A stretch of DNA of 64,000 nt from an uncultured Thermoplasmata archaeon. GTDB taxonomy: Archaea > Thermoplasmatota > Thermoplasmata > RBG-16-68-12. The DNA is taken from positions 128,001-192,000 of the forward strand of contig CAVYJM010000006.1 of assembly GCA_963768855.1 (NCBI GenBank). The letters are read 5' to 3'. A program made the position numbers and the translations under genes. The number at the start of each line of letters is the position of its first letter. Position 1 is the first letter of the stretch. The notes under the pieces were generated by a model. That model saw nothing but the letters and a program-made list of their open reading frames with translations, had not been told where the DNA came from and ran no database searches. Positions 1 through 64,000 of the stretch are shown here, one piece after another.

Positions 1-77
1 AAAATGGAAACCAAAGTGAGGCCACCGGTCTTTACGCCCAGTGGCAGGCTCTTAAAGTATTTTAAGAGTTTTCGAGT

Positions 78-167
78 GGAGAGGTGCTAGAGTGGTTGAA
101 TAGGCCGGTCTCGAAAACCGGAATACGGGTAACCGTATCGAGGGTTCGAATCCCTCCCTCTCCGCCA
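78..167 (+). tRNA. tRNA-Ser(CGA)
   Basis: GGAGAGG...CCTCTCCGCCA acceptor stem with encoded CCA; anticodon arm CCGGT-CTCGAAA-ACCGG; long variable arm ATACGG-GTAA-CCGTAT; T-loop GTTCGAATC. Confidence 0.97.
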
Positions 168-1305
168 TCCCCTGTTTTTCTCCCTTGAAATAACAGGGGC
201 TTGGCTGGAACTTTGGCTAACAATTTCGCACCTGTTAGCCAATTCTGAATCGCGCTTTTCCAATTCCGCACCCGCTTTTTGCGCCGTTTGCAGCGCGGCC
301 ATGGCGCTGTCCGCGAGCTTGGCGCGGTTCGCGGCCTTGGTGTAGCGTTCCACTTCCTTCAGCGTCTCGTGGCCGCTGACCGACATGATTTCGTGCGCCG
401 AGCAACCGGCTTCGGCCAGACGGCGGCAGCAGGCTTTGCGCAGGCCATGCGGCGAGCGTCCCTTGGGAACACCGGCCTTGCGCGCCTTATCGGTGAACCA
501 GTTGTAGAATCCGGTTTCGGTGAAGGCTTCGCCGAACTGCGTTTCGAGAAAGACGGTTTGCTTTGCAAGCGACGGCATCGCCGCAATTGCGGCTTCGAGC
601 TGCGGCAGAAGCGGAATGTCGATTTCGGCCCCGGTCTTTCTTCTGGCGGTATACCAGCCGCCCGCCGACGATGTGCCCCGGCCCCAGCCGGACGGCATCG
701 CTGCGGCGCGGGGCGGCGCAAAGCAGCAGCTCAAAGGCCAGACGCTCGCGCGTGCCTATGGCGTAGCAATCGGTGAACAGCTTGATTTCGGCGTCCGGCC
801 AATCCTTGAAGCCCTTCACCTTGTAGCGGATCGGCTCAACCTCGGTCATCGGGTTGACCCGGATCATTTTGCGCTTCTTGGCGAGCTTCAAGATCGCGCG
901 CAGCATGCGCCGCAGATTGTTCGCCGCCGCAGGCGTCGCCGCCTTCTTGTCGAGAATGGCGGTGATGTGCTGCTCTTCGAGCCGCGCCACGGGATGATCG
1001 CCGTAATCGGCGCGGAAGCGCTCCAGAATGCCGCGATAGGTTTGCCGCGTGGCATCGGAAAGCTGGATGAAGGCGGCGGTCTGGTAATAGATGGTGATGA
1101 GGTCGGAAACGCTGCCGGGCTTGATCCGGCTTTTGCCCAGCTCGATTTTCTGCCCGGCCATGGCCGCCTCATAGGCCGCCATGAAGTCCGGCGACCAGGG
1201 CAGGCCCGGCAACGGCACCTGTTTGTGCCCTGCCCGTCTCAGATACCAGCGCGGCTTGCCCCGGCAGTCGATATAGCCGTGGCAGTATTTTGGAGGCTGA
1301 CGCAT
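87..1305 (-). CDS. Tyrosine recombinase/integrase, split by a +1 indel at ~637-639
   Basis: [10 protein letters not shown] (Arg), HGLRK (HxxR), SGH, ERYT (Tyr); ORFs 487-1326 and 87-734 join at RQKK|TGAEIDIP; ATG overlaps the Xis stop (TAATG at 1303-1307). Confidence 0.93.
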
Positions 1306-1580
1306 TAGCTGAGTACGCCGTCCCACGGATTTGCCCCTTCGTCCGGTTCGCTCACTTCACCCGCCAGAGCCAATGCCCCGGCTTCCTCTTTCATGCGGTC
1401 CCAATCGCCCGCGAGCGCGACCGCATCGAACAGCACCACGTTTTTGCGGACATGGTATGGCCTGTGCACTTTTCCTTCGACTACCCACTGGCGCAGCTGG
1501 CTTTCGCTGACGCCCAGCATGGCCGCCGCCTGAGCAGCGCGCAGCGCCAGTGGATAAAACGCGTCGCGAATTCGAGACAT
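1305..1580 (-). CDS. Excisionase/recombination directionality factor (AlpA/MerR-like HTH)
   Basis: LALRAAQAAAMLGVSESQLRQWV HTH; translationally coupled to the integrase. Confidence 0.8.
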   Translation of the reverse strand: MSRIRDAFYPLALRAAQAAAMLGVSESQLRQWVVEGKVHRPYHVRKNVVLFDAVALAGDWDRMKEEAGALALAGEVSEPDEGANPWDGVLS

Positions 1581-1880
1581 GACGCCTCACCCGCACTTGC
1601 CGGACATGCTCCGGTGCGAAACCGCTCTTTCGATCCTGCTTGCTGTATGATGTTGCGCGGTCCCTGCCCCGCGCCGTTTCGATCACGGCGCTTCGCGCCT
1701 TCGACCGATCATAGGTTTTCAGAAAAATTTGCCCCTAGCGTATAGTGCTTTAGTATAAAGTTTAGGGTCTAGAGTTGATGCAAAGGCAGATCATCAACGC
1801 TTGGTAGAACGCCTGGCAAGAGACGATGCACCGCAACAGCAGGCTATAGCGGGCGACGCCGTCCGTTTGCCTGCGACTGT

Positions 1881-2351
1881 TTATGCTAACGATAGCGCCG
1901 CGCGTTGAATGATTGCTTTAATGGCGATTTCGTAGTTTTCCCGTTCGGCTGGTGGGCGACGCAATATGTATGAGGGATGGCCGATAAAGTAGATAGAATG
2001 CCGTGTGTTTGAGGTGGCCGTCCTCATAGATTGTTTGACGATTTCAAAAGCCTTCCGGACATCCGAGCTTAACGCAATGACAACATCGGCTTCGCGCCAA
2101 ATCCTGTGACTGCGGAGGGGGGCCACGAGCTGATTGGGCTTGGGATTACATTCCTGCCCGCTCGCGCCAAAAAATCCAGTCTCCAAGATGTTGTCGTATT
2201 CCACGCAAATGTTTTGCGGTGCCGCGTTTCCGACAATGCTTCTCAGGTATTTCCCGGAACGGGATCGTACTGAGAATGGCGGATGCAAGGTGCCGCTTGC
2301 GCGGTCAACCTTGCGGCAAGGGCCAAGAAACACAATCACTTTCGAGGTCAT
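1881..2351 (-). CDS. Uracil-DNA-glycosylase-superfamily protein (minimal, no Fe-S cysteine cluster)
   Basis: IVFLGP (motif A region), PFSVRSRSGKYL, VVIALS, IGHPSYILR (motif B); ATGA overlap with the radical SAM stop. Confidence 0.72.
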   Translation of the reverse strand: MTSKVIVFLGPCRKVDRASGTLHPPFSVRSRSGKYLRSIVGNAAPQNICVEYDNILETGFFGASGQECNPKPNQLVAPLRSHRIWREADVVIALSSDVRKAFEIVKQSMRTATSNTRHSIYFIGHPSYILRRPPAERENYEIAIKAIIQRAALSLA

Positions 2352-3727
2352 CGGGGACGTAGCTCGTTTTGTGTTTGCATGATGCGGACCACGGCCTGTT
2401 TTATTTCAGGCACGGGCACTTCGCCGAACTGGAGTCCCGTGGAGAAACTGAATTCGTCGCGGTCGGCCGGTGCCTGGCTTTCGGATTCCTGAGTGTAGTT
2501 AAGCAGCTTATCTTGCGCGAATCCGGCGGCGCGAAGGCGATTCCAATCGGTTGTGCCGGGATAGGGCCTGTAGGCAAAAATGCTGCACCGGAAGGCTCCG
2601 GGCATGGCTTCGGTTGTCTTCCACAAGCGTTTGATGAAAGCCTCGGTTTGCGCCTGCTCGTCACGGGTTTCTGTTGGCATGCCAAGGATGAAAAATCCTT
2701 TCACATCGACCGCCGGCGCGGCAAAGCTTGAGCACGGCGGCTTCGGCCTGGTGGCCGTGATGTTTTTGCCGATATGTCTCAGGAGCCTGTCGCTTCCAGA
2801 TTCGATACCCAAAGCAATTTCGTGAGCGCCGCTTTCGCGCATGCCGTCAATGAGGCTGTTCGGGGCATTGGCGATGATGTTGGCCCGGCCGTTGGCATCC
2901 CATAGGAGCTGTGTGCGCGCTTCGGCGAAGGCATCGAAGATGCCGCGCATGATCTTCTGACTTGCAAGAAACAGGTCATCGACGAAACGAACCCGGCGAA
3001 CGCCGAGGCCGTCCCTGAGCTGGCGCATTTCGTCAATGATGTTGCTGGCGGAACGCATACGGATTTTTCCGGTTGCGCTGGCGGCGGCTCCGCAAAACGA
3101 GCATTTGAATGGGCACCCGCGCGAAGCAACCATTGCAGATTCCACGATACCTGCATCGACGTAAGGGTCTTGAACAAGAAATTTCCGGTTCACGAAGGGC
3201 AAGGCGTTGATGTCGGGCACCAGCCAGTAGTCGTCACCTGACCCGCTTTTTGCCGTACCGTCCTGCTCACGCCAATAGACGTGGGGTAAGCTTTTTCGTG
3301 CCGATGTATCTTCCAGAAGCCGGACTACACGCGTTTCAGCTTCGCCAAGCACGAGGGCGTCGATTCGCGGTATGGCTTCGTCCTGAAGAACTTCGCCCGG
3401 CATCGCTTGGGCGTGATGGCCGCCCAGCATGATTTTTATGTCTGGGGAGAGGCCCTGCAAGATCGCAGTACTGATCTTGTATGTCGGGGATAGGAGATTG
3501 AGGCCCACCCATTTTGGGTTGAGATCATTGGCAATCTTTATAACCTGTGTAATGCTTAGTGCCCGTGCCTCGGCGTCTAGCACGTCTACGGAAAAGCCAC
3601 TGCGCTCTGCGTTGGTTGCGATATAGGCCAGTCCAAGAGTAGGCAAAGTGAAGTCATTTATGCGCGTGGATACCCCATAATCTTTCAATGGTGAGTTTAT
3701 AAGCAGCAGGTCAACATGGGACGGCAT
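2348..3727 (-). CDS. Cobalamin-binding-domain radical SAM protein (class B-like)
   Basis: N-terminal PTLGLAYIA...VDVLD...IMLGGHHA B12-binding region; SRGCPFKCSFC (CxxxCxxC); FVDDLF; GIESGS; FILGMPTET; likely start MPSHVD at 3727 (ORF track starts 3751). Confidence 0.92.
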   Translation of the reverse strand: MPSHVDLLLINSPLKDYGVSTRINDFTLPTLGLAYIATNAERSGFSVDVLDAEARALSITQVIKIANDLNPKWVGLNLLSPTYKISTAILQGLSPDIKIMLGGHHAQAMPGEVLQDEAIPRIDALVLGEAETRVVRLLEDTSARKSLPHVYWREQDGTAKSGSGDDYWLVPDINALPFVNRKFLVQDPYVDAGIVESAMVASRGCPFKCSFCGAAASATGKIRMRSASNIIDEMRQLRDGLGVRRVRFVDDLFLASQKIMRGIFDAFAEARTQLLWDANGRANIIANAPNSLIDGMRESGAHEIALGIESGSDRLLRHIGKNITATRPKPPCSSFAAPAVDVKGFFILGMPTETRDEQAQTEAFIKRLWKTTEAMPGAFRCSIFAYRPYPGTTDWNRLRAAGFAQDKLLNYTQESESQAPADRDEFSFSTGLQFGEVPVPEIKQAVVRIMQTQNELRPR

Positions 3728-4064
3728 AATTTTAGCGCATGCAAAATGCATTGGAAACAGTATTTATAATAACGGCAAGCTTATAGCATGCCCATATCGA
3801 AATAATATTGCAAATTGGATGGGCGGTTTGTTATATTGAGAAGTCTACCTAATAGGCTGTCGTGTTATCCGACGAGATTGGTCCCCGTTTCGTGGGCACA
3901 AAGAGCCAGACGCCCTTGTCAAGCCAGGCGTATGAGGCCGAGAAGCAGGTAACGTGCTATCCAGGCCTTCCCAACAGTCTCCATCGCAAGCAAGTAATTG
4001 CGCCCTGGCAAAAATGCGTTCTGAACGGTATTATAGAAACGTAACCGGCCGGACCTAAAATCGC

Positions 4065-4298
4065 ATGCTAAAAACCTCTAGGGCTCTGAGCCCGCTTCAC
4101 TCCAAAGACCCAGCCGCCGCAGCCTGGAGAGCGGCACAAGCCCACGTCGATGCGGATATCGAAGGCCTGTCGCGCGATCCTGACGCTGACAGAATGGTGA
4201 GCGATATGCGCGCCCAAGGCATCGAACCCAGGGACCGTATCAAAGCCCTCATCAGCCACTTCAAGGCTCGTAGCACCCACACACCGGCGGAGCCGTGA
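4065..4298 (+). CDS. Probable FicA/VbhA-type antitoxin
   Basis: 77 aa; ADIEG resembles the xxxE(G/N) inhibitory motif; GTGA overlap with the Fic gene. Confidence 0.65.
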   Translation: MLKTSRALSPLHSKDPAAAAWRAAQAHVDADIEGLSRDPDADRMVSDMRAQGIEPRDRIKALISHFKARSTHTPAEP

Positions 4299-4910
4299 GT
4301 TATCTCCGCACAGCCAATGAACGCGCCGCTTACCGGCGCATTTTTTATCCGGGCACGGAAACCTACGTTAACAAGCTTGGCATACGCGACCGGGAACTCC
4401 TTGAGCGAACCGAGCGCGCCCTCACGGCAAACCGTGCCGAAGAAGGTTTTCCGCCGAAAGCCAATCATAGGACCTACACCGGTTTTAAAGCCATTCACCG
4501 CCACTTGTTTCAGGATCTTTACGTCTGGGCCGGAAAGGAGCGCCGTTACACAACAGGGCGTGGAGCGACACCCTTTGCAGTGCCAGAATACATCACCTCA
4601 TGGATGCAAGAACCAATTCGCTGAATTGAAACGCGACCGTTACTTGGTTGGCCGTTCCAAACGCGAATTTGCAACGTGCGCGGCGAAGTATGTCAATGAG
4701 ATCAACGCCGCGCATCCTTTCGTTGATGGTAACGGACGGACGCAACGGTTCTGGCTGCGCATGCTTGCGGTGAACGCGGGTTTTGAGCTTACCCTTGGGA
4801 CCGGCGATGCGAAGCGTTGGAACGAAGCTTCCCGCCTCGGTTTTGAAAAAGGCGATCACACGGCGATGGCACGCTTGCTTGAAAGGCGGCTGACGTTGCA
4901 GCCAGCGTAA
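4295..4910 (+). CDS. Fic-domain toxin (FicT/VbhT-like), frameshift at ~4606
   Basis: YPGTETYVNKLGIRD, IHRHLFQDLYVWAG, HPFVDGNGRTQR canonical Fic motif, across two ORFs. Confidence 0.9.
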
Positions 4911-4952
4911 GCTCGCGCCGCAATGATCGGGCGCAGCAGGGCCGTTTGCGCA

Positions 4953-5993
4953 TTACGGTGCGGGTTTTCCCTTCGTGTAGCTCTTCACCCACCCGAGAAA
5001 GCGCGCGTCCTCGTTGCGCGCCGCTTCCTTGTCCTTGGCCCAAGCGGTGTAGATGTTTTCGAGCATGTATTTGTCCCAGCCGGGCGCGACGCTGTAGAGC
5101 TGCTCAATTGCTTGCGACGAAACCATGATCCGGCGTTCGCCGCTCTCAGCGGAAGCCTTCGGCACAGCAGCAAGCTTCGTATCCGCTTCCGCCCGTCGCC
5201 AAAACACCACCTGCTCCTCTTCGAGCGTCATGGTGTAATCGGGAAGATGGTTCGATTTCACAGTGTGGCGCACATGGCGGAGAAAGAAGCGGCGCTCCAT
5301 GCGCGATCCGCATTTCTTTTGCAGCTTGTCCAGGCCGATGCGCCATTTACTGCTGCTGCCGCAATGCTTCCGCGCCAGCTCATACAGACGCCGGTCGAGC
5401 GGCCTCCTCAGCCGGAAATAATCCCGGCTAATCGGCACAACCTCGGCGCTTTCGATGGCCCTAAAAATCCAGTCGCAAAGCGTGATCTCCAGATAACGCA
5501 ACCGGTCGGCATGCATGCTTCCCTTGCGGTTATATTCGTAGGAACTGATGAGCGAGAAGCCTTTGACGGTTTTTTCATCGCCGGTTTCAATCGTGGTTTG
5601 AATAACCGTTCCCGCTAGACGCTGCAATGCAGCTTCAAGGCGCTTGTAGCCATTGTCATTGGTTTGCTTGTTGGTCTGAACCAAGAGATCGTGCGTCGTC
5701 AACCGCACCGTCGACCCGATTTTCTGCCCGGCATTCCGCATCGCCATCAGTTTTGAAATGCAATAGATCAAGACATCCTTGTCATAGACCGTCGGCAGTC
5801 CGCGCGCGCCCGGTATAATCTCGATTTTTTGATCGTCATGCGCATAGGACAGTTCCCGCAAGTCGGGCCTGGAGGATAGCGAATAAATCGGATGCTCCAT
5901 CGACGCCATGTCCGAGCGCGGGACCACATCCATAACATCGAGAACGAAAAAGTCGCGAACGGGGTGGCGATCAGGAAGAAGCGGCGAGGGCAT
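4953..5993 (-). CDS. repA: Plasmid replication initiator RepA (RPA family)
   Basis: DMASMEHPIYSLS, GLPTVYDKDVLIY, YFRLRRPLDRRLYELARKHCG; adjacent iterons. Confidence 0.92.
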   Translation of the reverse strand: MPSPLLPDRHPVRDFFVLDVMDVVPRSDMASMEHPIYSLSSRPDLRELSYAHDDQKIEIIPGARGLPTVYDKDVLIYCISKLMAMRNAGQKIGSTVRLTTHDLLVQTNKQTNDNGYKRLEAALQRLAGTVIQTTIETGDEKTVKGFSLISSYEYNRKGSMHADRLRYLEITLCDWIFRAIESAEVVPISRDYFRLRRPLDRRLYELARKHCGSSSKWRIGLDKLQKKCGSRMERRFFLRHVRHTVKSNHLPDYTMTLEEEQVVFWRRAEADTKLAAVPKASAESGERRIMVSSQAIEQLYSVAPGWDKYMLENIYTAWAKDKEAARNEDARFLGWVKSYTKGKPAP

Positions 5994-6032
5994 AAGTCGA
6001 GGCTAACAATCTAGTTTGAGCTGAGCAAGTGA

Positions 6033-6136
6033 TTTGCCCCTTCACTCACGCTTTCGCCCCTTCAATCACAAATCTTCGCCCCTTTGGTCACAAGACTTCG
6101 CCCCTTCGATCACAAATATTCGCCTCTTTACTCACA
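6033..6136. repeat. Five iterons (18 bp, consensus TTCGCCCCTTYRNTCACA) forming the putative origin
   Basis: Copies start at 6033, 6053, 6075, 6097 and 6119 (20 then 22 bp period); next to repA and followed by an AT-rich tract ~6137-6250. Confidence 0.88.
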
Positions 6137-6296
6137 GTGGCATCTTGCATCAATATGATTTAGAACGATTATTCTACTTATACACAGCCCGTAACTATCT
6201 GGAATCTGATGTTAACTTATTTAACTCACTGGGATTTTGAATTTGGAAAAGAAAGAAGGGGCAAACGGATGCAGCCCCCCTTGCCCCAGATGCCCT

Positions 6297-6924
6297 TCAT
6301 TCCACGAGAGAGAGTTCTGGCAAACAGTGCGCATCATAATAATCGGAGACTGTTTCGAAAGCCCGCCGCGCCGTTTGCCGTACTGCCGTCGAAGGAGCTG
6401 CCAGCTCACCGGTCAGCAAATCGGAAATCGAATTTACAAAGGGGATGGCTGGCAGGAGGATTTGCTCCGGAAAGGCGCGCGTGAGACCATCGATCAAATA
6501 CAGGGCGGCTTGTGCGGCAAAGGCATTGGTAGGCCAGGCGCTCGGCCAAGCGAGTGCCTTTGGCATTGCCGCCAAAGATTGCCGCGGCGGTATCGATGTC
6601 TTCTTCAGAGGCCCGAAAAGGCAGGATCGTGAGCCCAACGTGCTTAGAGACTTCGATGTCGAACTCGGGCCGGTTGCCCCCGCCGTCGATGACAAGCCAG
6701 CCGTTCAGGTTGCTGCGGCTAGAGTTCAAAATGAGCGCCAGCTGCTCCGGCAGACGGCCATCGAGCACCGCATAAGGCCGCCCCTGCCCGCGCACTTTGC
6801 GCTTGGGATCGGTTAAGGCGTATGCAGCGGGAACCCCAGACAAGTAAGCGCCGAGGCAAATCAAATGCGAGGAAGCCGTCTTGGTGGTCCCGCCCTTGTC
6901 GCCAAGGATGGCAATGGTTTTCAT
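6297..6924 (-). CDS. parA: ParA-family partition ATPase, frameshift at ~6586
   Basis: LGDKGGTTKTA deviant Walker A, WLVIDGGG Walker B; C-terminus in ORF 6297-6695. Confidence 0.82.
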
Positions 6925-7247
6925 GACGCCCCCGGACGGCCACGCTCCAGAACTTCGAGCATGATTTCCTGCGCCGAGACCACGCGCCGTTCGATCTTGG
7001 TGCGTTCGGCGGCTTCGAAGGTATAGTCATCCAAAAGGCTGCGATCCGGCCGCAAGGTGATTTGCACCGTGTCAGCGGCCTTCGCCTTGGCGGACCTTTT
7101 GACAGCCATAGGTTCGGCTTTCCCAGCCCGATCCGGTACAACGGGCTCTTGTTCCGGTTGCGGCAGGGGCAAGTGGAGTTTTCGCCGCACCGTCAGCGAA
7201 GCTGCCAGGGCAAGGGCGTCTCGGTTCGGCTTCACGGCGTTCCCCAT
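6921..7247 (-). CDS. Small partition partner protein (ParG/RHH-like)
   Basis: ATGA overlap with parA; low-complexity N-terminus then VQITLRPDRSLLDDY (beta-alpha); start MGNAVK at 7247. Confidence 0.55.
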   Translation of the reverse strand: MGNAVKPNRDALALAASLTVRRKLHLPLPQPEQEPVVPDRAGKAEPMAVKRSAKAKAADTVQITLRPDRSLLDDYTFEAAERTKIERRVVSAQEIMLEVLERGRPGAS

Positions 7248-7586
7248 TTTTCGAATGTTCAAATGTATAACTTTTTGATACTTAGAACTTAAGAGGTTAA
7301 AAACTGGTAAACACAAAGCTTTGCCGATTTATAACGTCATGCAAGCATGGTTGCAGCGAGTTTTAAATCTTTGAAACGGAAAAGCTGTAACTTTGCAAAA
7401 CTAATACGTTACACAATCGCAGTGCCGCAAAGGCTAGAATTATCGGTCCTCTAACGCTGTGATGCCGGGCAATTCCAACTTCGTGAAGTTACAACGCCAG
7501 CCGGATAATCCAAGGGTAGCCAGCGAACGGATTTGGCAGACTTTTTTTCTGGCCTCGAAGGGGACTTTTTGTGATAGAATTACTTT

Positions 7587-7949
7587 ATGAGCAATTTACT
7601 CGACCATGCCATTGATGCCGTTAAGCGGCTCCCCGAAGACCGGCAACATGTCGTCGCCGAGGCCATGCTGGCGCTCGCCGAAAATGAAGCGCCATCGCAG
7701 TTTACCTTAGAGCCTGCGGGAGAGGAGCCAACCGAGGAGCAAATCCTTGCACTCATACCGACGGTGATGCCTTCGGCCGTACCCAGCAAGGCCGAAGTTG
7801 CCGCATGGAATAGGCTTTCAGAAGACGAACAACTCCGCCGTTACCGGCAAGCCCTCAATCACCCCGATTGCGACCGCATCTCCCATCTAAGCATGGATGA
7901 CATTCTTGCGCTCGCGCGCCAGGACGCAGCGCAGGCCGGGCATGCCTAA
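7587..7949 (+). CDS. Antitoxin-like protein upstream of ParE
   Basis: MSNLLDHAIDAVKRLPEDRQ addiction-module-like N-terminus; C-terminal SMDDILALARQ ParD-like; overlaps the toxin start. Confidence 0.6.
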   Translation: MSNLLDHAIDAVKRLPEDRQHVVAEAMLALAENEAPSQFTLEPAGEEPTEEQILALIPTVMPSAVPSKAEVAAWNRLSEDEQLRRYRQALNHPDCDRISHLSMDDILALARQDAAQAGHA

Positions 7950-8238
7950 ATTCCGGCTGACGGACGCGGCAGCGGCCAAGCTTCGCGTCATTCTCCGCGA
8001 CTCCGAGCTGAAATTTGGGCGGCATCAAACGGACATCTACTACGCCGGTTTTATCAAAACCTTCGAGCTTCTTTGTCATTTTCCCGGCATAGCGCGCAGC
8101 GTCGACCATCTCCGTTCAGGCTACCGCCGGTACCGCTACGAGTCTCACATGATTTTTTTTACGGCCGAAAACGATGAGATTGTCATCCGCGATCTTTTTC
8201 ACACCGCTCAGAATATCACGAAGGACATGCTTGGATAG
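7942..8238 (+). CDS. parE: RelE/ParE-family toxin
   Basis: MPKFRLTDAAAAKLRVI...KFG...FPGIARSVDHLRSGYRRYRYESHMIFF. Confidence 0.85.
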   Translation: MPKFRLTDAAAAKLRVILRDSELKFGRHQTDIYYAGFIKTFELLCHFPGIARSVDHLRSGYRRYRYESHMIFFTAENDEIVIRDLFHTAQNITKDMLG

Positions 8239-8282
8239 GCTATCTATCGGCTAGCCCGAGGATATCCGGCTATGAGAGCGAA

Positions 8283-8311
8283 GGGCCAGCGACTTTCCAG
8301 AACGCTGGCCC
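8283..8311. terminator. GC-rich hairpin downstream of parE
   Basis: GGGCCAGCG-11nt-CGCTGGCCC perfect 9-bp stem; U-tract weak. Confidence 0.4.
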
Positions 8312-8956
8312 CCGTGATTTTCATCACCTTGCACGGTCATCGGGACTCCTCCCTGTACCGTGCGCCGAGTTTAGCAACGAATCTCCGCCTGCGTCCATAG
8401 GCCAGGGCGAAACTTAAACCACGTACCACGGATCAGCCCAGAAACTCCGCGCCGCAAAAAAATCTTCTCCTGCCAGCGCACATCATCTTGCCAAAAAATA
8501 CTCCACGGAGAGCGCGAGAGGTGTGAAACCTCTCGCATGGGGCGAGGCCCTCGGCCGAGCCCCCAAAATAACGGGTCGCGCGCTTTAGCGCGCGTCCACA
8601 TTGCCGCACTTCGCCATTAGTCCGCAGCTGTAACGATTGTTACCGGCGCTTGCCACAAGCATCGCTGACCCGGCGAAGCCGAGCCGTTTTTTTTGAGCCG
8701 GAATGCCGGCGGCTTCGCCGCCACAAGCAGGCGCGGCGAAGCCGCGTCGCGCAAATTTTTCGGGTTCATCCATTCCGGCTTTGCAACGGCAAAACGTGGG
8801 CCGAGCCGCCGCGCGAAAATTCCGACCGCATGCGCAACGGGACTGCCGCCGGGCATCGGGACCATGTCTGTGCTGATGTTCAGTCTAGACGACACTAAGC
8901 CGCTGTTCCGGTGTCGTAATCTTTACGGGTTGTTAGCAGAATCTGCCGTGGAAGAA

Positions 8957-8990
8957 GGAGGCGCACTTATGGGTTTTCGTTCCGAAAACC
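8957..8990 (-). promoter_or_regulatory. MOB-Q-type oriT
   Basis: Minus strand reads inverted repeat GGTTTTCG-GAA-CGAAAACC then CATAAGTGCGCC, matching the RSF1010-like TAAGTGCG^CC nick motif; 30 bp upstream of the relaxase start. Confidence 0.82.
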
Positions 8991-9019
8991 GCAGGCGCAT
9001 GGCGCGGGCACGGAACTTT

Positions 9020-10328
9020 ATGGCGATTTATTCCTTCAACCACGATTCGTTCGGCAAGACAACAAACCGCGCAGGAGCCGCAGGGGACAACGCGGCCTAC
9101 AATGCCCGCGAGAACGAAACGCGGCTGGTGAACGAGCAGACGCACGGCAAGTCCGCCGCGCGGCAATGCGGCCTACAACGCCCGCGAGGAAGCCACCTAT
9201 GCGGTGAGGAGCCATGTCATCCCGCCGAACCCTAAAGAGGCCGAGGCCTGGTTCCGCGAACAGGAGAAGAGCGAGCGCAAGAACGCCCGCATGTCCGACC
9301 GCTTCATCGGGGCGCTGCCTCGTGAATTGACGCCGGAGCAGTGCATCACGGCGGTAGAAAGTTTTTGCCGCGAGGTGACGCAAGACCGGGTGCCGTGGCA
9401 TTTTGCGCTGCATCTGGAGTTGGGTAAAAAGAACGAGCCCGACTGGAATCCGCACGCGCATATCATCTTCCGCGACCGCGACGTCGAAACGGGCCGCCGC
9501 GTCCTTTACACATCGGCGGGGCCGAAGGAGCGCGCCCATCTTGCCGCCAAGGGCATCGAACCCTGGACCACGCGCGACTTCCGCGAGGAGTGGGGAGGGC
9601 AGATGAACCGGGCGCTCGAACGGGCAGGCCACGACGCGCGCGTCGATCATCGCACGCTGAAAGAGCAGGGGATCGACCGCGCAGCCGCACAATCCATATT
9701 GGGCCGGGCAGCCAGAACGCGGCGCAAAAAGGGACATCAATTCGAAAGCCAGGACCGAACGCTCGCCGAGCGTACCATCCCATACAGTCTCCTCGACGAA
9801 GGCAGCCGCGCCGATCACAACGCAAGGATCGTCGAAGGCAATCAAGCACGCCAGCAGGAGAAGCGGCAGGCGACCCGCGACGCGATCAAGGCGAATGCGC
9901 AAATGACAAGGCACGGCGTCGCACCGGTAGCCCATCCCGCGTGCGCGCCGCTTCCGATACACCCGGCGGCGGATGAGGATCGCGAGCAGCAGCGCCTGCG
10001 TGAAGCCCAAACCCAAGACCGCCGCGTCCTGTACAAAGAGCAGAAACTCGACCGCGACGTGCTTCGGGCAGCCCAAACCGCCGAACTGAATCAACACAAA
10101 GCATGGGCCAAGGAGCTTTACGCCAGCGCGCGCAAGGCCGCGTTCGAGCAAGTGAAGGAGCGCACCTCAGACCGCTGGAAACAGGTGCGCGCCATCGACG
10201 ACCCAGCGCGAGCGCGACAAGGCCGCCGAGGCGCTCAAGCTGGAGCGAAAAGCCCTCTACGCCAAAACGGCAGCTGTCCGCGTCGCCGAATTACGCCAGC
10301 AGAAAGAACGAAGCGTGGGAGGCGATGA
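9020..10328 (+). CDS. mobA: MobA/MobL (MOB-Q) relaxase, frameshift at ~9160
   Basis: MAIYSFNH start, NAAYNAR motif I, ALPRELT, NPHAHI (HUH), RVDHRTLKEQGIDR. Confidence 0.9.
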
Positions 10329-11918
10329 ACGGAAGCCCAAGCGAAAGAACGCCTCGATCTTCGCGGCGCGCACCGTGACGAATATACGGCGGCGCTGACG
10401 CAGACAGCACGCCGCCGAGAGGCATCGGCACGCAGCAACAACAGCGCGCGCACGAATTGCAACGCGACGCCAACAGCATCGCGGCGCGCGCACGTCCGGG
10501 CATCAAGGCATGGCGAACCAGCAAAAGGCGGCGTTGCAAACCATCCGCCTTAAGCACAACGCCCGGCAGGCTAGCCCAGGGGATAGCCAGGCGATAGCCT
10601 CGCAGAATCCCGCAGAGGCGATGAAAACCTTTATGAAGACGGCGATAGCCGAGCATGAGCGGCGCAGACAAAATCCGCGCGGGACTGAACGCCCAGCGCC
10701 AGAGCACACCGGCTGCGGGCAGCAACGTCCCAGCAGCTTACGCACGCAGGCGGGCCCGCCGCGCTCACCGGCCGAAGCCGCCCGCGCGCATTCAAAACCA
10801 GCACCCCGACGCGCAGACGCAGGTCCGGCAGGCGGCGCAGATCGGCAGGACGTTGAGCAAGCGAGGAACGGGCCAACGCCTCGTCGTGAACTGAGAGCAC
10901 AAGCTCGACGCGCCACGACAAGGCCAGCCGTTCCTGGCATCGCGATAGCTTCTCCAGTCCCAACAGCAGAAGGGCGGCAAGGACAAGGGCCGCAGCGGAG
11001 GTGGCCGGGGCCGGTAACAGACGCGCAGCAGCGGCCGTCAACGCCGCGCGTCTACCTACCACAGGGCCTGAGCAACCCAAGCGAACCAATCGACGGTTTG
11101 TCAATGTTCCCCGTTCACCTATACCGGCCGCCGTCAATCCTCGCTCTGCCTTCAAACCCGATGCCCGGCTTGCCGATCCTCCCCGCGTTTCCAAACCGGC
11201 GGCCCCCACTCTTCGCGCGGCGTTCAAAACCGCCGCGCGCGCAGCAAACGCTGCCAGCGCCAAAACCAGCCCGGAAGAAAACAACCACAAGCGGCGGCAA
11301 GGGCGGCCCCTTCACCACCAGCGCCATCGCCGAAGATTATCTCAAGCTCTGCCGTGATCCCTTCAGCGATTTGCAACGCTGGATCGATGAAGATAAAAAG
11401 ACAGGTAATAGAGTCCTCCCACCTCCAGCCACGGACAACGCCATGATTCACACGCCGCACGAACCACAACCTCAGAGCAACTTCTGCGTCAAACACTGCA
11501 TGAAGTGTCAAGCCGGATGGACAAGATCGACAAGCCTCGGAGTGACCGTGGTGATTTGCCTGCTCAATCGGGAGCCGGTTCTCGCCAACATCACGGCCTG
11601 CAACAAGTTCAAGCCGATCGAAATCTAACCGGCCACACCCACGGGAGCGCCGAAGGCCACGTTGCCAACAGCAGCGAGGTCTCCGGCATTCACGGCTATT
11701 ACGCCGCGCTCATGGCCGCCGCGCGCAGCTCGCTTTCACCGCGTAATGCCGCCGCCCTTATTCGCAATCTCAAAAATCAAAAAATCCTCGCCGTCCGCAC
11801 CGCCAAGGACCGGCGCCGGGCCAGCATTCAAAACCGTAGAATGACAATCATGGCAAGTCCCGAGCGCCCCCGCAGCAGTTCGCCTTCGCTTTGCGTGCCG
11901 GGGCCGCCCAACAGCTGA
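10329..11918 (+). CDS. Probable long charged/low-complexity C-terminal extension of the relaxase, in shifting frames
   Basis: Successive overlapping ORFs (10510-11628, 11505-11918) with Q/R/A-rich coding-like stretches and no clean independent start. Confidence 0.35.
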
Positions 11919-12077
11919 TATCCATAGAGTTGCACGACGCCAGCACCAGCGAGAGACGGTTCCCATAGCTTCGTTTTGCACCCCGATCTTGGGGTAGAAC
12001 CAACATTCGTGTCACCAGAGGCCAAATTGGGTTCTTTTACTCAAAGGTACGTAAAACGACACGGCCAGGGGGGACGA

Positions 12078-12366
12078 TCAACCTTCATGGCATTCAGCCC
12101 TCGCTAAAGCGACCTGCCCCATCTGCTCTGATATTTCCAGCCCGAGCGGTTCGAATATGGCGCGGCGTTGGATGGTTATAGGGTGAGTTCGGGTCGCCCT
12201 GCGCCTCGGCCAGTTCGCAGGTAATCCGGGTATTGCGGCCGTCCGGCATGGCGTGCAGGAGAACACGTCCGAGCGCGCCTAAAGCGCTGTGATGAAAGTC
12301 GTAGCACCAGCCGCCATCCGGCAGCGGTCGTTTCTTGAAGGTGATCTCGGGCGGCAGGCGGATCAT
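12078..12366 (-). CDS. Plasmid hypothetical protein, frameshift at ~12180
   Basis: MIRLPPEITFKKRPL...LGALGRVLL... continues as ...QRRAIFEPLGLEISEQM in the adjacent frame. Confidence 0.55.
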
Positions 12367-12879
12367 GGTGAATTGTTTCTTGCGCGTTGGGCCGGTTCTG
12401 TCAAAAGGCGGCATCTGTCACATAAGCCGGCTTGATCGCGGTGGTGAATAAGGGGGATTTGGCCGCACCCCTCGCTAGCGAGGGGCCAGGCTCTAGCCGC
12501 CCGCTAGACGGGCGGCCGGAGCCACGCGCTTCGCGCGCGTCTCCGCACTTCGTGTGACGATCCCTCGCGGGGAGTCTGCTGCCAACGGCACGGCAAGGAA
12601 TGGCGGTTGCGGCAGACCGGCGCGTGCAAAAAGAAAATTCACCTAAGCAAAAATACCTGCTCAAAGCCTTCACCACGAAGCAGCACCTCGAAAAGGCTGC
12701 TCCACGAACCCAGGCTTTCGCGGGGGCCGCTGGCGCTATGGGGCATACCCCCGCGAAATCCTGGCTCCGCGAAGCAGCCCGAACCGGCGGCGCGTGTCTG
12801 CCAAACCAACCCCCTCGAACAGGACCGGCCCGTTGCAAAACTCTTAATTAGATAGCCATTGACAGAAAGCCAGCATTTA

Positions 12880-12917
12880 GGGGTCATCGCAGAATCTTCC
12901 CCAAATCGTACGCTAAG
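12880..12917 (+). repeat. Tn3-family 38-bp terminal inverted repeat
   Basis: GGGGTCATCGCAGAATCTTCCCCAAATCGTACGCTAAG fits GGGG...TACGCTAAG; contains the tnpA stop codon. Confidence 0.88.
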
Positions 12918-15902
12918 CCTCGTCGAGGAAGGCTGAACGGGGATTTCTGAGGGGTCTAGAAGCCGTTTTCGAGCGGTTCTGTTGGCCAAACGTAATCGCC
13001 GTTAAAGGTAATGTGCTCCCAGCCGAGCGGAGCGATATGAGAAAGTAAATCATCGCCGATGACCTCACCTTGAGCGCGCAGATGAGCAACGGCACGGCCG
13101 AGATAAACAATGTTCCAAAGAATGATCGCAGCGACAACGAGATTTCAACCCGGATGCCCGGTAGCGCTGATTTTCGAAAGATCGGTCGCGGATTTCGCCG
13201 AGACGATGAAAAAATACTGCCCTGGCGAGCGCGTTGCGCGCCTCACCCTTGTTGAGCCCGGCATTGGCTCGCCGCCGCAGACCAGGATTGCTGATCCAAT
13301 CGAGGGTGAAAAGGGTGCGTTCAAGCCGGCCAATCTCACGAAGCGTCTTTGAAAGCGCGTTCTGTCTGGGATAAGCCGCGAGCCGTCGTAGCATTGCCGA
13401 CGGCATGGCAGTTCCCGCCTTGATCGACGCCACGAGGCGCAGGGTCTCATCCCAGTTTTCTCCGGAGAGCCGGAAATCAATGGTTCCCCCGATCATGGGG
13501 GCCAAGGCAGGATAGATTGCGCGCTTGTCCGCAACATAAAGTCGACGATCAGCAAGGTCGCGAATGCGCGGCGCGAAGCGAAACCCCAAAAGGTGGCACA
13601 GACCAAATACATGATCGATTGCGCCAGCAGTGTCGGTGTAATGCTCGCGGATTTGCAGAGAGCATTCGTGATGCATGAGGCCATCCAGAACATACGGTGC
13701 ACTCGGCTCGGCGATTGGCCGCCATGATTTTGCTGTTGTACGGCCCGTACCGATCAGAGATATGTGTGTAGAATTTTACGCCGGGTTCGGAGCCATATTT
13801 GGCATTGTAATCGGCACGCGCCTCGCCATGCCCGCCCGCTTTGAAGAATTGTCCGTCCGACGATGACGTGTCGCCATCACCCCAGATTTTCGTAAAAGGG
13901 TTTGCGTGGATCGCATCAACTAAACATGCAAGGCCGGCCTGATAGGTTTCATCGCGGATGTGCCATTCGGCAATCCAGAGCAGCTTTGCATGGCTGAAAA
14001 TCTTCGAGCTGCGGGCCATGCGCCCAAGCCCCAGATTGGTGGCGTCAGCAAGAAGCGCCGTCATCAAAGCCACGGTGTCCTCGGCAACAGCTCCGGTGCG
14101 CAAATGGCTAAACCGCTCGGCGAAGCCTGTCCATTCATGCACTTCGGCAAGAAGCTCGGTGATGCGTAGACGTGGCAACATGCCATAGAGCCAGGGCGTG
14201 TGATATTGTCGCATTCGAGGTTTTCATCCTTGCGGATCGGATCTGATCGAAAGCCCCTCCGCCGTGATGGCCGCTTCGACCAGCTCGCCGGCGGAAGCGA
14301 GTGCATCGACCTCGCGAAGCCGGGCATCCAGAAAGTCCACACGCTCGGCGCGCCATGTATCAAAGCAGTCAGGGACAGCGAGCCCCAAGTCGTTGTCCCG
14401 CCGCCTTGCGGCAAAAGTCTCTGGCGGCAGAAGATAATCATCGAACGCCCGAAATGCCCGGCTGCCTTCGACCCAGATGTCGCCTGCGCGCAAGCGGTCG
14501 CGCAGCGCCAGCATGATCGCAACCTGATAGGCGCGTCGATCGATGGCACTGCCGGTTCCAATCTGCTTGCGCCAGGCCCTGTTGGGAAACGCCGCAGGCG
14601 CGTACAAGAGTATCGTTCTGGCCCGTCGCGTAGAATTCCCGCAGCACTTCAAGCGCGGCAAGCAAGGGATCATCGATTTTCCATGCGCGGAACACGAAGG
14701 CATTGAGGAGAACTGGCGCCAGGCGTTCTCAGCACCGTGGGATATCGTTCGACGATCTCCGCCAGATTATCCTCGCGTGTTTCCGTGACGATCTTGTCGG
14801 TTTCGAGAAGCAGGCCGTTCAGGCGATCCCAACCCAGGGCGCGTTCCACGGTTTCGATCTGATCTTCGCCGCAAGCCTTGGCCGCCAGCATCGCTTTCGC
14901 CATGCCGAGCAGCGCTCGCGTCGAAGCATCGAGCGTCTTTGCCCGCTCAACGACGCGCAGCTTGTGCATCTGATCGGCGCGGCGAAAGATGCTGCCAAGC
15001 ATCTTGTCGAAAATGACGAGCGCGGCGTCCGTGAGGATGGCTTCCATCTCTCGTGCAACAACGACCAGTGCCGCCAGCACGGCGGGTCTCGTCGAACCGC
15101 GAGAGATGCTGGGCACTGAGAATGGCCGTTTCCCTGGCAATGGCAGCATAGCGCGCGCGATGAACGCGCTGTTCGCGGTCCTGTCCGATGCCAAGCGCGC
15201 GGACGACCTGTAGGCGTTCGACGATTTCAACCAGGTTTTTCTCTGCCCGGCGCTTCCGGCCATTCGCGCAACCATGCCAGCGGCGTCCGGTCTTGATCGT
15301 CGCTGGTCAGAAGCAACGTTTCCAATCCGGCAATCTGCTCGGGCCCCATTCCCTCGATGAGGTTTTTGTGCGCCCGTTTTCGGGCGCGTGCGCGTGCGGC
15401 CAGGGCAATCTTTTCCAAAGTAACGGAGGCTGGAAGCAAAATGTTTTGGGCGCGCAAATGTCCAATCATCGCGGCGACAATGGCATCACCGCGATCCGTG
15501 CCTGTTGCTTCTTCAAGTGCAGCATTGGCAACGGCTCGATAATCCCCGCGCCGAAAGGCGCGAAGGCCAAGGTAGTCTTGCAAATTCCCCGAGATGCTCA
15601 CGGCGCGTTTCTTCTCGGCTGGCATACTCGTTCAAGACTCCCGGTCTAATGCCGAGTTGCTGACCGATGAAGGAAAGAATGTCAGTGGACGGCACTTCGC
15701 CGACGCCAACCACGCGGCCGGGAAATTTCAAATACGCAAAGTGCACGGCAAACCCCAACCGATTGGCGTCCCGGCGTCGTTGCCGCATCAGCGCCATTTC
15801 CTCAGGCGAGAACGTGCAGTGCCGGATGATCGCCGTCGGGTCCGACGGTGGATAAAACAGCGTTGTGCGAGATTGAGGCGAAAGAATTTCGTGTTTCTTC
15901 AT
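12913..15902 (-). pseudogene. tnpA: Tn3-family transposase TnpA, fragmented by many frameshifts
   Basis: [57 protein letters not shown] spread over at least 7 ORF pieces; start MKKHEIL at 15902. Confidence 0.92.
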
Positions 15903-16027
15903 GGCCGCCCCCTTGTTGCGCAAATGATCGTTTGTGCAAGTATTCGCGATTGGCTTGAAATGGCCTGTTTTTGTATTGCAGAAATATATTGCAATGCGAA
16001 ACATGAATGCAATAGAATTGTGCAATC
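15903..16027. promoter_or_regulatory. Putative res site and divergent tnpA/tnpR promoters
   Basis: AT-rich intergenic segment with repeated TTGCA/TGCAA half-sites. Confidence 0.55.
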
Positions 16028-16612
16028 ATGTTGATAGGTTACGCGCGCATCTCCACAAGTGAACAAGACACCAAAATGCAGGTGGCTGCTCTTCAGTCTG
16101 CCGGGTGTGAATCAATCTATCGCGAGAGGGCCTCCGGCGGGCGCTGGGACCGGCCTGAGCTTCACAAACTACTGGATCATCTCCGTAAGGGCGACGTGGT
16201 CGTCGTCTGGAAACTCGATCGTCTGTCACGCTCGCTACGCGATGTGCTTACAATTATGGATCGGCTTCAGGAGCGGAAAGCAGGTTTTCGCAGCCTCACC
16301 GAGGCGGTTGATACAACGACGCCCGCCGGTCGGATGATGATGCAAATGGTCGGGGCGTTCGCAGAGTTCGAGCGCGCGATGCTGAAGCAGCGCACCAAGG
16401 CCGGCCTCGATGCAGCACGCAAGGAAGGCCGGATCGGCGGCCGACGGCCAAAGCTAAAGCCTCAACAGCAACAGGAAATCATGAAGCTCGTAAAAAGAGG
16501 CAAGAAGACCGCAGCCGATGCGGCGCGCCTGTTCGGCGTCCATCCGGCGACGGTGTCGCGGCTACTCCAGCGATTAAAGCTCTCCACGCCTGAAAAGGGT
16601 ATCATATCGTGA
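16028..16612 (+). CDS. tnpR: Serine resolvase TnpR
   Basis: GYARISTSEQD, KLDRLSRS, C-terminal HTH GVHPATVSR. Confidence 0.95.
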   Translation: MLIGYARISTSEQDTKMQVAALQSAGCESIYRERASGGRWDRPELHKLLDHLRKGDVVVVWKLDRLSRSLRDVLTIMDRLQERKAGFRSLTEAVDTTTPAGRMMMQMVGAFAEFERAMLKQRTKAGLDAARKEGRIGGRRPKLKPQQQQEIMKLVKRGKKTAADAARLFGVHPATVSRLLQRLKLSTPEKGIIS

Positions 16613-17070
16613 ACCTTATATTGCACAAGGCGGTGGAAACGGATGTCGATGCGATAACAGCTTGCGTTCGACGCGCTTATGAAAAATATGTACCGCTCAT
16701 CGGGCGACTGCCCAACCCGATGACGACGAATTACAGTCGCGCGGTAAGTAAGGAGTTCAAGTTGTCGATTCTTACCAGTCATAGCGGACACTTGCAGGCT
16801 GTGCTGGAATTAGTTTCGGAGTCTGGCCATCTGCTGGTTGAGAATGTGGCCGTAAATACATCTTCAACGCCGAAGTTCTGGGGCATCGGCTGATGGATTT
16901 TGCTGAACAGGAAGCGCAGCGACAACGGTTCCCAGAAATTTGGCTCTACACCAACGAAAAATTTGTTGCGAACATTGCTTTCTATGCGGGGCGTGGTTAC
17001 CACGAATTTAAGCGCGTACCATTCAAGGGTACCGATCTTGTTTTTATGTGTAAGCCCCTTAAAGACCATT
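16609..17070 (+). CDS. GNAT-family N-acetyltransferase, frameshifted at ~16860-16893
   Basis: AYEKYVPLIGRLPNPM, LLVENVAV, then MDFAEQEAQ...IWLYTNEK...NIAFY...GY in the next frame; 3' end approximate. Confidence 0.75.
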
Positions 17071-17108
17071 TACGCCAGTTTTGCCTGGCTAACAAATGCG
17101 GTGCACAT

Positions 17109-17657
17109 GTGCTGATCGGCTACGCGCGGGTTTCCACCCAACATCAGAATCTCGACCGGCAGCTCGGTGCCCTGCGCGCAGCACGCTGCAAACGTATCTT
17201 CGCGGAAAAGGCAACCGGCAAAACCGTCAAGGGGCGTCCGAAGCTAGAGAAGGCCATCGAGGAGCTTGGCACCGGCGACGTACTCCTGCTCGCCGAATGG
17301 GACCGCGCCACACGTTCGATGATTGACGGCATCGCCATCATGCAGCGCGTCGTGGCGCGCGGCGCCGTCATCAAGGTGCTCGACAAGCCGCACCTCGATC
17401 TCACCAGCAAAATCGGCCAAGGCATCCTCGCTTTTCTTTCGGCGCTTGCCGACGATGAGCGCGAGCGCATCGTCAAGCGCGCTGCGGATGGCCGGAGGGT
17501 CGCCAAGGCGAAAGGCGTTATGATGGGCCGTCCGCAAGCGCTGACAGAGCATCAAAGGGAAGAAGCGCGCCGGAGGTTTGCCAAAGGCGAAAGCTGCCGC
17601 TCCATTGCCAAGAGCTTCAACTGCCATCACAGCACGATTTCACGCTGCCAAAGATAG
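17109..17657 (+). CDS. Second serine recombinase/resolvase
   Basis: GTG start, LIGYARVSTQHQNLDRQ, EWDRATRS, HTH at the C-terminus. Confidence 0.92.
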   Translation: MLIGYARVSTQHQNLDRQLGALRAARCKRIFAEKATGKTVKGRPKLEKAIEELGTGDVLLLAEWDRATRSMIDGIAIMQRVVARGAVIKVLDKPHLDLTSKIGQGILAFLSALADDERERIVKRAADGRRVAKAKGVMMGRPQALTEHQREEARRRFAKGESCRSIAKSFNCHHSTISRCQR

Positions 17658-17867
17658 GCGGCCCGCGCAAGATTTAGGGCGCGGGAACACATCACAAAAA
17701 TGACGCGACCTCGCCACGCATGTGGCTGATGGGACGCACCCGTCTCATCATCGCGAAGCTATCTAGTTTCCCCGATTGGCGGCGTGAGCTGGACCGGGTA
17801 GTTAAGAAGGAGACTTAATACTGATCGATAAAGTTGTGTTGTGTAGTGGTGTGGGGAGTGGTGACTC

Positions 17868-18308
17868 ATGGGGCTGGGTCGCGTACTAGTTGTGCTGGCA
17901 AGTGCTGGCTTTTTTCAGGCTGCCTTCGCGCAGTCCTTGCCACCTATCGAAGGTCCTGGCCGCGAGCAGCAGCAATTTCGTGAAGCCCCTGCGCCCAAAG
18001 CGCAAACCTCTCCGCTTATCGCCATTCCAAGCACGATGCCCGCCGGACAGGCGGCAAAAATCAAGCTCGTGCTGAAACGGATCGAGGTCGAAGGCTCGAC
18101 GGTCTATAAGACGTCCGATCTGGAGCCGCTCTGGGCCGGTTTGACCGGCAAGCAGCTCTCAGTCGCCGACATTTACGCGCTGCGCGACCGCATCCGTCAG
18201 AAATATAGCGACGATGGCTGGCTGCTCGCGATCCCGGTGATCGTGCCGCAGCAAGCGAGCCAGAAAGCGGCGGTGATCCGTATTAAAGTCATCGAAGCCT
18301 ATATCGAC
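17868..18308 (+). CDS. ShlB/FhaC/HecB (TpsB) outer-membrane transporter, N-terminal POTRA only; truncated at the junction
   Basis: Signal peptide; IEVEGSTVY...LSVADIYALRDRIRQKYSDDGW...VIEAYID; barrel absent. Confidence 0.8.
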
Positions 18309-18901
18309 CCCTGTGCGCGATCGTCGCGTGCTGGACCGGGCCCGCGGACAAGGCGAAGAAGGCTCTCGCTCCGCTGCTCGACTCGGCCAAGATCGTCGCG
18401 CAGCTGCTCGGGCCGATGCCTTACCCCGCGCTGAACGCCGCCTTCGACGGGCTCGTGCCGCCGGGGCTCCAGCACTACTGGAAGACCGCCTTCGTGAAGG
18501 AGCTCCCGGACGGGGCGATCGCGGCCCACATGGCCCATGGTCCTAAGCTGCCCGCGGTCAACTCGACCGTGCACATCTACCCGATCAATGGCGCTGTGCA
18601 CGACGTGAAGCCGGACGCGACCGCCTTCGGACACCGGGACGCGAAGTACGCCACGGTCATCGCAGGCATGTGGCCCGACCCCGCGCAGAACGAGGCGAAC
18701 ATCCGCTGGGTGCGGGACTACTACAAGGCGATCGAGCCCTACTCGGAGAAGGGAGGCTACATCAACTTCGCGTCCGAGGACGACAAGGACAAGGCGTCGG
18801 TCAACTTCGGCCGCAGCTACCCGCGCCTCCGGAAGATCAAGGCGAAGTACGACAAGGGCAACGTCTTCCGGTTCAACCAGAACGTCGCTCCGGCGGCGTG
18901 A
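18308..18901 (+). CDS. FAD-linked oxidase (BBE-like C-terminal half); N-terminus missing at the junction
   Basis: PLCAIVACWTGP..., YWKT, TAFGHRD, GYINF, LRKIKAKYDKGNVFRFNQN; no FAD-binding N-domain or start. Confidence 0.88.
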   Translation, partial: PLCAIVACWTGPADKAKKALAPLLDSAKIVAQLLGPMPYPALNAAFDGLVPPGLQHYWKTAFVKELPDGAIAAHMAHGPKLPAVNSTVHIYPINGAVHDVKPDATAFGHRDAKYATVIAGMWPDPAQNEANIRWVRDYYKAIEPYSEKGGYINFASEDDKDKASVNFGRSYPRLRKIKAKYDKGNVFRFNQNVAPAA

Positions 18902-18903
18902 GG

Positions 18904-19797
18904 CTACTTCGGCTTCACGCGGTTCAGGTAGATCCCCGCGAGGACCGCGGCCGCCCCGAGGACCAAGGTCACCGTCAGGTGCTCCCCGAGCAGCAGGATG
19001 CCCATCCCGGACGCGAGGACCGGAACGGTGAGCTGGACGACCCCTCCCTGGGACGCGCGGATCCGCCGCAGGGTCGCGTTCCATAGGATGTAGCTCAGGG
19101 CCGTGCTGACCATGCCCATGAACAGGGCGAGCCCCAGGCCGTCCCATGTGAACGCGATCGAGAGGGCGTCCGGGGCCGTGACCCAGAGGATCGGAGCCAG
19201 GGCCAGGGAGAACGCGCCGACGACGAGGAACGTGGAGAACGTGTATCCCTGGGAATCGCGCGCGCCTCGGCCGTGGACGGAGTAGAGGCCCCATGAGGTC
19301 CCCGTGGCGGCCATCAGGGCCACCCCGGGAAGGGTCACATCCCGGATTCCGCCGAAGGTGATGATCCCCACCCCGAGGACGGCGAGGGCGGGTCCCGCAA
19401 CGGCCCGCGGCGTCGGCCGGTCTCCATCGTGCGCAACGCCAAAGAGGGCCATCGTCAACACGACGAACGCGTAGAACACGAGGGTGCCCGCCGCGGCGGG
19501 GATGAAGGCGTAGCCGAAGGAGATCGCGAACGCATAGGCGCCGAGGTAGACGCCTCCGAGGAGGTCGCGGCGGGAGCCGACCCGGAGCGCTCTCCCGCCC
19601 GGCACGGCCGCCCTCACGAGGAGGAGCATCGCGAACCCGCTCGCGAAGCGCACCGTGGTCAGGAGGTAGGGCGTCGCGAGGCCTCCGACGATCAGGTGGC
19701 GGGTGATCACGCTGTTCCCCGCGAAGCAGAGCATGATGAACGCGATCGCGAGCGGGATCTCCCACCGTTGGGCTGCCTGCCTGGGCGCCGCGGGCAT
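18904..19797 (-). CDS. DMT/EamA-family transporter
   Basis: About 10 hydrophobic segments; PVLASGMGILLLGEHLT. Confidence 0.88.
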   Translation of the reverse strand: MPAAPRQAAQRWEIPLAIAFIMLCFAGNSVITRHLIVGGLATPYLLTTVRFASGFAMLLLVRAAVPGGRALRVGSRRDLLGGVYLGAYAFAISFGYAFIPAAAGTLVFYAFVVLTMALFGVAHDGDRPTPRAVAGPALAVLGVGIITFGGIRDVTLPGVALMAATGTSWGLYSVHGRGARDSQGYTFSTFLVVGAFSLALAPILWVTAPDALSIAFTWDGLGLALFMGMVSTALSYILWNATLRRIRASQGGVVQLTVPVLASGMGILLLGEHLTVTLVLGAAAVLAGIYLNRVKPK

Positions 19798-19938
19798 TCG
19801 GCGCCCCGAATCGTGCCGAGCGGATAAGGGTGCGGAGGCCGCACGGGGACGGGGCTCCGCGCACTCGCCCTACCGCGGGTATTAAGTGCGGCGACTCGCT
19901 AGGTAGACCCGGAGAGGATCTCAGGCGGTCCATGGAGC

Positions 19939-20934
19939 ATGGGGATGCCTGGCGCAACGGACTCTCGGTCCACGGCCGAGGAGGAACGCGTCTGCCCGGA
20001 GTGCGGCAGCTCTCACCTCGTCCGGGACTACGACCGCGGTGAAGTGGTCTGCGTTGCCTGCGGCCTCGTCCTCACCGATCGCGCGATCGACCAGGGTCCT
20101 GAATGGGTCGCTTACTCCATGGAAGAGGCGGAGCGGCTCGCGCGCACGGGACCGCCGCGGAAAGCCCTGACGGGGGCCTCGGGCCTGACGACCGTCGTCC
20201 CGTACCCGACCCGGGACATCCGGGGCCACCAGATCCCGGAGCAGGCCCGGAAGATGTTCTACCGCCTGCGGAGGCTCCAAGTGACCTCCGCACAGTATGC
20301 GCGCGGGGAACGGAGCTCTGCGGCGATGGCACGCGCGCTGGACCGGATCGTCTCCCAACTGGGCCTCCCGGATTCCGTGAAGGATGAGGCGGGCCTCATC
20401 TGCCGGAGGGCGATTGAGAGCGGGGTCATGCGGGGTCGCTCCATGTCGGCCGTGGTTGCCGCTGCCGTGTACGCGGCCTGCCGTGTCGACGGTGTCCCGC
20501 GCACCTTGGGCGAGATCGAGCGCGTGACGGGGATCGAGAGGAAGACGATCGCCCGGCACTATCGGGACCTCGTCCGGGCCCGGGCCGTCCGGTCCGTGCC
20601 GCTCCCGCGCCCTCAGGACTACGTAGGCCGCTTCTGCGCCGAACTCAAGCTGAGCAGTCGGACGCAGCTCGAGACCATGCGCATCCTCAAGGATTGGGAC
20701 CGGACCGGGATCTCGAGGTCCTTGTCGCCCGTCGGGACGGCCGCGACGGCGATCTACCTGGCGGCCGGGTCCTGCGGCGAGCGCAGGCGCCAGAACGAAA
20801 TCGCCAAGGTCAGCGGCGTGACGGAGGTGACGCTCCGGAGTCGCTTGGCCATCGCGAGGGGCTCCACGAAGCGGTTCGCCGGGGCTAGCGGACATGCGCC
20901 GAACCCCCGCATGTGGGCGCCTCTCTCCCTGTGA
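19939..20934 (+). CDS. tfb: Archaeal transcription initiation factor IIB (divergent paralog)
   Basis: CPECG...CVACG Zn ribbon, IDQGPEW B-reader, two cyclin repeats, VTEVTLR HTH. Confidence 0.93.
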   Translation: MGMPGATDSRSTAEEERVCPECGSSHLVRDYDRGEVVCVACGLVLTDRAIDQGPEWVAYSMEEAERLARTGPPRKALTGASGLTTVVPYPTRDIRGHQIPEQARKMFYRLRRLQVTSAQYARGERSSAAMARALDRIVSQLGLPDSVKDEAGLICRRAIESGVMRGRSMSAVVAAAVYAACRVDGVPRTLGEIERVTGIERKTIARHYRDLVRARAVRSVPLPRPQDYVGRFCAELKLSSRTQLETMRILKDWDRTGISRSLSPVGTAATAIYLAAGSCGERRRQNEIAKVSGVTEVTLRSRLAIARGSTKRFAGASGHAPNPRMWAPLSL

Positions 20935-21147
20935 ACGAGGCGGAATGCCGCATCGTCATCTCCTCATCATGCAGGCGGCCTTCCTCCTTCGAGGGCCACC
21001 CGCGCGGGACGGCGACGGCACCGACCTGAGCGGTCGGTGCCTCGGAAAGACCGTTGCGCGGCTGACCCAACTATATAAGGCTCCATTTGGCTTCCCTCCC
21101 AGCCGAGCGCCCTGGCGCGGACGCTTTCGACCCTCGGCGGTGCTTCC

Positions 21148-21696
21148 TTGGCCAAATACCGGATCGAGAACGTCGTCGCATCGACCTCCCTCGGGGAGGA
21201 GCTCGACCTCAAGGCGATCGCTCACGTCCTTGGCGGGGCGGAGTACGAGCCGGAACAGTTCCCCGGCCTCATCTACCGCATCAAGGACCCGAAGACCGCG
21301 ACCCTGCTCTTCCGCAGCGGCAAGGTCGTGTGCACTGGGGCGAAGAGCCTCGAGCACGTGAAGATCGCGATCGACCTCGTGTCGAAGCAGATCCAGGCCG
21401 CGGGCATAACCGTGAAGAAGAACCCGGAGATCGAGGTCCAGAACATCGTCGCCACGTCGGACCTCGGCGCGCAGATCGACTTGAACGCGGTCGCGATCAC
21501 TCTGGGCCTCGGTCAGGTCGAGTACGAACCGGAGCAGTTCCCCGGCCTCGTCTACCGCATCGAGAAGCCCGCGGTCGTCCTTCTCCTATTCGGCAGCGGG
21601 AAGCTCGTCTGCACGGGCGCCCGCAAGCCCTCCGATGTGGACGAGGCCGTCGAGAAGGTCACGGCCGAGCTCCGGGCCAACGGGCTCCTGCACTGA
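21148..21696 (+). CDS. tbp: TATA-binding protein
   Basis: Duplicated YEPEQFPGL(I/V)YR and LF(R/G)SGK(V/L)VCTGA repeats. Confidence 0.97.
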   Translation: MAKYRIENVVASTSLGEELDLKAIAHVLGGAEYEPEQFPGLIYRIKDPKTATLLFRSGKVVCTGAKSLEHVKIAIDLVSKQIQAAGITVKKNPEIEVQNIVATSDLGAQIDLNAVAITLGLGQVEYEPEQFPGLVYRIEKPAVVLLLFGSGKLVCTGARKPSDVDEAVEKVTAELRANGLLH

Positions 21697-21784
21697 GCCA
21701 TGTTACGGATGCGGGGATGCAGGAAGGCGTCCCTTGCTTCGCATGCGAAGCCCTTATAACGCAGGGGACCGTGGCACCGCGCGT

Positions 21785-22051
21785 ATGGCGAAGGCCGAGG
21801 TAACCGGAACGGTCGTGGCGTTCCGCCAGAGCAAATTCAAGCAGGACAGCTACCAGACCGTCGTGGACCTCGCCCAGCCGGATCAGGCGGAGAAGCTCCT
21901 CGGAGCCCGGGTCGTCTGGGCCCGCGCGGACGGCCTCAAGATCCTGGGCCGCGTCGTCGCACGCCACGGCCGGAGAGGAGCGGTCCGGGTCCGGTGGGAC
22001 CGCGGATTCCCGTCCCAGGCGTTGGGCACCCAGGTCAAGTTCGTCCCGTGA
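21785..22051 (+). CDS. rpl35ae: Ribosomal protein eL33 (L35Ae)
   Basis: HGRRGAVRVRWDRGFPSQALG matches the L35Ae signature; TATA CTTATA at 21753. Confidence 0.85.
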   Translation: MAKAEVTGTVVAFRQSKFKQDSYQTVVDLAQPDQAEKLLGARVVWARADGLKILGRVVARHGRRGAVRVRWDRGFPSQALGTQVKFVP

Positions 22052-22204
22052 CGGGACGAGATCGCCGACCGGCTCGCAGGTCGCCTTGCGCCTGCATCTC
22101 GCGTTCGTCCCGAATCCATCGTGGCTTCAGCTTTATGTCTTTGAGCGCTGTTCTCCGGCGGTGGAGAGGCGGTCCAACGGGAGCGCCTCACGGGAGAGAG
22201 GACG

Positions 22205-22564
22205 GTGAAGGAAACTTCGAAAGGCACGGGAGGGGGACTGCCGCCGGGCCAGAAGGCGCACCTCGCCTCCCTCGTTTCGTACCAGGAGGGCTCGGTGGTG
22301 AGCCGCACGCTCCTCGAGGACAAGGCCGGCACGGTCACCCTGTTCGCCTTCGACGCGGGCCAGGGGCTGAGCGAGCACACGGCTCCCTACGACGCCCTGC
22401 TGCAGCTCCTCGAGGGCGAGGCAGAGGTCACGGTCGCGGGGAACGAGAGCCGTCTCGAGGCCGGCGAGGCGATCCTCCTTCCTGCGGGGAAACCGCATGC
22501 CGTGCGGGCCTCCGCGCGGTTCAAAATGCTCCTCACGATGATTCGTTCCGCCCGCAAGGCGTGA
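22205..22564 (+). CDS. Cupin-domain protein
   Basis: FAFDAGQGLSEHTAPYD...PAGKPHAV. Confidence 0.9.
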   Translation: MKETSKGTGGGLPPGQKAHLASLVSYQEGSVVSRTLLEDKAGTVTLFAFDAGQGLSEHTAPYDALLQLLEGEAEVTVAGNESRLEAGEAILLPAGKPHAVRASARFKMLLTMIRSARKA

Positions 22565-22601
22565 TCCCGGCGGCTTGAAGCAAGAGCGGGCTGGCGGGCA
22601 G

Positions 22602-23549
22602 CTAGCCGAGCCATTGAGGAAAGGCGTGGGTCGAGTCGAAGTCGCGCGTCGTCTTGTAGCGTTCGAACCGTCCGGCCCGCGCGGCCTCCGCGGTCCTCGC
22701 CAGGAGGGCCTCGACTTCATTTGGCGTCATGGGCCGGAACCCCCGTGCGGCGGTCAGCGCCTGCTCCAGGATTCGCATCGAGTCGCATCCCGTGATCACG
22801 ACGCTCGTCGGGAGGCTCAGCGCATAGCGCAGGCATTCGGTTGGGGTCGCCGCCTTGCTCTCCAGGACCTGGCCGTCCCCGATCGGCTTCATCCCGAGCA
22901 CGCCGATGTTCTCCTTCACCAAGACCGGCAGGACGCGCTTCTCGAAGCTCTCGAAGTGCGCGTCCAGTACGTTCAGCGGCATCTGGACCGTGTCGAAGCG
23001 GAAGCCATGCGCCGCGGCGACCTCGAGCATCTTCAGGTGGACGTCGGGGCTCTTGTGACCCGTGAAGCCGATGTACCGGACCTTCCCCGCGTCCTTCGCC
23101 TCGAGGGCCCCCTCGATCGCGCCGCCCTGGCCGAAGATGCGCTCCGGATCCCCCATCCGGATGATCTCATGGAACTGGAGCAGGTCGAGGTGGTCCGTCT
23201 CGAGCCGCTGAAGGCACTCCTCGATCTGCTGCGCCGCTGACTCCTTCGTCTGCCCGTCGATCTTGGTCATCAGGAAAGCCCGTTCGCGGTAGCCATCCCG
23301 GAGCGCCTTCCCCATCCGGACCTCGCTCCGCCCCTCGTTGTAGTCCCAGCAGTTGTCCAGGAAGTTGATCCCCTCGTCGATCGCCCGCCGGACGATGCGG
23401 ACGGCGTCCGACTCGGGGAGATCCGGCCTGCCGAGGTGCCACCCGCCCAGCCCGATCGCGGACACTCGCTCCCCCGTGCGGCCGAGCGTGCGGGAGGGGA
23501 TCTGTCCCTCGGTCGTTTCCCCGCGCGCAGACGATCGGATGTCCATCAT
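22602..23549 (-). CDS. Aldo/keto reductase
   Basis: LGRTGERVSAIGLGG, FLDNCWDY, DHLDLLQFH, GMKP. Confidence 0.92.
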   Translation of the reverse strand: MMDIRSSARGETTEGQIPSRTLGRTGERVSAIGLGGWHLGRPDLPESDAVRIVRRAIDEGINFLDNCWDYNEGRSEVRMGKALRDGYRERAFLMTKIDGQTKESAAQQIEECLQRLETDHLDLLQFHEIIRMGDPERIFGQGGAIEGALEAKDAGKVRYIGFTGHKSPDVHLKMLEVAAAHGFRFDTVQMPLNVLDAHFESFEKRVLPVLVKENIGVLGMKPIGDGQVLESKAATPTECLRYALSLPTSVVITGCDSMRILEQALTAARGFRPMTPNEVEALLARTAEAARAGRFERYKTTRDFDSTHAFPQWLG

Positions 23550-23649
23550 GATCGATGCGCCTCCGGATTGCCGAGAGCCCGGATGCCACCGCCGAGCTTC
23601 CTTCTTTGGTCTTCTCCCCCTCGCGCCCTCGGGGGCCGTTACCGTCCCC

Positions 23650-24069
23650 TCACTTCCGGGATCGCCGGGGAGCCCGGATTTGCTCCATCAGATCCTCGAC
23701 GTGACTTGCGGCCCACCGCTCGACGATCTTGCCCCGGCGAATCCGCCAGATCACGATCCCGCTCATCCGGACCTTCTTGCCGGTCGCCGGGATTCCGCGG
23801 TACGTCCCCTCGTGCGTGCCGTACCCAGTCACTCGGGCCACGACCTTGTCCCCTTCCGCGATGAGCTCGTCCACCCTGTGATATCCCGGAAGGGCGGCGA
23901 GCGAGGAGAGGAACGACTGTTTCAGTCCCTCTCGGTCGGGGGATTGGCCGGGAGACGCATCATGGTCGACGAACGCGGGAGAGACGTACCGTTCCAGGAC
24001 ACTCACATCTCCCGTGTCGATCGCCTTGAAGTATCGGCGAATCAGGGCTTTGTTCGACTTCGTGGACAT
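23650..24069 (-). CDS. SnoaL-like ester cyclase family protein
   Basis: NKALIRRYF...EGDKVVARVT..GTHEGTYRGIPATGKKV. Confidence 0.9.
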   Translation of the reverse strand: MSTKSNKALIRRYFKAIDTGDVSVLERYVSPAFVDHDASPGQSPDREGLKQSFLSSLAALPGYHRVDELIAEGDKVVARVTGYGTHEGTYRGIPATGKKVRMSGIVIWRIRRGKIVERWAASHVEDLMEQIRAPRRSRK

Positions 24070-24267
24070 CCGAATTCCTCCGCGTGGCGTGCCAGGGAGC
24101 GCCGGTGAGCGGATAACGCGCGTGCCCGGATAGTCCTTCTCCGGCTTCCCCCGGGAAGACGGTCCATGATCATCCTCGGATTCACGAGAGCGGGGCACGC
24201 CCGAGCGGAGACGTGTTCCGTCCACGCCGGCGTCAAGTATAAGTCTCGCCGGCGGACGTCAAGAACC

Positions 24268-24624
24268 ATGGAATTCGACCGCTTCTCCGTCGTGCTGCTG
24301 CTCCTGCGCGACGACGCCCCCAAGCTCGACGATGCCGCGCTGGACGCATTGCAGGACGCGCATCTGGCCCATCTCGCGAAGCTCCATGAAGCCGGGGTCC
24401 TCGTGGCGGCCGGCCCCACCGTGGGCCCATCGGACCGGAGGCTTCGTGGGTTCAGCCTTCTCAATGTCGATGCGGAGAAGGCCCGCGCGCTCCAAGACGA
24501 GGACCCGGCGGTCCGTGCCGGTCGGTTCGCGTTCGAAGTCCACACGTGGATGGTCCCCCGCGGCGCGATGCATTTCTCGCCCGCCCGATTCCCCCATTCC
24601 GCGGCCGAGGCGGCGGGCCCTTGA
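24268..24624 (+). CDS. YciI-family protein
   Basis: HLAHL...LVAAGP...DPAVRAG. Confidence 0.75.
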   Translation: MEFDRFSVVLLLLRDDAPKLDDAALDALQDAHLAHLAKLHEAGVLVAAGPTVGPSDRRLRGFSLLNVDAEKARALQDEDPAVRAGRFAFEVHTWMVPRGAMHFSPARFPHSAAEAAGP

Positions 24625-24715
24625 TCGGGCCCATTCGACGCGGGTCCTCCGTGCCCGCAGCCGCCAAGTACCCGGACCATTCTCGAACGGGGACGGAAAC
24701 GGAGAGGCGGATGCC

Positions 24716-25282
24716 ATGGCCGAGATGAACCGGGTCTCGAGGTTCTTCGTGAACACGTTCAACGCGCGGCGGAACGCGCGCCTCTACGGCTGGCTGATGC
24801 GCAACGCGTCCCTCCCCGCCGGAGCGGAGTGCCTGGAGATCGGATGCGGGAACGGGGACATGGCGGCGCGGGTGGTGGACAGCCTGACGCCCGCGAGGTA
24901 CGTGGCCACGGACCTCGACCCGCATCAGCTCGAATCGGCGAAGCGGCATCTTGCGACCCGCTATCCGCAGGGGATCCCGCCCGCCCTGGAGCTGCGCGCC
25001 GCGGACATGCTCCACCTCCCCTTCGCCGACGGGTCCTTCGACGCGGTCCTCGCCTTCGTGGCGATCCACCACGCGAGCCCGAACCACCACGACCCCGCGA
25101 ACGTGCCGGACGCCCTCGCGGAAATCCATCGGGTCTTGCGGCCGAAGGGCGTCCTGGCCTACGAGGAGATCCTGCACAAGGACCGTATCCGGGCGTGGCT
25201 CGTCGACCGAGGATACGTCCTTTCCGGCGTCGAGCGCGGGTGGAAGCGAGAGTCGGTCGTGGCCACGAAGAAAGCCCCCTAG
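24716..25282 (+). CDS. Class I SAM-dependent methyltransferase
   Basis: CLEIGCGNG, LPFADGSFDAV, EIHRVLRPKG. Confidence 0.9.
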   Translation: MAEMNRVSRFFVNTFNARRNARLYGWLMRNASLPAGAECLEIGCGNGDMAARVVDSLTPARYVATDLDPHQLESAKRHLATRYPQGIPPALELRAADMLHLPFADGSFDAVLAFVAIHHASPNHHDPANVPDALAEIHRVLRPKGVLAYEEILHKDRIRAWLVDRGYVLSGVERGWKRESVVATKKAP

Positions 25283-25485
25283 CACGGTCGGGACCGTCCT
25301 CGTCTCTCGCAACGGATCGGACGGACCGCCTCCCGATGCATTCAGGTGCGACTCGCAGTCCCGAGCAGGTTCCTCGTTCCTGCGCGGACCGCTTGAATCT
25401 GGGTGCAATAGGGGCATACGATTAACTAGCGTCGCGCGGGGATGGGGCGCCCGGAAGAAAGGTCTCGGATGCGAGGCGGGTTTCC

Positions 25486-26553
25486 ATGTCGGTCCACCTG
25501 AGAAAGGCGAGTCGTGTCGTGTTTGCACTGGCGGCCGTTGCGTTCCTCTTGTCGTTGGCCCCGGCCGCCGCGGCGGCGTCCCCGAACATGTACTCGGTCA
25601 CACCCCTCGTCTCGAACAACGGGGTGCCGGGGACGACCGTCGACGTCAACCTGACGAATGGGTGGGGCCTCGTCGCGGGGCCTACGACCCCGTGGTGGGT
25701 CTCTGATAACGGAGCGAATCTGTCGACGCTCTACACCGCTGCAGGCGCGAAGGTCGCGCTCCAGGTCGGAGTGGCCGGAGCGCCGACCGGCGTCGTCTTC
25801 AACGGCGAACCGGGGAGCTTCCCCGTCGGCGCGACGAACGTGACCGGACGATTCATCTTCGCGACGGAGAGCGGCACGATCGCCGGCTGGACGCCGGGCT
25901 TGACCTCCGCCGAGGTCAGGGTCAACTCGTCCGCCGCGGGCGCGATCTACAAGGGGCTCGCGATCATCTCGACCGCGACCGGAGGGCAGCTCTACGCGAC
26001 GGACTTCCACAACGGCCGCGTCGACGTCTTCAACCGCACCTGGAAGGCCGTGCAGACCCCGGGTGGCTTCATGGATCCGATGTTGCCCGCCGGCTACGCG
26101 CCGTTCGGCATCCAGACGATCGGCACACGGATCTTCGTCACCTTCGCGAAGCAGGGCGAGGGCGCGGACGAGCTCCACGGCCAGGGACTCGGCTTCGTCG
26201 ACGCGTTCGACGCGGCCGGGAACCTGCTCGTGCGCGTCGCGCAGCGCGGGATGCTGAACGCCCCCTGGGGCCTGGCATGGGCCCCTGCGAGCTTCGGCGT
26301 CTTCGGCGGCGACCTCCTCGTCGGCAACTTCGGCGACGGCCACGTCAACGCGTACCAGGAGCTGGCGAACGGCCGGTTCGTCTACCGCGGGGCCCTCCAG
26401 TTGGGGAACGGGCAGATGATCGCCATCGACGGGCTCTGGGCCCTCCAGTTCGGGCACGATTCCGCGAACAACGGGCCGTCGACCACGTTGTTCTTCACCG
26501 CGGGCCCGAACGACGAGGCGGACGGGCTCTTCGGCACGATCACGGCCGGATGA
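25486..26553 (+). CDS. Secreted TIGR03118-family-like beta-propeller protein
   Basis: Signal peptide ...APAAAAA; PWWVSDNG, IYKGLA, LYATDFHNG, LNAPWG, LVGNFGDG, IDGLW, FTAGP. Confidence 0.85.
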   Translation: MSVHLRKASRVVFALAAVAFLLSLAPAAAAASPNMYSVTPLVSNNGVPGTTVDVNLTNGWGLVAGPTTPWWVSDNGANLSTLYTAAGAKVALQVGVAGAPTGVVFNGEPGSFPVGATNVTGRFIFATESGTIAGWTPGLTSAEVRVNSSAAGAIYKGLAIISTATGGQLYATDFHNGRVDVFNRTWKAVQTPGGFMDPMLPAGYAPFGIQTIGTRIFVTFAKQGEGADELHGQGLGFVDAFDAAGNLLVRVAQRGMLNAPWGLAWAPASFGVFGGDLLVGNFGDGHVNAYQELANGRFVYRGALQLGNGQMIAIDGLWALQFGHDSANNGPSTTLFFTAGPNDEADGLFGTITAG

Positions 26554-26612
26554 GCCGGAGGAGATCACCCATCCGGAGGATTCCCTCGACTCGTCGAAAC
26601 GTCGCGGACCGC

Positions 26613-26987
26613 CTACGGCCGGGCGGTCCGCTTTTTCGCTTTCGCCTTCTTCGGGGGCATGGCGGCCACCCACTCGACGGACCGCTCCACCCAGCCGCGG
26701 ACCTTCTCCGGGTCGTTCATCCAGGCTCTCGGCACCGTCGCGTATCCGGCCATGGCGTGGCCCCTGACGGGCTCGAACGGCCCTCCCCCGGGTTCCTTTA
26801 GGAGGCCCTGAAGCTCCGGATCCGGGAGGCGAAGGAACATTCGGTCCCCGAGGGCGCCCGCGAACATGTTCCCGTCCACGAAGCTCCCGAGTCCGCCGAA
26901 CATGGACTTCGTCCGGATCCGTTCATCCTCCGGGAGGACGGCCTCATAGAATCGCCGGGTCGCCGCTTCGAGCCGGGGGAGTTTCAC
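26613..26987 (-). CDS. TfoX/Sxy N-terminal-domain family protein
   Basis: SMFGGLGSFVDGNMFA, PFEP...MAGY. Confidence 0.8.
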   Translation of the reverse strand: MKLPRLEAATRRFYEAVLPEDERIRTKSMFGGLGSFVDGNMFAGALGDRMFLRLPDPELQGLLKEPGGGPFEPVRGHAMAGYATVPRAWMNDPEKVRGWVERSVEWVAAMPPKKAKAKKRTARP

Positions 26988-27087
26988 GCTCCAAGGAATC
27001 GGACGCGCGGACGTAAGGGTTGCGCCGGAGCCGACCGGGAAGGCGATCGCGGGCTTCCGGCCACAAGTTCATATATCGCTTATCCGA

Positions 27088-27103
27088 TATCGAATAATCG
27101 ATA
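27088..27103. promoter_or_regulatory. Putative PadR operator (TATCGA-N4-TCGATA)
   Basis: Perfect inverted repeat between the TATA-like ATATAT (27071) and the PadR start (27115). Confidence 0.5.
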
Positions 27104-27114
27104 CGAGGCAGAGC

Positions 27115-27546
27115 ATGTTTGGTGTGCACCGGCGGCGGGGGCTCCGGATGTGGGCCCTCTCCATTGTCGCCCGCGGCCCGAAGAACGGGGCGGAGATCAT
27201 GAACGCGATCGAGGAGATGAGTCAGGGCTGGTGGCGCCCCTCGCCCGGCTCGATCTACCCGCTCCTCGACTCCCTCGTCCAGGAAGGCCTCGTCCGGAAG
27301 CGCGCGGACGGACGCTACGAGCTCTCCGCGCAGGGTCGACAGGCCATGGAGATGCCTTGGGGCCCGTGGGGTCCGTGGGGCATGCGCGGGCCGCAGCCGC
27401 CCGGCGTCGAGGGCGTGCTCGGCGAACTGAACGGATACGTCTCCTACCTGGAGGACGTGAACCGCAGCGACCGGCCCGGCATCGACCGGAACCGGGATCG
27501 CATCAAGGACCTCGCGGACCGGCTGTCCGCGTTGCTCAGCCCATAA
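27115..27546 (+). CDS. PadR-family transcriptional regulator
   Basis: NGAEIM..IEEMSQGWWRPSPGSIYPLLDSL..EGL. Confidence 0.92.
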   Translation: MFGVHRRRGLRMWALSIVARGPKNGAEIMNAIEEMSQGWWRPSPGSIYPLLDSLVQEGLVRKRADGRYELSAQGRQAMEMPWGPWGPWGMRGPQPPGVEGVLGELNGYVSYLEDVNRSDRPGIDRNRDRIKDLADRLSALLSP

Positions 27547-27558
27547 CGGAGGCAACCC

Positions 27559-27951
27559 ATGTACAATGAACCTCGGCGGAACGCGCGGCACTGGATCGGT
27601 CTCGGATTCCTCGTGATCTTCGCGGTGTTCGTGGCGGCGATGATCTACTTCATGCTCTTCGTCTTCCCGAACACCGCGCCGGCGGGATACTATCCGATGA
27701 TGCCGTTCGGCTTCGGGTGGATCTGGCTCTTCTTCGGGTTCTTCCTGTTCTTCGGCCTCCTGCGGTGGCTGTTCTTCCCGTGGCACTGGGGCGGGTACTA
27801 CCGCCGCTACGGCTACGGGTACGGCTACGGCCGCGGGGATGATGCGACCCTCATCCTGCGGGAGCGCTACGCCCGCGGGGAGATCACGAAGGACCAGTAC
27901 GACGCGATGATGCGGGACCTCTCCCAACAGCAGGCACCGCCCCGCCCGTGA
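27559..27951 (+). CDS. Two-TM membrane protein with SHOCT domain
   Basis: Two TM helices; ILRERYARGEITKDQY. Confidence 0.88.
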   Translation: MYNEPRRNARHWIGLGFLVIFAVFVAAMIYFMLFVFPNTAPAGYYPMMPFGFGWIWLFFGFFLFFGLLRWLFFPWHWGGYYRRYGYGYGYGRGDDATLILRERYARGEITKDQYDAMMRDLSQQQAPPRP

Positions 27952-27970
27952 TTCGAAGGCCGGTCGTCCC

Positions 27971-28911
27971 ATGGCAGAGGATCCCATCGCAGTCCACGAC
28001 CTCGGCAAGGACTACGGTAAGTTCACGGCCCTGAACGGGCTCCAGCTGACAATCCCGAAGGGCACGTGCTTCGGATACCTCGGGCCGAACGGCGCGGGCA
28101 AGAGCACAACGATCAAGATCCTGACGAACCTGATCCGTCCTTCGCGGGGTCACGCGGAGCTCTTCGGGATCGACGTGCAGCGCCGCCCGCGGGAGGCGCT
28201 TCAGCGAGTCGGCGCGGTCATCGAGACGCCCGAGTTCTACGGCTATCTCAGTCCGCGGGAGACCCTCGCCTACGCGGGGCGGCTGCGCGGCATGGCCCGC
28301 TCGGACCTCGGCGCGCGCTCGGAGGAGGTCCTGAAGACGGTCAAGCTCGCGGACTGGACCGACGAGCGGATCGAGACGTTCTCGAAGGGGATGAAGCAGC
28401 GCCTCGCGATCGCGCAGGCGCTCCTCCATGAGCCCGACCTCCTGATCCTCGACGAGCCCACCTCGGGTCTGGACCCGCGCGGCATGGCCGAGGTCCGGGA
28501 CATCGTGAAGGACCTCAAGCGTGGCGGCCACACGATCTTCATGAGCTCCCACCTCCTCGCGGAGGTCCAGGAGGTCTGCGACGCCGCCGCCCTGATCGAC
28601 AAGGGCAAGCTCGTCCTGCAAGGCAACCTCGCGGACCTCTCCGCGCGCGCGGAGGCGAGCGCCTTCCGGCCACGTTCCTCACTGCGCCCACCGCGGACGA
28701 CGTCGCGTTCATGCAGGGCCTCCCCGGCGTCCGGGGCGTCGTCGCCTCTGGGAACGGCGGCGTCGAGCTCCGCGTCCACGGAGGCCCGGACGTCCAGGCG
28801 ACGATCCTGAAGGCCCTCGTGTCCCGCGGCCTCCCGGTGACCTCGTTCCGCCTCGTCGGCACCGCGCTCGAGCAGCTCTACCTCGAGAACATCCGGGAGA
28901 CGAGCCAATGA
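27971..28911 (+). CDS. ABC transporter ATP-binding protein, -1 indel at ~28669
   Basis: GPNGAGKS, FSKGMKQR, LDEPT; C-terminus continues in ORF 28711-28911. Confidence 0.92.
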
Positions 28912-29705
28912 TGGACCGCAAGGATCTCTCCCAGGCGTGGATCGTCGCCGTCTACGAGATCCGCAAGTACCTCCGCGGACGCCGGCTCCTCGGCATGCTC
29001 GTCCTTGTGGCGCTCATCGTCGGCTTGCTCCTCGGCCTGCCGCCGGTCCTCGGCGCGTCCTACGCCACCACCCCGGACGCCTTCGTCGCGACCTTCACGG
29101 AGTTCGCGGGCATCCTGATCGTCCTCTGCGGCGCGCTCTTTGCCGCGGACGCCCTGAGCTCGGAGCACGAGAAGCGCACGGGCTACTTCCTCTTCCCGAA
29201 CCCGGTGCGGCGCGAGACGATCGTCGCGGGGAAGTTCCTCGCCAGCCTGGCGGCGTCCGGCTTCATCGTCCTACTGTATTACGCGGCCGCCTCGATCTCC
29301 GCGTGGGCGATCACGGGCGGCGTAACGGTCGACATCGCCCTGTCCGCGCTCTACGCCCTCGCGTACACCGTCTGCGTGATCAGTGTCGCCTTTCTGCTTT
29401 CCGCCCTTCTCAAGGGGACGGTGACGGCGACCGTGCTCACGTTCTTCCTCTTCACTCTCGTATTCACTCTGATCGAGGGCCTCTTGCGCGCCGCCTCCGT
29501 CTCCCCGTGGTTCCTGCCCAGCGCCGCGTCGGGGATCATCGGGGATGTCTTGGCGCCGCCGACCGCCCTCCCGGGACCCGCGGGTCGATTCACCGCAGGC
29601 TTCGTGCCGGATGTGCCGACGTCGCTCGCCGTCTTCGGCGGGTACTTCCTCGCGAGCCTCGTGGTCGCGATCCTGCTATTCCGGAGACGGGAGCTCAAGA
29701 GCTGA
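28908..29705 (+). CDS. ABC-2-type permease
   Basis: Six TM segments; EHEKRT..FLFPNPVRR..IVAGKF. Confidence 0.9.
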   Translation: MMDRKDLSQAWIVAVYEIRKYLRGRRLLGMLVLVALIVGLLLGLPPVLGASYATTPDAFVATFTEFAGILIVLCGALFAADALSSEHEKRTGYFLFPNPVRRETIVAGKFLASLAASGFIVLLYYAAASISAWAITGGVTVDIALSALYALAYTVCVISVAFLLSALLKGTVTATVLTFFLFTLVFTLIEGLLRAASVSPWFLPSAASGIIGDVLAPPTALPGPAGRFTAGFVPDVPTSLAVFGGYFLASLVVAILLFRRRELKS

Positions 29706-29792
29706 GACGACCGACCGCCTCGCCTCCAACGTCGCGACGGCAAGCTCTTAGACCGTGAGCCCGGTGCCGGCGCGGAGCGACGGAGGCCCCCG

Positions 29793-31085
29793 ATGTTGAC
29801 GGCCGAGGAGACCCGGGTCCTGGAGCGGATTGAGGAGGGGCGGGGCGATCTCGTGGCCCTCCTCGGGAGCCTCGTGCGCTTCCGCACGGTCTCCCCTCTC
29901 CTTGGGGAGCGGGCGGAGGGTCCGGACTACCGCAATCTGCAAGCCTTCGTCTCAGCACGCCTCGAACGGCTCGGGTTCGACGTCGAGACGTGGGAGGCGG
30001 ACGCGGCCTCCCTCGAATCTTTTCCCGGCTCCGGCGTCGTGAAGGACCGTGACTTGGGCAACATGCCCATCCTCGTCGGGCGGCGCGCGGGTCGCGGTCG
30101 TTCCCTCCTGCTGAACGCCCATTACGATGTTGTCCCGCCGGGCGTGCTGGAGAACTGGCGCCATCCGCCCTTCGAGGGCGTCGTCGAGGATGGGCGGATT
30201 TACGGGCGGGGGACCTGCGACATGAAGGGCGGCATCGCCGCGATGCTCCACGCACTCGAGTGCATTCTCACCGCGGATGCGGCGATCCCTGGCCCGCTCA
30301 TCTTCGAATCGGTCCCGGACGAGGAGCAGACCTCCATGGGCACGCTCGCCTGTTGCCAGCGCGGCATCCGCGCGGACGCCGCGATCATCCCCGAGCCCAC
30401 GGACCTCCAGGTGCTCGTCGCGGTCCGCGGCTCCTTCAGCGGCAAGATCGTTGTTACGGGCCGCGCTGGCCACTCCGAAATTGCCCAGCCTCCCTGGCAG
30501 GAGGGCGGCGCTGTGAACGCGATCGAGATGGCGATGAAGGTCGTGCAGGCCCTCGAGTCGCTCAACGAGGAATGGAAGGCGAAGCCGGAGAAGCATCACA
30601 AGTTCCTCGACCCGGACGTCATCGTGCCGACGATGATCCGCGGGGGCGAGTGGGAGGTCATGTATCCCGAGCGCGTTGAGATCACGTTCACGTCGGACTT
30701 CGTGCCCGCCACGAAGGACATCCGCGGCGAGATCCAGGCTATGCTCGATCGCGTGGCGCAGTCCGATCCCTGGATGCGGGAGCATCCGCCCTTCCTGGAC
30801 GCGGGCGACTACCTGTATGCCGCCGAGGTCCGCGAGGACGAGCCGATCGTCCGGACCGCGTCGATCGCGCTCGAAGACCTGGGGATTCCGCCGAAGCCGG
30901 TCGGCTTCGGCAGCCTGACGGACATGATCCACCTGGTGAACTACTCGAAGGTCCCGACCACCTCGATCGGGCCGTCGTACCGCACGGCGCACAGGGCGGA
31001 CGAGAACGTCACGATCGACGAGCTCGTCGCGACGGCGAAGGCCCTCGCCCTGACGATCCTCCGTTGGAGCGGCCCGCCCCAGTGA
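29793..31085 (+). CDS. M20/ArgE-DapE-family metallopeptidase
   Basis: LNAHYDVV, GRGTCDMKGG, DEE, GRAGHS, AHRADE. Confidence 0.92.
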   Translation: MLTAEETRVLERIEEGRGDLVALLGSLVRFRTVSPLLGERAEGPDYRNLQAFVSARLERLGFDVETWEADAASLESFPGSGVVKDRDLGNMPILVGRRAGRGRSLLLNAHYDVVPPGVLENWRHPPFEGVVEDGRIYGRGTCDMKGGIAAMLHALECILTADAAIPGPLIFESVPDEEQTSMGTLACCQRGIRADAAIIPEPTDLQVLVAVRGSFSGKIVVTGRAGHSEIAQPPWQEGGAVNAIEMAMKVVQALESLNEEWKAKPEKHHKFLDPDVIVPTMIRGGEWEVMYPERVEITFTSDFVPATKDIRGEIQAMLDRVAQSDPWMREHPPFLDAGDYLYAAEVREDEPIVRTASIALEDLGIPPKPVGFGSLTDMIHLVNYSKVPTTSIGPSYRTAHRADENVTIDELVATAKALALTILRWSGPPQ

Positions 31086-31661
31086 TCAGGGTCCCTCGAT
31101 CCCCGGTCGCTTGTTCAGCGCCGCACGCTCGATTACCCGGCGGATGCGCCGTTCGCGCGTCTCCGGTTTCTTCGCGTCCATGACCCAGAAGATGTAGCTC
31201 GCCTGGAACGAGCCGCCCCAGGCGCGGAAGTTCTTCCAGGCGGCCGGGTTCGCGCGCAGGGCGCTTCCGAGGTAGGACGGCATCCGCGGTTTGCGGCTCG
31301 GCCGACGGGCGCGGACCCACTGTCCGTTCGCCTTCGCCGCTTCGATGGTCGCGAGGCCCGCAGGGTGACCTTCCCCTCGCGGATCAGGCGCGTCATGCGT
31401 CCCCGGTTCGACTCGGACCAGATGCTATCCGCCTTCCTCGGAGAAAAGCGCAGCAGGAAGGTCGTCGCGTCGTGGGCCCTGAGCTTCCCGTCGATCCAGC
31501 CAAAGCAGAGCGCCTCCTCGAGGGCCTCTTCGTAGTGCAGGCCGCCGGGCACGGCCTTCTTCGCCAGAACGAGCACCACCTCCGTCGTGCCGGCGTGGTT
31601 CGCTTCGAGCCACGCATGCCACGCCCCGCGCCCCGAGAACCGGAGTGGCTCGGATGCTCAT
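31086..31661 (-). CDS. YdeI/OmpD-associated family protein, frameshifts at ~31648 and ~31365
   Basis: [26 protein letters not shown]; C-terminus [11 protein letters not shown]. Confidence 0.82.
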
Positions 31662-31776
31662 CCGTTGCCCGGATACCGCGTCGCCGAATCAAGCTTCTCG
31701 GCGTACTGCTGACGCCCTCCCGTTCCCTTTCCAAGCCCGAAGCCTTCTTAAACCACCGGCCCTTCCGCGGTCCGTC

Positions 31777-31926
31777 ATGGCCCGCTTCCCGGAAGCCGAG
31801 CGGCGTCTGCTGCTCAAGAAGATCTGCATGCAGTGCTACGCGCGCAATGCGCCGCGGGCCACGCGCTGCCGGAAGTGCGGGAGCACGGAGCTCCGCCCGA
31901 AGGCCAAGGAAGCGCGGAAGGAGTAG
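31777..31926 (+). CDS. rpl40e: Ribosomal protein eL40 (L40e)
   Basis: [29 protein letters not shown]; TATA CTTAAA at 31747. Confidence 0.95.
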
Positions 31927-32049
31927 GCGTTCGCCTGCGGTCGCGATCCCAACCCGGCCCGCGTGGCGAATGCGTTCTTGAAGTCGTCCCCCGGACAGGC
32001 TTAACTATCTGGTCGGTTTCAGCGGATTCGCCCTACGGAGGAAGAAGAG

Positions 32050-32508
32050 ATGGCAGAACCCGAACCGGGAAGCTTTGTGCACATCGAGTTCGCATCGACG
32101 GATCCGCGGCGGACCCGCAAGTTCTTCGAGGACGTGTTCGGCTGGGAGTTCCAGTCCATGCCCGGGATGGAGTACCATGTGTACGCGACGCCTCGGGGTC
32201 CCGGGGGCGCCGTGATGGGCCCGACCGAGGAACGGCCCTCGGGTGTGCTCAACTATCTCCTGTCCCGCGACATCGAGGCCGACGTGAGGCGGATTGAAGC
32301 GGCGGGTGGCCGGATCCTCGTGCCGAAGAAGGAGGTCCCCGGCGTGGGATGGTGGGCGTTGTTCGAGGAGCCTACGGGGATCGTCCTCGCGCTATTCCAG
32401 AGCCTGTCCCCGGATCGAGGTCCGGAGGCTCGTTATCGCGGCGGCTCCGCGCGACGAAGGGGTCCCGCGGGGAGCGGCAAGCCGAGCAGAAGACGCCCGG
32501 GCTTATAG
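32050..32508 (+). CDS. VOC/glyoxalase-family protein, paralog 1
   Basis: FVHIEF...FFEDVFGW...AGG...PGVGWWALFEEPTG. Confidence 0.9.
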   Translation: MAEPEPGSFVHIEFASTDPRRTRKFFEDVFGWEFQSMPGMEYHVYATPRGPGGAVMGPTEERPSGVLNYLLSRDIEADVRRIEAAGGRILVPKKEVPGVGWWALFEEPTGIVLALFQSLSPDRGPEARYRGGSARRRGPAGSGKPSRRRPGL

Positions 32509-32537
32509 CCCTCCGTTTCTTTAGGCGCTCCTCAGCC

Positions 32538-33176
32538 ATGAGCTCGCGAGCGGGGTCCGTCGCCGGACTGGGGAAGCAGCGCGTCGAGTCGCTCACGGAC
32601 GGCATTTTTGGCACCGTGATGACGATCCTGGGACTCAGCCTCATCGTCCCCTACGTGACCGCCCCCGCAGACCAGCCTCTCCCCTCCCTCGGCGACATCC
32701 TCCCTGGCGTGCTCATCTACGCGCTCAGCTTCGTGATCATGGGCGTGTTCTGGGTCGGCCACCATGTCGTCTTCCACTACATCCGCCGCACGGATCGCAC
32801 GCTGATCTGGCTGAACAACGCGTTCCTCCTTTTCGTCGGCCTGCTTCCGCTCACGACCGCGCTCCTGGGCCGGCACGACCTCGTGCAGGCGGCGCTCGTC
32901 GCCTACGGCCTCAATCTGATCGCGGTCCAGGCCGCGCTGTACGCGACGTTCTGGTATGCCACGGTCCACCACCATCTCGTCGACCTCGACTTGGGGCCGG
33001 AGATCATCCGGTCCGGCCGCCGTCGGATCCTCCTCGGGCCCTGCGTCTCCTCGATCGCGATCCTGCTCACGTTCGTCGACCCTTACCTGAGCCTGGGGAT
33101 CTTCGTCCTCTTCCCGGTCGTGTTCATCCTCCCCGGCCGGATCGACGTTTTCTTCCGGCGGCAGGAGCACCCATAG
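32538..33176 (+). CDS. TMEM175-family (DUF1211) K+ channel-like protein
   Basis: RVESLTDGIF, FWVGHH, IWLNNAFL. Confidence 0.88.
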   Translation: MSSRAGSVAGLGKQRVESLTDGIFGTVMTILGLSLIVPYVTAPADQPLPSLGDILPGVLIYALSFVIMGVFWVGHHVVFHYIRRTDRTLIWLNNAFLLFVGLLPLTTALLGRHDLVQAALVAYGLNLIAVQAALYATFWYATVHHHLVDLDLGPEIIRSGRRRILLGPCVSSIAILLTFVDPYLSLGIFVLFPVVFILPGRIDVFFRRQEHP

Positions 33177-33192
33177 CGGGAGGAGGGCCAGG

Positions 33193-33615
33193 ATGCCTTC
33201 GGCCTCGACGATCGCGTGTTTCTTCGACGGTGCCTGCAAGGGAAACCAGTTTGCGTCGAAGGGACCGATGTGGGTCGCGTACGTCATCGGGAAGGAGGAG
33301 CACGTCCACGAGATCCCGGACCTCCCGATGCCGCAGGGCACGCTCCGGAGCAACAACATCGCGGAATATGCCGCGCTCATCCGCCTCCTTCGCCGCGCGA
33401 GCGAGCTCGACGCCCGGCGTCCCGGGACCCGGTACCTGGTCCACGGTGACTCGCAGCTCGTCGTCTACCAGATGCAGGGGCGGTACCGGGTGCGGGAACC
33501 GCACCTCGTGCCGCTCCATGCGGAGGCGCGACGCCTCGCGGCGGGTCTGGCCGTCACCTTCCGCTGGGTCCCGCGCGACCAGAACCGGGCCGGGCACTTG
33601 CTCGAGGCCCTCTGA
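33193..33615 (+). CDS. Ribonuclease HI-family protein
   Basis: FFDGAC, NNIAEY, GDSQLVV.Q..G.Y, WVPRDQN. Confidence 0.85.
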   Translation: MPSASTIACFFDGACKGNQFASKGPMWVAYVIGKEEHVHEIPDLPMPQGTLRSNNIAEYAALIRLLRRASELDARRPGTRYLVHGDSQLVVYQMQGRYRVREPHLVPLHAEARRLAAGLAVTFRWVPRDQNRAGHLLEAL

Positions 33616-33765
33616 TCAGATCGGCGACGCGCCGAGCGTGTAGCCTCCCGAGAGCGCCGCCTTGGGCGAATCCCGCAGGATCCAGTAGAGCCGCAGGCTC
33701 CCGCGACGCCGGGGCACGATCTTCGTGCCGTCCTGCTCGCGGATTGGGATGAATTCGAGCTTCAT
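33616..33765 (-). CDS. 49-aa hypothetical small protein (below the ORF-track cutoff)
   Basis: GAGGAG SD then ATG; MKLEFIPIREQDGTKIVPRRRGSLRLYWILRD...; homolog at 42920-43126. Confidence 0.65.
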   Translation of the reverse strand: MKLEFIPIREQDGTKIVPRRRGSLRLYWILRDSPKAALSGGYTLGASPI

Positions 33766-33817
33766 GGAGATCCTCTCCTCGGGGAATGGAAAAAAGGATG
33801 CGGATGGGGTCGTGAGG

Positions 33818-34192
33818 TCACAGGGACTTCACGAGGCCCCATGCCGCGCCCACGAGGACGACGAGGCCCGTCAGGAATCCCGCCGCCCCGCCCGCCAGGA
33901 TGAGCAGGGCCAACCCCGCGACCCCGGCGACGAGGACGCCGTTCCGCATGCTCTTGCGCGAGACCCCGTACGCCACGAAGCCCAGCAGCCCGAAGACGAC
34001 CAGATAGATCGCTCCGAGCGGCACGACCGCGGCCGAGGACTCGGTCAGGGCCCGCACCACGTAGGTCACGATGCCCGCGAGCACCGCGATGGCACTCCCC
34101 AGGACGATGGGGACCTGGTAGGTCTCCATGTGCTCGAGGGCGCGCCACGAGCGGTTCACGCGATCGGACACGTTGCTTGTTTCGGTTGCCAT
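33818..34192 (-). CDS. Hypothetical 4-TM membrane protein
   Basis: Four hydrophobic segments; T-rich tract downstream on the minus strand. Confidence 0.75.
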   Translation of the reverse strand: MATETSNVSDRVNRSWRALEHMETYQVPIVLGSAIAVLAGIVTYVVRALTESSAAVVPLGAIYLVVFGLLGFVAYGVSRKSMRNGVLVAGVAGLALLILAGGAAGFLTGLVVLVGAAWGLVKSL

Positions 34193-34413
34193 GAGTGCGT
34201 TCACCTCGGCTCCCCCTCTTCCAGCACCCTACTTAACCGTGATTGGACGTCCGTCGAACCGCGTATGAAGGTGTTGTCGTGGTCCCGACGACCCGATTCC
34301 GAGCCACGCGTCCGACCCCGGGAAGGGCCTCCGGCACTTTCGCCGTCCTCCCCCGGGACAAGGGGGAAATACCCCGGCCGCGCATGCGGGGTCCCCCTGG
34401 TGGGGGAGGAAGG

Positions 34414-34875
34414 ATGACCACGGCCATCGACAAGCCCGGCAGTTTCGTGCATATCGAGATTGCATCGACCGATCCGGAGAGGACCCGGAAGTTCTTCGAG
34501 GACGTCTTCGACTGGGAGTTCAACGCGATTCCAGAGATGAACTACACGACGTACGAGGCGCCGAGTGGGCCCGGCGGCGGACTCATGACCCCGATGGAGA
34601 ACCAGCAGCCCGGGATCTTGAACTACCTGTTGTCTCACGACCTCGACGCGGATGTCAAGAAGATCGAACAGGCGGGCGGCCGGATCCTCATGCCCAAGAC
34701 GGAAATCCCTGGCATGGGGTGGTGGATCGTCTTCCAGGAGCCCACGGGCCTCGTCCTCGCCCTGTATCAGGGGCGCCAGCAGGCACGCCCTCCTCCCCGT
34801 CGCCCGGCCCGGAAGCCCGCGAGCCGCGCGCGCAAGTCCGCAGGCCGGTCGAAGGGACGGGGCCGCAAGAAGTAA
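34414..34875 (+). CDS. VOC/glyoxalase-family protein, paralog 2
   Basis: GGAGG SD; FVHIEIASTDPERTRKFFEDVF; basic C-terminal tail. Confidence 0.9.
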   Translation: MTTAIDKPGSFVHIEIASTDPERTRKFFEDVFDWEFNAIPEMNYTTYEAPSGPGGGLMTPMENQQPGILNYLLSHDLDADVKKIEQAGGRILMPKTEIPGMGWWIVFQEPTGLVLALYQGRQQARPPPRRPARKPASRARKSAGRSKGRGRKK

Positions 34876-35008
34876 GCCCGTCCCCCACGCGGGGCGAAAC
34901 AGAACAATCCTAGCAAGGGACAATGCCCCCCTCCCCCGATTACCCCGCCGGAGGTGGGTAGTTGTACGTCCCCACGATCTCGACCGCCGGTGTCCCGAAG
35001 CCGCCGAA

Positions 35009-37677
35009 CTAGCGACGGCTGCGCTGCGTAGGCGCCGAGCGCAGAATCTGGAGATCGGACTCGATCTTCGAAAGCAGCTCGCGATTTCCGACTCGGCCCG
35101 CAATCTCGCGGGCCTCCAGGAGATAGGATTGACTTTCTCCCCTCTTGTCCTGTTCGGAGTAGAAGCCCGCGACCTCGCGGAGGACGAGGGCCAGGTCCGC
35201 GGGGCTTCCATGGACCCTCAGATCCGCGATCCCTTCCTGCCACGCATGGGTGGCTCTTGACCAGTGCCCCAGGCGCAGCTCCAGTTCTCCCTCGTACGTC
35301 TTCAGGAAACCCAAGGTGTCCTTCTCCTCGAGGATCTCAAAGTAGTCCATCGCGAGGCGGAGCGTTACACCCGCTTCCTCGTAGCGGTGCAGTTGGAGCA
35401 GCGCATTCGTCTGGTTCATCGTGGCATAGGCCATGAGTCGGAGATTCCCCAGCAACCGAGCGGTCTCGAATCCGTCCGCATAGTGTCGGAGGCTTTCGGC
35501 ACCCCTTCCCGCTCCCGTGAGGGTCGCCCCCACGACGATGTGCGCGTGGGCCACCTCCGTGAGGTTGCCGGAACGTTCCGCCACGCGTAGCCCTTCAAGA
35601 TTGGACTCGAGTCCTTGATCCACGTGCCCCCGCTGTAACTGAAGGCTGCCGAGCGCGAGCAGCGTGCGCGACAGAGCGGCGCGATCCGACGATTCCGTGG
35701 CCAAGTCCACGGCCTCGCTCAGGTGACGGGCCGCCTGATCGATGTTTCCGAGGGCCTGTTCGGCCAAGGCCATCTCCCGTAGGACCTCCGTCATCTCGGC
35801 GGAGTTGTTCATCTCGAGCAGTCGGGCGCGGGACTCCACCAGATACCCGAGCGCCTTGGGATACGCGTTCCGGCATCGTTCCAGGAAAGCCATCTTCCGG
35901 AGGAGCCTCGGGACTCGTTCGAACCGGCGCGCGCTCTCCGAGAGCTTTCGGGCGTGCCCGTACTGGAACAGGGCGGGGCCCACATGACCGCGGACACGGA
36001 GGCTGTCTCCCAAGACCTCGGCAAAGACGCAATACGTGCCCGCCTGGGTTTCGTCAAGAGTGAGTCCGTGAACCAGGGAGGCGATGTCTTCCGCGGCGAC
36101 ACAGTCCAGGAGAGGACTGCCCTCTGAGTCGAGGAGCATGGCGGCCTCGGCGGACTGGCCCGCTTCGAGCAAGTGGTAGACGCCCTCCCAGCGCTCGCGG
36201 GAGTCGGCCGCCCGCAAGAGGCGTTCCGCTGCCCGGGCGTGGAGAGCCCGCCGCCTCGCGCCGGGAACTTGGGCTGTCACGAACCCCCTCACCAGGTCGT
36301 GCATCAGGTATCCGCCCGCAATGGTCCTCTCGAGCAGATTGCGCTCGGTGAGGCTCTCCAATGCGGGATGGTCTGTCTCGGCGACCTCCTCGAGGATGTG
36401 TTCGCTCACCGGTCGCCGGAAAACGGACGCGGCCTGCAGGACGGATCGGTCGGTGTCCGAGAGGGAGCCCCACACCTCTTCCTCAAGGTACCGTTGCACC
36501 GCCGCACCCCGCCCGGTCCCCGTGGACGCGGCGAGGTGGAGAAGAAGAGGGTGCCCCCGCGTGGTCCGGACGATCTCCTGTGCGGTACTGGAATCCGGCC
36601 CTAGCCCACGGCTCCGAAGGAGAGCCATCGAGGCCCCGGGGTCGAGACCGCGCAGGTGAAGGATCTCAGGCTCTCGCGCTCCTTCGGTCGACGCGTCCAG
36701 CCACCGCGGGAGCCGGCGCCCGAGCAGGACCACTTTGACTCGGAGATCTCGACTCATGCGGAGGAATAGGCCGCTGATGAGTTTGGTGACGTCCCGCGAC
36801 GCCTGATCCACATTGTCGAGGACCACCAAAGTCCGCCCGTCGGCCAAGTCGCGCTCCAAGAGGCGGGAGACGAAGGCCAGGTCGAGGGGAACGCCCTGTG
36901 CGAGATGTGCGGCCAGTCCGGGTTTCCCCTGGGCGGCTAGGAAGCCCCCGAAGTCCGCAAGGAGCCCCGCGGCCGTGGACGAGGGACGCGTCTCGAACCC
37001 GTACACAGGGACCCGCACTTGACGTCCCTGGATCCAAGCCGCCACGAGCGCGCTCTTCCCGATCCCCGCGAGGCCGGTGACGAACAGGACGGGCGAATCG
37101 GACGTCCACCAGGCGTCGAGGGTCTTCAGCTCCCCCGTCCTCCCGATGAACCGATCCACGCGCCGCAATCCGCTGCCCCACACGACGGGTCCACGATTCC
37201 GGGCGGCAGCGGCGGTGCGCGTGAGGTCCAGGCGGCCCTTCCGTACGGACGACAGGGCGCCGGTGAGGTCGATCCGGGTCGACGCGAGGGTTCGGCACTT
37301 CGACGACGCGCACGGTGAGCGATCCGACGTTCGGAGCGCGGACTGTGACCACCTGGGAACCGAGTCTCTCGCGCAGGGCCACGGCAGCCTTCCACCCCGT
37401 CTCGCTCAGGTGGTATTCGTACTTCGGCAGTGAATGACCGGCGAGGCGGATCCGGTCCCGGGTGACGAGCCCATTCGCGCTCGAGCCGGTCCAGCCACTT
37501 CGTGAGCGTGCTCCGGCCGGAGCGGGTCGCGGTCGCGATCCCGTCCTGCGTCTGCTCTTCCGGCCGCAAGGCCTCGGAGGAGAGGTGGACCAGGACGCGG
37601 TCCGACGTCACGAACGTGCGCTTCCGGACGTACTGGCGGACCAGGGAGAAGCCTCGCGGAGGGTATGCGCGGGGCAA
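35009..37677 (-). CDS. wHTH-STAND (NB-ARC-like) ATPase-TPR regulator 1, frameshifts at ~37470 and ~37295
   Basis: TQDGIA..LE..GLV..KYEYHL wHTH; GLAGIGKS Walker A; VVLDNVD; RGHPL; MHDL; TPR-like helices. Confidence 0.85.
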
Positions 37678-37741
37678 AATAGAACATTTCGGCCTCTGGT
37701 TTTAAGTCTATCCTCGTCTCTGAGCGTCGTCCGCAAAGCCT

Positions 37742-38128
37742 ATGGCATCCCCCCAGGCCAACGGCGAGCGAGCGTGGAACGCCTCGCCGTGGCTGCCCTT
37801 CGTGTACGCGGAAGTCATCCGCAGTCCGGAGACCTTCGGAGTCGTGATTCTCGGCGACAAGGACCGCGACCCCCTCCTCGTCACGCACGGCGTGATCCGC
37901 GACGAGATGTGGAAGTTCCATCACAGCCCGCGCTCCGCGGCGAGCGGCGCGCTCTTCTTCCGCTACGTCGAGACGGCCCTGGAGGGGGAGGCGGAACGCC
38001 TCGCCCACATCGTCCAGGAGGAGCTGGCGAAGCTCGCGGACCACCCGATCCTATGGGGGGACTTTCCCCCGCTGGCCCCGTCGGGTGCGCTGGAAGCCGT
38101 CGCGGTCAAGAGGTCCCCGACTTCCTGA
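37742..38128 (+). CDS. Hypothetical protein (128 aa)
   Basis: High-GC3 codon pattern; divergent from regulator 1 across a shared TATA-like tract (~37701). Confidence 0.65.
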   Translation: MASPQANGERAWNASPWLPFVYAEVIRSPETFGVVILGDKDRDPLLVTHGVIRDEMWKFHHSPRSAASGALFFRYVETALEGEAERLAHIVQEELAKLADHPILWGDFPPLAPSGALEAVAVKRSPTS

Positions 38129-38209
38129 TCGGACGGCCAAACGGATCCGGGGGACGCCGGCCTCGACCTCGGCCGTATGGCGTCCCTCGGCTGGAGATCC
38201 GACTCCGGA

Positions 38210-38338
38210 TCAGACGAAGCGGACGAGGTAGGCCGCCTTGATGAGGAGGGCCGCCTTGATCGCGAGCGCCGCCTTCACGGCGAGCGCGGCGCAAGCGAAC
38301 GAGGCCAGGACCCAGGGAACTGCGAACGTGGTCTTCAC
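38210..38338 (-). CDS. 42-aa hydrophobic peptide with KAAL-type repeats
   Basis: GTGA overlap with the upstream stop; VKTTFAVPWVLASFACAALAVKAALAIKAALLIKAAYLVRFV; three 18-nt tandem units. Confidence 0.55.
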   Translation of the reverse strand: MKTTFAVPWVLASFACAALAVKAALAIKAALLIKAAYLVRFV

Positions 38339-38553
38339 CTCCCTTCGAATTCGGGATTGAGCCCCCTGTCGGCCGCTCCGGCGGAGGATCGGAGGACCCC
38401 GCGCAGGAGCTGTGCGGTTCGGGAGAGGACGGAGCCGCCTTGCGAGCCGTCCTCCCGGGTTCGTTGCTTCCGCGGCGGCCAGCCGGCGTAGCCGTCCAGG
38501 TCGTCCCGTCGGAACGTCCGGACGCCCGCGGCTCCCATCGCCGCGAACGCCAT
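38335..38553 (-). CDS. 72-aa hypothetical protein
   Basis: GGAGG SD, TGATG overlap with the upstream ORF. Confidence 0.45.
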   Translation of the reverse strand: MAFAAMGAAGVRTFRRDDLDGYAGWPPRKQRTREDGSQGGSVLSRTAQLLRGVLRSSAGAADRGLNPEFEGR

Positions 38554-38804
38554 CACGCGCCTCCGGGTGCGGTGAGGGCCGCGGAGAGGGCCTCCGAGAT
38601 CTTGGTCAGAGCCCGGACGACCGTCCCGACCTTCCCTCCGTTCATCCGCGCGCGGCCCGCCCGGCGCGCGCGCAGGATCGCGGCAGTCACGGCCGCGCCG
38701 TCTCCGGCGTACTCGGCGCTCACCCACGCCCGCAGGTCCGCGGGGATCTGGGGGGCGTCCGTTCGCATCCGGCTCACAAGACTCGCTTGGGTTACGGGCA
38801 GCAT
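38553..38804 (-). CDS. 83-aa hypothetical protein
   Basis: GGAGG-CAAAAA-ATG; MLPVTQASLVSRMRTD... Confidence 0.5.
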   Translation of the reverse strand: MLPVTQASLVSRMRTDAPQIPADLRAWVSAEYAGDGAAVTAAILRARRAGRARMNGGKVGTVVRALTKISEALSAALTAPGGA

Positions 38805-38939
38805 TTTTTGCCTCCAGAGACGGTCCACGACCCGGAGGGTCAAGAGGGAAGCGCAGGAGTCCCGAGGGGACTCCTATGCCGAGGCGGGAAAACGTACTTA
38901 GGGCCACATTCCGTTGACCCGAGGTTGCGAGGGAGCTTA

Positions 38940-41737
38940 TCGCGGTCCGCCTCACGGCCAAGGAACGCGTCCTTCTCCACCTCTTGGACTACGTGAGGTT
39001 CCGCGAGGGGCTCGAGGTCCCCCCGGAGATGACCCAGGAGGGCGTCGCCGCCGCCGCATGGGTCGAGCTGCGCCACGTGAGTCAGTACCTCCGCCCGCTC
39101 CTCGCGGACGAGCTCGTCCGGGAACGCACGTGCCATGTGAAAGGGGTCCGCCAGCGGCGCAAGGTGTACGACCTCACGGAGGCGGGGCAGCACGCCGCGT
39201 TTCGGTTGCGAGACCGCGTGAAGGCGGAGACCGTCCGGGTCCAGGATGGAGGCGGCGTGCACGAGGAGACCGTCGGGGTCGTGCTCGAGTCCCTCCGGGA
39301 CCGAGTCCCCCTCCTCGAGCTCGCGCGGCGTTCGATGAGGGATGGGAAGATCGACCTCGAGGCCCTGCGCGCCGGACCCCCGTCGCCCTTCGTCGAGATG
39401 ATCGCGGAAGCCCCGCGGCTGGACCGGTTCGTCGGCCGAAAGGCGGAGCTCGGGGCGATCCTGGCGGACGACGCGGGCCCGAAGATCTTCGTCGTCCGGG
39501 GGGTGGCGGGTATCGGCAAGTCCAGCATCGCGGCCAAGGCCTGCGAGATGCTCCACGGCAAGCGCAACCTGTTCTGGCACACCCTGCGCGCCTGGGACAC
39601 CCGGATTTCCGTCCTTTCGGCCCTGGGCGCCTTCCTCGCGTCCGTGGGCCGGCCCGGCCTCCGGGCCGTCCTGTCCCGCGGGGACGTTGGCCAGGCCGCG
39701 GACGTCCTCCGCGACGATCTGCCCGGGACCGCGGCGTTCCTCGTGTTCGACGATGCCCACGAGGCCGGAGGCGACGTGCTCGCCCTCTTCCGGTTCCTGA
39801 AGGACGCGTTGGCCGGGACCCCGGATGCGCGGGCCCTCATCCTCACGCGGCGTGCGTTGGCCTTCTACGACCGGCGCGACGTGTCGCTCACGGGGATCGT
39901 GCGGGAGATCGACCTGGCCGGCCTGACGACCGAGGACATCGCGACGTTCCTCTCTCCGGATCTGGACGTCGCGGTGGGGAACCTGGGGCGGAGGCTCGGG
40001 GGGCACCCCCTGTTCCTCCAGCTCGTGCAGTCGTCTCCTCATGCGCCGGTCCATGAGGGCGCGCTGCGGAACATGCGCCGGTTCCTGGAAGAGGAGGTCT
40101 ACGTGGACCTCTCGGAGCCCGAGAGGAAGGCCCTGAAGACCGCGGCCCTCTACCGCGTGCCGGTCCCGTGGCAAGCGTTGCATTGTGACCCGTCGGTCAC
40201 CCACGACGTCATCCTCGCGCTGAGCAACCGATCCCTCCTTCGTTTCGTCGGGCCCGATGCCATCGAGGTACACGACACGATCCGGAGCTTCTTCGCGGAG
40301 ATCCTCACGCCCACGGAGGCGGACACCCTGGGGATTTTCGCGGCGACGGAGCTCGGCGTCCTTGCCTCGCAGGCCCACGCCTCGGGGGATCTTGTCGGGT
40401 GCATCGCGTATCTCTCGAACGCGCTGCGGCTGCCGGTCAAAGACGAGTCTCGCGCCGCGTTGTTCGAGGCGCTGGGCGACGCGAACGAGCGGATCGGGGA
40501 CTTCCCCGCCACGTTGACGGCCTACAAGGAGGCCATGCGGGTCACCGACACGCCGGACGTCCACGCCCGTCTTCATCGGAAGACCGCGGCGGCCCTCGAG
40601 GCGCGAGGGGAGGTCAAGGCGGCGACGCGGGAGCTTGAGGCGACCCGGCGCATCCTCGGAGACAACGTGACGGTCGAGCGGGGGTGGGTCGATCTCATCC
40701 AGAGCCGCGCGGCGAGTCGGATCGAGGATCCGGAGAAGGCACGCGAGGCTGCCCAATCCGCCTTGGATGTCTTTGAGACCTTCGGAGAGACCGCGGCCGT
40801 CGTGCGCACCCTGTACGAGCTCGGGTACATTGAGATGGAGTCCCACCCCGGAGATCTCCGCGCCGCGGAGCGATACTTCCAGAAAGCTCTCACGTTGGCT
40901 CAGGGGTTGGGCGATCGAGCCCTCATCGCCAAGGTCCACACGGCTCTCGCGAACCTCTACGCGGGCCGCCTCGGCGACGTCGATCAGGGGTTGACGCACA
41001 TCGCCGCGGTTGAGGCGGATTCGGAGGCCCTTCAGGACCTGCAGGTGCGGAGGTCGTTCCGCATGCTCCAAGGCTGGTTCCAGCTCGACATCCGGGCGGA
41101 CTTCCCCGCGGCGGAGCGTGCCTTCGCGGAAGCCGCGGACCTCGCGCGGAAGCTCCACTTCGCTCCCTCGCTGGCGTTCACCCAGTCCGCCTTCGCACTG
41201 AGCCATTACTACCAGGGGAAGGTCGCCGACGCGCGCCGCGAATTCGAGGAATACGGGAGGGAGATTCTCGCCCAGGGGTTCCCCGCCTACGCGGTCGAGG
41301 CGTTCCTCCTGGTGGCGGAGTGCGATCTCCGCCTCGGGGACCTCGCCGGCTTCCATCAGGTGTCGGAGGAGATTGGACGGCCCGAGCTCGCAGAGGGCCG
41401 CAGGGCCCGCCCCGTTCGCGTGAAGGTCCTCCAGGCGATTCGTTGTCTACTGGAAGACGATCTGGAAGGAGCGCGGAACGCCTTCGATGCGGCGCTGCGG
41501 CTCGCCGGATCCGGCGACATGATCGAGGAAGCGCTCCTCCTCCACACGGTCCACTTCTACTGCGGCCTGGCCCTTCGCGTGTGCGGTAAACGGGAGGAGG
41601 GAGAGCAGCATCTTCGCGAGTCCCGGGAGTTCCTGGAGCGGTATCACCTCAAGGCCCGCCTCTCGATTCTGCCCGAGGCGGAGCGCGAGCTGGCTGAGAC
41701 CCTCGCTCGCGGGATCCGGTCCGTCGGCCACGTCTAG
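38940..41737 (+). CDS. wHTH-STAND (NB-ARC-like) ATPase-TPR regulator 2 (start uncertain; frame open from 38918)
   Basis: RLTAKERVLLHL, MTQEGVA, RKVYDLTEAG wHTH; GVAGIGKS; VFDDAH; GGHPL; VHDTIR; TPR-like helices. Confidence 0.88.
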
Positions 41738-41937
41738 TCGTCGGGTGGTGCTTCCGCAGGAGGCAGATCCTGCGCAACCAGCGCGGCATCCTCCGCGAGC
41801 CGTTGCTGCCAGTAGTAGATCGCTGCCAGCTTCCGTTCCGTGGAGGGTTTCTTCTCGTCCAGTTTGGCCGTGATTCCCGCATAGGCCGTCTTGATGTTCG
41901 TCCACCCTGTTGGCACCGGGACCTTGCTCTTGACCAC
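41734..41937 (-). CDS. 67-aa hypothetical protein
   Basis: GGAGG SD then GTG; MVKSKVPVPTGWTNIKTAYAG...; stop overlaps the regulator 2 stop (CTAG). Confidence 0.6.
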   Translation of the reverse strand: MVKSKVPVPTGWTNIKTAYAGITAKLDEKKPSTERKLAAIYYWQQRLAEDAALVAQDLPPAEAPPDD

Positions 41938-42042
41938 GTTCCTCCCCCGACCCGCATCCGAGGGGGACGCTAAAGGGATTACGGCCCCTCGCTCCTGCGC
42001 AATCTGCGGATTCACCGCCCGTGGAGGGTCCGGAAGGCCGTG

Positions 42043-42810
42043 TCACTCGTCCATCGGCGCACCGTGAATCGGGATGATTGCGCCCTTCACGAAGCGCGCC
42101 TCCTCCGTGCAGAGCCAAGCGACGAGTTCCGCGATGTCCTGGGGGGTGCCGTGCTTCCGGTTCGTCCAGGTCGGTCCACGACGCAGCGCGTCGAGCGCCT
42201 GCTGGAACGTGAAGGTCGGGATGTAGCCCGGAGCCACAGCGTTGATCGTGACGCCATGCGGCATCTCCACCTCGGAGAGGATGCGCGTCAGCCCGTGTCG
42301 CGCGATCTTGCCGACCGTGTAGTCGTAGGGCGGTTCCATGAACTCCTCCGAACGTTCCATGCCGAGGTTCACGATGCGTCCCCATCTGCGGCGCCGCATG
42401 TCGGGGAGCGCGGCCTTGATCGTGTGGAACATGCCGTCAATCTCCGCACGCAGGACGGCCTGCCAAAAGTCATCGGCGACCTTGGTGAGATCCGGTCGTG
42501 GATCCCAGCGCCCGCCCGCGTTGTTGACGAGGATGTCCACCGGGCCGAGCTCCCGTTTCGCTTCCGCGAACAGGTCCCGCACGGCCCGGCCGTCCTGGGT
42601 GCTCGCCTCGAGCAGGATCGCGCGCACGCCGAGCGACTCGACGGCTTTCAGGAGCCGCTGGTTGCCCGCCTCCCGGGTCCGGCGGTTCGTGCCTGTGTTC
42701 AGCACGATGTCGGCGCCCTCCCGCGCGAGCGTCAGGGCCGTGCTCCGGCCCATGCCGTTCCCGGTGCTCCCTGTGACGAGGGCGACGCGGCCCTGCAGCG
42801 GCGCGGTCAT
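42043..42810 (-). CDS. Short-chain dehydrogenase/reductase
   Basis: ALVTGSTGNGMG, LVNNAG, YTVGK (YxxxK). Confidence 0.9.
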   Translation of the reverse strand: MTAPLQGRVALVTGSTGNGMGRSTALTLAREGADIVLNTGTNRRTREAGNQRLLKAVESLGVRAILLEASTQDGRAVRDLFAEAKRELGPVDILVNNAGGRWDPRPDLTKVADDFWQAVLRAEIDGMFHTIKAALPDMRRRRWGRIVNLGMERSEEFMEPPYDYTVGKIARHGLTRILSEVEMPHGVTINAVAPGYIPTFTFQQALDALRRGPTWTNRKHGTPQDIAELVAWLCTEEARFVKGAIIPIHGAPMDE

Positions 42811-42919
42811 GCCGCCGCGAACGGCAGACGCCGCCATGTACCCTGCGGTCGCCCGGGGGGCCCGCTCTCGCCGGACCGCCTCCGCATCGGAGGCGTGGGT
42901 GTCCGTCGCAAGTAGCGGC

Positions 42920-43126
42920 TCAGGCGGACAGCCGCAGGGTCTTGGTCGGAGAACGGCGGACCGCTTGCCAGGGTGCCGGGAGAGGGGAGGGCTTGCGTGT
43001 CGAGGGCCCAGGCTTCCCGTCCGCGCGGGGTTCCTTCACGATCAGGAAGACCCGCACGGTCTCGGGGTGGAGGGGGAGGAGTTCCGAGGCCCCCGATTCC
43101 GACACCGTGACGAACTGTAGCTTCAC
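42920..43126 (-). CDS. 68-aa hypothetical small protein, homolog of 33616-33765
   Basis: GTG start; VKLQFVTVSESGASELLPLHPETVRVFLIVKE; TATA-like TTTAGTA ~43160-43167. Confidence 0.6.
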   Translation of the reverse strand: MKLQFVTVSESGASELLPLHPETVRVFLIVKEPRADGKPGPSTRKPSPLPAPWQAVRRSPTKTLRLSA

Positions 43127-43318
43127 GGTCCGCCTCGGTCTCCCCCTTGGTCCCGACCCTACTAAACCGTTCTTGCACGTCCATCGAACGCTACTTGAAT
43201 CTGTTGTCGTTCGTCCGGGGACAAGCCGCTCCCGTGGCGGCCGTCGAGACGGATGCCCGGACCGGGCGTCCGCGGCACGCACGGGGAAAGCTTATTCCGC
43301 CTCTCCGATACCCGGCCG

Positions 43319-44083
43319 ATGGCTCGTTTCGAGGGTCAGGTCGTCCTGGTGACGGGCGGCTCCTCGGGCATCGGCTATGCGACCGCGAAAGCGTTCCTCG
43401 AGGAGGGCGCGAAGGTCGCGATCACCGGGCGGAACGTGGTCCGACTCCAGCGGGCGGAGAAGGAGCTCGGCCGCTTCGGCACGGTCCTCGCGATCCGCGG
43501 GGACGTGTCGAGGGCCGCGGACGCGAAACGCATGGTGTCGGAGACCGCGAAGAAGCTGGGCCCGCTCGATGTCCTCGTGAACAACGCGGGCATCTACCTC
43601 AACAAGCCGGTCGAGGCGTTCTCGGAACGCGAGTACGACGCGGTCATGGACATCAACATGAAGGGCGCGTTCCTCTGCACGAAGTTCGCGGTCCCCGGGA
43701 TGGTCAAGCGGAAGCGCGGCGCGATCGTGAACGTGGCCTCGGATAGCGGCCTGGTCGGCACCGCGGGCTCGTCCGTGTACTGCGCGTCGAAGGGCGCGAT
43801 GGTCCTGTTCACGAAGGCGGTCGCCCTCGACCATGCGAAGGACAACCTCCGCGTGAACGTGGTCTGCCCGGGCGAGGTCAAGACCCCGATGATGGAGAAG
43901 GACGCCGCGGAATCGGGCCGCGGCTTCGACGAGTACTACCAGCGGGTCGTCGCTCCCATCCCGATGAAGCGCGCGGCCACGGCGGAGGAGATCGCCCGCT
44001 CGATCCTGTTCCTGGCGAGCGACGAGGCCTCGTTCATGACGGGGGCCGCGCTCTCCGTGGACGGCGGTTCGACCGCGCTCTAG
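43319..44083 (+). CDS. Short-chain dehydrogenase/reductase
   Basis: TGGSSGIG, NNAG, YCASKG. Confidence 0.93.
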   Translation: MARFEGQVVLVTGGSSGIGYATAKAFLEEGAKVAITGRNVVRLQRAEKELGRFGTVLAIRGDVSRAADAKRMVSETAKKLGPLDVLVNNAGIYLNKPVEAFSEREYDAVMDINMKGAFLCTKFAVPGMVKRKRGAIVNVASDSGLVGTAGSSVYCASKGAMVLFTKAVALDHAKDNLRVNVVCPGEVKTPMMEKDAAESGRGFDEYYQRVVAPIPMKRAATAEEIARSILFLASDEASFMTGAALSVDGGSTAL

Positions 44084-44673
44084 CGGTCGGGGTCCGAGGT
44101 CGGGGCCTCCTGGGCGATCCGCCGCCGGATTGTGAATCCCGCGATGCACAGGAGGACGCCGACGATCAAGGCGGGGATGCCCAGGTACGGGTTCGCGAAC
44201 GCGAAGAAGATCGATGAGAAGCCCGCCAGGAAGATGCCGATCTGAAGGAGCCGCTCGCGTGGGCTCGCCCGGAGCACGTCGCTCTCGATTTCCTTCCAGA
44301 ACCGGAGGAGGAGCGCGATGAGGATGATGACGACCGCCGCGGCGACGAAGAAGTCGAACGTCAGCGTGGAATAGTAGTCGCCGAAGGTGAGGAACAGGCC
44401 GACCTCGTCCCCGACGAAGCCCGCGCCGAGACCGAAGACGACCGCGTAGATGCGGTTGTACCGCACGTCGTTCTCCGCGATGCCGAGCCACCCGGCGATT
44501 CCCATCATCGCGAGCCCGTACCAGAAGTGGTGGAAGTGGATCCCCTGGGCGACGATGACGATGTCCGGGAAGACGGTGTGGAAGATTCTCGCGCCGAAGA
44601 AGCCCGCGGTGAAGGCGAGCGTGGCGAGGAACGACAGTCCGTGTTTGTGCTGCGGAGGCTGCGGCGATGCCAT
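44080..44673 (-). CDS. Multi-pass membrane protein with HFHH motif
   Basis: GIHFHHFWYG, GFVGDE, about 6 TM segments. Confidence 0.8.
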   Translation of the reverse strand: MASPQPPQHKHGLSFLATLAFTAGFFGARIFHTVFPDIVIVAQGIHFHHFWYGLAMMGIAGWLGIAENDVRYNRIYAVVFGLGAGFVGDEVGLFLTFGDYYSTLTFDFFVAAAVVIILIALLLRFWKEIESDVLRASPRERLLQIGIFLAGFSSIFFAFANPYLGIPALIVGVLLCIAGFTIRRRIAQEAPTSDPDR

Positions 44674-44756
44674 CGCATTCTCCCTCATGTGCAAGAATGA
44701 GATAAGGGTGGCGCGGGCCGGACGGCGTGTGGCGCCCCGGGGTCGCAGGGCGTCCC

Positions 44757-45098
44757 TCAGAGGACCGTGGCCACCCAGGACAGGACGCCGCCCGCGATGA
44801 CGAGCATCGCGTCGAGGCCGAAGCCCAGGATGAACAGGATGACTCCTGCGGCGGTCGTCAGGAAGCCCGCGAAGGAGAGGCGGGCCCGCGGGAACAGGAG
44901 CGCCCGGCCGCCCCGGTAGATCCACCACGCGCCCAGCAGGGCGCCGAGGCCGAGGAGGATGCCGAACAGCCCGACGAGGGCCCCTGCGCCGATGGAGCCC
45001 ACGAGGACCAGCACGCCGCCGAGGAACGCCAGAAGCGCCGCGACGGTGCTGATCATCCGGCGGACGAGCCGAGCCCGGAAGAAGCCCCTGCCGAACAT
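44757..45098 (-). CDS. Hypothetical Gly-rich 4-TM membrane protein
   Basis: Four hydrophobic segments; start uncertain (45098 or 45057). Confidence 0.7.
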   Translation of the reverse strand: MFGRGFFRARLVRRMISTVAALLAFLGGVLVLVGSIGAGALVGLFGILLGLGALLGAWWIYRGGRALLFPRARLSFAGFLTTAAGVILFILGFGLDAMLVIAGGVLSWVATVL

Positions 45099-45219
45099 GA
45101 TGTTTTCCGGTGCGGGATTCCTTATCCCCTTTGCCCTTTGCAGGTGTCCCTCTCCGTACACTCGTGGCCGGTTCTTGCACGGCGGTGCGCAGTCGCGCGG
45201 GCCGCGGCGCGGGATTCAC

Positions 45220-46173
45220 CTAGCGCCGGGTCGTCCGCTTCCTCGTCCGGGTGGCCGTCCTCGTGCGGGCAGGCTCGGGCATCCCCGGGAGACGGGGCAG
45301 GTAACGTTTGGGGAGGACCATCTTGCACGTGCGGTGCGGGTCGACGTCCTGGCTGATGCGCAGGTCGGCCACGAGGGACGCGAGCATGTACGCGTCCTCC
45401 CACGCCAACCCGCGACCGCGGGCCAGCAGGTCGACGGCGTCCGACGTGACGAGCCGCGCAGCCTCGTCCAGATCGGGCGCGCTCGCGAGGGCATACCAGG
45501 CGTCCCGCGTCTCCACCACGGGCCGGTGCAGGTCGAGCCCCTTCAGCAGGTCGACGCGGAGCCTCGCGACCCCATCGATCTCGATCCCCGTGACGCAGAC
45601 CTCGCCGTCCGCCATGAGAGCGTGGACGTCGCCGAGGGCGAGCATCGCCCCGGGCTGGAAGACGGGCAGGTAGACCGCGTGGCCCGCGCGGATCTCGCGG
45701 GTGTCGAGGTTGCCGCCGTGGTCGCCGGGGTAGAAGGTCGAGAGGCTCTCCCGCGCGGTCGCCACGCCAATCGTGCCGATGTGCGGCTCGATCGGGAGGC
45801 GGATCTCCTCCGAGAACCGCGCGACGTCGTTCCGGATGGGCAGGATCCGGGTCTTCCCCACGCTCACCCGGTCCCCGAGGACGCCGAGCTTGGGTTCGGT
45901 GCCCACGTAGCCCACCTTGCCGACCTTGAGGCTGAGGATGGAGACCCGCAGGACGTCTCCCGGCTGGGCGCCGGAGACCTCGATCGGACCCGTCGCCCCG
46001 TTCACGTGGTCGAGGTCGATCTTGGACAGGAGGTCCGCCTCGGAGCGGATCTGGCCGCCGCAGGAGTCCTGGCATTCGACCTCGAACGTGTCGCCCGGAT
46101 GGACGGACGCCTTGGGCTGGAGGTCCGGCGTGAAGGCGAAGATCTGGCCGTCGGAGACGCGCACGCGTTGCAT
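45220..46173 (-). CDS. Acetamidase/formamidase-family protein
   Basis: TGPIEVSGAQPGD, HGGNLD, GDVHALMADGEVCVTGIE. Confidence 0.92.
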   Translation of the reverse strand: MQRVRVSDGQIFAFTPDLQPKASVHPGDTFEVECQDSCGGQIRSEADLLSKIDLDHVNGATGPIEVSGAQPGDVLRVSILSLKVGKVGYVGTEPKLGVLGDRVSVGKTRILPIRNDVARFSEEIRLPIEPHIGTIGVATARESLSTFYPGDHGGNLDTREIRAGHAVYLPVFQPGAMLALGDVHALMADGEVCVTGIEIDGVARLRVDLLKGLDLHRPVVETRDAWYALASAPDLDEAARLVTSDAVDLLARGRGLAWEDAYMLASLVADLRISQDVDPHRTCKMVLPKRYLPRLPGMPEPARTRTATRTRKRTTRR

Positions 46174-46255
46174 CGCAACCCCGGCCCGGGCAGGGCCGAC
46201 CCTCTACATAACCCCGAGGCGGACAGGTTATCTGCGGTCCCCGCGATGCCCGGTC

Positions 46256-46903
46256 GTGCGGCTCACCGTCGACCCCGGACTACGCGAATCCTTCCCGGGA
46301 CTGGACGCCCATCTCGTCCAGGTGGGCGGGCTCCGCGTCCAGGAGCGGGACGGGCGTCTCGATGCGTTCGTCCCCGTGCTGGTGCGTGAGTTCCGGGCGC
46401 GCCTGAGGCTCGAGACGTTGAAGGACGAGCCGAGCCTGCGGTCGTATCGGGATTTCTACTGGCGGGTCGGGATCGACCCCACGAAGATCCGCCCCGCCTC
46501 CGAGGCGCTCCTACGCCGCGTGCTCCAGGGGAAGGAGCTCCCGCGGATCAACACCCTCGTGGATGCGTACAACCTCGCGTCGATGCAGACGCGGATCGCG
46601 ATCGCCGCGTTCGACGCGGCGAACACGCACGGGGACGTTCGGATGAGGCTGGCGCGGGAGGGCGAGTCCTTCCTGGGGATCGGCATGGACGCGCCGGTGG
46701 TCCTCAAGGGGGTCGAGGTGGTTTGCGAGGATGACGAGGGCCTCGTGGCGATCTACCCTTACCGGGACTCGCACCGCACCCGCGTGACGACCGCGACGAC
46801 GGACACGGTCTTCATGACCTGCGGCGTGCCGGGGATCGAGCGCGTCACGCTCCTCCAAGCCGCGGAGACCACGAAGGAGTTCGTCGAGCGATTCTGTCGC
46901 TGA
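46256..46903 (+). CDS. Stand-alone B3/4 (PheRS editing-like) domain protein
   Basis: IDPTKIRPASEALLRR, INTLVDAYN, YPYRDSHRT. Confidence 0.88.
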   Translation: MRLTVDPGLRESFPGLDAHLVQVGGLRVQERDGRLDAFVPVLVREFRARLRLETLKDEPSLRSYRDFYWRVGIDPTKIRPASEALLRRVLQGKELPRINTLVDAYNLASMQTRIAIAAFDAANTHGDVRMRLAREGESFLGIGMDAPVVLKGVEVVCEDDEGLVAIYPYRDSHRTRVTTATTDTVFMTCGVPGIERVTLLQAAETTKEFVERFCR

Positions 46904-46949
46904 TTCCGCGGGCGAAGTCCCTTATTGCGCGGGCGAATAGACGGGCCGT

Positions 46950-47174
46950 ATGGCCGGGACAGAGCGGGTGGTCTTCGCGATTCGCGGGCTCGAGTGCGCG
47001 AGCTGCGCGATCGATGTGGGCCGCGCCCTGCGCAAGGTCCCGGGGATCGTGGAGATCAACATCAACTACATGATCAACAAGGGCTACGCGGAGTTCGACC
47101 CCGAGCGGATCACCTGGGAGGCGGTCTCCAAGGCCCTGACGGACCGCGGGTACACGATCGTCAAGACGCGGTGA
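46950..47174 (+). CDS. Heavy-metal-associated (CopZ-like) protein
   Basis: GLECASC CxxC motif, 74 aa. Confidence 0.88.
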   Translation: MAGTERVVFAIRGLECASCAIDVGRALRKVPGIVEININYMINKGYAEFDPERITWEAVSKALTDRGYTIVKTR

Positions 47175-47217
47175 GGGCGAACCCTTAATCCCCCGGGCGG
47201 AATGGGCGGAGCGGACC

Positions 47218-47838
47218 ATGGACGCGTTCTTCGACCAGCGCCTGATCGGCCAGATGCGGAACTTCGGGTATCTCCTCGGCGATCCGACGAAGAAGGTCGC
47301 CGCCGTGATCGACCCGAGCTTCGACGCGCGCATCCTTCAGCAGGTCGCCCGCGAGAACGGCTACTCGATCGATATCATCTTCAACACGCACCACCACCCC
47401 GACCACATCTTCGACAACGAGCGCCTGGCGGACGAGACGGGCGGGAAGGTCGCGGCCCACGAGCTGAGCATGGCCCGCAAGGACGTCATCCTCCACGACG
47501 GCGACATCGTGAAGGTCGGAGAGCTGAAGGTGAAGGTCGTGCACACGCCGGGCCATTCGCCGGATTCGTGCTGCTTCATCGTCGCGGGCCGGGTCTTCAC
47601 CGGGGACTGCCTGTTCGTCGGGGATTGCGGCCGCACGGACCTACCCGGATCGGACGTCCGGCAGATGTACGAATCCCTGTTCAACAAGGTCCGGAAGATG
47701 GACGACGATCTCGTCGTCTGCCCGGGACATCACTACGGCAAGACGCCGACGTCGACGATCGGCCGGGAGAAGAAGACGAACTACGTGCTCCAGCCGCGGA
47801 GCGTGGACGAGTTCGTCGAGTTTATGCAGACGCCTTAG
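47218..47838 (+). CDS. MBL-fold hydrolase (glyoxalase II-like)
   Basis: THHHPDH, TPGHS, FTGD, PGH. Confidence 0.92.
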   Translation: MDAFFDQRLIGQMRNFGYLLGDPTKKVAAVIDPSFDARILQQVARENGYSIDIIFNTHHHPDHIFDNERLADETGGKVAAHELSMARKDVILHDGDIVKVGELKVKVVHTPGHSPDSCCFIVAGRVFTGDCLFVGDCGRTDLPGSDVRQMYESLFNKVRKMDDDLVVCPGHHYGKTPTSTIGREKKTNYVLQPRSVDEFVEFMQTP

Positions 47839-50249
47839 CCGGACGCGATTTCCGCCTCAACAGGCGGTGCTTCGGTCTTCTTCTTTCGGGCGGGGGCCCT
47901 CTTCCTAGCAGGCTTCTTCGGCGCGCCCCCCGCCGGTTTCGAGGCGGCCTTCTTCCGCTTTCCGTTCTTCGCGGGACACTCCATGTTCAGGCACAGGATC
48001 CACGGCGGGCGGCCGCGCATGATGACCTTGACGACGGGGTGGCCGCAGGCCTTGCACCGGTCTGGCGTCGGAAGGATGAGGCCGCGGGACGGAAGCGGAT
48101 ACGAGTTCTTGCAGTCCGGGTAGCTCGTGCAGCCGACGAACCGCTTGCCGTAGGAACCGTGCCGGATGGTCAGTTCACCGGTGCCGCACTTGTCGCACTT
48201 GCCGATGAAGTTCTTTTCCCGCACGGTCGGGCAGTCCGAGGCGACGCAGAGCAGCGTCTCCCGCCCGCGGTCCGTGAGCTTGATCATCGGCGAGCCGCAC
48301 TCGGGGCAGATCTGCGCAGCGCTCTCGAGGAGGCCCATCTGCGGGAGCGGGTGCGTGTTGCGGCACAGGGGGTAGCGGTCGCAGCCGAGGAATCGCGTGC
48401 CCCGCCGCGAGCGGATGACCACGAGGTTGCCCTCCTTGCAGACGTTGCACTTCCCGATGTAGTTCTGCTCGCGCAGGGCGGAGGCGATCTCCTGGCCGAT
48501 CGCCTCGCGGTTCTTCTCGAGGGTCTCGAGGATCTCCGTGAGCATCTCCTGGGAGTTCTGGACGACGACTCTGGGCTCGAGGACGCCGCGGGCGATGCTC
48601 TCCATCTCCGCCTCGAGGTGGGCCGTCATCTCTGGCTGGGTGATGCGCGCCGCATGGTCCTCAAGAGCCTGGATCACCGCGCGCCCGCCGATCGTCGGCT
48701 TGGGGTATTTGCCCTCGATGAACTTGCGGTCGTAGAGCTTTTTGATGATCTCGTGCCGCGTCGACTTCGTGCCGAGGCCGAGCCTCTCCATCTCCTGGAT
48801 CAGGCTGCCTTCCGAATATCGGGCGGGAGGCTTCGTGCGGTCCGCGTGGACGTCCACGGGTCCGACCCGATCGAGCTGCTCCTGGACCACGAGGGTGGGC
48901 AGGGATGCCTCGCGCACCTGCCAGTAGGGATAGTACTTGCGCCAGCCCAGGGACCGCATCACGTAGCCCTGGGCCTTGAACGCCTGCCCCGCGAGGTCGA
49001 TCCTCGCCTCCGACGCCAAGGCGACCGCGTTCGGCGCGACCGTCGCGAAGAAGCGGCGGACGACGAGCTCGTAGATCCGCCAGTGGTCGTCGCGCTTGAC
49101 CTTCTCCCGCGTGGCGCCCGCCACCGGGTAGATGGGCGGGTGGTCCGTGGCCTGCGTGCGTCCGCGGCTCGGGCGGATGTGCTCCTGAGCGGCGAGCTCG
49201 CGCGCCTCCGCGGCGAACGGCGACTCGGCGAGCTTCTCGAGGACGGAGCGCAGGTTGACCGTCGAGGGATAGACGGTGTTGTCCGTGCGGGGATAGGAGA
49301 TGTAGCCGCCCTGGTAGAGGTCCTCCGCGATCTTCATCGCCTGGGCGGCGCCGAAGCCGAGCCGGTTCGCCTCCGCCACGAACATCGTCGTGTTGAAGGG
49401 CGGCGGGGGATGCTCCTCGCGCTCGTTCTGGATGTACTCGAGGACGGTGCCCTTGGACGCGGTCTCGGCCTGCGCCTTGGCCGCCTCGGCCTCCTTATGC
49501 GCCCAGTACGGCCCATGCTCGTGGTCCGCCTCGAACTCGGCGGGCTTGCCCTCGACCGTCTTGGAGAACTTGGCGTGGAGCGTCCAGTAGTCCTCCGGGA
49601 CGAAGTCCTCGATCACCCGCTCGCGGTCCACGACGAGGGCGAGCGTCGGGCTCTGGACGCGGCCGACGGACAGGAAGTCCTTCCCGACCTGCTTCGAGGC
49701 GAGGGACAGGAACCGCGTGAGGACGGCGCCCCAGGCGAGGTCGAGAGACTGCCGAGACTCCGCGGCGGCCGCAAGAGGGAAGTCGACCTCGGCGAGCTCG
49801 TTGAACGCGCGCTCGATGTCCCACTTCGTGAGGGCGCTGAACCGTGCGCGCTTGACGGCGACCTTCGGATTCGCGGAGCGGATGATCTCGAGGGCCTCGA
49901 CCCCGATCAGTTCGCCTTCTCGGTCGAAGTCCGTCGCGATGATGACCTCGTCCGCCTGGGATCCGAGGGTCTTGAGTGCCGCGGCGATCTTCCCCGCGGT
50001 CACGACCTTCTCCTGGTCGGCCCAGATCAGTTCCTTGAGGTCCGTCCGCTGCCAGTCGTTGAGGGCCGCGGGATAGTCCAGGTTGATGATGTGTCCGCGG
50101 AGGCCGACGACCTGGTACCGGTCGTCCCCCTTGGGCCACTCGAAGACCGTGGCGCCGTCCACGTAGGCGCGTTTTGCCTTCCCGTCGCTGAGGATGGTGG
50201 CGATGCGCACCGCTGCGTTGAACTTCTCCGTCACGATGAGTTGCCGCAC
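47835..50249 (-). CDS. topA: DNA topoisomerase IA with C-terminal Zn ribbons
   Basis: TOPRIM ATDFDREGE, SVGRVQSPTL, GYISYPRTD (catalytic Tyr), GLGTKSTR, Cys-rich repeats. Confidence 0.96.
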   Translation of the reverse strand: MRQLIVTEKFNAAVRIATILSDGKAKRAYVDGATVFEWPKGDDRYQVVGLRGHIINLDYPAALNDWQRTDLKELIWADQEKVVTAGKIAAALKTLGSQADEVIIATDFDREGELIGVEALEIIRSANPKVAVKRARFSALTKWDIERAFNELAEVDFPLAAAAESRQSLDLAWGAVLTRFLSLASKQVGKDFLSVGRVQSPTLALVVDRERVIEDFVPEDYWTLHAKFSKTVEGKPAEFEADHEHGPYWAHKEAEAAKAQAETASKGTVLEYIQNEREEHPPPPFNTTMFVAEANRLGFGAAQAMKIAEDLYQGGYISYPRTDNTVYPSTVNLRSVLEKLAESPFAAEARELAAQEHIRPSRGRTQATDHPPIYPVAGATREKVKRDDHWRIYELVVRRFFATVAPNAVALASEARIDLAGQAFKAQGYVMRSLGWRKYYPYWQVREASLPTLVVQEQLDRVGPVDVHADRTKPPARYSEGSLIQEMERLGLGTKSTRHEIIKKLYDRKFIEGKYPKPTIGGRAVIQALEDHAARITQPEMTAHLEAEMESIARGVLEPRVVVQNSQEMLTEILETLEKNREAIGQEIASALREQNYIGKCNVCKEGNLVVIRSRRGTRFLGCDRYPLCRNTHPLPQMGLLESAAQICPECGSPMIKLTDRGRETLLCVASDCPTVREKNFIGKCDKCGTGELTIRHGSYGKRFVGCTSYPDCKNSYPLPSRGLILPTPDRCKACGHPVVKVIMRGRPPWILCLNMECPAKNGKRKKAASKPAGGAPKKPARKRAPARKKKTEAPPVEAEIASG

Positions 50250-50366
50250 GACTCTCGTCGCACGCGGGGGGACTTATTTAACGATTTGGGGGTGAGTCGC
50301 GGACCTCGCTGCTCTCCATGTGCGGAAGCGTTTCTCCACGCGCGCACGCGCGTTTTTGCCGCGCGC

Positions 50367-51731
50367 TCACGAGGCCTTGGTCGTGAGCAGGAACGCGTCC
50401 ATCGCAAGGGCCGCGCGCTTGCCCGCCGCCATCGCGTGCACGACGCTCGCGCCGCCGCCCGCGTAGACGCCGGGGCGCTTCGTCGCGCCCGTCTCGGGAT
50501 CGGCTTGGAGGGTGCCGTCCTTCGCGAGCTTGACCTCCAGGTCCTTCGGCAGGATCTCGAGGTCCGCCTCTTGGCTCACGGCCAGGATCGCGGCATCGCA
50601 CTTCACGGTGATCGGCGGCGTGTTCGTCGGCACGGGCCGGCGTCGTCCGCTTTCGTCGGGCGGTCCGAGCTCCATCTGCTGGAGTTCGATCCCTTCGAGA
50701 CGCTTCGTGCCGAGGAAGCGCTTCGGCGCGACGAGGAACTGGAACTTCACGCCCTCGTCCATGGCCTCCTTGACCTCCTGGTCGTCCGCGGGCATCTCCT
50801 CGCGGCTCCGGCGGTACAGGATCGTGACCTCCTCCGCGCCATGGCGGAAGGCGGAGCGCGCGGAGTCCATCGCGACGTCGCCGCCCCCGATGACGACGAC
50901 CTTGGGCCGGATCGACTTGCGCTCGCCGCGCTTGGATTCCTTGAGGTACTTCAGCGCGGAGTACACGCCGTCGAGGTCCTCGCCGGGGATGCCCAGGCCG
51001 CGGGACTTGTGCGTCCCGATGCTCACGAAGACGGCATCGAACTCGAGGAGCAGGTCGTCCAGGTTGAGCTCACTCGGGAACTCGGCGTGGAAGACGAAGT
51101 GAACGGGGAGGTTCGCGAACCGCGCCATGTCCTCCTGGAACGTCTCGTCCGTGAGGCGATAGGCGGGGATCGTCCCGGACATCAGGCCGCCGAGGCGGTC
51201 CGAGGACTCGAAGACGGTCACGTCGTAACCGCGCTGGCCGAGGACCCATGCGTTCATCAGGCCCGCGGGGCCGCCCCCAATCACCCCGATCTTCATCCCG
51301 TTCGTCGGGACGACGGGCGCGTACGGTTTCGCGGGGTCTGCGTACATCATCGCGGCCTGCTTGAGATGGCGGACCGCGATCGCCTCGCCGCGCTTCACGA
51401 TGGGGCAGACGCGCTCGCAGTAGTGGTAGCAGACGTCGCCGAGGCACGAGGCCAGGGGGTTGTCTCGCAGGATCAGGTCGCGGGCGCCGTTGAAGTCCTC
51501 GGCGGCCATGAGCTTGATGTAGCCGCGCGCGTCCTGGTGGATCGGGCACTCCTCCATGCACCACGGCTTGCCGCACTGGATGCATCGCTGGGCCTCGATG
51601 AGGGCCTCCTCGCGGGTGTAGGGGATGAGGGCCTCGATGAACGCGCCGCGCCGCTCCATCGGATCGTTCTCGTGGATGGGCGTGCGCTTCGGGTTCAGTG
51701 GCTTCTTCTTGGGGGGCGCCTGCTCGGGCAT
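50367..51731 (-). CDS. GltD/SudA-like Fe-S flavoprotein (NADPH oxidoreductase)
   Basis: CIQCGKPWCMEECP, GGGPAG, GIP.YRL, VIGGGDVAMD. Confidence 0.9.
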   Translation of the reverse strand: MPEQAPPKKKPLNPKRTPIHENDPMERRGAFIEALIPYTREEALIEAQRCIQCGKPWCMEECPIHQDARGYIKLMAAEDFNGARDLILRDNPLASCLGDVCYHYCERVCPIVKRGEAIAVRHLKQAAMMYADPAKPYAPVVPTNGMKIGVIGGGPAGLMNAWVLGQRGYDVTVFESSDRLGGLMSGTIPAYRLTDETFQEDMARFANLPVHFVFHAEFPSELNLDDLLLEFDAVFVSIGTHKSRGLGIPGEDLDGVYSALKYLKESKRGERKSIRPKVVVIGGGDVAMDSARSAFRHGAEEVTILYRRSREEMPADDQEVKEAMDEGVKFQFLVAPKRFLGTKRLEGIELQQMELGPPDESGRRRPVPTNTPPITVKCDAAILAVSQEADLEILPKDLEVKLAKDGTLQADPETGATKRPGVYAGGGASVVHAMAAGKRAALAMDAFLLTTKAS

Positions 51732-51846
51732 GGAAATCGTCTCCCTGTCGGCCCGAGGGACCCATGAACACTCCGAAAGGAGAGTAATAACAATGCGGAC
51801 TCGTGCAGGCCGACCCCACCGTTACCGTTCCGCGCTTCCCGAGCCG

Positions 51847-52509
51847 CTACGCGGACCGTCCCTTCTCGAACGCGTCGCGGAGTTCCTCCGCGGCGTGTCG
51901 CGGGTCCGGTGCGTCCATGATCGCCGAGACCACTGCGACGCCGGCGATGCCGTGCCGCGCGAGCTGCCGCGCTCGCTCCTCGGTGATGCCGCCGATCGCG
52001 AATACGGGCAGGCGGGTGCGACGCACCACCAGGTCGAGGAGATGCAGGGGGAACTCGGGCTCCTCGGGCTTCGTCGGGCTCGGGAAGAATGGTCCGATTC
52101 CGAGGTAGTCCGCGCCGGCGGCCTCCGCGCTCTGCTCCTCCCCGGGCTTTCCGTAGACCGTGACCCCCACCAATGCCGCAGGTCCCAGGAGCGCGCGCGC
52201 GATTCGCGGCGAGGGGTCGTCCCGGCCCACATGCACGCCGTCCGCCGCTAGGCGCTTCGCGAGCTGCGGGTCATCGTTCACGAGGAGAGGCACATTGCGC
52301 TGGTGGCAGAGATCCTTCAGCGCGTTGCACACGTCCTGCCGTTCCGCGTCGGAGTACTGGCCCTTGTCGCGGAACTGGACGAGGGAGACCCCGCCTTCGA
52401 GCGCGGCCTCCACCGTGGACACGAGGGCGGACACGGGCCGTTTCGGCGACGTCACGAGGTAGACGCCGCTCAGCTTCCACTTCTCGCGTCGACCCGGCTC
52501 CGCGCTCAG
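51847..52509 (-). CDS. thiE: Thiamine-phosphate synthase (start uncertain)
   Basis: VQFRDK, VNDD, ADGVHVG.DD, SPTK, FAIGGI. Confidence 0.92.
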   Translation of the reverse strand: MSAEPGRREKWKLSGVYLVTSPKRPVSALVSTVEAALEGGVSLVQFRDKGQYSDAERQDVCNALKDLCHQRNVPLLVNDDPQLAKRLAADGVHVGRDDPSPRIARALLGPAALVGVTVYGKPGEEQSAEAAGADYLGIGPFFPSPTKPEEPEFPLHLLDLVVRRTRLPVFAIGGITEERARQLARHGIAGVAVVSAIMDAPDPRHAAEELRDAFEKGRSA

Positions 52510-53570
52510 ACGATCTCCCCAGACAGGGCCCGGCTGAAGGCGACCCAGAAGGGATCTCGCTCCGCCGGCCCGAAGGCCGCGCCCCGGTCCCTGCACGGGC
52601 CGCCCCGCTTCGTGAAGGCCCCGACGTCCACGGCAAGGATTCCCTTGCGCTTCAACCTCGCGATGACCCGCTCGCTCGAGTCCGGATGGACCGCCAGGAG
52701 GAGCGTGCCCTCGCTGATCGCGTCGAGCGGCTCCATGCCGAAGACCCGGCAGACCTCGACCACGGCTGGGTCGATGGGCACCTTGGTCAGGTCCACGTCG
52801 ACCCCCAAGCGCGACGCCTGGGACATCTCCCAGACCGCGTTCCGCACGCCGCCTTCCGTGGCGTCGTGCATCGCCCAGACGCCGTCGTTGCGGAGGCCTG
52901 CGGCGGCGACGGCGGTGAGCGCGTCGTCGACGGTGCTCATCGAGTCGAAGAGGGCCTTCGCCTGCGCGGTCCTCTCCGGGGAGAGGTGCCGCGAGGTAAT
53001 CTCACCGAACGTGTTCGCGAGGATGGCGGTGGCCTCGAGAGCCGCGGTCTTCGTGACGAGGAGGCGGTTTCCCGGCCGTGCCATGTCCGAGGTCACCCAG
53101 CCGTCCTTCGCGGCGATCGCGAGGAACGTGGCCCCGCCGACCATGGGGTAGTTGCAGCCTTCATACCGCCCCGTGTGCCCCGTCACGATTGCGGTGCCAT
53201 ACTTCCTTGCCTCGCGGTCCATGACCTTCAGCATCGCCTCGATCTGGTCGTCCTCGATGTCCATCGGGAGGTTCCAGTCCATCGTCGCGTACTGTGGCGC
53301 CACGCCCGAGGTCGCGAGGTCGGATGCCAGGATGTGGAAGGCGAACCAGGCGGCCCGCTCCCAGCCGTACGGCGGGACGATGTAGATCGGGTCCGTCGTC
53401 GAGATGAGCGCCCGGCCGTCCGGGAGACGCACAACCCCCACGTCGACGCCGTTCGCGGGCCCCTTCGCGATGTCCTTGCGCCTCGCCCCGAGCCGATGGG
53501 AGATCACGTTCTCGAAGAAGGCGCGGCTGATCTTGCCCATGGGATACTTGGGCTTCGGCACGTCCGTCAT
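52506..53570 (-). CDS. AIR-synthase-family (PurM/HypE/ThiL-like) protein
   Basis: MGKI, GVDVG, TTDP, SDLATSG, GHT, HDATEGG. Confidence 0.88.
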   Translation of the reverse strand: MTDVPKPKYPMGKISRAFFENVISHRLGARRKDIAKGPANGVDVGVVRLPDGRALISTTDPIYIVPPYGWERAAWFAFHILASDLATSGVAPQYATMDWNLPMDIEDDQIEAMLKVMDREARKYGTAIVTGHTGRYEGCNYPMVGGATFLAIAAKDGWVTSDMARPGNRLLVTKTAALEATAILANTFGEITSRHLSPERTAQAKALFDSMSTVDDALTAVAAAGLRNDGVWAMHDATEGGVRNAVWEMSQASRLGVDVDLTKVPIDPAVVEVCRVFGMEPLDAISEGTLLLAVHPDSSERVIARLKRKGILAVDVGAFTKRGGPCRDRGAAFGPAERDPFWVAFSRALSGEIV

Positions 53571-53614
53571 GGTCCGGGAGACTCCTCAGGGTCCCCGGGC
53601 TGAAAAGCTCCTGG

Positions 53615-53706
53615 TGTTCCCTACGCCCGCATGACCGGGATCAGGTTCCAAGGGTCTATCCCTCACTCGGGATACTCTCAGCCCTTCTGGGCTCCCCGAG
53701 AGAAGC
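53615..53706 (-). ncRNA. TPP (thiamine pyrophosphate) riboswitch
   Basis: CTCGGGGAGCCCAGAAGGGCTGAGA...GACCCTTGGAACCTGATCCCGGTCATGCGGGCGTAGGGAA: J3/2 UGAGA, CCUGAU, P5 CCCG/CGGG and P1 TTCTC/GGGAA; directly upstream of a thiE operon. Confidence 0.93.
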
Positions 53707-53827
53707 ATGCCGGAGGGCTACTTGAACGTTCCCCGCATCGGAGCCTAGGCATGCGGGCGGTTCACGTCCGTCATACAGACCTTACGGAAAGTACCTAAGT
53801 CGCCAGCTAGATTTCGGTGGCCGAGGG

Positions 53828-54265
53828 ATGTCTGTGGAGGATGTCACCGCCTATCGGATGAGGCATCGGCTTCGGGCTTGGACGCGGCAGCGCCGGAGGT
53901 GGCTGGCCGTGGCGGTCGTGATGGTGGCCGTCGTCCTCGCTGGAGCATTTGTTTTCGAGGTGACGCAGCAACCACAAGTGGCGATCGATTCCTCTGCGAG
54001 CCAAGCGAACGCCAACATCTATGGCGTGGCCTACATTACGGTGTGGTTCACCCTCACAAACTCGGGGCAGGTGGACGGGATTGCGACCGTCAACTTGGTT
54101 GTGGTGAAGGACACACTGCACTCAGTGGTCGCTCAAGAGCGCTATCTCGTGCCTGCTCACGCGAGCATGGACTTCCAGCTTTCAGTACCCTGGCCTTTCT
54201 ATCTCGGCTCGACCTCCGACCTTGGGTCCCCCTACGCCGATCTGGTATCCGTGGTCAAGGCCTGA
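53828..54265 (+). CDS. Hypothetical membrane-anchored beta-rich protein
   Basis: Basic N-terminus, one TM helix, VWFTLTNSG..G...V beta-sandwich-like pattern; lower GC3 than neighbours. Confidence 0.65.
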   Translation: MSVEDVTAYRMRHRLRAWTRQRRRWLAVAVVMVAVVLAGAFVFEVTQQPQVAIDSSASQANANIYGVAYITVWFTLTNSGQVDGIATVNLVVVKDTLHSVVAQERYLVPAHASMDFQLSVPWPFYLGSTSDLGSPYADLVSVVKA

Positions 54266-54278
54266 GCAGGGTCGGACC

Positions 54279-55142
54279 TCAAGTCGTGGCCAGTAACTTC
54301 GCGATGTTCACCGGATAGTCCGCCACGGGCACGCCCGCGTCGTTGAAGGCCTTCACCTTGGACTCCGCGGTGCCCATATTGCCCTGGATGATCGCGCCCG
54401 CATGCCCCATCCGCTTCCCCGGCGGCGCGGTGCGACCGGCCACGTAGGCCACCACGGGCTTCGTGACGTTCCGTTGGATGTACGCGGCCGCCTCCTCCTC
54501 GGCGGTGCCGCCAATCTCGCCCACGACGACGATGCGCTTCGTCTTCCGGTCTCCCTGGAACAGCTCGAGGGCCTCGTGGGTGTTCGTCCCGATGATCGGA
54601 TCCCCGCCGATCCCGACGCAGGTGGACTGCCCGAACCCCGCCTGGGTCATCGCATTGACGATTTCATAGGTCAGGGTGCCGCTGCGGCTGATCACGCCGC
54701 AGTCGCCGGGCTTGAAGATGTGGCTGGGCATGATTCCCAGCTTCGACTCCGCGGGCGTGATGATCCCGGGGCAGTTCGGCCCGATCACGACGGCGCCCTT
54801 CGTCCGCGCGTAGGGGATGAACTCGAGGGTGTCGTGGAACGGGATGCGCTCCGTGATGATCACGACGAGCTTGAGGCCCGCCTCCATCGCCTCGATCGCC
54901 GCGTCCTTCGTGAACGGTGCGGGGACGAAGATGATCGACGCGTTCGCTCGCTTCTTGTCCACGGCCTGCTGCACGCTGTCGAAGACCGGGACGCCCTCGA
55001 CCTTCGTCCCGCCCTTTCCCGGAGAGCATCCGGCCACGACCTTCGTGCCGAAGTCGAGCATCGCGCGGGTGTGGAACTGGCCCTGGTGGCCCGTGATGCC
55101 CTGTACGACGACGCGCGAGCGCTTCGTGAGGAGGACGGCCAT
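54279..55142 (-). CDS. sucD: Succinyl-CoA synthetase alpha subunit
   Basis: [33 protein letters not shown]. Confidence 0.97.
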
Positions 55143-55143
55143 C

Positions 55144-56253
55144 TCAGCTCCCCCCTTTCTTGACTTTGACGGCGAGCTCCGCGGCCTCCTCCATCGTCTC
55201 CGCGGGATACATCCCGACGCCCCGCAGGATCTCCTTGGCCTGGTCCTCGTTCACGCCCTTGATCCGCGCGACGACGGGCACGTCCGCGTGCATGACCTCC
55301 AACGCCTTCTTCACGCCGAGGGCGACCGTGTCCGCCTTCGTGATGCCGCCGAAGATGTTCAGCAGGATGACGGAGGGGTGGGCCTTGAGCAGGATCTCGA
55401 ACGCCTGCGCGACCTTCTCCGGGTCGTCCGTGCCGCCGAGGTCCAGGAACGTGCCGCCCTTCCCGCCCTTCAGGTTCAGGACGTCCAGCGTCGCCATCGT
55501 CAGCCCGGCGCCGTTCGCGATCACGCCGATGTCCCCGTCGAGCTGGATGAACGTGATCCCCTTCTCGTGCGCCTCCTCTTCGAGGGGGGTCCGGTCCTGG
55601 TCCAGCTTCGCGTACTCCAGGTGACGGAACTCCGCGTTGTCGTCGACGACGAGCTTCGCGTCCCCGGCCACGACCTTCCCGCCCTTCGTGACGACGAGCG
55701 GGTTGATCTCGACGAGCTCCGCGTCCTCCTTGCGGAAGAGCTCGTACGCCTTGCGCGCGATGTCCTCGACCTGGTCCCCGACGTGGTCCGCGAGGCCGAG
55801 CTTCGTCACGAGCGTCCGCAGGACGTACGGCTGGAGGCCGATCAGGGTGGGGATGTGCTGCATGAAGAGCTGGTCGTGCGGGACGCTCTCGATCTCCACC
55901 CCGCCCATCGCGCTGGCGATCATGAGCGGCTCTCGCGCGGAGCGGTCGATCGTGAAGCTGAGGTAGAGTTCCTTGTCGATGTCGAGGCGCTCCTCGAGGT
56001 AGACCATCTTCACCTTGTAGCCCTTGATGTCCATGCCGAGGATCTGCGAGGCGACGGAATGGGCTTCCTCGATCGTCTCCGCGGGTTTGATGCCGCCCGC
56101 CTTGCCCCGTCCGCCGATGAGGACCTGGGCCTTGACCATGCACGGGAGGGACGGGTGGTGAATCTCCTCGGGCCGCCCCGCGACGACGCCCCGCGGGATC
56201 GGGATGCCGTACTTCGCGTAGATGGCCTTCGCCTTGTACTCGAGGAACTTCAT
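55144..56253 (-). CDS. sucC: Succinyl-CoA synthetase beta subunit
   Basis: KAQVLIGGRGKAGG, EINPL, NGAGLTMAT, NIFGGI. Confidence 0.97.
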   Translation of the reverse strand: MKFLEYKAKAIYAKYGIPIPRGVVAGRPEEIHHPSLPCMVKAQVLIGGRGKAGGIKPAETIEEAHSVASQILGMDIKGYKVKMVYLEERLDIDKELYLSFTIDRSAREPLMIASAMGGVEIESVPHDQLFMQHIPTLIGLQPYVLRTLVTKLGLADHVGDQVEDIARKAYELFRKEDAELVEINPLVVTKGGKVVAGDAKLVVDDNAEFRHLEYAKLDQDRTPLEEEAHEKGITFIQLDGDIGVIANGAGLTMATLDVLNLKGGKGGTFLDLGGTDDPEKVAQAFEILLKAHPSVILLNIFGGITKADTVALGVKKALEVMHADVPVVARIKGVNEDQAKEILRGVGMYPAETMEEAAELAVKVKKGGS

Positions 56254-56364
56254 GGGAGACCGGCCGGCCCATGGCTCCGGCGTGATTAAGCTTTGGCGTG
56301 GGCCGCGCAGGGGGGCTCCGGACAGGTAGGATTTTGACCCTCTCGGTCCTCCCGCCGCACGACC

Positions 56365-57570
56365 ATGGAACGGGGGACCTCGGATTCCGACCGGCCGGCC
56401 GCGCCTCGAGCCCGGCTCGTCTTCGCCTGGCTGTTCGTCGGCTCGACCGCCGCGTCGTACGGCGTCTTCCTCCTTGCCCTCCTCTCCTTCCTCGTCGTCT
56501 CGGGCCTCGGGTTCACCGAGGCGACGCTCGGCGCGGCGATGGCGGCCCTGGACATCGGCGGATTCGCGAGTCCCTTCATCGCGGGGATCTTCGCGGACCG
56601 GGCAGGTTTGAAGCCGGTCAGCCTGGCCGGACTCGGATGCGTCGCTGCGGGCGCCTTCCTGTCCGGAATCTCCCCCACGGTCCTCCCCTTCATCGCGGGC
56701 CAGTTCCTGCTCGGGGCGGGCCTCGCGATGTTCGGCGTCATGGCGTATGCCTGGATCAACGAGAGCCTGGGCGAGCGGAGGGGAGCCTTCCTCGGGGTCT
56801 ACGTCGTGTCCATCGCCCTCGGCCTCGGAGTCGCGGGCCTCACGGTCGCGTTCCTCCTCCCCCTGGCGCCCTCCTGGAGGACGTACTACCTCCTCGCGGC
56901 CATCCTGGCGATCGTCCCGATGGGCGCCCTGGCCGTCTTCCTCCCGCGGGGCATGGGCGTCCCGCTGCGGCCCAAGGACATCCGGAAGGCCCTGCGGAAT
57001 CGGGACGTTCAGTGGATCGCGGGACTCCAGTTCCTCGTGGGCTTCGGCTGGAGTGCCTACAGCTGGCTGCCCTTCTTCCTCGCGGTGGTCCAGGGGCTCG
57101 ACCTGAGGGTCGCGGTCCTCCTCTTCGTCGGGAGCGCGGCCGTGTGGGCCGCTTCCGGCGTGCTCTTTGGCCGGATCGCGGACCGCGGATGGTCCCGCTC
57201 CCTGATCGTCCTCGGCGGGCTGGCCACGGGGATCGCCTACGCGGGCGTCTTTGTCGCCAGGGACCTCACGCTCTCCGCCGTCTGTCTCCTCGTCTTCGCG
57301 TTCTTCTGGCCCTGCGGCTCCCTGATCCCGATCACGTTCCTGGGACAGCGCCTGGGCCCGAAGGCGCAGCGGACGGAGGTAGGGCTCCAGGAGAACATGT
57401 TCCTCTCGGGGGAGGGCGTCGGCGCGGCGCTCGCCGGCGTCCTGGCGGGAGTCTGGGGTCTCACCGCGGCCCTCTTCGTCGTCTCGACCTCGGGGACCCT
57501 CCTGGCGGCCCTCCTCTTCTTCGTGGCCTTCGGGATCGGGAGGGACGGGACGACCACGGCGGTCTCGTGA
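56365..57570 (+). CDS. MFS transporter
   Basis: About 12 TM segments; GIFADRAG and GRIADRG motif A copies. Confidence 0.88.
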   Translation: MERGTSDSDRPAAPRARLVFAWLFVGSTAASYGVFLLALLSFLVVSGLGFTEATLGAAMAALDIGGFASPFIAGIFADRAGLKPVSLAGLGCVAAGAFLSGISPTVLPFIAGQFLLGAGLAMFGVMAYAWINESLGERRGAFLGVYVVSIALGLGVAGLTVAFLLPLAPSWRTYYLLAAILAIVPMGALAVFLPRGMGVPLRPKDIRKALRNRDVQWIAGLQFLVGFGWSAYSWLPFFLAVVQGLDLRVAVLLFVGSAAVWAASGVLFGRIADRGWSRSLIVLGGLATGIAYAGVFVARDLTLSAVCLLVFAFFWPCGSLIPITFLGQRLGPKAQRTEVGLQENMFLSGEGVGAALAGVLAGVWGLTAALFVVSTSGTLLAALLFFVAFGIGRDGTTTAVS

Positions 57571-57648
57571 TGGAGTTCGATCCGGTCCGGCGCAGAGGCG
57601 GCGAGTACGTACCAACGATTTTAGAGGTCGGGAGCGAGTGGGCCGCGC

Positions 57649-57990
57649 ATGACCTTCCGACGCGTGTCCATCTCGACCCGGGTCTTCTCGAGGCGCAGCT
57701 CCGTCCTGACGTGGATCAACCGCCGTCCCGTCCTCGTGGCCAAAGTCGGGGACGAGATCTACGCGATGGATGCGGTCTGCGCCCACATGGGTTGCGCTCT
57801 CCTTACTGAGGTGAGTGGCCCGCAGGTCACGTGCCCCGCCCATGAGGCGGTCTGGGACGTCCGAACGGGGGCGTTGGTCTCCGAGCCGAAGATCAAGCCC
57901 GAGATGCCCTGCGAGGAGGAAGGTCTCAAGGCCCCTCTGCGGACGTATCCGGCTCGCGAGCACGACGGCTTCGTCGAAATCGACATCTGA
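57649..57990 (+). CDS. Rieske [2Fe-2S] ferredoxin
   Basis: CAH...CPAH, DVRTG. Confidence 0.9.
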   Translation: MTFRRVSISTRVFSRRSSVLTWINRRPVLVAKVGDEIYAMDAVCAHMGCALLTEVSGPQVTCPAHEAVWDVRTGALVSEPKIKPEMPCEEEGLKAPLRTYPAREHDGFVEIDI

Positions 57991-58024
57991 CGGACGGGAG
58001 AGACGCTCGCCTCGGGCTACCGGC

Positions 58025-58888
58025 TCAGATCGGCGTGCCCGTGCTGGTCACGAGCTCCCGGTACGCCTTCATGAGCGCCTTCGTCTGCGACCCTGGCTTG
58101 CCGTCGCCGATCTGCCGGCCGTCCACCTCGACCACGGGACCGATCTCCGCGGCCGTGCCCGTGATGAACGCCTCTTCCGAGGCCCAGACATCGTACAAGG
58201 TGAAGAGCCGCTCCTCCGACTTCAGCCCGATCTGGGGCGCGAGCTCGAGGATCGTCTCCCGCGTGACGCCCGGCAGGTTCGTCGAAGACCAGGGCGTGGT
58301 CACGGTGTGGTTGCGGACGATGAAGAAATTGTCCGCGGTCGCCTCGGAGACATAGCCGTGGATGTCGAGCATGAGGGCCTCGTCGGCCCCGTACTGGTTC
58401 GCCTCGACGCGGGCCATGATGTTGTTCAGGTAGTTGAGCGACTTGATCGAGGGGCTCAGGCTCTGCGGGGGGACGCGGCGGTACGAGGAGGTCACGACCT
58501 TCATGCCCCGCTCGTAGACCTTGCCGTACAGGCTGATCTGGGGCTGGGCGATGATGACGACGCTCGATCCCTTCTTGCACTTGCGCGGGTCGAGTCCCAG
58601 GTCCCCCGGGCCGCGCGTCACGACGGGACGGATGTAGCCGTCGTGGATGTCGTTCTTGCGGCACGCCTCGACGATGAGCGCCGCCATCTCCTCCTTCGTA
58701 TGCGGGATCTTGAGGTCGATGGCCTTCGCGCTGTTGAAGAGCCGGTCCATATGGCGGTCGAGCTTGAAGATCCGCCCGTTGTACGCGCGGATCCCCTCGA
58801 AGACGCCGTCCCCATAGAGGAGACCGTGGTCGAAGACGCTGATCTTCGCCTCCGACTGAGGGTAGAACTTGCCGTCGACGTAGACCAT
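58025..58888 (-). CDS. ilvE: Branched-chain amino acid aminotransferase
   Basis: LLYGDGVFEG, IKSLNY, LPGVTR, TGTAAE. Confidence 0.95.
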   Translation of the reverse strand: MVYVDGKFYPQSEAKISVFDHGLLYGDGVFEGIRAYNGRIFKLDRHMDRLFNSAKAIDLKIPHTKEEMAALIVEACRKNDIHDGYIRPVVTRGPGDLGLDPRKCKKGSSVVIIAQPQISLYGKVYERGMKVVTSSYRRVPPQSLSPSIKSLNYLNNIMARVEANQYGADEALMLDIHGYVSEATADNFFIVRNHTVTTPWSSTNLPGVTRETILELAPQIGLKSEERLFTLYDVWASEEAFITGTAAEIGPVVEVDGRQIGDGKPGSQTKALMKAYRELVTSTGTPI

Positions 58889-58965
58889 GAGTTCCAAGGC
58901 TGGAGCCCCCAACGGGCCTCGATAACAACGCACCCGCTAAAAGCGTTTTGCGGGAATCGGACGTC

Positions 58966-59871
58966 TCACCGGAACCGCTCGCCCGTGAGCCGCTCGAACA
59001 GCCCGACGTACAGGTCCGAGACTTGTCTTACGACGTCGTCCGGGAGGGCGGGGATGTCCGGCTCCGGCTTCTTCCCCGCGCGGGCGTCCATGAGCGCCTG
59101 GTGGTACCCGGTCTTCCGGTAGTACTGGCGGACGAACTCCTTGCTGAGCTCGACGTGCTCCCCCTTCGCGTACGCCTCGGCGTCCCACCATCGGTCCTCG
59201 TCGGCGGTGCCGAACGTGTCGATCAACATGAGCGCGCGTTCCCTGTCCATCGCGAACTCCTTCTTCCCGTCCACATGGATCAGGCCGCGCCTCTTCACGT
59301 CCGCGTTGATCTTCGCGTCGATCTTGAGGACCGCCGACACGAGGTCGTCGTACTCGCGCTCGGAGAGCTTCGAGATCTCGAGGGCCTCCTCCCTTGTGAG
59401 CTCGCGGTCCACCTTCTCCAGTTTCGTCGTGACCTCGACGAACGGCTCGGGGAACGGCTCTCCGTAGGCGGGCACGTGTCCCTTCGGGAAACCGACGTCC
59501 TCCGGGCGCACCTTGCCCGATTTCAGGCGGTCGTGCATCGAGCCCGCGACGTAGTAGCGCGCGATGACCTCGAGCGGGATGAGGAAGTTCCTCGTCGTCG
59601 GGGTGATCCGGTCGTAGTCCGGGATGACCTGGACGCGCTTCACGCGCATCTTGTTGGGCCCGCTCACCCGCAGAAAGTGGGTGCGGAGGCCCAGGTCCTT
59701 CACCACCTGGAACCAGTGGGCCGACGTGCGGCAGAGAGTCTCTCCCTTGTACGGGATCAGGCTGGGGATGACCTTGTCGAAGACGCTGATCTGGTCTGTG
59801 AAGACGAACTCGAGTTCGTCGGCGGCGACCTCGTAGACTTCCTTGACCTTGCCCTTCCGTAGGAACTTCAT
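58966..59871 (-). CDS. purC: SAICAR synthase
   Basis: GKVKEVY, DQISVFD, TTK, DGKKEF, DEDRWW, SKEFVR. Confidence 0.93.
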   Translation of the reverse strand: MKFLRKGKVKEVYEVAADELEFVFTDQISVFDKVIPSLIPYKGETLCRTSAHWFQVVKDLGLRTHFLRVSGPNKMRVKRVQVIPDYDRITPTTRNFLIPLEVIARYYVAGSMHDRLKSGKVRPEDVGFPKGHVPAYGEPFPEPFVEVTTKLEKVDRELTREEALEISKLSEREYDDLVSAVLKIDAKINADVKRRGLIHVDGKKEFAMDRERALMLIDTFGTADEDRWWDAEAYAKGEHVELSKEFVRQYYRKTGYHQALMDARAGKKPEPDIPALPDDVVRQVSDLYVGLFERLTGERFR

Positions 59872-59908
59872 CGGCTCCACCCCGGCGCGGCAGATGGAGC
59901 CGTCGTTT

Positions 59909-60466
59909 TTAGGGCTTGTGGTATTCGATGCGGGCTGCGACCTCGTCCGCGAGCTGACCGTCGAAGTACTTCCTCAGCAGATGGAGTCCGAGGTCTATCG
60001 ACGCGGTCACGCCCCCGGACGTTGTGACGAGGCCGTCCTCCACGACGCGATCCTCGACGACCGTTGCCACGTCCCGCAGCTCGTCGCGCGCGGTGTGGTG
60101 GGTCGTGACCCGGCGGCCCGCGAGCAGGCCAGCCGCCTTTAGGATGACCGCCCCTGTGCAGACGCTCGCGATGGGCTTCTCCGTGCCGAAGGCGAGGAGT
60201 TCGTCCAGGAGGCCGGGGTCCTTCATGACCTCCTTGTAACCGAGGCCGCCAGGCACGACGAGGAGGTCCAGATCGTCGAAATCCGCGCGGACGTCGTGGG
60301 CGAGCATTTTCATCCCGAGGGCCGCGGTAATCGTCTCCTTCCGCGCCCGAGTGCGGACGATCAGGTCGAGCTGCGGATGGAGTTGCTTCGCCTTCGCGAG
60401 GACCTCGTAGACGCCCATCGCGTCGAGCTCCTCGACGCCATCGAAGAGGAGGATGCCCACCCGCAT
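59909..60466 (-). CDS. DJ-1/PfpI-family protein
   Basis: FDGVEELD, VPGG, SVCTGA, TSGGV. Confidence 0.9.
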   Translation of the reverse strand: MRVGILLFDGVEELDAMGVYEVLAKAKQLHPQLDLIVRTRARKETITAALGMKMLAHDVRADFDDLDLLVVPGGLGYKEVMKDPGLLDELLAFGTEKPIASVCTGAVILKAAGLLAGRRVTTHHTARDELRDVATVVEDRVVEDGLVTTSGGVTASIDLGLHLLRKYFDGQLADEVAARIEYHKP

Positions 60467-60493
60467 GCGGACCGTGGTTGGCGGGAAGCCTAC

Positions 60494-61150
60494 TTAGTCC
60501 TTTTCATCCGCTTTCGTTGCGTGCAACGCACCCTTGTCGACGAGCCACTGCCGCGCGTCGACGTAGTCGCGGGGCTCGAAGTCCACGTGGTCCCGCAGCT
60601 TGCCGTTCGAGTTGATCCCCATCCGGACGCCAGCCTCCCTCAGGAGCGGCACGTCCATGAGGCCGTCGCCGAAGGCGAGGATGTCCTCCTTGGGGACGCT
60701 CCACCGCGACGCGAGCCCGCGGACGATATCGCCCTTCAGCCGTGGGCTCACCTGCACGCGCACGTCGCCGGTGAATGTGCCCGCCTCGTACACGAACTCG
60801 TTGCTGAAGATCGCGTCCGCCTCGAAGAGGACCATCGCGGCCTCCGCGACCTCTCGCGGACCGCCCGTCACGATCGCCACCTTGTTCCCTTGAGAGCGGA
60901 GCCAGTGGACGAACTCCTGGGCCCCCGGAACGGGACGCAGATGGCGCGCGGCGCGCAGGACCTGCGACTGGCTGAGCCCGCCGAGCAACTGGGCGCGCAG
61001 GCGGAACCCCTGCTCCCAGTCGATCCGGCCGTCGATCCCCGCCCGCGTGATCTCCGCGACCTCGTCCTCCTTTCCTAGCAAAGAGGCAAGTTCCGGCAGG
61101 AATTCATTGAAAATCAATGTATTTTCGAGGTCAAATACAACGAGTTTCAC
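60494..61150 (-). CDS. serB: Phosphoserine phosphatase-like HAD hydrolase
   Basis: FDLENTL, VTGG, K, GDGLMD. Confidence 0.8.
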   Translation of the reverse strand: MKLVVFDLENTLIFNEFLPELASLLGKEDEVAEITRAGIDGRIDWEQGFRLRAQLLGGLSQSQVLRAARHLRPVPGAQEFVHWLRSQGNKVAIVTGGPREVAEAAMVLFEADAIFSNEFVYEAGTFTGDVRVQVSPRLKGDIVRGLASRWSVPKEDILAFGDGLMDVPLLREAGVRMGINSNGKLRDHVDFEPRDYVDARQWLVDKGALHATKADEKD

Positions 61151-61259
61151 GACGACGGCCTTCGGCTCCCTGAGACAACCGGTCCTATAAATGCCCTCCG
61201 GGTCCGGAGAGCTCCTCGATTTCGGCTGGCTTAAACGTGGCGCCTCGGTCCGCAGGAGG

Positions 61260-62006
61260 TCAGAAGACCTCCATGTCCCCGTGGACCTCGAGGCCCTGGT
61301 CCGTTATGCTGTAGGGCTTGATGGATCGCGGGTGCTGGAGCCGCCGCATCTTCATGACCTGGATGACCAGCTGGACGTCGCCGTTCTCACGCTCGTTGAA
61401 CCGGAGGCCGATCACGCCGTCCGAGACGTACTCGACGAGGCCGTCCCGGCTGCTCCGAGGGTTGTCGTCCTTCACCTCGGCGGTGAAGATGCAGGTCGCC
61501 CCCGTGGTCTTGAGCTGTTGGCACAGGCCGAACAGGCGCGCGCGCCTCTCGTTGTCGTCCCCGAACATCATGTTCAGGAGGCTGACCGAGTCGACGACCA
61601 CGCGGGTCGCGTTGAACTTCTTGATGAACTCCGGGAGCTCGGAGCGGACGCGAGTGACCGTCGCCTTGGCGTCGGCGGGCTCGAGCTTGATGATGGCCAG
61701 TTTCTTGTCCTTCAGGTGGGGCCGGAGGTCCCAGCCGAACGAGGCGGCGTTCGCCGTGATCGATTCGACGTCCTCCTCCAGGGAGATGAAGATGCCCTTC
61801 TCCCCGTTGATCAGACCCTGCATGAGGAACTGCATCCCGAAGGTCGTCTTGCCCGTCCCGAAGGAGCCCATGACCGTGATGATGTGCCCGCGGGGCACGC
61901 CCCCGCCGAGCATCTCGTCCAGGCCGTCGATCCCCGTGAGCACGAGGTCTACGCCGGTCGTCGCCGTCTCCGCGTCCTTCTGGGGTGCCGCTTCCGTCTC
62001 GGTCAT
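61260..62006 (-). CDS. KaiC-like/RAD55 ATPase, intact motifs
   Basis: TGIDGLD, GSFGTGKT, SLEE, VVDS, EYVSDG, KMR. Confidence 0.92.
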   Translation of the reverse strand: MTETEAAPQKDAETATTGVDLVLTGIDGLDEMLGGGVPRGHIITVMGSFGTGKTTFGMQFLMQGLINGEKGIFISLEEDVESITANAASFGWDLRPHLKDKKLAIIKLEPADAKATVTRVRSELPEFIKKFNATRVVVDSVSLLNMMFGDDNERRARLFGLCQQLKTTGATCIFTAEVKDDNPRSSRDGLVEYVSDGVIGLRFNERENGDVQLVIQVMKMRRLQHPRSIKPYSITDQGLEVHGDMEVF

Positions 62007-62015
62007 CTGATCACC

Positions 62016-62912
62016 TCACGAGATGCGCTCCATGTAGACGACGACCAGCCCCTGGTTCGCCGAGATCATCGTCGGGAACCGCGCGATCTTGTCGCGGGGC
62101 AGATGGGGCAGGACGCCCGTGAACTTCTCCAGGTACATGTACCGCTGCCGGGTCGAGGACCGCTGGGACGTCTTCCACTCGAACACGAGGCAGCCGTCCG
62201 TCGAGTCCATGAGCATCTGTTCGTACCGCGGCTCCAGGATCCCGTTCGTGAGGAGCAGGTACACGAGGCCATCCCACTTCTTCGCCGCGCGCTGGAGGCC
62301 CTTGACCGTCGTCACGAGGTCCCGCATCTCGACCGCTTCGGAGACCGCGAGGTCCGTGATCGAGTCGATGACGACCATGGAGCCCTGGCCTTCCTCTTCG
62401 AGGAAGGTGACGAGCTCCTCTAGGATGTTCGTCGACGGCAGGTCGAAGGCGTCCTGGTGCGTCCAGCTCTGGGGCACGACGGAATGACGGTAGTACGTGG
62501 AGGAGAAGTCCTTGAAGATCGTCCGGTCACGGAAGGCGTAGAAGTACTCCGAGTTGAAGGAGGTCGCCAGCTCCGTGAGGACCGTCTCGCGGGACCGGGA
62601 GAACGTCACGTAGGCGATCTTGGAGGGCAGGTCGGACGTGTCGCAGTGGTCGCCGAGGTAGTAATGCCAGGAGCTCGGGCGCTCGTTCACGATCGCGATC
62701 TTGGACGCGGCCGTGTACGCGAACTCCTGCATCCCTGCGCCGATGTCCCCCTTCAAGAGGACCGTGGAGCCGCTGGGGAACCCGCCGTCCACGATACTGT
62801 CCAGGTCCGCGATGCCCGTCGGGACCTTGCGGATTACGATCGGTTCGTCCCTCGTCTCCTCGGACGGGAGAGTGCTCGAGCTAGTCCAAGACTCATCTTC
62901 CGTTAGAGTCAT
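62016..62912 (-). CDS. KaiC-like ATPase with degenerate Walker A
   Basis: PTGIADLD..VDGGFP; GDIGAGMQE replaces GxxGxGKT; VIDS retained. Confidence 0.85.
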   Translation of the reverse strand: MTLTEDESWTSSSTLPSEETRDEPIVIRKVPTGIADLDSIVDGGFPSGSTVLLKGDIGAGMQEFAYTAASKIAIVNERPSSWHYYLGDHCDTSDLPSKIAYVTFSRSRETVLTELATSFNSEYFYAFRDRTIFKDFSSTYYRHSVVPQSWTHQDAFDLPSTNILEELVTFLEEEGQGSMVVIDSITDLAVSEAVEMRDLVTTVKGLQRAAKKWDGLVYLLLTNGILEPRYEQMLMDSTDGCLVFEWKTSQRSSTRQRYMYLEKFTGVLPHLPRDKIARFPTMISANQGLVVVYMERIS

Positions 62913-63144
62913 CCCACTCGAGTCTCGCGAAGCGGTTCGTCGACATAAAGGCTTTTTGTAAAGGGTAGGAACGCAGTGGATCGGCATCGTCGCGGACCTA
63001 CCTCGGTGCCCCCTCGACTTTCATCTGTCACGTGCGATAATATCTCAAGAACCCGCGCGCGAGCGCGCGTGGGTCGGGGCGTTGTGGCCCGGAAAAATCC
63101 GAGAAACCTTATGACCGAGGTCGCCCTAGGCGCCCGGGACCCGG

Positions 63145-63990
63145 ATGGAAAGGGCCGCTTCTTTGTCAAACATCACGCGGTTCGCGCGGGTGGTGGACCA
63201 GCCCGAGTCGTCCCTCGACCTCGGGGAGGCCGCCCTGCTCATCGCGGAGGACGCACACCCGGGCCTCGACATCGCCGGCTACCTGAAGCGGCTCGACGAG
63301 CTCGCGGAGCCCCTCCGGGACCGCGTGCGTCCGCGGACGTCCCTCTGGGAGCGGGTCCAGACGCTGAACGGCCATCTCTTCGGGGAGCTCGGGTTCCGTG
63401 GCAACGTCGAGGACTACTACGATCCGCGGAACTCGTACCTGAACGAGGTGCTCGACCGGCGCCTTGGCATCCCGATCACGCTGAGCGTCCTCTACATCGA
63501 GGCCGCCCGCCGGATCGGGCTGACCGTCGTCGGGATCGGCCTCCCGGGGCACTTCATCGTCGAGGCCCGCCGGGACACCTCCTCCGTCCTCTTGGACCCC
63601 TTCCAGGGCGGGGAGGCGCTGACCCTGGAGGATTGCGAGCGCCTCGTCCAGGACGTCTACGGTAGCAGCGTCCCGTTCTCCGAGGAGCAGCTCGCCCCGG
63701 TCCGGAAGCGGCAGATCCTCACGCGGATGCTGAACAATCTGAAGAAGAACTACCTGGCCGAGGACGACCCGGGCCGCGCCTGGCCCGTCGTCGAGAAGAT
63801 GCTCTACCTCGACCCGGACAGCGCGCTGGACCACCGGGACCGTGGTCTCCTCGCATACCGGATGAACCGCTTCGCGGAGGCGCGGAGCGACCTGCGCTTC
63901 TACCTCGAGCGGTGCCCGGACGCCCCGGACCGGGTCGCCATCCGGGCCTCCCTGTCTGCGATCGAGGCCATCCTCCAGATGATGGCTTGA
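63145..63990 (+). CDS. SirB1/YchA-like transglutaminase-like + TPR protein
   Basis: FRGNVEDYYDPRNSYL..VLDRRLGIPITLS, PGHF, RMLNNLK, RDRG. Confidence 0.9.
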   Translation: MERAASLSNITRFARVVDQPESSLDLGEAALLIAEDAHPGLDIAGYLKRLDELAEPLRDRVRPRTSLWERVQTLNGHLFGELGFRGNVEDYYDPRNSYLNEVLDRRLGIPITLSVLYIEAARRIGLTVVGIGLPGHFIVEARRDTSSVLLDPFQGGEALTLEDCERLVQDVYGSSVPFSEEQLAPVRKRQILTRMLNNLKKNYLAEDDPGRAWPVVEKMLYLDPDSALDHRDRGLLAYRMNRFAEARSDLRFYLERCPDAPDRVAIRASLSAIEAILQMMA

Positions 63991-64000
63991 GCGCTCCGGA

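What the first reader, a model, noticed from the sequence alone, without database searches (positions are those of the whole stretch)
18290..18330. Bacterial-to-archaeal junction cutting two genes: probable chimeric contig
Seen: the TpsB ORF stops being TpsB right after POTRA (…IEAYID, 18308). In another frame the C-terminal half of an FAD oxidase begins at the same bases (PLCAIVACW…) with no start or N-domain. GC and GC3 rise abruptly, and the only shared sequence is a short C run. There is no att, IR or TSD. Left side: outer-membrane TpsB and Alphaproteobacteria-like plasmid genes. Right side: TFB, TBP, eL33, eL40. Inference: an assembly or read chimera, not cross-domain HGT. Nothing left of 18308 should be attributed to the archaeon.
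Basis: partly seen in the sequence, partly recalled or inferred. Interest (0 to 1): 0.7.

Follow-up and report, generated by a model that had tools for sequence, protein, structure and literature searches.

The report
Chimeric contig: bacterial DNA fused to archaeon
At window base 18305, about 146 kb of DNA from an alphaproteobacterium has been wrongly stitched onto an archaeal chromosome contig in the middle of two genes; this is an assembly error and not gene transfer, so everything left of that base belongs to a different organism.

Summary
The window is C6:128001-192000 of a 24-contig MAG with 7.7% estimated contamination.

At window 18305-18311 a TpsB gene ends after its POTRA domain. In another frame, residues 261-458 of a 458-aa FAD/BBE oxidase begin. 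GC rises from 0.57 to 0.68 and GC3 from 0.68 to 0.94.

The whole of C6:1-146304 is alphaproteobacterial chromosome (bamA, carB, glnE, cheA). It ends in a plasmid-like island beside tRNA-Ser.

- **Intact locus exists.** Sibling contig C24 matches the archaeal side at 99% and runs straight through the breakpoint with the oxidase intact. A related species' genome (G009) is colinear with C24 there, and at least eight same-genus relatives have the full gene.
- **Not a lineage feature.** BamA was not found in 30 relatives searched.
- **Quality step.** The bacterial block has frameshifts in essential genes (carB, bamA). The major archaeal contigs tested have none.
- **Recurrence.** Contigs C7, C17, C18, C21 and C24 also start with foreign-composition blocks. 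For C17 and C21 a sibling contig continues past the break.

The scan had already noted this junction in an overlapping window and similar mid-gene junctions on other contigs of this genome.

Verdict: artefact, low interest. Its practical value is that C6:1-146304 should be removed from the archaeal genome.

The parts
1..18304 (.). Window portion of the foreign block C6:1-146304, which is alphaproteobacterial DNA. In this window it is a plasmid-like integrated element beside tRNA-Ser.
   Evidence: GC 0.52-0.65 against 0.64-0.72 on the right. Separate tetranucleotide class: PC1 +6 to +9, PC2 -1.3 to -3.1. DNA and protein hits only to Alphaproteobacteria. Upstream block encodes bamA, carB, glnE, cheA, mcm, putA and uup.
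78..167 (+). tRNA-Ser(CGA) of the bacterial fragment; probable attachment site of the mobile element that follows.
Evidence: ARAGORN and Rfam tRNA at 59.7 bits.
4953..5993 (-). Plasmid-type replication initiator RepA (RPA family).
   Evidence: PF10134, E 2e-80. About 45% identical to RepA of Rhodobacterales and Sphingomonadales plasmids.
9204..10325 (+). MobA/MobL relaxase domain protein.
   Evidence: PF03389, E 1.6e-20.
13065..14214 (-). Tn3-family transposase DDE domain, split over two overlapping frames by a frameshift.
   Evidence: PF01526 positions 163-338 lie in ORF 13065-13676 and positions 1-157 in ORF 13549-14214.
16028..17657 (+). Two serine resolvase/invertase genes (16028-16612 and 16893-17657).
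   Evidence: PF00239, E 1.2e-47 and 1.2e-28.
17868..18308 (+). 5' quarter of a TpsB (ShlB/FhaC/HecB) outer-membrane transporter gene: signal-peptide-like start plus one POTRA_2 domain. The beta-barrel is missing.
   Evidence: PF08479, residues 68-143 of 147. About 36% identical to the N-terminus of the 568-aa Azospirillum ShlB/FhaC/HecB protein. No ShlB barrel found in the assembly, although that search rang in no control genome.
18305..18311 (.). Breakpoint interval. The bases CGACCC(C) could belong to either parent, and C6 lacks one G relative to the intact archaeal allele.
   Evidence: Base-level alignment of C6 with C24. The blastn match of C24 and of four relatives to C6 ends at C6:146305-146314.
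18308..18901 (+). 3' part (residues 261-458) of an archaeal FAD-linked/BBE oxidase gene. It has no start codon and no FAD-binding domain.
   Evidence: Translation. BBE PF08031 only. Matches query residues 261-458 at 98%. The full-length C24 allele has FAD_binding_4 plus BBE.
18904..19797 (-). EamA-family transporter, the first complete archaeal-side gene.
   Evidence: PF00892, E 3.5e-23. GC3 0.92.
19939..20934 (+). Archaeal transcription factor B (TFB).
   Evidence: Zn_Ribbon_TF plus TFIIB repeats; also found by the genome-wide TFIIB search.
21148..21696 (+). Archaeal TATA-binding protein.
   Evidence: PF00352, E 6.6e-61, two repeats.
21800..22039 (+). Ribosomal protein eL33 (L35Ae).
   Evidence: PF01247 at 32.5 bits, above the cut-off.
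31816..31908 (+). Ribosomal protein eL40.
   Evidence: PF01020 at 35 bits, above the cut-off.

Best explanation
The junction is an artefact of sequencing or assembly: DNA of two unrelated organisms from one sample was joined in a single contig.

Shown: C6:1-146304 is a fragment of an alphaproteobacterial chromosome, Hyphomicrobiales-like with no close sequenced relative. It ends in a mobile element carrying a TpsB gene. C6:146305 onward is the chromosome of an archaeon.

Shown: the true archaeal continuation is the rest of the FAD/BBE oxidase gene followed by a strain-variable region. That region is represented in the same assembly by contigs C24, C19 and C20.

Inferred: the major-strain archaeal contig could not be extended through the region where at least three haplotypes diverge. 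A chimeric read or a spurious graph edge then linked its free end to low-coverage bacterial sequence. The assembler followed this link, truncating both genes.

Inferred: foreign tails of 0.7-22 kb at the starts of five other contigs point to the same process, for example tails of chimeric long reads appended at contig ends.

I cannot tell whether the chimera arose in a physical or in-silico read or in the assembly graph.
For: 1. Intact alternative in the same assembly. C24:695-4830 equals C6:150439-146305 at 99.0% (36 mismatches, 5 gap positions). The match stops at the breakpoint, and C24 goes on with the N-terminal 260 residues of the oxidase (FAD_binding_4) and then archaeal sequence shared with C19, C20, C23 and C21.

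2. The C6/C24 mismatches in the oxidase lie mostly at multiples of 3 and grow denser toward the break. This is real strain divergence, so the break sits at the edge of a multi-haplotype region. C19, C20 and C24 are 88-98% alike there.

3. Independent genomes. G009:C4 is colinear with C24 through the breakpoint, while its match to C6 ends at 146305. The same stop at 146305-146314 is seen for G028, G002 and G003. The oxidase is full-length without stops in at least eight same-genus relatives.

4. The left block is bacterial chromosome. It holds BamA, GlnE, CheA, CarB, MCM, PutA and Uup. The 80 best carB-fragment matches among GTDB species genomes are all Alphaproteobacteria, at 70% identity or less. 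No TFIIB or TBP hit lies inside the block. BamA was not found in 30 relatives, and the left-flank DNA has no real match in them.

5. Composition. All 15 chunks of C6:1-146304 form a tetranucleotide class distinct from the rest of the assembly and from its low-GC islands. GC3 steps from 0.68 to 0.94 at the junction.

6. Consensus-quality step. Bacterial carB is split at model position 442/443 into two frames, and bamA into three frames. The archaeal carB on C21 is intact. The tblastn test found about 4 frameshift sites in 13.4 kb aligned on the left block. It found none on the archaeal part of C6 or the C7, C10, C11 and C17 segments tested, and some on the minor-variant contigs C19 and C20. C24's TBP is also split.

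7. Recurrence. C17:1-21675 (sibling C11), C21:1-1628 (sibling C9), C7:1-3404 (leuB fused to an ABC ATPase), C18:1-~2700 and C24:1-694 all start with blocks of GC 0.38-0.57 that switch abruptly to 0.67-0.68.

8. No att site, inverted repeat or target duplication at the junction.
Against: No reads could be mapped, so the coverage step and the lack of spanning reads are inferred from consensus quality and were not observed.

The foreign block runs to the contig's end, so the absence of a second junction does not by itself exclude a large insertion.

A possible 6-nt microhomology (CGACCC, needing a 1-nt gap) could also arise from microhomology-mediated recombination in vivo.

The main-strain copy of the oxidase N-half is not present on any contig other than C24. 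A real disruption in the main strain would also predict this.

I have no explanation for why all the foreign blocks lie at contig starts and not at ends.
Confidence: 0.93

Rival explanations
1. Genuine strain-specific integration: one strain of the archaeon acquired at least 146 kb of alphaproteobacterial chromosome by illegitimate, microhomology-mediated recombination into its oxidase gene. On this reading C24 is the empty-site allele of another strain.
For: C24 differs from C6 by real synonymous substitutions, so two strains do exist. A possible 6-nt microhomology lies at the join. The main-strain N-half of the oxidase is missing from the assembly.
Against: Only one junction exists, and the block runs to the contig end. 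The block is housekeeping chromosome with outer-membrane biogenesis genes that have no function in an archaeon. Its composition is entirely unameliorated. It carries frameshifts in essential genes that the adjoining archaeal DNA lacks; DNA in one molecule at one depth should have one consensus quality. Five other contigs show the same kind of foreign start block with different GC. No integrase, att or TSD sits at the join. BamA was not found in 30 relatives.
Confidence: 0.03
2. Post-assembly concatenation: two separately assembled contigs, an archaeal one ending in the oxidase gene and a bacterial one ending in tpsB, were abutted without an N spacer. A scaffolding, polishing, gap-closing or bin-reassembly step would have done this, with no chimeric read or graph edge involved.
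For: Without a gap the parents share essentially no sequence at the join. Foreign blocks sit consistently at the same end (the start) of several contigs, which looks procedural. There are no Ns anywhere in the assembly.
Against: Several foreign blocks are very short (0.7-3.4 kb). That fits tails of single chimeric long reads better than independent contigs. Nothing in the sequence separates this rival from the best explanation, and it is equally an artefact.
Confidence: 0.04

Closest known systems
Inter-genome (interspecies) chimeric contigs in metagenome assemblies and MAGs. These are the target of tools such as metaMIC (PMC9661791) and ResMiCo (PMC10174551). [quoted passage not shown]
   Same: A single sharp breakpoint with a change of composition and taxonomy. 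Both genes are truncated at the breakpoint. Marker-based quality figures still look acceptable (93.6% complete, 7.7% contaminated). The break lies next to a strain-variable region.
   Different: This case is unusually large (146 kb of foreign DNA on a 1.13-Mb contig) and crosses domains, which makes it easy to prove. It recurs at the starts of several contigs of the same assembly, which suggests a systematic cause.
Chimeric long reads (ligation or in-silico concatenation) and amplification chimeras formed by template switching at short homologies.
   Same: Junctions with zero to a few shared bases. Foreign tails of read-like length (0.7-22 kb) at contig ends. Indel-rich low-depth consensus in the tails.
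   Different: The sequencing platform and library method of this assembly are unknown to me. The 146-kb block is far longer than a read, so the chimeric link must have connected to further genuine bacterial reads.
Genuine bacterium-to-archaeon gene transfer and integrated elements in archaea: genomic islands at tRNA genes and integrated plasmids (my own knowledge; compare the integrated elements noted elsewhere in this genome, e1-5476057 and e1-5476345).
   Same: Foreign-looking DNA adjoining archaeal genes.
   Different: Real insertions have two junctions in host DNA and usually an integrase and att or direct repeats. They consist of transferable or selectable genes, are often shared by relatives, and have the host's sequence quality. 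None of this holds here.
TpsB / Omp85-superfamily transporters of two-partner secretion (FhaC, ShlB, HecB).
   Same: The stub has a signal-peptide-like N-terminus and a ShlB-type POTRA domain. It is about 36% identical to the Azospirillum ShlB/FhaC/HecB N-terminus.
   Different: Only about the first quarter is present. The second POTRA, the 16-strand barrel and any TpsA partner are missing because the sequence is cut off.

Membership tests
Inter-genome chimeric contig (misassembly) | Abrupt change of base and oligonucleotide composition at one point | tested here: met
   GC rises from 0.57-0.61 to 0.67-0.68. GC3 rises from 0.68 to 0.94. The tetranucleotide class changes exactly at C6:146304/146305.
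Inter-genome chimeric contig (misassembly) | Taxonomic discordance of the two flanks | tested here: met
   Left: BamA, GlnE and an alphaproteobacterial CarB and RepA. Right: TFB, TBP, eL33 and eL40.
Inter-genome chimeric contig (misassembly) | The uninterrupted locus exists elsewhere (another contig, related genomes) and the join does not | tested here: met
   C24 and G009:C4 run through the breakpoint with the oxidase intact. At least eight relatives have the full gene. The junction 30-mer has no exact match in JGI metagenome contigs.
Inter-genome chimeric contig (misassembly) | Read-level signature: depth step, clipped reads, few or no spanning reads | not testable with these tools
   The source reads were not identifiable. 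Only Logan contigs of other samples could be laid. The proxy was met: frameshift density is high in the left block and zero in the major archaeal contigs tested.
Inter-genome chimeric contig (misassembly) | Recurrence of similar breakpoints in the same assembly | tested here: met
   Starts of C7, C17, C18, C21 and C24. Sibling contigs C11 and C9 continue past the C17 and C21 breaks.
Genuine integrated foreign element / horizontal transfer | Two junctions, with host DNA on both sides and the other half of the target gene beyond the insert | tested here: not met
   The block reaches the contig end at C6:1. The oxidase N-half occurs only on C24, directly joined to its C-half.
Genuine integrated foreign element / horizontal transfer | Recombination signature at the boundary (att or direct repeats, inverted repeats, target-site duplication, integrase or transposase end) | tested here: not met
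   No repeat brackets 18305. The nearest recombinase genes (resolvases at 16028-17657) are internal to the bacterial side.
Genuine integrated foreign element / horizontal transfer | Presence in related genomes, or signs of residence in the host (amelioration, same sequence quality) | tested here: not met
   BamA and the left-flank DNA were not found in the 30 relatives searched. Composition is unameliorated. Consensus quality differs.
TpsB (ShlB/FhaC/HecB) transporter | POTRA domain(s) followed by an Omp85-type beta-barrel (Pfam ShlB PF03865) | tested here: not met
   Only POTRA_2 is present. No ShlB match was found in the assembly, although that search rang in no control genome. The gene is a truncated member, not a complete one.
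FAD-linked oxidase of the BBE/VAO type | N-terminal FAD_binding_4 (PF01565) plus C-terminal BBE (PF08031) | tested here: not met
   The C6 copy has BBE only. The C24 allele has both domains. The C6 copy is a truncated fragment of a genuine member.

The most novel reading that the evidence does not exclude
One strain of this archaeon really carries at least 146 kb of alphaproteobacterial chromosome, including outer-membrane biogenesis genes, integrated by illegitimate recombination into its FAD/BBE oxidase gene. That would be a very recent, very large inter-domain transfer caught before any amelioration.
Probability: 0.02. Interest if true: 0.95.

Novelty: not a real feature. Interest (0 to 1): 0.1.

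Why it matters
The junction has no biological meaning, but the practical consequences are real.

- **Mis-attributed DNA.** About 5% of this 'archaeal' genome is not archaeal: 146 kb on its largest contig, plus roughly 30 kb of smaller start blocks on other contigs. Taken at face value the contig would suggest an archaeon with BamA, a TpsB transporter, GlnE, bacterial chemotaxis genes and an alphaproteobacterial mobilizable element. That would seed false claims of inter-domain transfer.
- **Notes needing re-attribution.** Every note of this scan that falls in C6:1-146304 (window 1-18304 and the two preceding windows) describes an alphaproteobacterium. Notes near the starts of C7, C17, C18, C21 and C24 should be checked too.
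- **Limits of marker-based QC.** The case shows that marker-based quality figures do not reveal within-contig chimeras.

Tried and rejected
1. Public reads. The look-up of sequencing runs found no run holding even a quarter of the 4-kb junction stretch. The best holders were wetland and freshwater-sediment metagenomes. I laid Logan contigs of four runs from four studies on window 12308-24307. Contigs of close relatives cover the stretch from the 18308 bin onward. The left side is almost uncovered and no listed contig bridges 18305. These are short contigs from other samples, and a part without cover proves nothing, so I do not count this as evidence.

2. Exact scans of JGI metagenome contigs. 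I searched the 30-nt junction and a 32-nt stretch of the bacterial side, hoping to recover the intact tpsB parent. Neither found a match. The bacterial parent sequence beyond ...IEAYID therefore stays unknown, and the breakpoint cannot be placed more precisely than 18305-18311.

3. Exact-protein look-ups. Neither the 188-aa fusion ORF nor the intact C24 oxidase is on record. The window's own record may be masked.

4. Pfam ShlB search in the assembly for the missing barrel. No hit, but no control genome rang either, so this is weak.

5. Sigma-70 search. No hit anywhere in the assembly, including the bacterial block. It is uninformative for a 146-kb fragment.

6. ORF-length statistics left versus right. 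I rejected this as a frameshift measure because it is confounded by GC.

7. NCBIfam scan of large archaeal-side ORFs as a quality control. Too few families matched, so I replaced it with the same-family and tblastn comparisons.

9. 'Circular plasmid linearised inside tpsB.' Rejected: C6:1-2400 does not continue tpsB, and the block is chromosomal.

10. Haloarchaeal identity of the right side, suggested by TBP hits to Haladaptatus plasmids. Not adopted: the habitat of the holder runs and earlier notes point to soil or wetland Thermoplasmatota. I did not test the taxonomy.

Full report
WHERE THE WINDOW LIES. The window is G000:C6:128001-192000. G000 has 2.87 Mb in 24 contigs, with estimated completeness 93.6% and contamination 7.7%. 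C6 is 1,127,194 bp long. Its first ~146 kb has GC of about 0.61 and the remainder about 0.67. The finding's junction, window 18305, is C6:146305.

The ORF at 17868-18434 starts with a signal-peptide-like segment and one ShlB-type POTRA domain (PF08479, residues 68-143). After ...IEAYID it continues as 41 codons of Arg/Ser-rich out-of-frame text. From 18308 a different frame reads PLCAIVACWTG... to a stop at 18899-18901. This piece has only the C-terminal BBE domain. GC3 is 0.68 in the TpsB stub and 0.66-0.70 in the resolvase and RepA genes to its left. It is 0.94 in the oxidase half, 0.92 in the EamA gene and 0.87 in TFB. No direct or inverted repeat brackets the join. On the right are TFB (19939-20931), TBP (21148-21696), eL33 (21800-22039) and eL40 (31816-31908). 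On the left are two resolvases, Tn3 transposase pieces, a MobA/MobL relaxase, RepA, a Fic protein, a B12/radical-SAM enzyme and tRNA-Ser(CGA).

WHAT THE LEFT SIDE IS. It is not a plasmid. It is the end of a 146.3-kb fragment of bacterial chromosome. Large ORFs of C6:1-128000 match BamA, CheA, GlnE, methylmalonyl-CoA mutase, CarB, PutA, Uup and an IS4 transposase, and there is a tRNA-Val. BamA is specific to bacteria with an outer membrane; the family search rang only in bacterial control genomes. The 80 best matches of the CarB fragment among GTDB species genomes are all Alphaproteobacteria, mostly Hyphomicrobiales, at 70% identity or less. The donor therefore has no close sequenced relative. 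RepA is about 45% identical to RepA of alphaproteobacterial plasmids. The TpsB stub is about 36% identical to the N-terminus of a 568-aa Azospirillum ShlB/FhaC/HecB protein. DNA-level hits of window 12000-18304 are all to Alphaproteobacteria or uncultured-bacterium plasmids. In a tetranucleotide PCA of 10-kb chunks of the whole assembly, all 15 chunks left of the junction form their own class (PC1 +6 to +9, PC2 -1.3 to -3.1). This class is distinct both from the bulk and from the genome's low-GC islands, which have positive PC2. The first chunk to the right of the junction is already bulk-like.

THE TRUE ARCHAEAL CONTINUATION IS PRESENT IN THE SAME ASSEMBLY. Contig C24 (24.7 kb), in reverse orientation, equals C6:146305-150439 at 99.0% (36 mismatches, 5 gap positions). 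The match ends at the breakpoint. C24 then continues with the missing 260 N-terminal residues of the oxidase, giving an intact 458-aa protein with FAD_binding_4 (40-174) and BBE (412-455). Further on it continues into sequence shared with C20, C19, C23 and the end of C21. The C6/C24 mismatches within the oxidase are mostly spaced at multiples of three. They thin out away from the junction: 19 in the first 560 nt and none beyond window 21670. They are therefore genuine synonymous strain differences. The break lies at the edge of a region where at least three haplotypes (C19, C20, C24; 88-98% alike) coexist. At base level the two parents share CGACCC if a 1-nt gap is allowed, and only two C's if not. 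The breakpoint lies within 18305-18311.

INDEPENDENT GENOMES AGREE WITH C24 AND NOT WITH C6. A search of 30 relatives found the oxidase full-length and without stops in at least eight same-genus genomes (73-94% identity). C6 matches only residues 261-458. A 20-kb stretch of the closest relative (G009:C4, about 90% nucleotide identity) is colinear with C6's archaeal side, then the whole oxidase as in C24, then C19/C20/C24. Its alignment to C6 stops at C6:146305. Alignments of G028, G002 and G003 to C6 also stop at 146305-146314, while those to C24 run on. BamA was not found in any of the 30 relatives, and the 4.3 kb left of the junction has no real match in them.

A QUALITY STEP COINCIDES WITH THE COMPOSITION STEP. 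The archaeal carB (C21) matches its model 2-1051 in one open frame. The bacterial carB on C6 is cut at model position 442/443 into two different frames. The bacterial bamA falls into three pieces in three frames. GlnE, MCM and PutA ORFs cover only parts of their models, and the Tn3 transposase in the window is split as well. I also ran a tblastn test with ORFs from related genomes. It found about four distinct frameshift sites in 13.4 kb of aligned left-block sequence. It found none in the aligned parts of the archaeal C6, C7, C10, C11 and C17, and a few on the small variant contigs C19 and C20. C24's TBP is split too. Frameshifts in essential genes are consensus errors. Their restriction to the bacterial block and the minor-variant contigs implies these parts were assembled from far fewer, indel-prone reads than the main archaeal contigs. 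DNA within one real molecule should not show such a step.

THE SAME ANATOMY RECURS. Change-point screening of all contig ends found sharp steps after foreign start blocks:
- C17: 21.7 kb at GC 0.56
- C7: 3.4 kb at GC 0.56
- C18: 2.7 kb at GC 0.46
- C21: 1.6 kb at GC 0.48
- C24: 0.7 kb at GC 0.38

For C17 and C21, sibling contigs (C11 at 97.8% and C9 at 99.2%) match from exactly the step onward. They continue on the other side with host-like GC-rich sequence. I located both peptides at C7:3385-3442 and confirmed a GC step from 0.565 to 0.671. The different GC values suggest several donor organisms, that is, a procedural cause.

HOW IT PROBABLY HAPPENED (INFERENCE). The main-strain archaeal contig ended where the population's haplotypes diverge. 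A chimeric read or spurious overlap at that free end led into low-depth alphaproteobacterial sequence, and the assembler extended along it. The short start blocks elsewhere would be tails of single chimeric reads. I cannot distinguish a physical or in-silico read chimera from a graph error or a later spacer-less concatenation. All of these are artefacts.

WHY NOT REAL TRANSFER. Several things would be expected of a genuine insertion and are missing:
- There is no second junction.
- There is no recombination signature at the join.
- The cargo is housekeeping chromosome with outer-membrane machinery.
- The composition is wholly unameliorated.
- The consensus quality is lower than in the adjoining DNA.
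- The block was not found in relatives.
- Five other contigs show the same pattern.

What remains open is that I could not map reads and that the main strain's oxidase N-half is represented only on C24. I put real integration at 2-3%.

COMPARISON WITH WHAT IS KNOWN. Interspecies chimeric contigs are a documented failure mode of metagenome assembly that marker-gene quality scores do not detect (metaMIC, PMC9661791; ResMiCo, PMC10174551; preprint 10.64898/2026.10.15.759294, per their abstracts). This case is a large and unusually clear cross-domain example.

VERDICT. This is not a real biological feature. Its interest is low except as a curation flag: C6:1-146304, and probably the start blocks of C7, C17, C18, C21 and C24, should not be attributed to the archaeon.

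Noticed in passing
L010 (G000:C17:1-20000), L012 (C21:1-12000), L011 (C18:1-12000), L013 (C24:1-20000); also C7:1-3404: At least five other contigs start with foreign-composition blocks that switch abruptly to archaeal sequence: C17:1-21675 (GC 0.56), C21:1-1628 (0.48), C18:1-~2700 (0.46), C7:1-3404 (0.56, leuB fused to an ABC ATPase) and C24:1-694 (0.38). Sibling contigs C11 and C9 continue past the C17 and C21 breaks. The C17 block encodes dehydroquinate synthase II, HtrA, a reductive dehalogenase and an LPS heptosyltransferase. All blocks sit at contig starts, which I cannot explain.
   Followed up: partly
G000:C24:4831-14551, C19, C20 (L013; beyond the window's junction): The archaeal population is multi-haplotype just beyond the oxidase gene. 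C19, C20 and C24 cover the same region at 88-98% identity, and divergence between C6 and C24 rises toward it. This is a strain-variable island, and it probably accounts for part of the 7.7% 'contamination'.
   Followed up: partly
window 78-12880: A plasmid-like integrated element lies beside tRNA-Ser(CGA). It carries RepA, a MobA/MobL relaxase, a Fic protein and a B12/radical-SAM enzyme. It belongs to the alphaproteobacterial fragment and not to the archaeon.
   Followed up: partly
window 9000-11000: There is a strong A-over-T skew (0.32-0.48) at GC 0.65 across the relaxase gene and the following 372-aa ORF (10510-11628), which has no Pfam match. This is unexplained; it may be a compositionally biased or repetitive coding region.
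   Followed up: no
window 13065-15275 (- strand): A Tn3-family transposase is broken into several overlapping frames, consistent with the indel-rich consensus of the whole bacterial block.
   Followed up: partly
G000:C6:1045001-1070000, C6:640001-645000, C8:52000-72663, C12:109000-122960: Low-GC stretches (0.55-0.59) have a tetranucleotide signature unlike the bacterial block (positive PC2). The two on C6 are flanked by archaeal DNA on both sides and may be genuine islands or proviruses. The C8 and C12 blocks sit at contig ends and could be further foreign pieces.
   Followed up: no
G000:C24:1466-1976 (L013): The TBP gene on the minor-variant contig C24 is split into three pieces by indels, while the C6 copy is intact. 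Small variant contigs of this assembly carry consensus errors.
   Followed up: partly
window 53601-53708 (- strand): A TPP riboswitch lies on the archaeal side (Rfam RF00059, 61.7 bits, above the gathering score).
   Followed up: no

What the first reader, a model, noticed from the sequence alone, without database searches (positions are those of the whole stretch)
53571..53706. TPP riboswitch in an archaeon, with an SD-sequestering hairpin
Seen: a complete TPP aptamer on the minus strand, with an extra hairpin TATCCC-GAGTGA-GGGATA. Downstream, CCGGGGAC/GTCTCCCGG can pair around the GAGGAG SD just before the ATG at 53570. Established: metabolite riboswitches are rare in archaea, and TPP aptamers are best known from Thermoplasmatales. 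Inference: translational control of an enzyme operon (AIR-synthase-family gene + thiE), and support for a Thermoplasmata host.
Basis: partly seen in the sequence, partly recalled or inferred. Interest (0 to 1): 0.72.

Follow-up and report, generated by a model that had tools for sequence, protein, structure and literature searches.

The report
Archaeal TPP riboswitch lacking P1
A genuine vitamin-B1 (TPP) riboswitch in a soil Thermoplasmata archaeon precedes an orphan PurM-like enzyme gene and thiE; it seems to lack the usual closing helix and probably blocks ribosome binding when TPP is abundant.

Summary
Rfam's TPP model matches window 53601-53708 (-) at 61.7 bits (cut-off 54.3). The host is a Thermoplasmata MAG with an archaeal 16S rRNA on the same contig. 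The element occurs in 18 of 24 congeneric genomes, with compensatory changes in P3a and P5.

New points:
- No P1 helix is supported. A conserved BRE/TATA box 21 nt upstream of P2 puts the inferred transcript start at the first G of P2.
- The conserved 3' tail (CGAGGA-NN-UUUUCAGCC) is complementary to the aptamer core. It is also complementary to the SD region, which is a near copy of that core.
- RNAalifold's consensus is an aptamer-disrupting fold that leaves the ribosome-binding site free.

Best reading: a translational OFF switch. With TPP bound, the freed tail or a local hairpin masks the SD.

The operon is an orphan PurM-like enzyme plus ThiE. ThiC, Thi4 and ThiM were not found in the genome. 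This scan has already seen that enzyme family under TPP riboswitches on other DNA.

It is a known kind in a new variant. All mechanism is computational: no transcript start, TPP binding or regulation was measured.

The parts
53719..53734 (-). Putative archaeal promoter: BRE (GGGGAACG) plus TATA box TTCAAGTA (53726-53719)
   Evidence: AA..TTCA..TA is conserved at a fixed 21-22 nt from P2 in all genus members, in both gene contexts, while the spacer between is not conserved. The same motif lies 22-24 nt before start codons of putative leaderless genes of this genome.
53697..53697 (-). Predicted transcription start (first G of P2, after a conserved C). Inferred, not measured.
   Evidence: TATA-to-start distance was calibrated on the organism's own genome. 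C|G fits the pyrimidine(-1)/purine(+1) rule.
53618..53697 (-). TPP aptamer without P1. P2 is 53697-53695 with 53654-53652. P3 is 53692-53689 with 53684-53681. J3-2 (CUGAGAG) is 53681-53675. P3a is 53674-53657. P4/P5 is 53645-53620.
   Evidence: RF00059 at 61.7 bits. Helices are 97-100% paired in 28 relatives, with double changes in P3a and P5.
53597..53617 (-). Conserved 3' tail, the proposed switching strand: CCAGG (53614-53610; CGAGG in relatives) and UUUUCAGCCC (53606-53597)
   Evidence: The tail pairs with CCUUG/CUUGG of the aptamer (96.4% of cells, 2 compensatory changes) and with GGGCUGAGAG (95%). It also pairs with the SD region (94.9%). For the window the tail:RBS duplex is -19.0 and the tail:core duplex -12.7 kcal/mol, against about -8 for shuffled tails.
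53574..53598 (-). Local RBS hairpin: CCGGGGAC(C) / (GGA)GUCUCCCGG. Its 5' arm (53596-53588) can instead pair with the 5' end of the aptamer (GGGG..CCC).
   Evidence: The hairpin folds at -13.8 kcal/mol. Its inner pairs are 82-96% kept, with G-C/G-U and some double changes. The alternative pairing with aptamer positions 1-9 is 88.7% kept and is chosen by RNAalifold and by the MFE fold.
53582..53587 (-). Shine-Dalgarno-like GAGGAG, part of CUGAGGAGUCUCC, a near copy of the aptamer core CUGAGAGUAUCC
   Evidence: AGGAG is complementary to the CUCCU 3' end of the 16S rRNA. GGAG/GGAA is kept in all 28 relatives. SD use in the genome is shown by a peak at -12. Here the offset is -16, at the long edge.
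52506..53570 (-). First regulated gene: PurM-superfamily (AIRS + AIRS_C) protein, 354 aa, orphan subfamily
   Evidence: Pfam PF00586/PF02769. It falls below the cut-offs of ThiL, HypE and SelD. The canonical ThiL is elsewhere. Homologues lie behind TPP riboswitches in several bacterial phyla.
51847..52596 (-). thiE (thiamine-phosphate synthase). Its frame overlaps the end of the PurM-like gene and the true start is uncertain.
   Evidence: TIGR00693 199.5 bits (cut-off 145.1) and PF02581 189 bits. The junction was read.

Best explanation
This is a functional TPP riboswitch of a Thermoplasmata archaeon. It most likely represses translation of a two-gene thiamine operon (PurM-like enzyme + ThiE) when TPP is abundant.

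The mRNA probably starts at the first G of helix P2, so the aptamer has no P1. Two mutually exclusive folds exist.

1. Without TPP: the conserved tail pairs with the aptamer, CGAGG with CCUUG of P2-3'/J2-4 and UUUUCAGCCC with GGGCUGAGAG of P3/J3-2. The 5'-terminal GGGG..CCC pairs with the 5' arm of the RBS hairpin. The SD, spacer and AUG are left single-stranded, so the gene is ON.
2. With TPP: P2/P3 and the binding pocket are locked and the tail is released. Either the tail pairs with the SD region, which mimics the aptamer core, or the local hairpin forms. Both mask the SD, so the gene is OFF.

Shown here: aptamer identity, conservation, the pairing potentials and their conservation.

Inferred: the transcript start, ligand dependence, and the effect on ribosome binding.
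For: - Aptamer: 61.7 bits against 54.3. It is present in 18/24 congeners, with covariation in P3a and P5.
- Alternative fold: RNAalifold on 28 sequences returns exactly this fold, with the RBS unpaired. So does the MFE fold of the window's predicted transcript. Cells paired: H2 95%, H3 96.4% with U-A to A-U and U-A to G-C double changes, H4 88.7%, against 64% or less when partners are slid.
- Tail: its duplex with the RBS averages -12.9 and with the core -13.9 kcal/mol, against about -8 +/- 2.8 for shuffled tails. The anti-SD pairing UUUUCAG:CUGAGGA is kept in 94.9% of cells.
- Holo-state masks for the window: tail:RBS helix -18.1, local hairpin -17.3 kcal/mol.
- Modelled unpaired probability of SD..+22 rises from 0.38 (aptamer closed) to 0.53 (alternative fold) in 28/28 sequences. 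For the window it rises from 0.36 to 0.59.
- No P1: cmscan flags all P1 pairs. Native 5'/3' duplexes are no better than swapped ones (p 0.16).
- Promoter: it sits at a fixed 21 nt from P2. Leaderless start codons lie 22-24 nt after the same motif.
- SD use and the anti-SD sequence.
Against: - Nothing was measured: no transcript start, no TPP binding, no reporter.
- The 28 sequences are close relatives (85% mean column identity). Most alternative-fold pairs are invariant on both sides, so conservation could have another cause. Only H3 shows true double changes.
- Tail:RBS and tail:core pairing show no partner-specific covariation (permutation p 0.50 and 0.28).
- For the window, an alternative fold that keeps the RBS hairpin is 1.8 kcal/mol better than the one that opens it. 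In a looser model the accessibility difference was small.
- The MFE is not exceptional against shuffles (z -0.92).
- SD-to-AUG spacing (offset -16) is longer than the genomic mode of -12.
- Contigs from RNA libraries of relatives run on upstream through the TATA box (loose ends at 53697-53699). If these are RNA, some transcripts carry a 5' extension.
Confidence: 0.6

Rival explanations
1. It is a classical TPP riboswitch with a P1 helix. Transcription starts further upstream, and the window's GCUUCU (53706-53701) pairs with AGGAGC (53612-53607) as P1. P1 formation on TPP binding frees or occupies the tail, as in bacterial thiM-type switches.
For: A 6-bp complementarity exists in the window (-7.6 kcal/mol). 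Several relatives carry CCUCG upstream that could pair with CGAGG. Contigs of RNA libraries extend upstream of P2. Other Thermoplasmata families do show a P1.
Against: The candidate 5' strands lie at different distances and are not conserved. Native pairs are no better than swapped pairs. cmscan finds no P1. The BRE/TATA box at a fixed 21 nt would place those nucleotides upstream of the start. By eye, lineages with a clear P1 have the TATA box 27-35 nt from P2.
Confidence: 0.2
2. Control is transcriptional. The conserved U tract (53606-53603) acts as an archaeal oligo-U termination signal or as an entry site for a termination factor, and its exposure depends on TPP because the tail is single-stranded only when the aptamer is closed.
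For: A run of 4-6 U is conserved in a 67% G+C genome directly after the aptamer. In the TPP-bound model the tail is free. Archaeal termination at oligo-U without a hairpin is established knowledge.
Against: Four U is short for efficient archaeal termination. Three relatives interrupt the run with G (L009, L016, L095). The U tract is equally explained by pairing to GAGAG and to GAGGA. RNA-library contigs join the riboswitch and the coding region (records 3 and 26), although this cannot give ratios.
Confidence: 0.12
3. The aptamer binds TPP but is a relic without regulatory effect, or regulates mRNA stability only.
For: No experiment exists. Thermodynamic differences between the states are modest for the window.
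Against: There is near-invariance of 80 nt plus a 20-nt tail and an RBS motif across 28 distinct sequences, while the flanks diverge. The element recurs before two different first genes.
Confidence: 0.05

Closest known systems
TPP riboswitches (THI elements) of Thermoplasma / Ferroplasma and relatives, Rfam RF00059
   Same: Same aptamer class, same archaeal class. TPP and fluoride riboswitches are the two classes known to be common in archaea, with 79 riboswitches counted in Euryarchaeota (PMC5473149). I found the class in 36 of 151 genomes sampled.
   Different: The described ones precede multi-pass membrane proteins (bioRxiv 10.1101/538918). This one precedes cytoplasmic enzymes: a PurM-like protein and ThiE. 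In the low-G+C family f24 the start codon lies in or next to the P1 3' strand (by eye). Here there is no P1, a 47-nt SD-containing platform and a conserved switching tail.
E. coli thiM TPP riboswitch (translational, SD masking by an anti-SD; from my own knowledge of Winkler et al. 2002 and later work, not re-read here)
   Same: OFF switch. An anti-SD strand pairs with the SD when TPP is bound and with part of the aptamer when it is not.
   Different: In thiM the switching involves P1. Here the partner of the anti-SD is the ligand-binding core (P3/J3-2) plus J2-4. The SD region copies that core, the mRNA 5' end itself takes part, and the host is an archaeon.
Fluoride riboswitch of Thermococcus kodakarensis
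   Same: An archaeal riboswitch thought to act on translation. As of 2021 it was the only natural archaeal riboswitch tested experimentally (PMC8241225).
   Different: Different ligand and fold. No archaeal TPP riboswitch mechanism turned up in the papers I could search.
ThiL / HypE / SelD / PurM (PurM superfamily), for the regulated gene
   Same: AIRS and AIRS_C domains. The best solved relatives are HypE (E 1.9e-17) and ThiL (E 9e-06).
   Different: It scores far below the family cut-offs: ThiL 68.9 against 184, HypE 78.6 against 252. A canonical ThiL is encoded elsewhere.

Membership tests
TPP riboswitch aptamer (RF00059) | Covariance-model score at or above the gathering threshold | tested here: met
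   61.7 bits against 54.3; E 1.1e-09 in the window and 1.1e-11 in the genome search.
TPP riboswitch aptamer (RF00059) | Conserved ligand-contact motifs: CUGAGA in J3-2, ACCUGAUC, and GCGUAGGGA | tested here: met
   All are present and aligned with posterior probability '*', and invariant in 28 relatives.
TPP riboswitch aptamer (RF00059) | Two sensor arms, P2-P3(-P3a) and P4-P5, kept by base-pair covariation | tested here: met
   97-100% of cells are paired. P3a is A-U/C-G 17:11 and P5 is G-C/C-G 19:9.
TPP riboswitch aptamer (RF00059) | P1 helix closing the three-way junction | tested here: not met
   All five model pairs are non-standard. There is no covariation or excess complementarity. The promoter position argues that the 5' strand is not transcribed. 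The core of the family definition is still met, so I file it as a member with a variant architecture.
TPP riboswitch aptamer (RF00059) | Binds TPP with a structural change | not testable with these tools
   Needs in-line probing, ITC or SHAPE.
TPP riboswitch (as a regulator) | Lies 5' of thiamine synthesis or transport genes, with an expression platform offering mutually exclusive pairings | tested here: met
   The downstream genes are ThiE and a thiamine-linked PurM-like gene; in relatives an NCS1 permease comes first. The alternative fold was found without guidance by RNAalifold and MFE folding.
ThiL (thiamine-monophosphate kinase, TIGR01379), for the first gene | Score above the curated cut-off, and being the genome's ThiL | tested here: not met
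   68.9 bits against 184.15. Another locus scores 247.9 bits.
HypE (TIGR02124), for the first gene | Score above the curated cut-off | tested here: not met
   78.6 bits against 251.6. Some sources name homologues HypE, which looks like over-annotation.

The most novel reading that the evidence does not exclude
A TPP riboswitch architecture that dispenses with P1. Transcription starts at P2, and the 5'-terminal nucleotides and the ligand-binding core themselves serve as the anti-sequestor. The ribosome-binding site has evolved as a sequence mimic of the aptamer core, so that one tail can pair with either. Promoter spacing in a second high-G+C Thermoplasmata family (f17, 20-26 nt from TATA to P2, no consistent P1) hints that 5'-terminal, P1-less TPP aptamers may be common in archaea. 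In addition, the regulated PurM-like enzyme may replace hydroxyethylthiazole kinase (ThiM) or carry out another unrecognised step on the thiazole side of thiamine salvage.
Probability: 0.4. Interest if true: 0.65.

Novelty: new variant of a known kind. Interest (0 to 1): 0.5.

Why it matters
TPP riboswitches are the only riboswitch class found in all three domains, yet I found no archaeal one whose mechanism has been worked out.

This lineage offers a compact, testable 130-nt system. It has a predicted 5'-terminal aptamer without P1, a clear pair of alternative folds, and an SD-dependent platform in an archaeon. If confirmed, it would show how an archaeal riboswitch couples ligand binding to translation. 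It would also show that P1, the switching helix in bacterial and eukaryotic examples, is dispensable.

The riboswitch further marks an orphan PurM-like enzyme as part of thiamine metabolism, in organisms where ThiC, Thi4 and ThiM were not found. That bears on vitamin B1 auxotrophy and exchange in soils.

Tried and rejected
1. P1 from the window's GCUUCU/AGGAGC. Rejected as a conserved feature.
2. An H-type pseudoknot of UUUUCAG with the loop of the intact RBS hairpin. Set aside on geometry, because no loop nucleotides are left to cross a 7-bp stem. The two pairings are better seen as alternatives of similar energy.
3. Transcript start from public RNA data. Four soil or sediment RNA-library runs hold relatives' contigs over the riboswitch and gene. 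Contigs cannot show 5' ends or exclude DNA, so there is no verdict.
4. First accessibility model. It used a wrong aptamer boundary and was discarded. The repeat gave only a small difference, because the alternative fold often kept the hairpin.
5. Fold energy against shuffles. Not significant (z -0.92), so the case rests on comparative data.
6. Partner-specific covariation of tail:RBS and tail:core. None found.
7. Literature. Rodionov et al. 2002 is not held. No paper links 'AIR synthase' with 'TPP riboswitch'.
8. ThiL or HypE identity of the first gene. Rejected.

Full report
**Observation.** Reading 53400-53900 on the minus strand and scanning the whole window against Rfam gives one TPP riboswitch hit, 53601-53708 (-). 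It scores 61.7 bits against a gathering score of 54.3, with E 1.1e-09 over the full model. The invariant pocket motifs (CUGAGA; AACCUGAUCC; GCGUAGGGAA) align perfectly. It is the only TPP aptamer in the 2.87-Mb assembly (24 contigs, 93.6% complete, 7.7% contaminated). The cmscan alignment marks every pair of P1 as non-standard.

**Host and distribution.**
- A full-length archaeal SSU rRNA (1494 bits) lies on the same contig, so contamination is not an issue for this locus.
- The nearest loci for the downstream protein are MAGs titled Thermoplasmata, Methanomassiliicoccales or Methanobacteriota archaeon, many from soil.
- The aptamer is present in 18 of 24 other genomes of the genus and 1 of 16 others in the order.
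- It is present in 36 of 151 genomes sampled across the class, concentrated in five families.
- Archaeal TPP riboswitches are established, though sparse (PMC5473149). They have been described before transporter genes in Thermoplasmatales (bioRxiv 10.1101/538918). As of 2021 the only archaeal riboswitch tested at the bench was a fluoride one (PMC8241225).

**No P1, and a promoter at P2.**
- In 28 distinct sequences of the genus, the 21 nt upstream of P2 are not conserved. A box AA(A)CG-TTCATATA (window TTCAAGTA, 53726-53719) is conserved at a fixed distance, whether the first gene is the PurM-like gene or a permease.
- Duplex energies between each 5' region and its own 3' tail (-9.0 kcal/mol) are no better than with other sequences' tails (-8.7; permutation p 0.16).
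- To calibrate the box, I searched this genome for the same motif upstream of candidate start codons of coding-like frames. Fourteen of 16 hits between 21 and 25 nt fall at 22-24 nt, against a background of about one per position. These promoters share the AACG/AACC element and are taken as leaderless genes.
- The first G of P2 lies 22 nt after the box and follows a conserved C. The transcript is therefore inferred to begin at about 53697, leaving no 5' strand for P1.
- By eye, class members that do have a P1 carry their TATA box 27-35 nt from P2.
- This is an inference. Contigs from RNA libraries of relatives continue upstream through the box, but they cannot distinguish DNA, read-through and true 5' ends.

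**Two folds.** After the aptamer comes a conserved tail: CGAGGA-NN-UUUUCAGCC in relatives, CCAGGAGC-UUUUCAGCCC in the window (53614-53597). It is followed by GGGGACCCUGAGGAGUCUCCCGG and the AUG.

Counting pairs on the 28-sequence alignment gives these results.

| Element | Cells paired | Notes |
|---|---|---|
| Aptamer helices | 97-100% | double changes in P3a and P5 |
| Local RBS hairpin | 74.7% | inner five pairs 82-96% |
| H2: GGGCUGAGAG with UUUUCAGCCC | 95% | |
| H3: CCUUG with CGAGG | 96.4% | two double changes, U-A to A-U in L004 and U-A to G-C in L009 |
| H4: 5' GGGG..CCC with GGG..ACCU (5' arm of the hairpin) | 88.7% | |
| UUUUCAG with the SD CUGAGGA | 94.9% | |
| Alternative fold with partners slid | 64% or less | control |

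- RNAalifold, given no hint, returns H4+H2+H3 with P3a and P4/P5 kept and everything from the SD onward unpaired.
- The MFE fold of the window's predicted 138-nt transcript is the same, at -55.4 kcal/mol.
- The SD region CUGAGGAGUCUCC is almost a copy of the aptamer core CUGAGAGUAUCC (CUGAGAGUCUCC in many relatives).
- Accordingly the tail pairs about equally well with either. The mean is -12.9 kcal/mol with the RBS and -13.9 with the core, against about -8 for shuffled tails.
- For the freed tail plus platform of the window, a long tail:RBS helix (-18.1) and the local hairpin (-17.3) are near-isoenergetic, and both bury the SD.
- Modelled accessibility of SD..+22 is higher in the alternative fold than with the aptamer closed in 28 of 28 sequences (0.53 against 0.38). 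For the window it is 0.59 against 0.36.

**Caveats.**
- The sequences are close kin and most pairs never vary.
- For the window, an alternative fold that keeps the hairpin is 1.8 kcal/mol better than the one that opens it. Co-transcriptional order would favour the opening one, but that is an argument, not data.
- The fold energy is unremarkable against shuffles.

**Ribosome-binding site.** The 16S rRNA ends GGAUCACCUCCU, so AGGAG can form five pairs. SD-like pentamers peak at -12 before candidate starts in this genome. Here the offset is -16 (-14 to -17 in relatives), at the long edge. The start at 53570 is supported by start codons at the same place in relatives and by the conserved N-terminus.

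**What is controlled.**
- The first gene (53570-52506) has AIRS and AIRS_C domains. It scores far below the ThiL, HypE and SelD cut-offs.
- ThiE follows, overlapping it.
- In some relatives an NCS1 permease precedes both.
- A canonical ThiL and a ThiD are encoded elsewhere. ThiC, a real Thi4 and ThiM were not found in this 93.6%-complete genome.
- Homologues at 41-48% identity lie directly behind TPP riboswitches in Caldithrix, Bacillota, Thermoleophilia, Dehalogenimonas and unclassified bacteria. They sit in operons with ThiE, ThiD and TenA but never ThiM. In a haloarchaeon the homologue lies next to ThiDN.
- Among 151 class genomes the PurM-like gene was found in 24 and ThiM in 24, with none holding both and the families disjoint. 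Kinship weakens this test.
- A replacement of thiazole kinase, or another step on the thiazole side, is a reasonable hypothesis.
- Earlier notes of this scan reached similar readings on other genomes. I tested the claim only partly.

**Verdict.** This is a real, conserved TPP riboswitch in a Thermoplasmata archaeon: a known kind, with a variant architecture. It has no supported P1, a predicted 5'-terminal aptamer, a bifunctional tail, and an RBS that mimics the aptamer core. It most likely acts as a translational OFF switch. The aptamer call is secure. The mechanism is a well-supported model at about 0.6. The missing P1 is at about 0.55-0.6, pending a mapped 5' end.

Noticed in passing
window 52506-53570 (-); L041-L074: Orphan PurM-like (AIRS/AIRS_C) family tied to thiamine. 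It lies behind TPP riboswitches in at least five bacterial lineages and in Thermoplasmata, always with ThiE, ThiD or TenA and never ThiM. It was found in 24 of 151 class genomes and ThiM in 24, with none holding both. Some sources annotate it as HypE.
   Followed up: partly
L005, L013, L015, L031, L069 (about 50 nt after the aptamer): In five relatives where the riboswitch precedes the NCS1 permease, ACG stands where other relatives have the AUG start. I saw no in-frame AUG/GUG/UUG between the aptamer and the conserved N-terminus (traced by hand in L005 only). This may be a non-canonical start codon.
   Followed up: no
L076-L102 (other Thermoplasmata families): Each family has its own platform. 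In f24 (low G+C) the start codon lies in or just after the P1 3' strand, with no SD. In f17 (high G+C) perfect anti-SD/SD hairpins (for example CUCCUCUGC...GCAGAGGAG) sit just before the start; the anti-SD is also complementary to the aptamer's AGAGGA, and the TATA box is 20-26 nt from P2. In f14 a hairpin pairs an upstream strand with the first codons.
   Followed up: partly
whole genome G000: ThiC, a true Thi4 and ThiM were not found, while ThiD, ThiE, ThiL and an NCS1 permease are present. The organism looks dependent on external pyrimidine and thiazole precursors. The genome is 93.6% complete.
   Followed up: partly
whole genome G000: The genome shows both initiation modes. Putative leaderless genes have AACG-TT(C/T)A..TA 22-24 nt before the start codon. 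SD-like pentamers peak at -12 before other candidate starts.
   Followed up: partly
window 53735-54278: About 540 nt between sucD (54279-55142, -) and the riboswitch promoter has only ORFs without a family match (53807-54121 -, 53828-54265 +). That is long for this compact genome.
   Followed up: no
L051:2136-2199: A fluoride riboswitch (43.4 bits) lies just downstream of the PurM-like homologue in a Thermosulfidibacter MAG.
   Followed up: no
window 47202-51767 (+): A 1521-aa open frame without any Pfam match overlaps, on the opposite strand, a GltD-like oxidoreductase gene (50367-51731, -). It is probably a spurious high-G+C frame.
   Followed up: no
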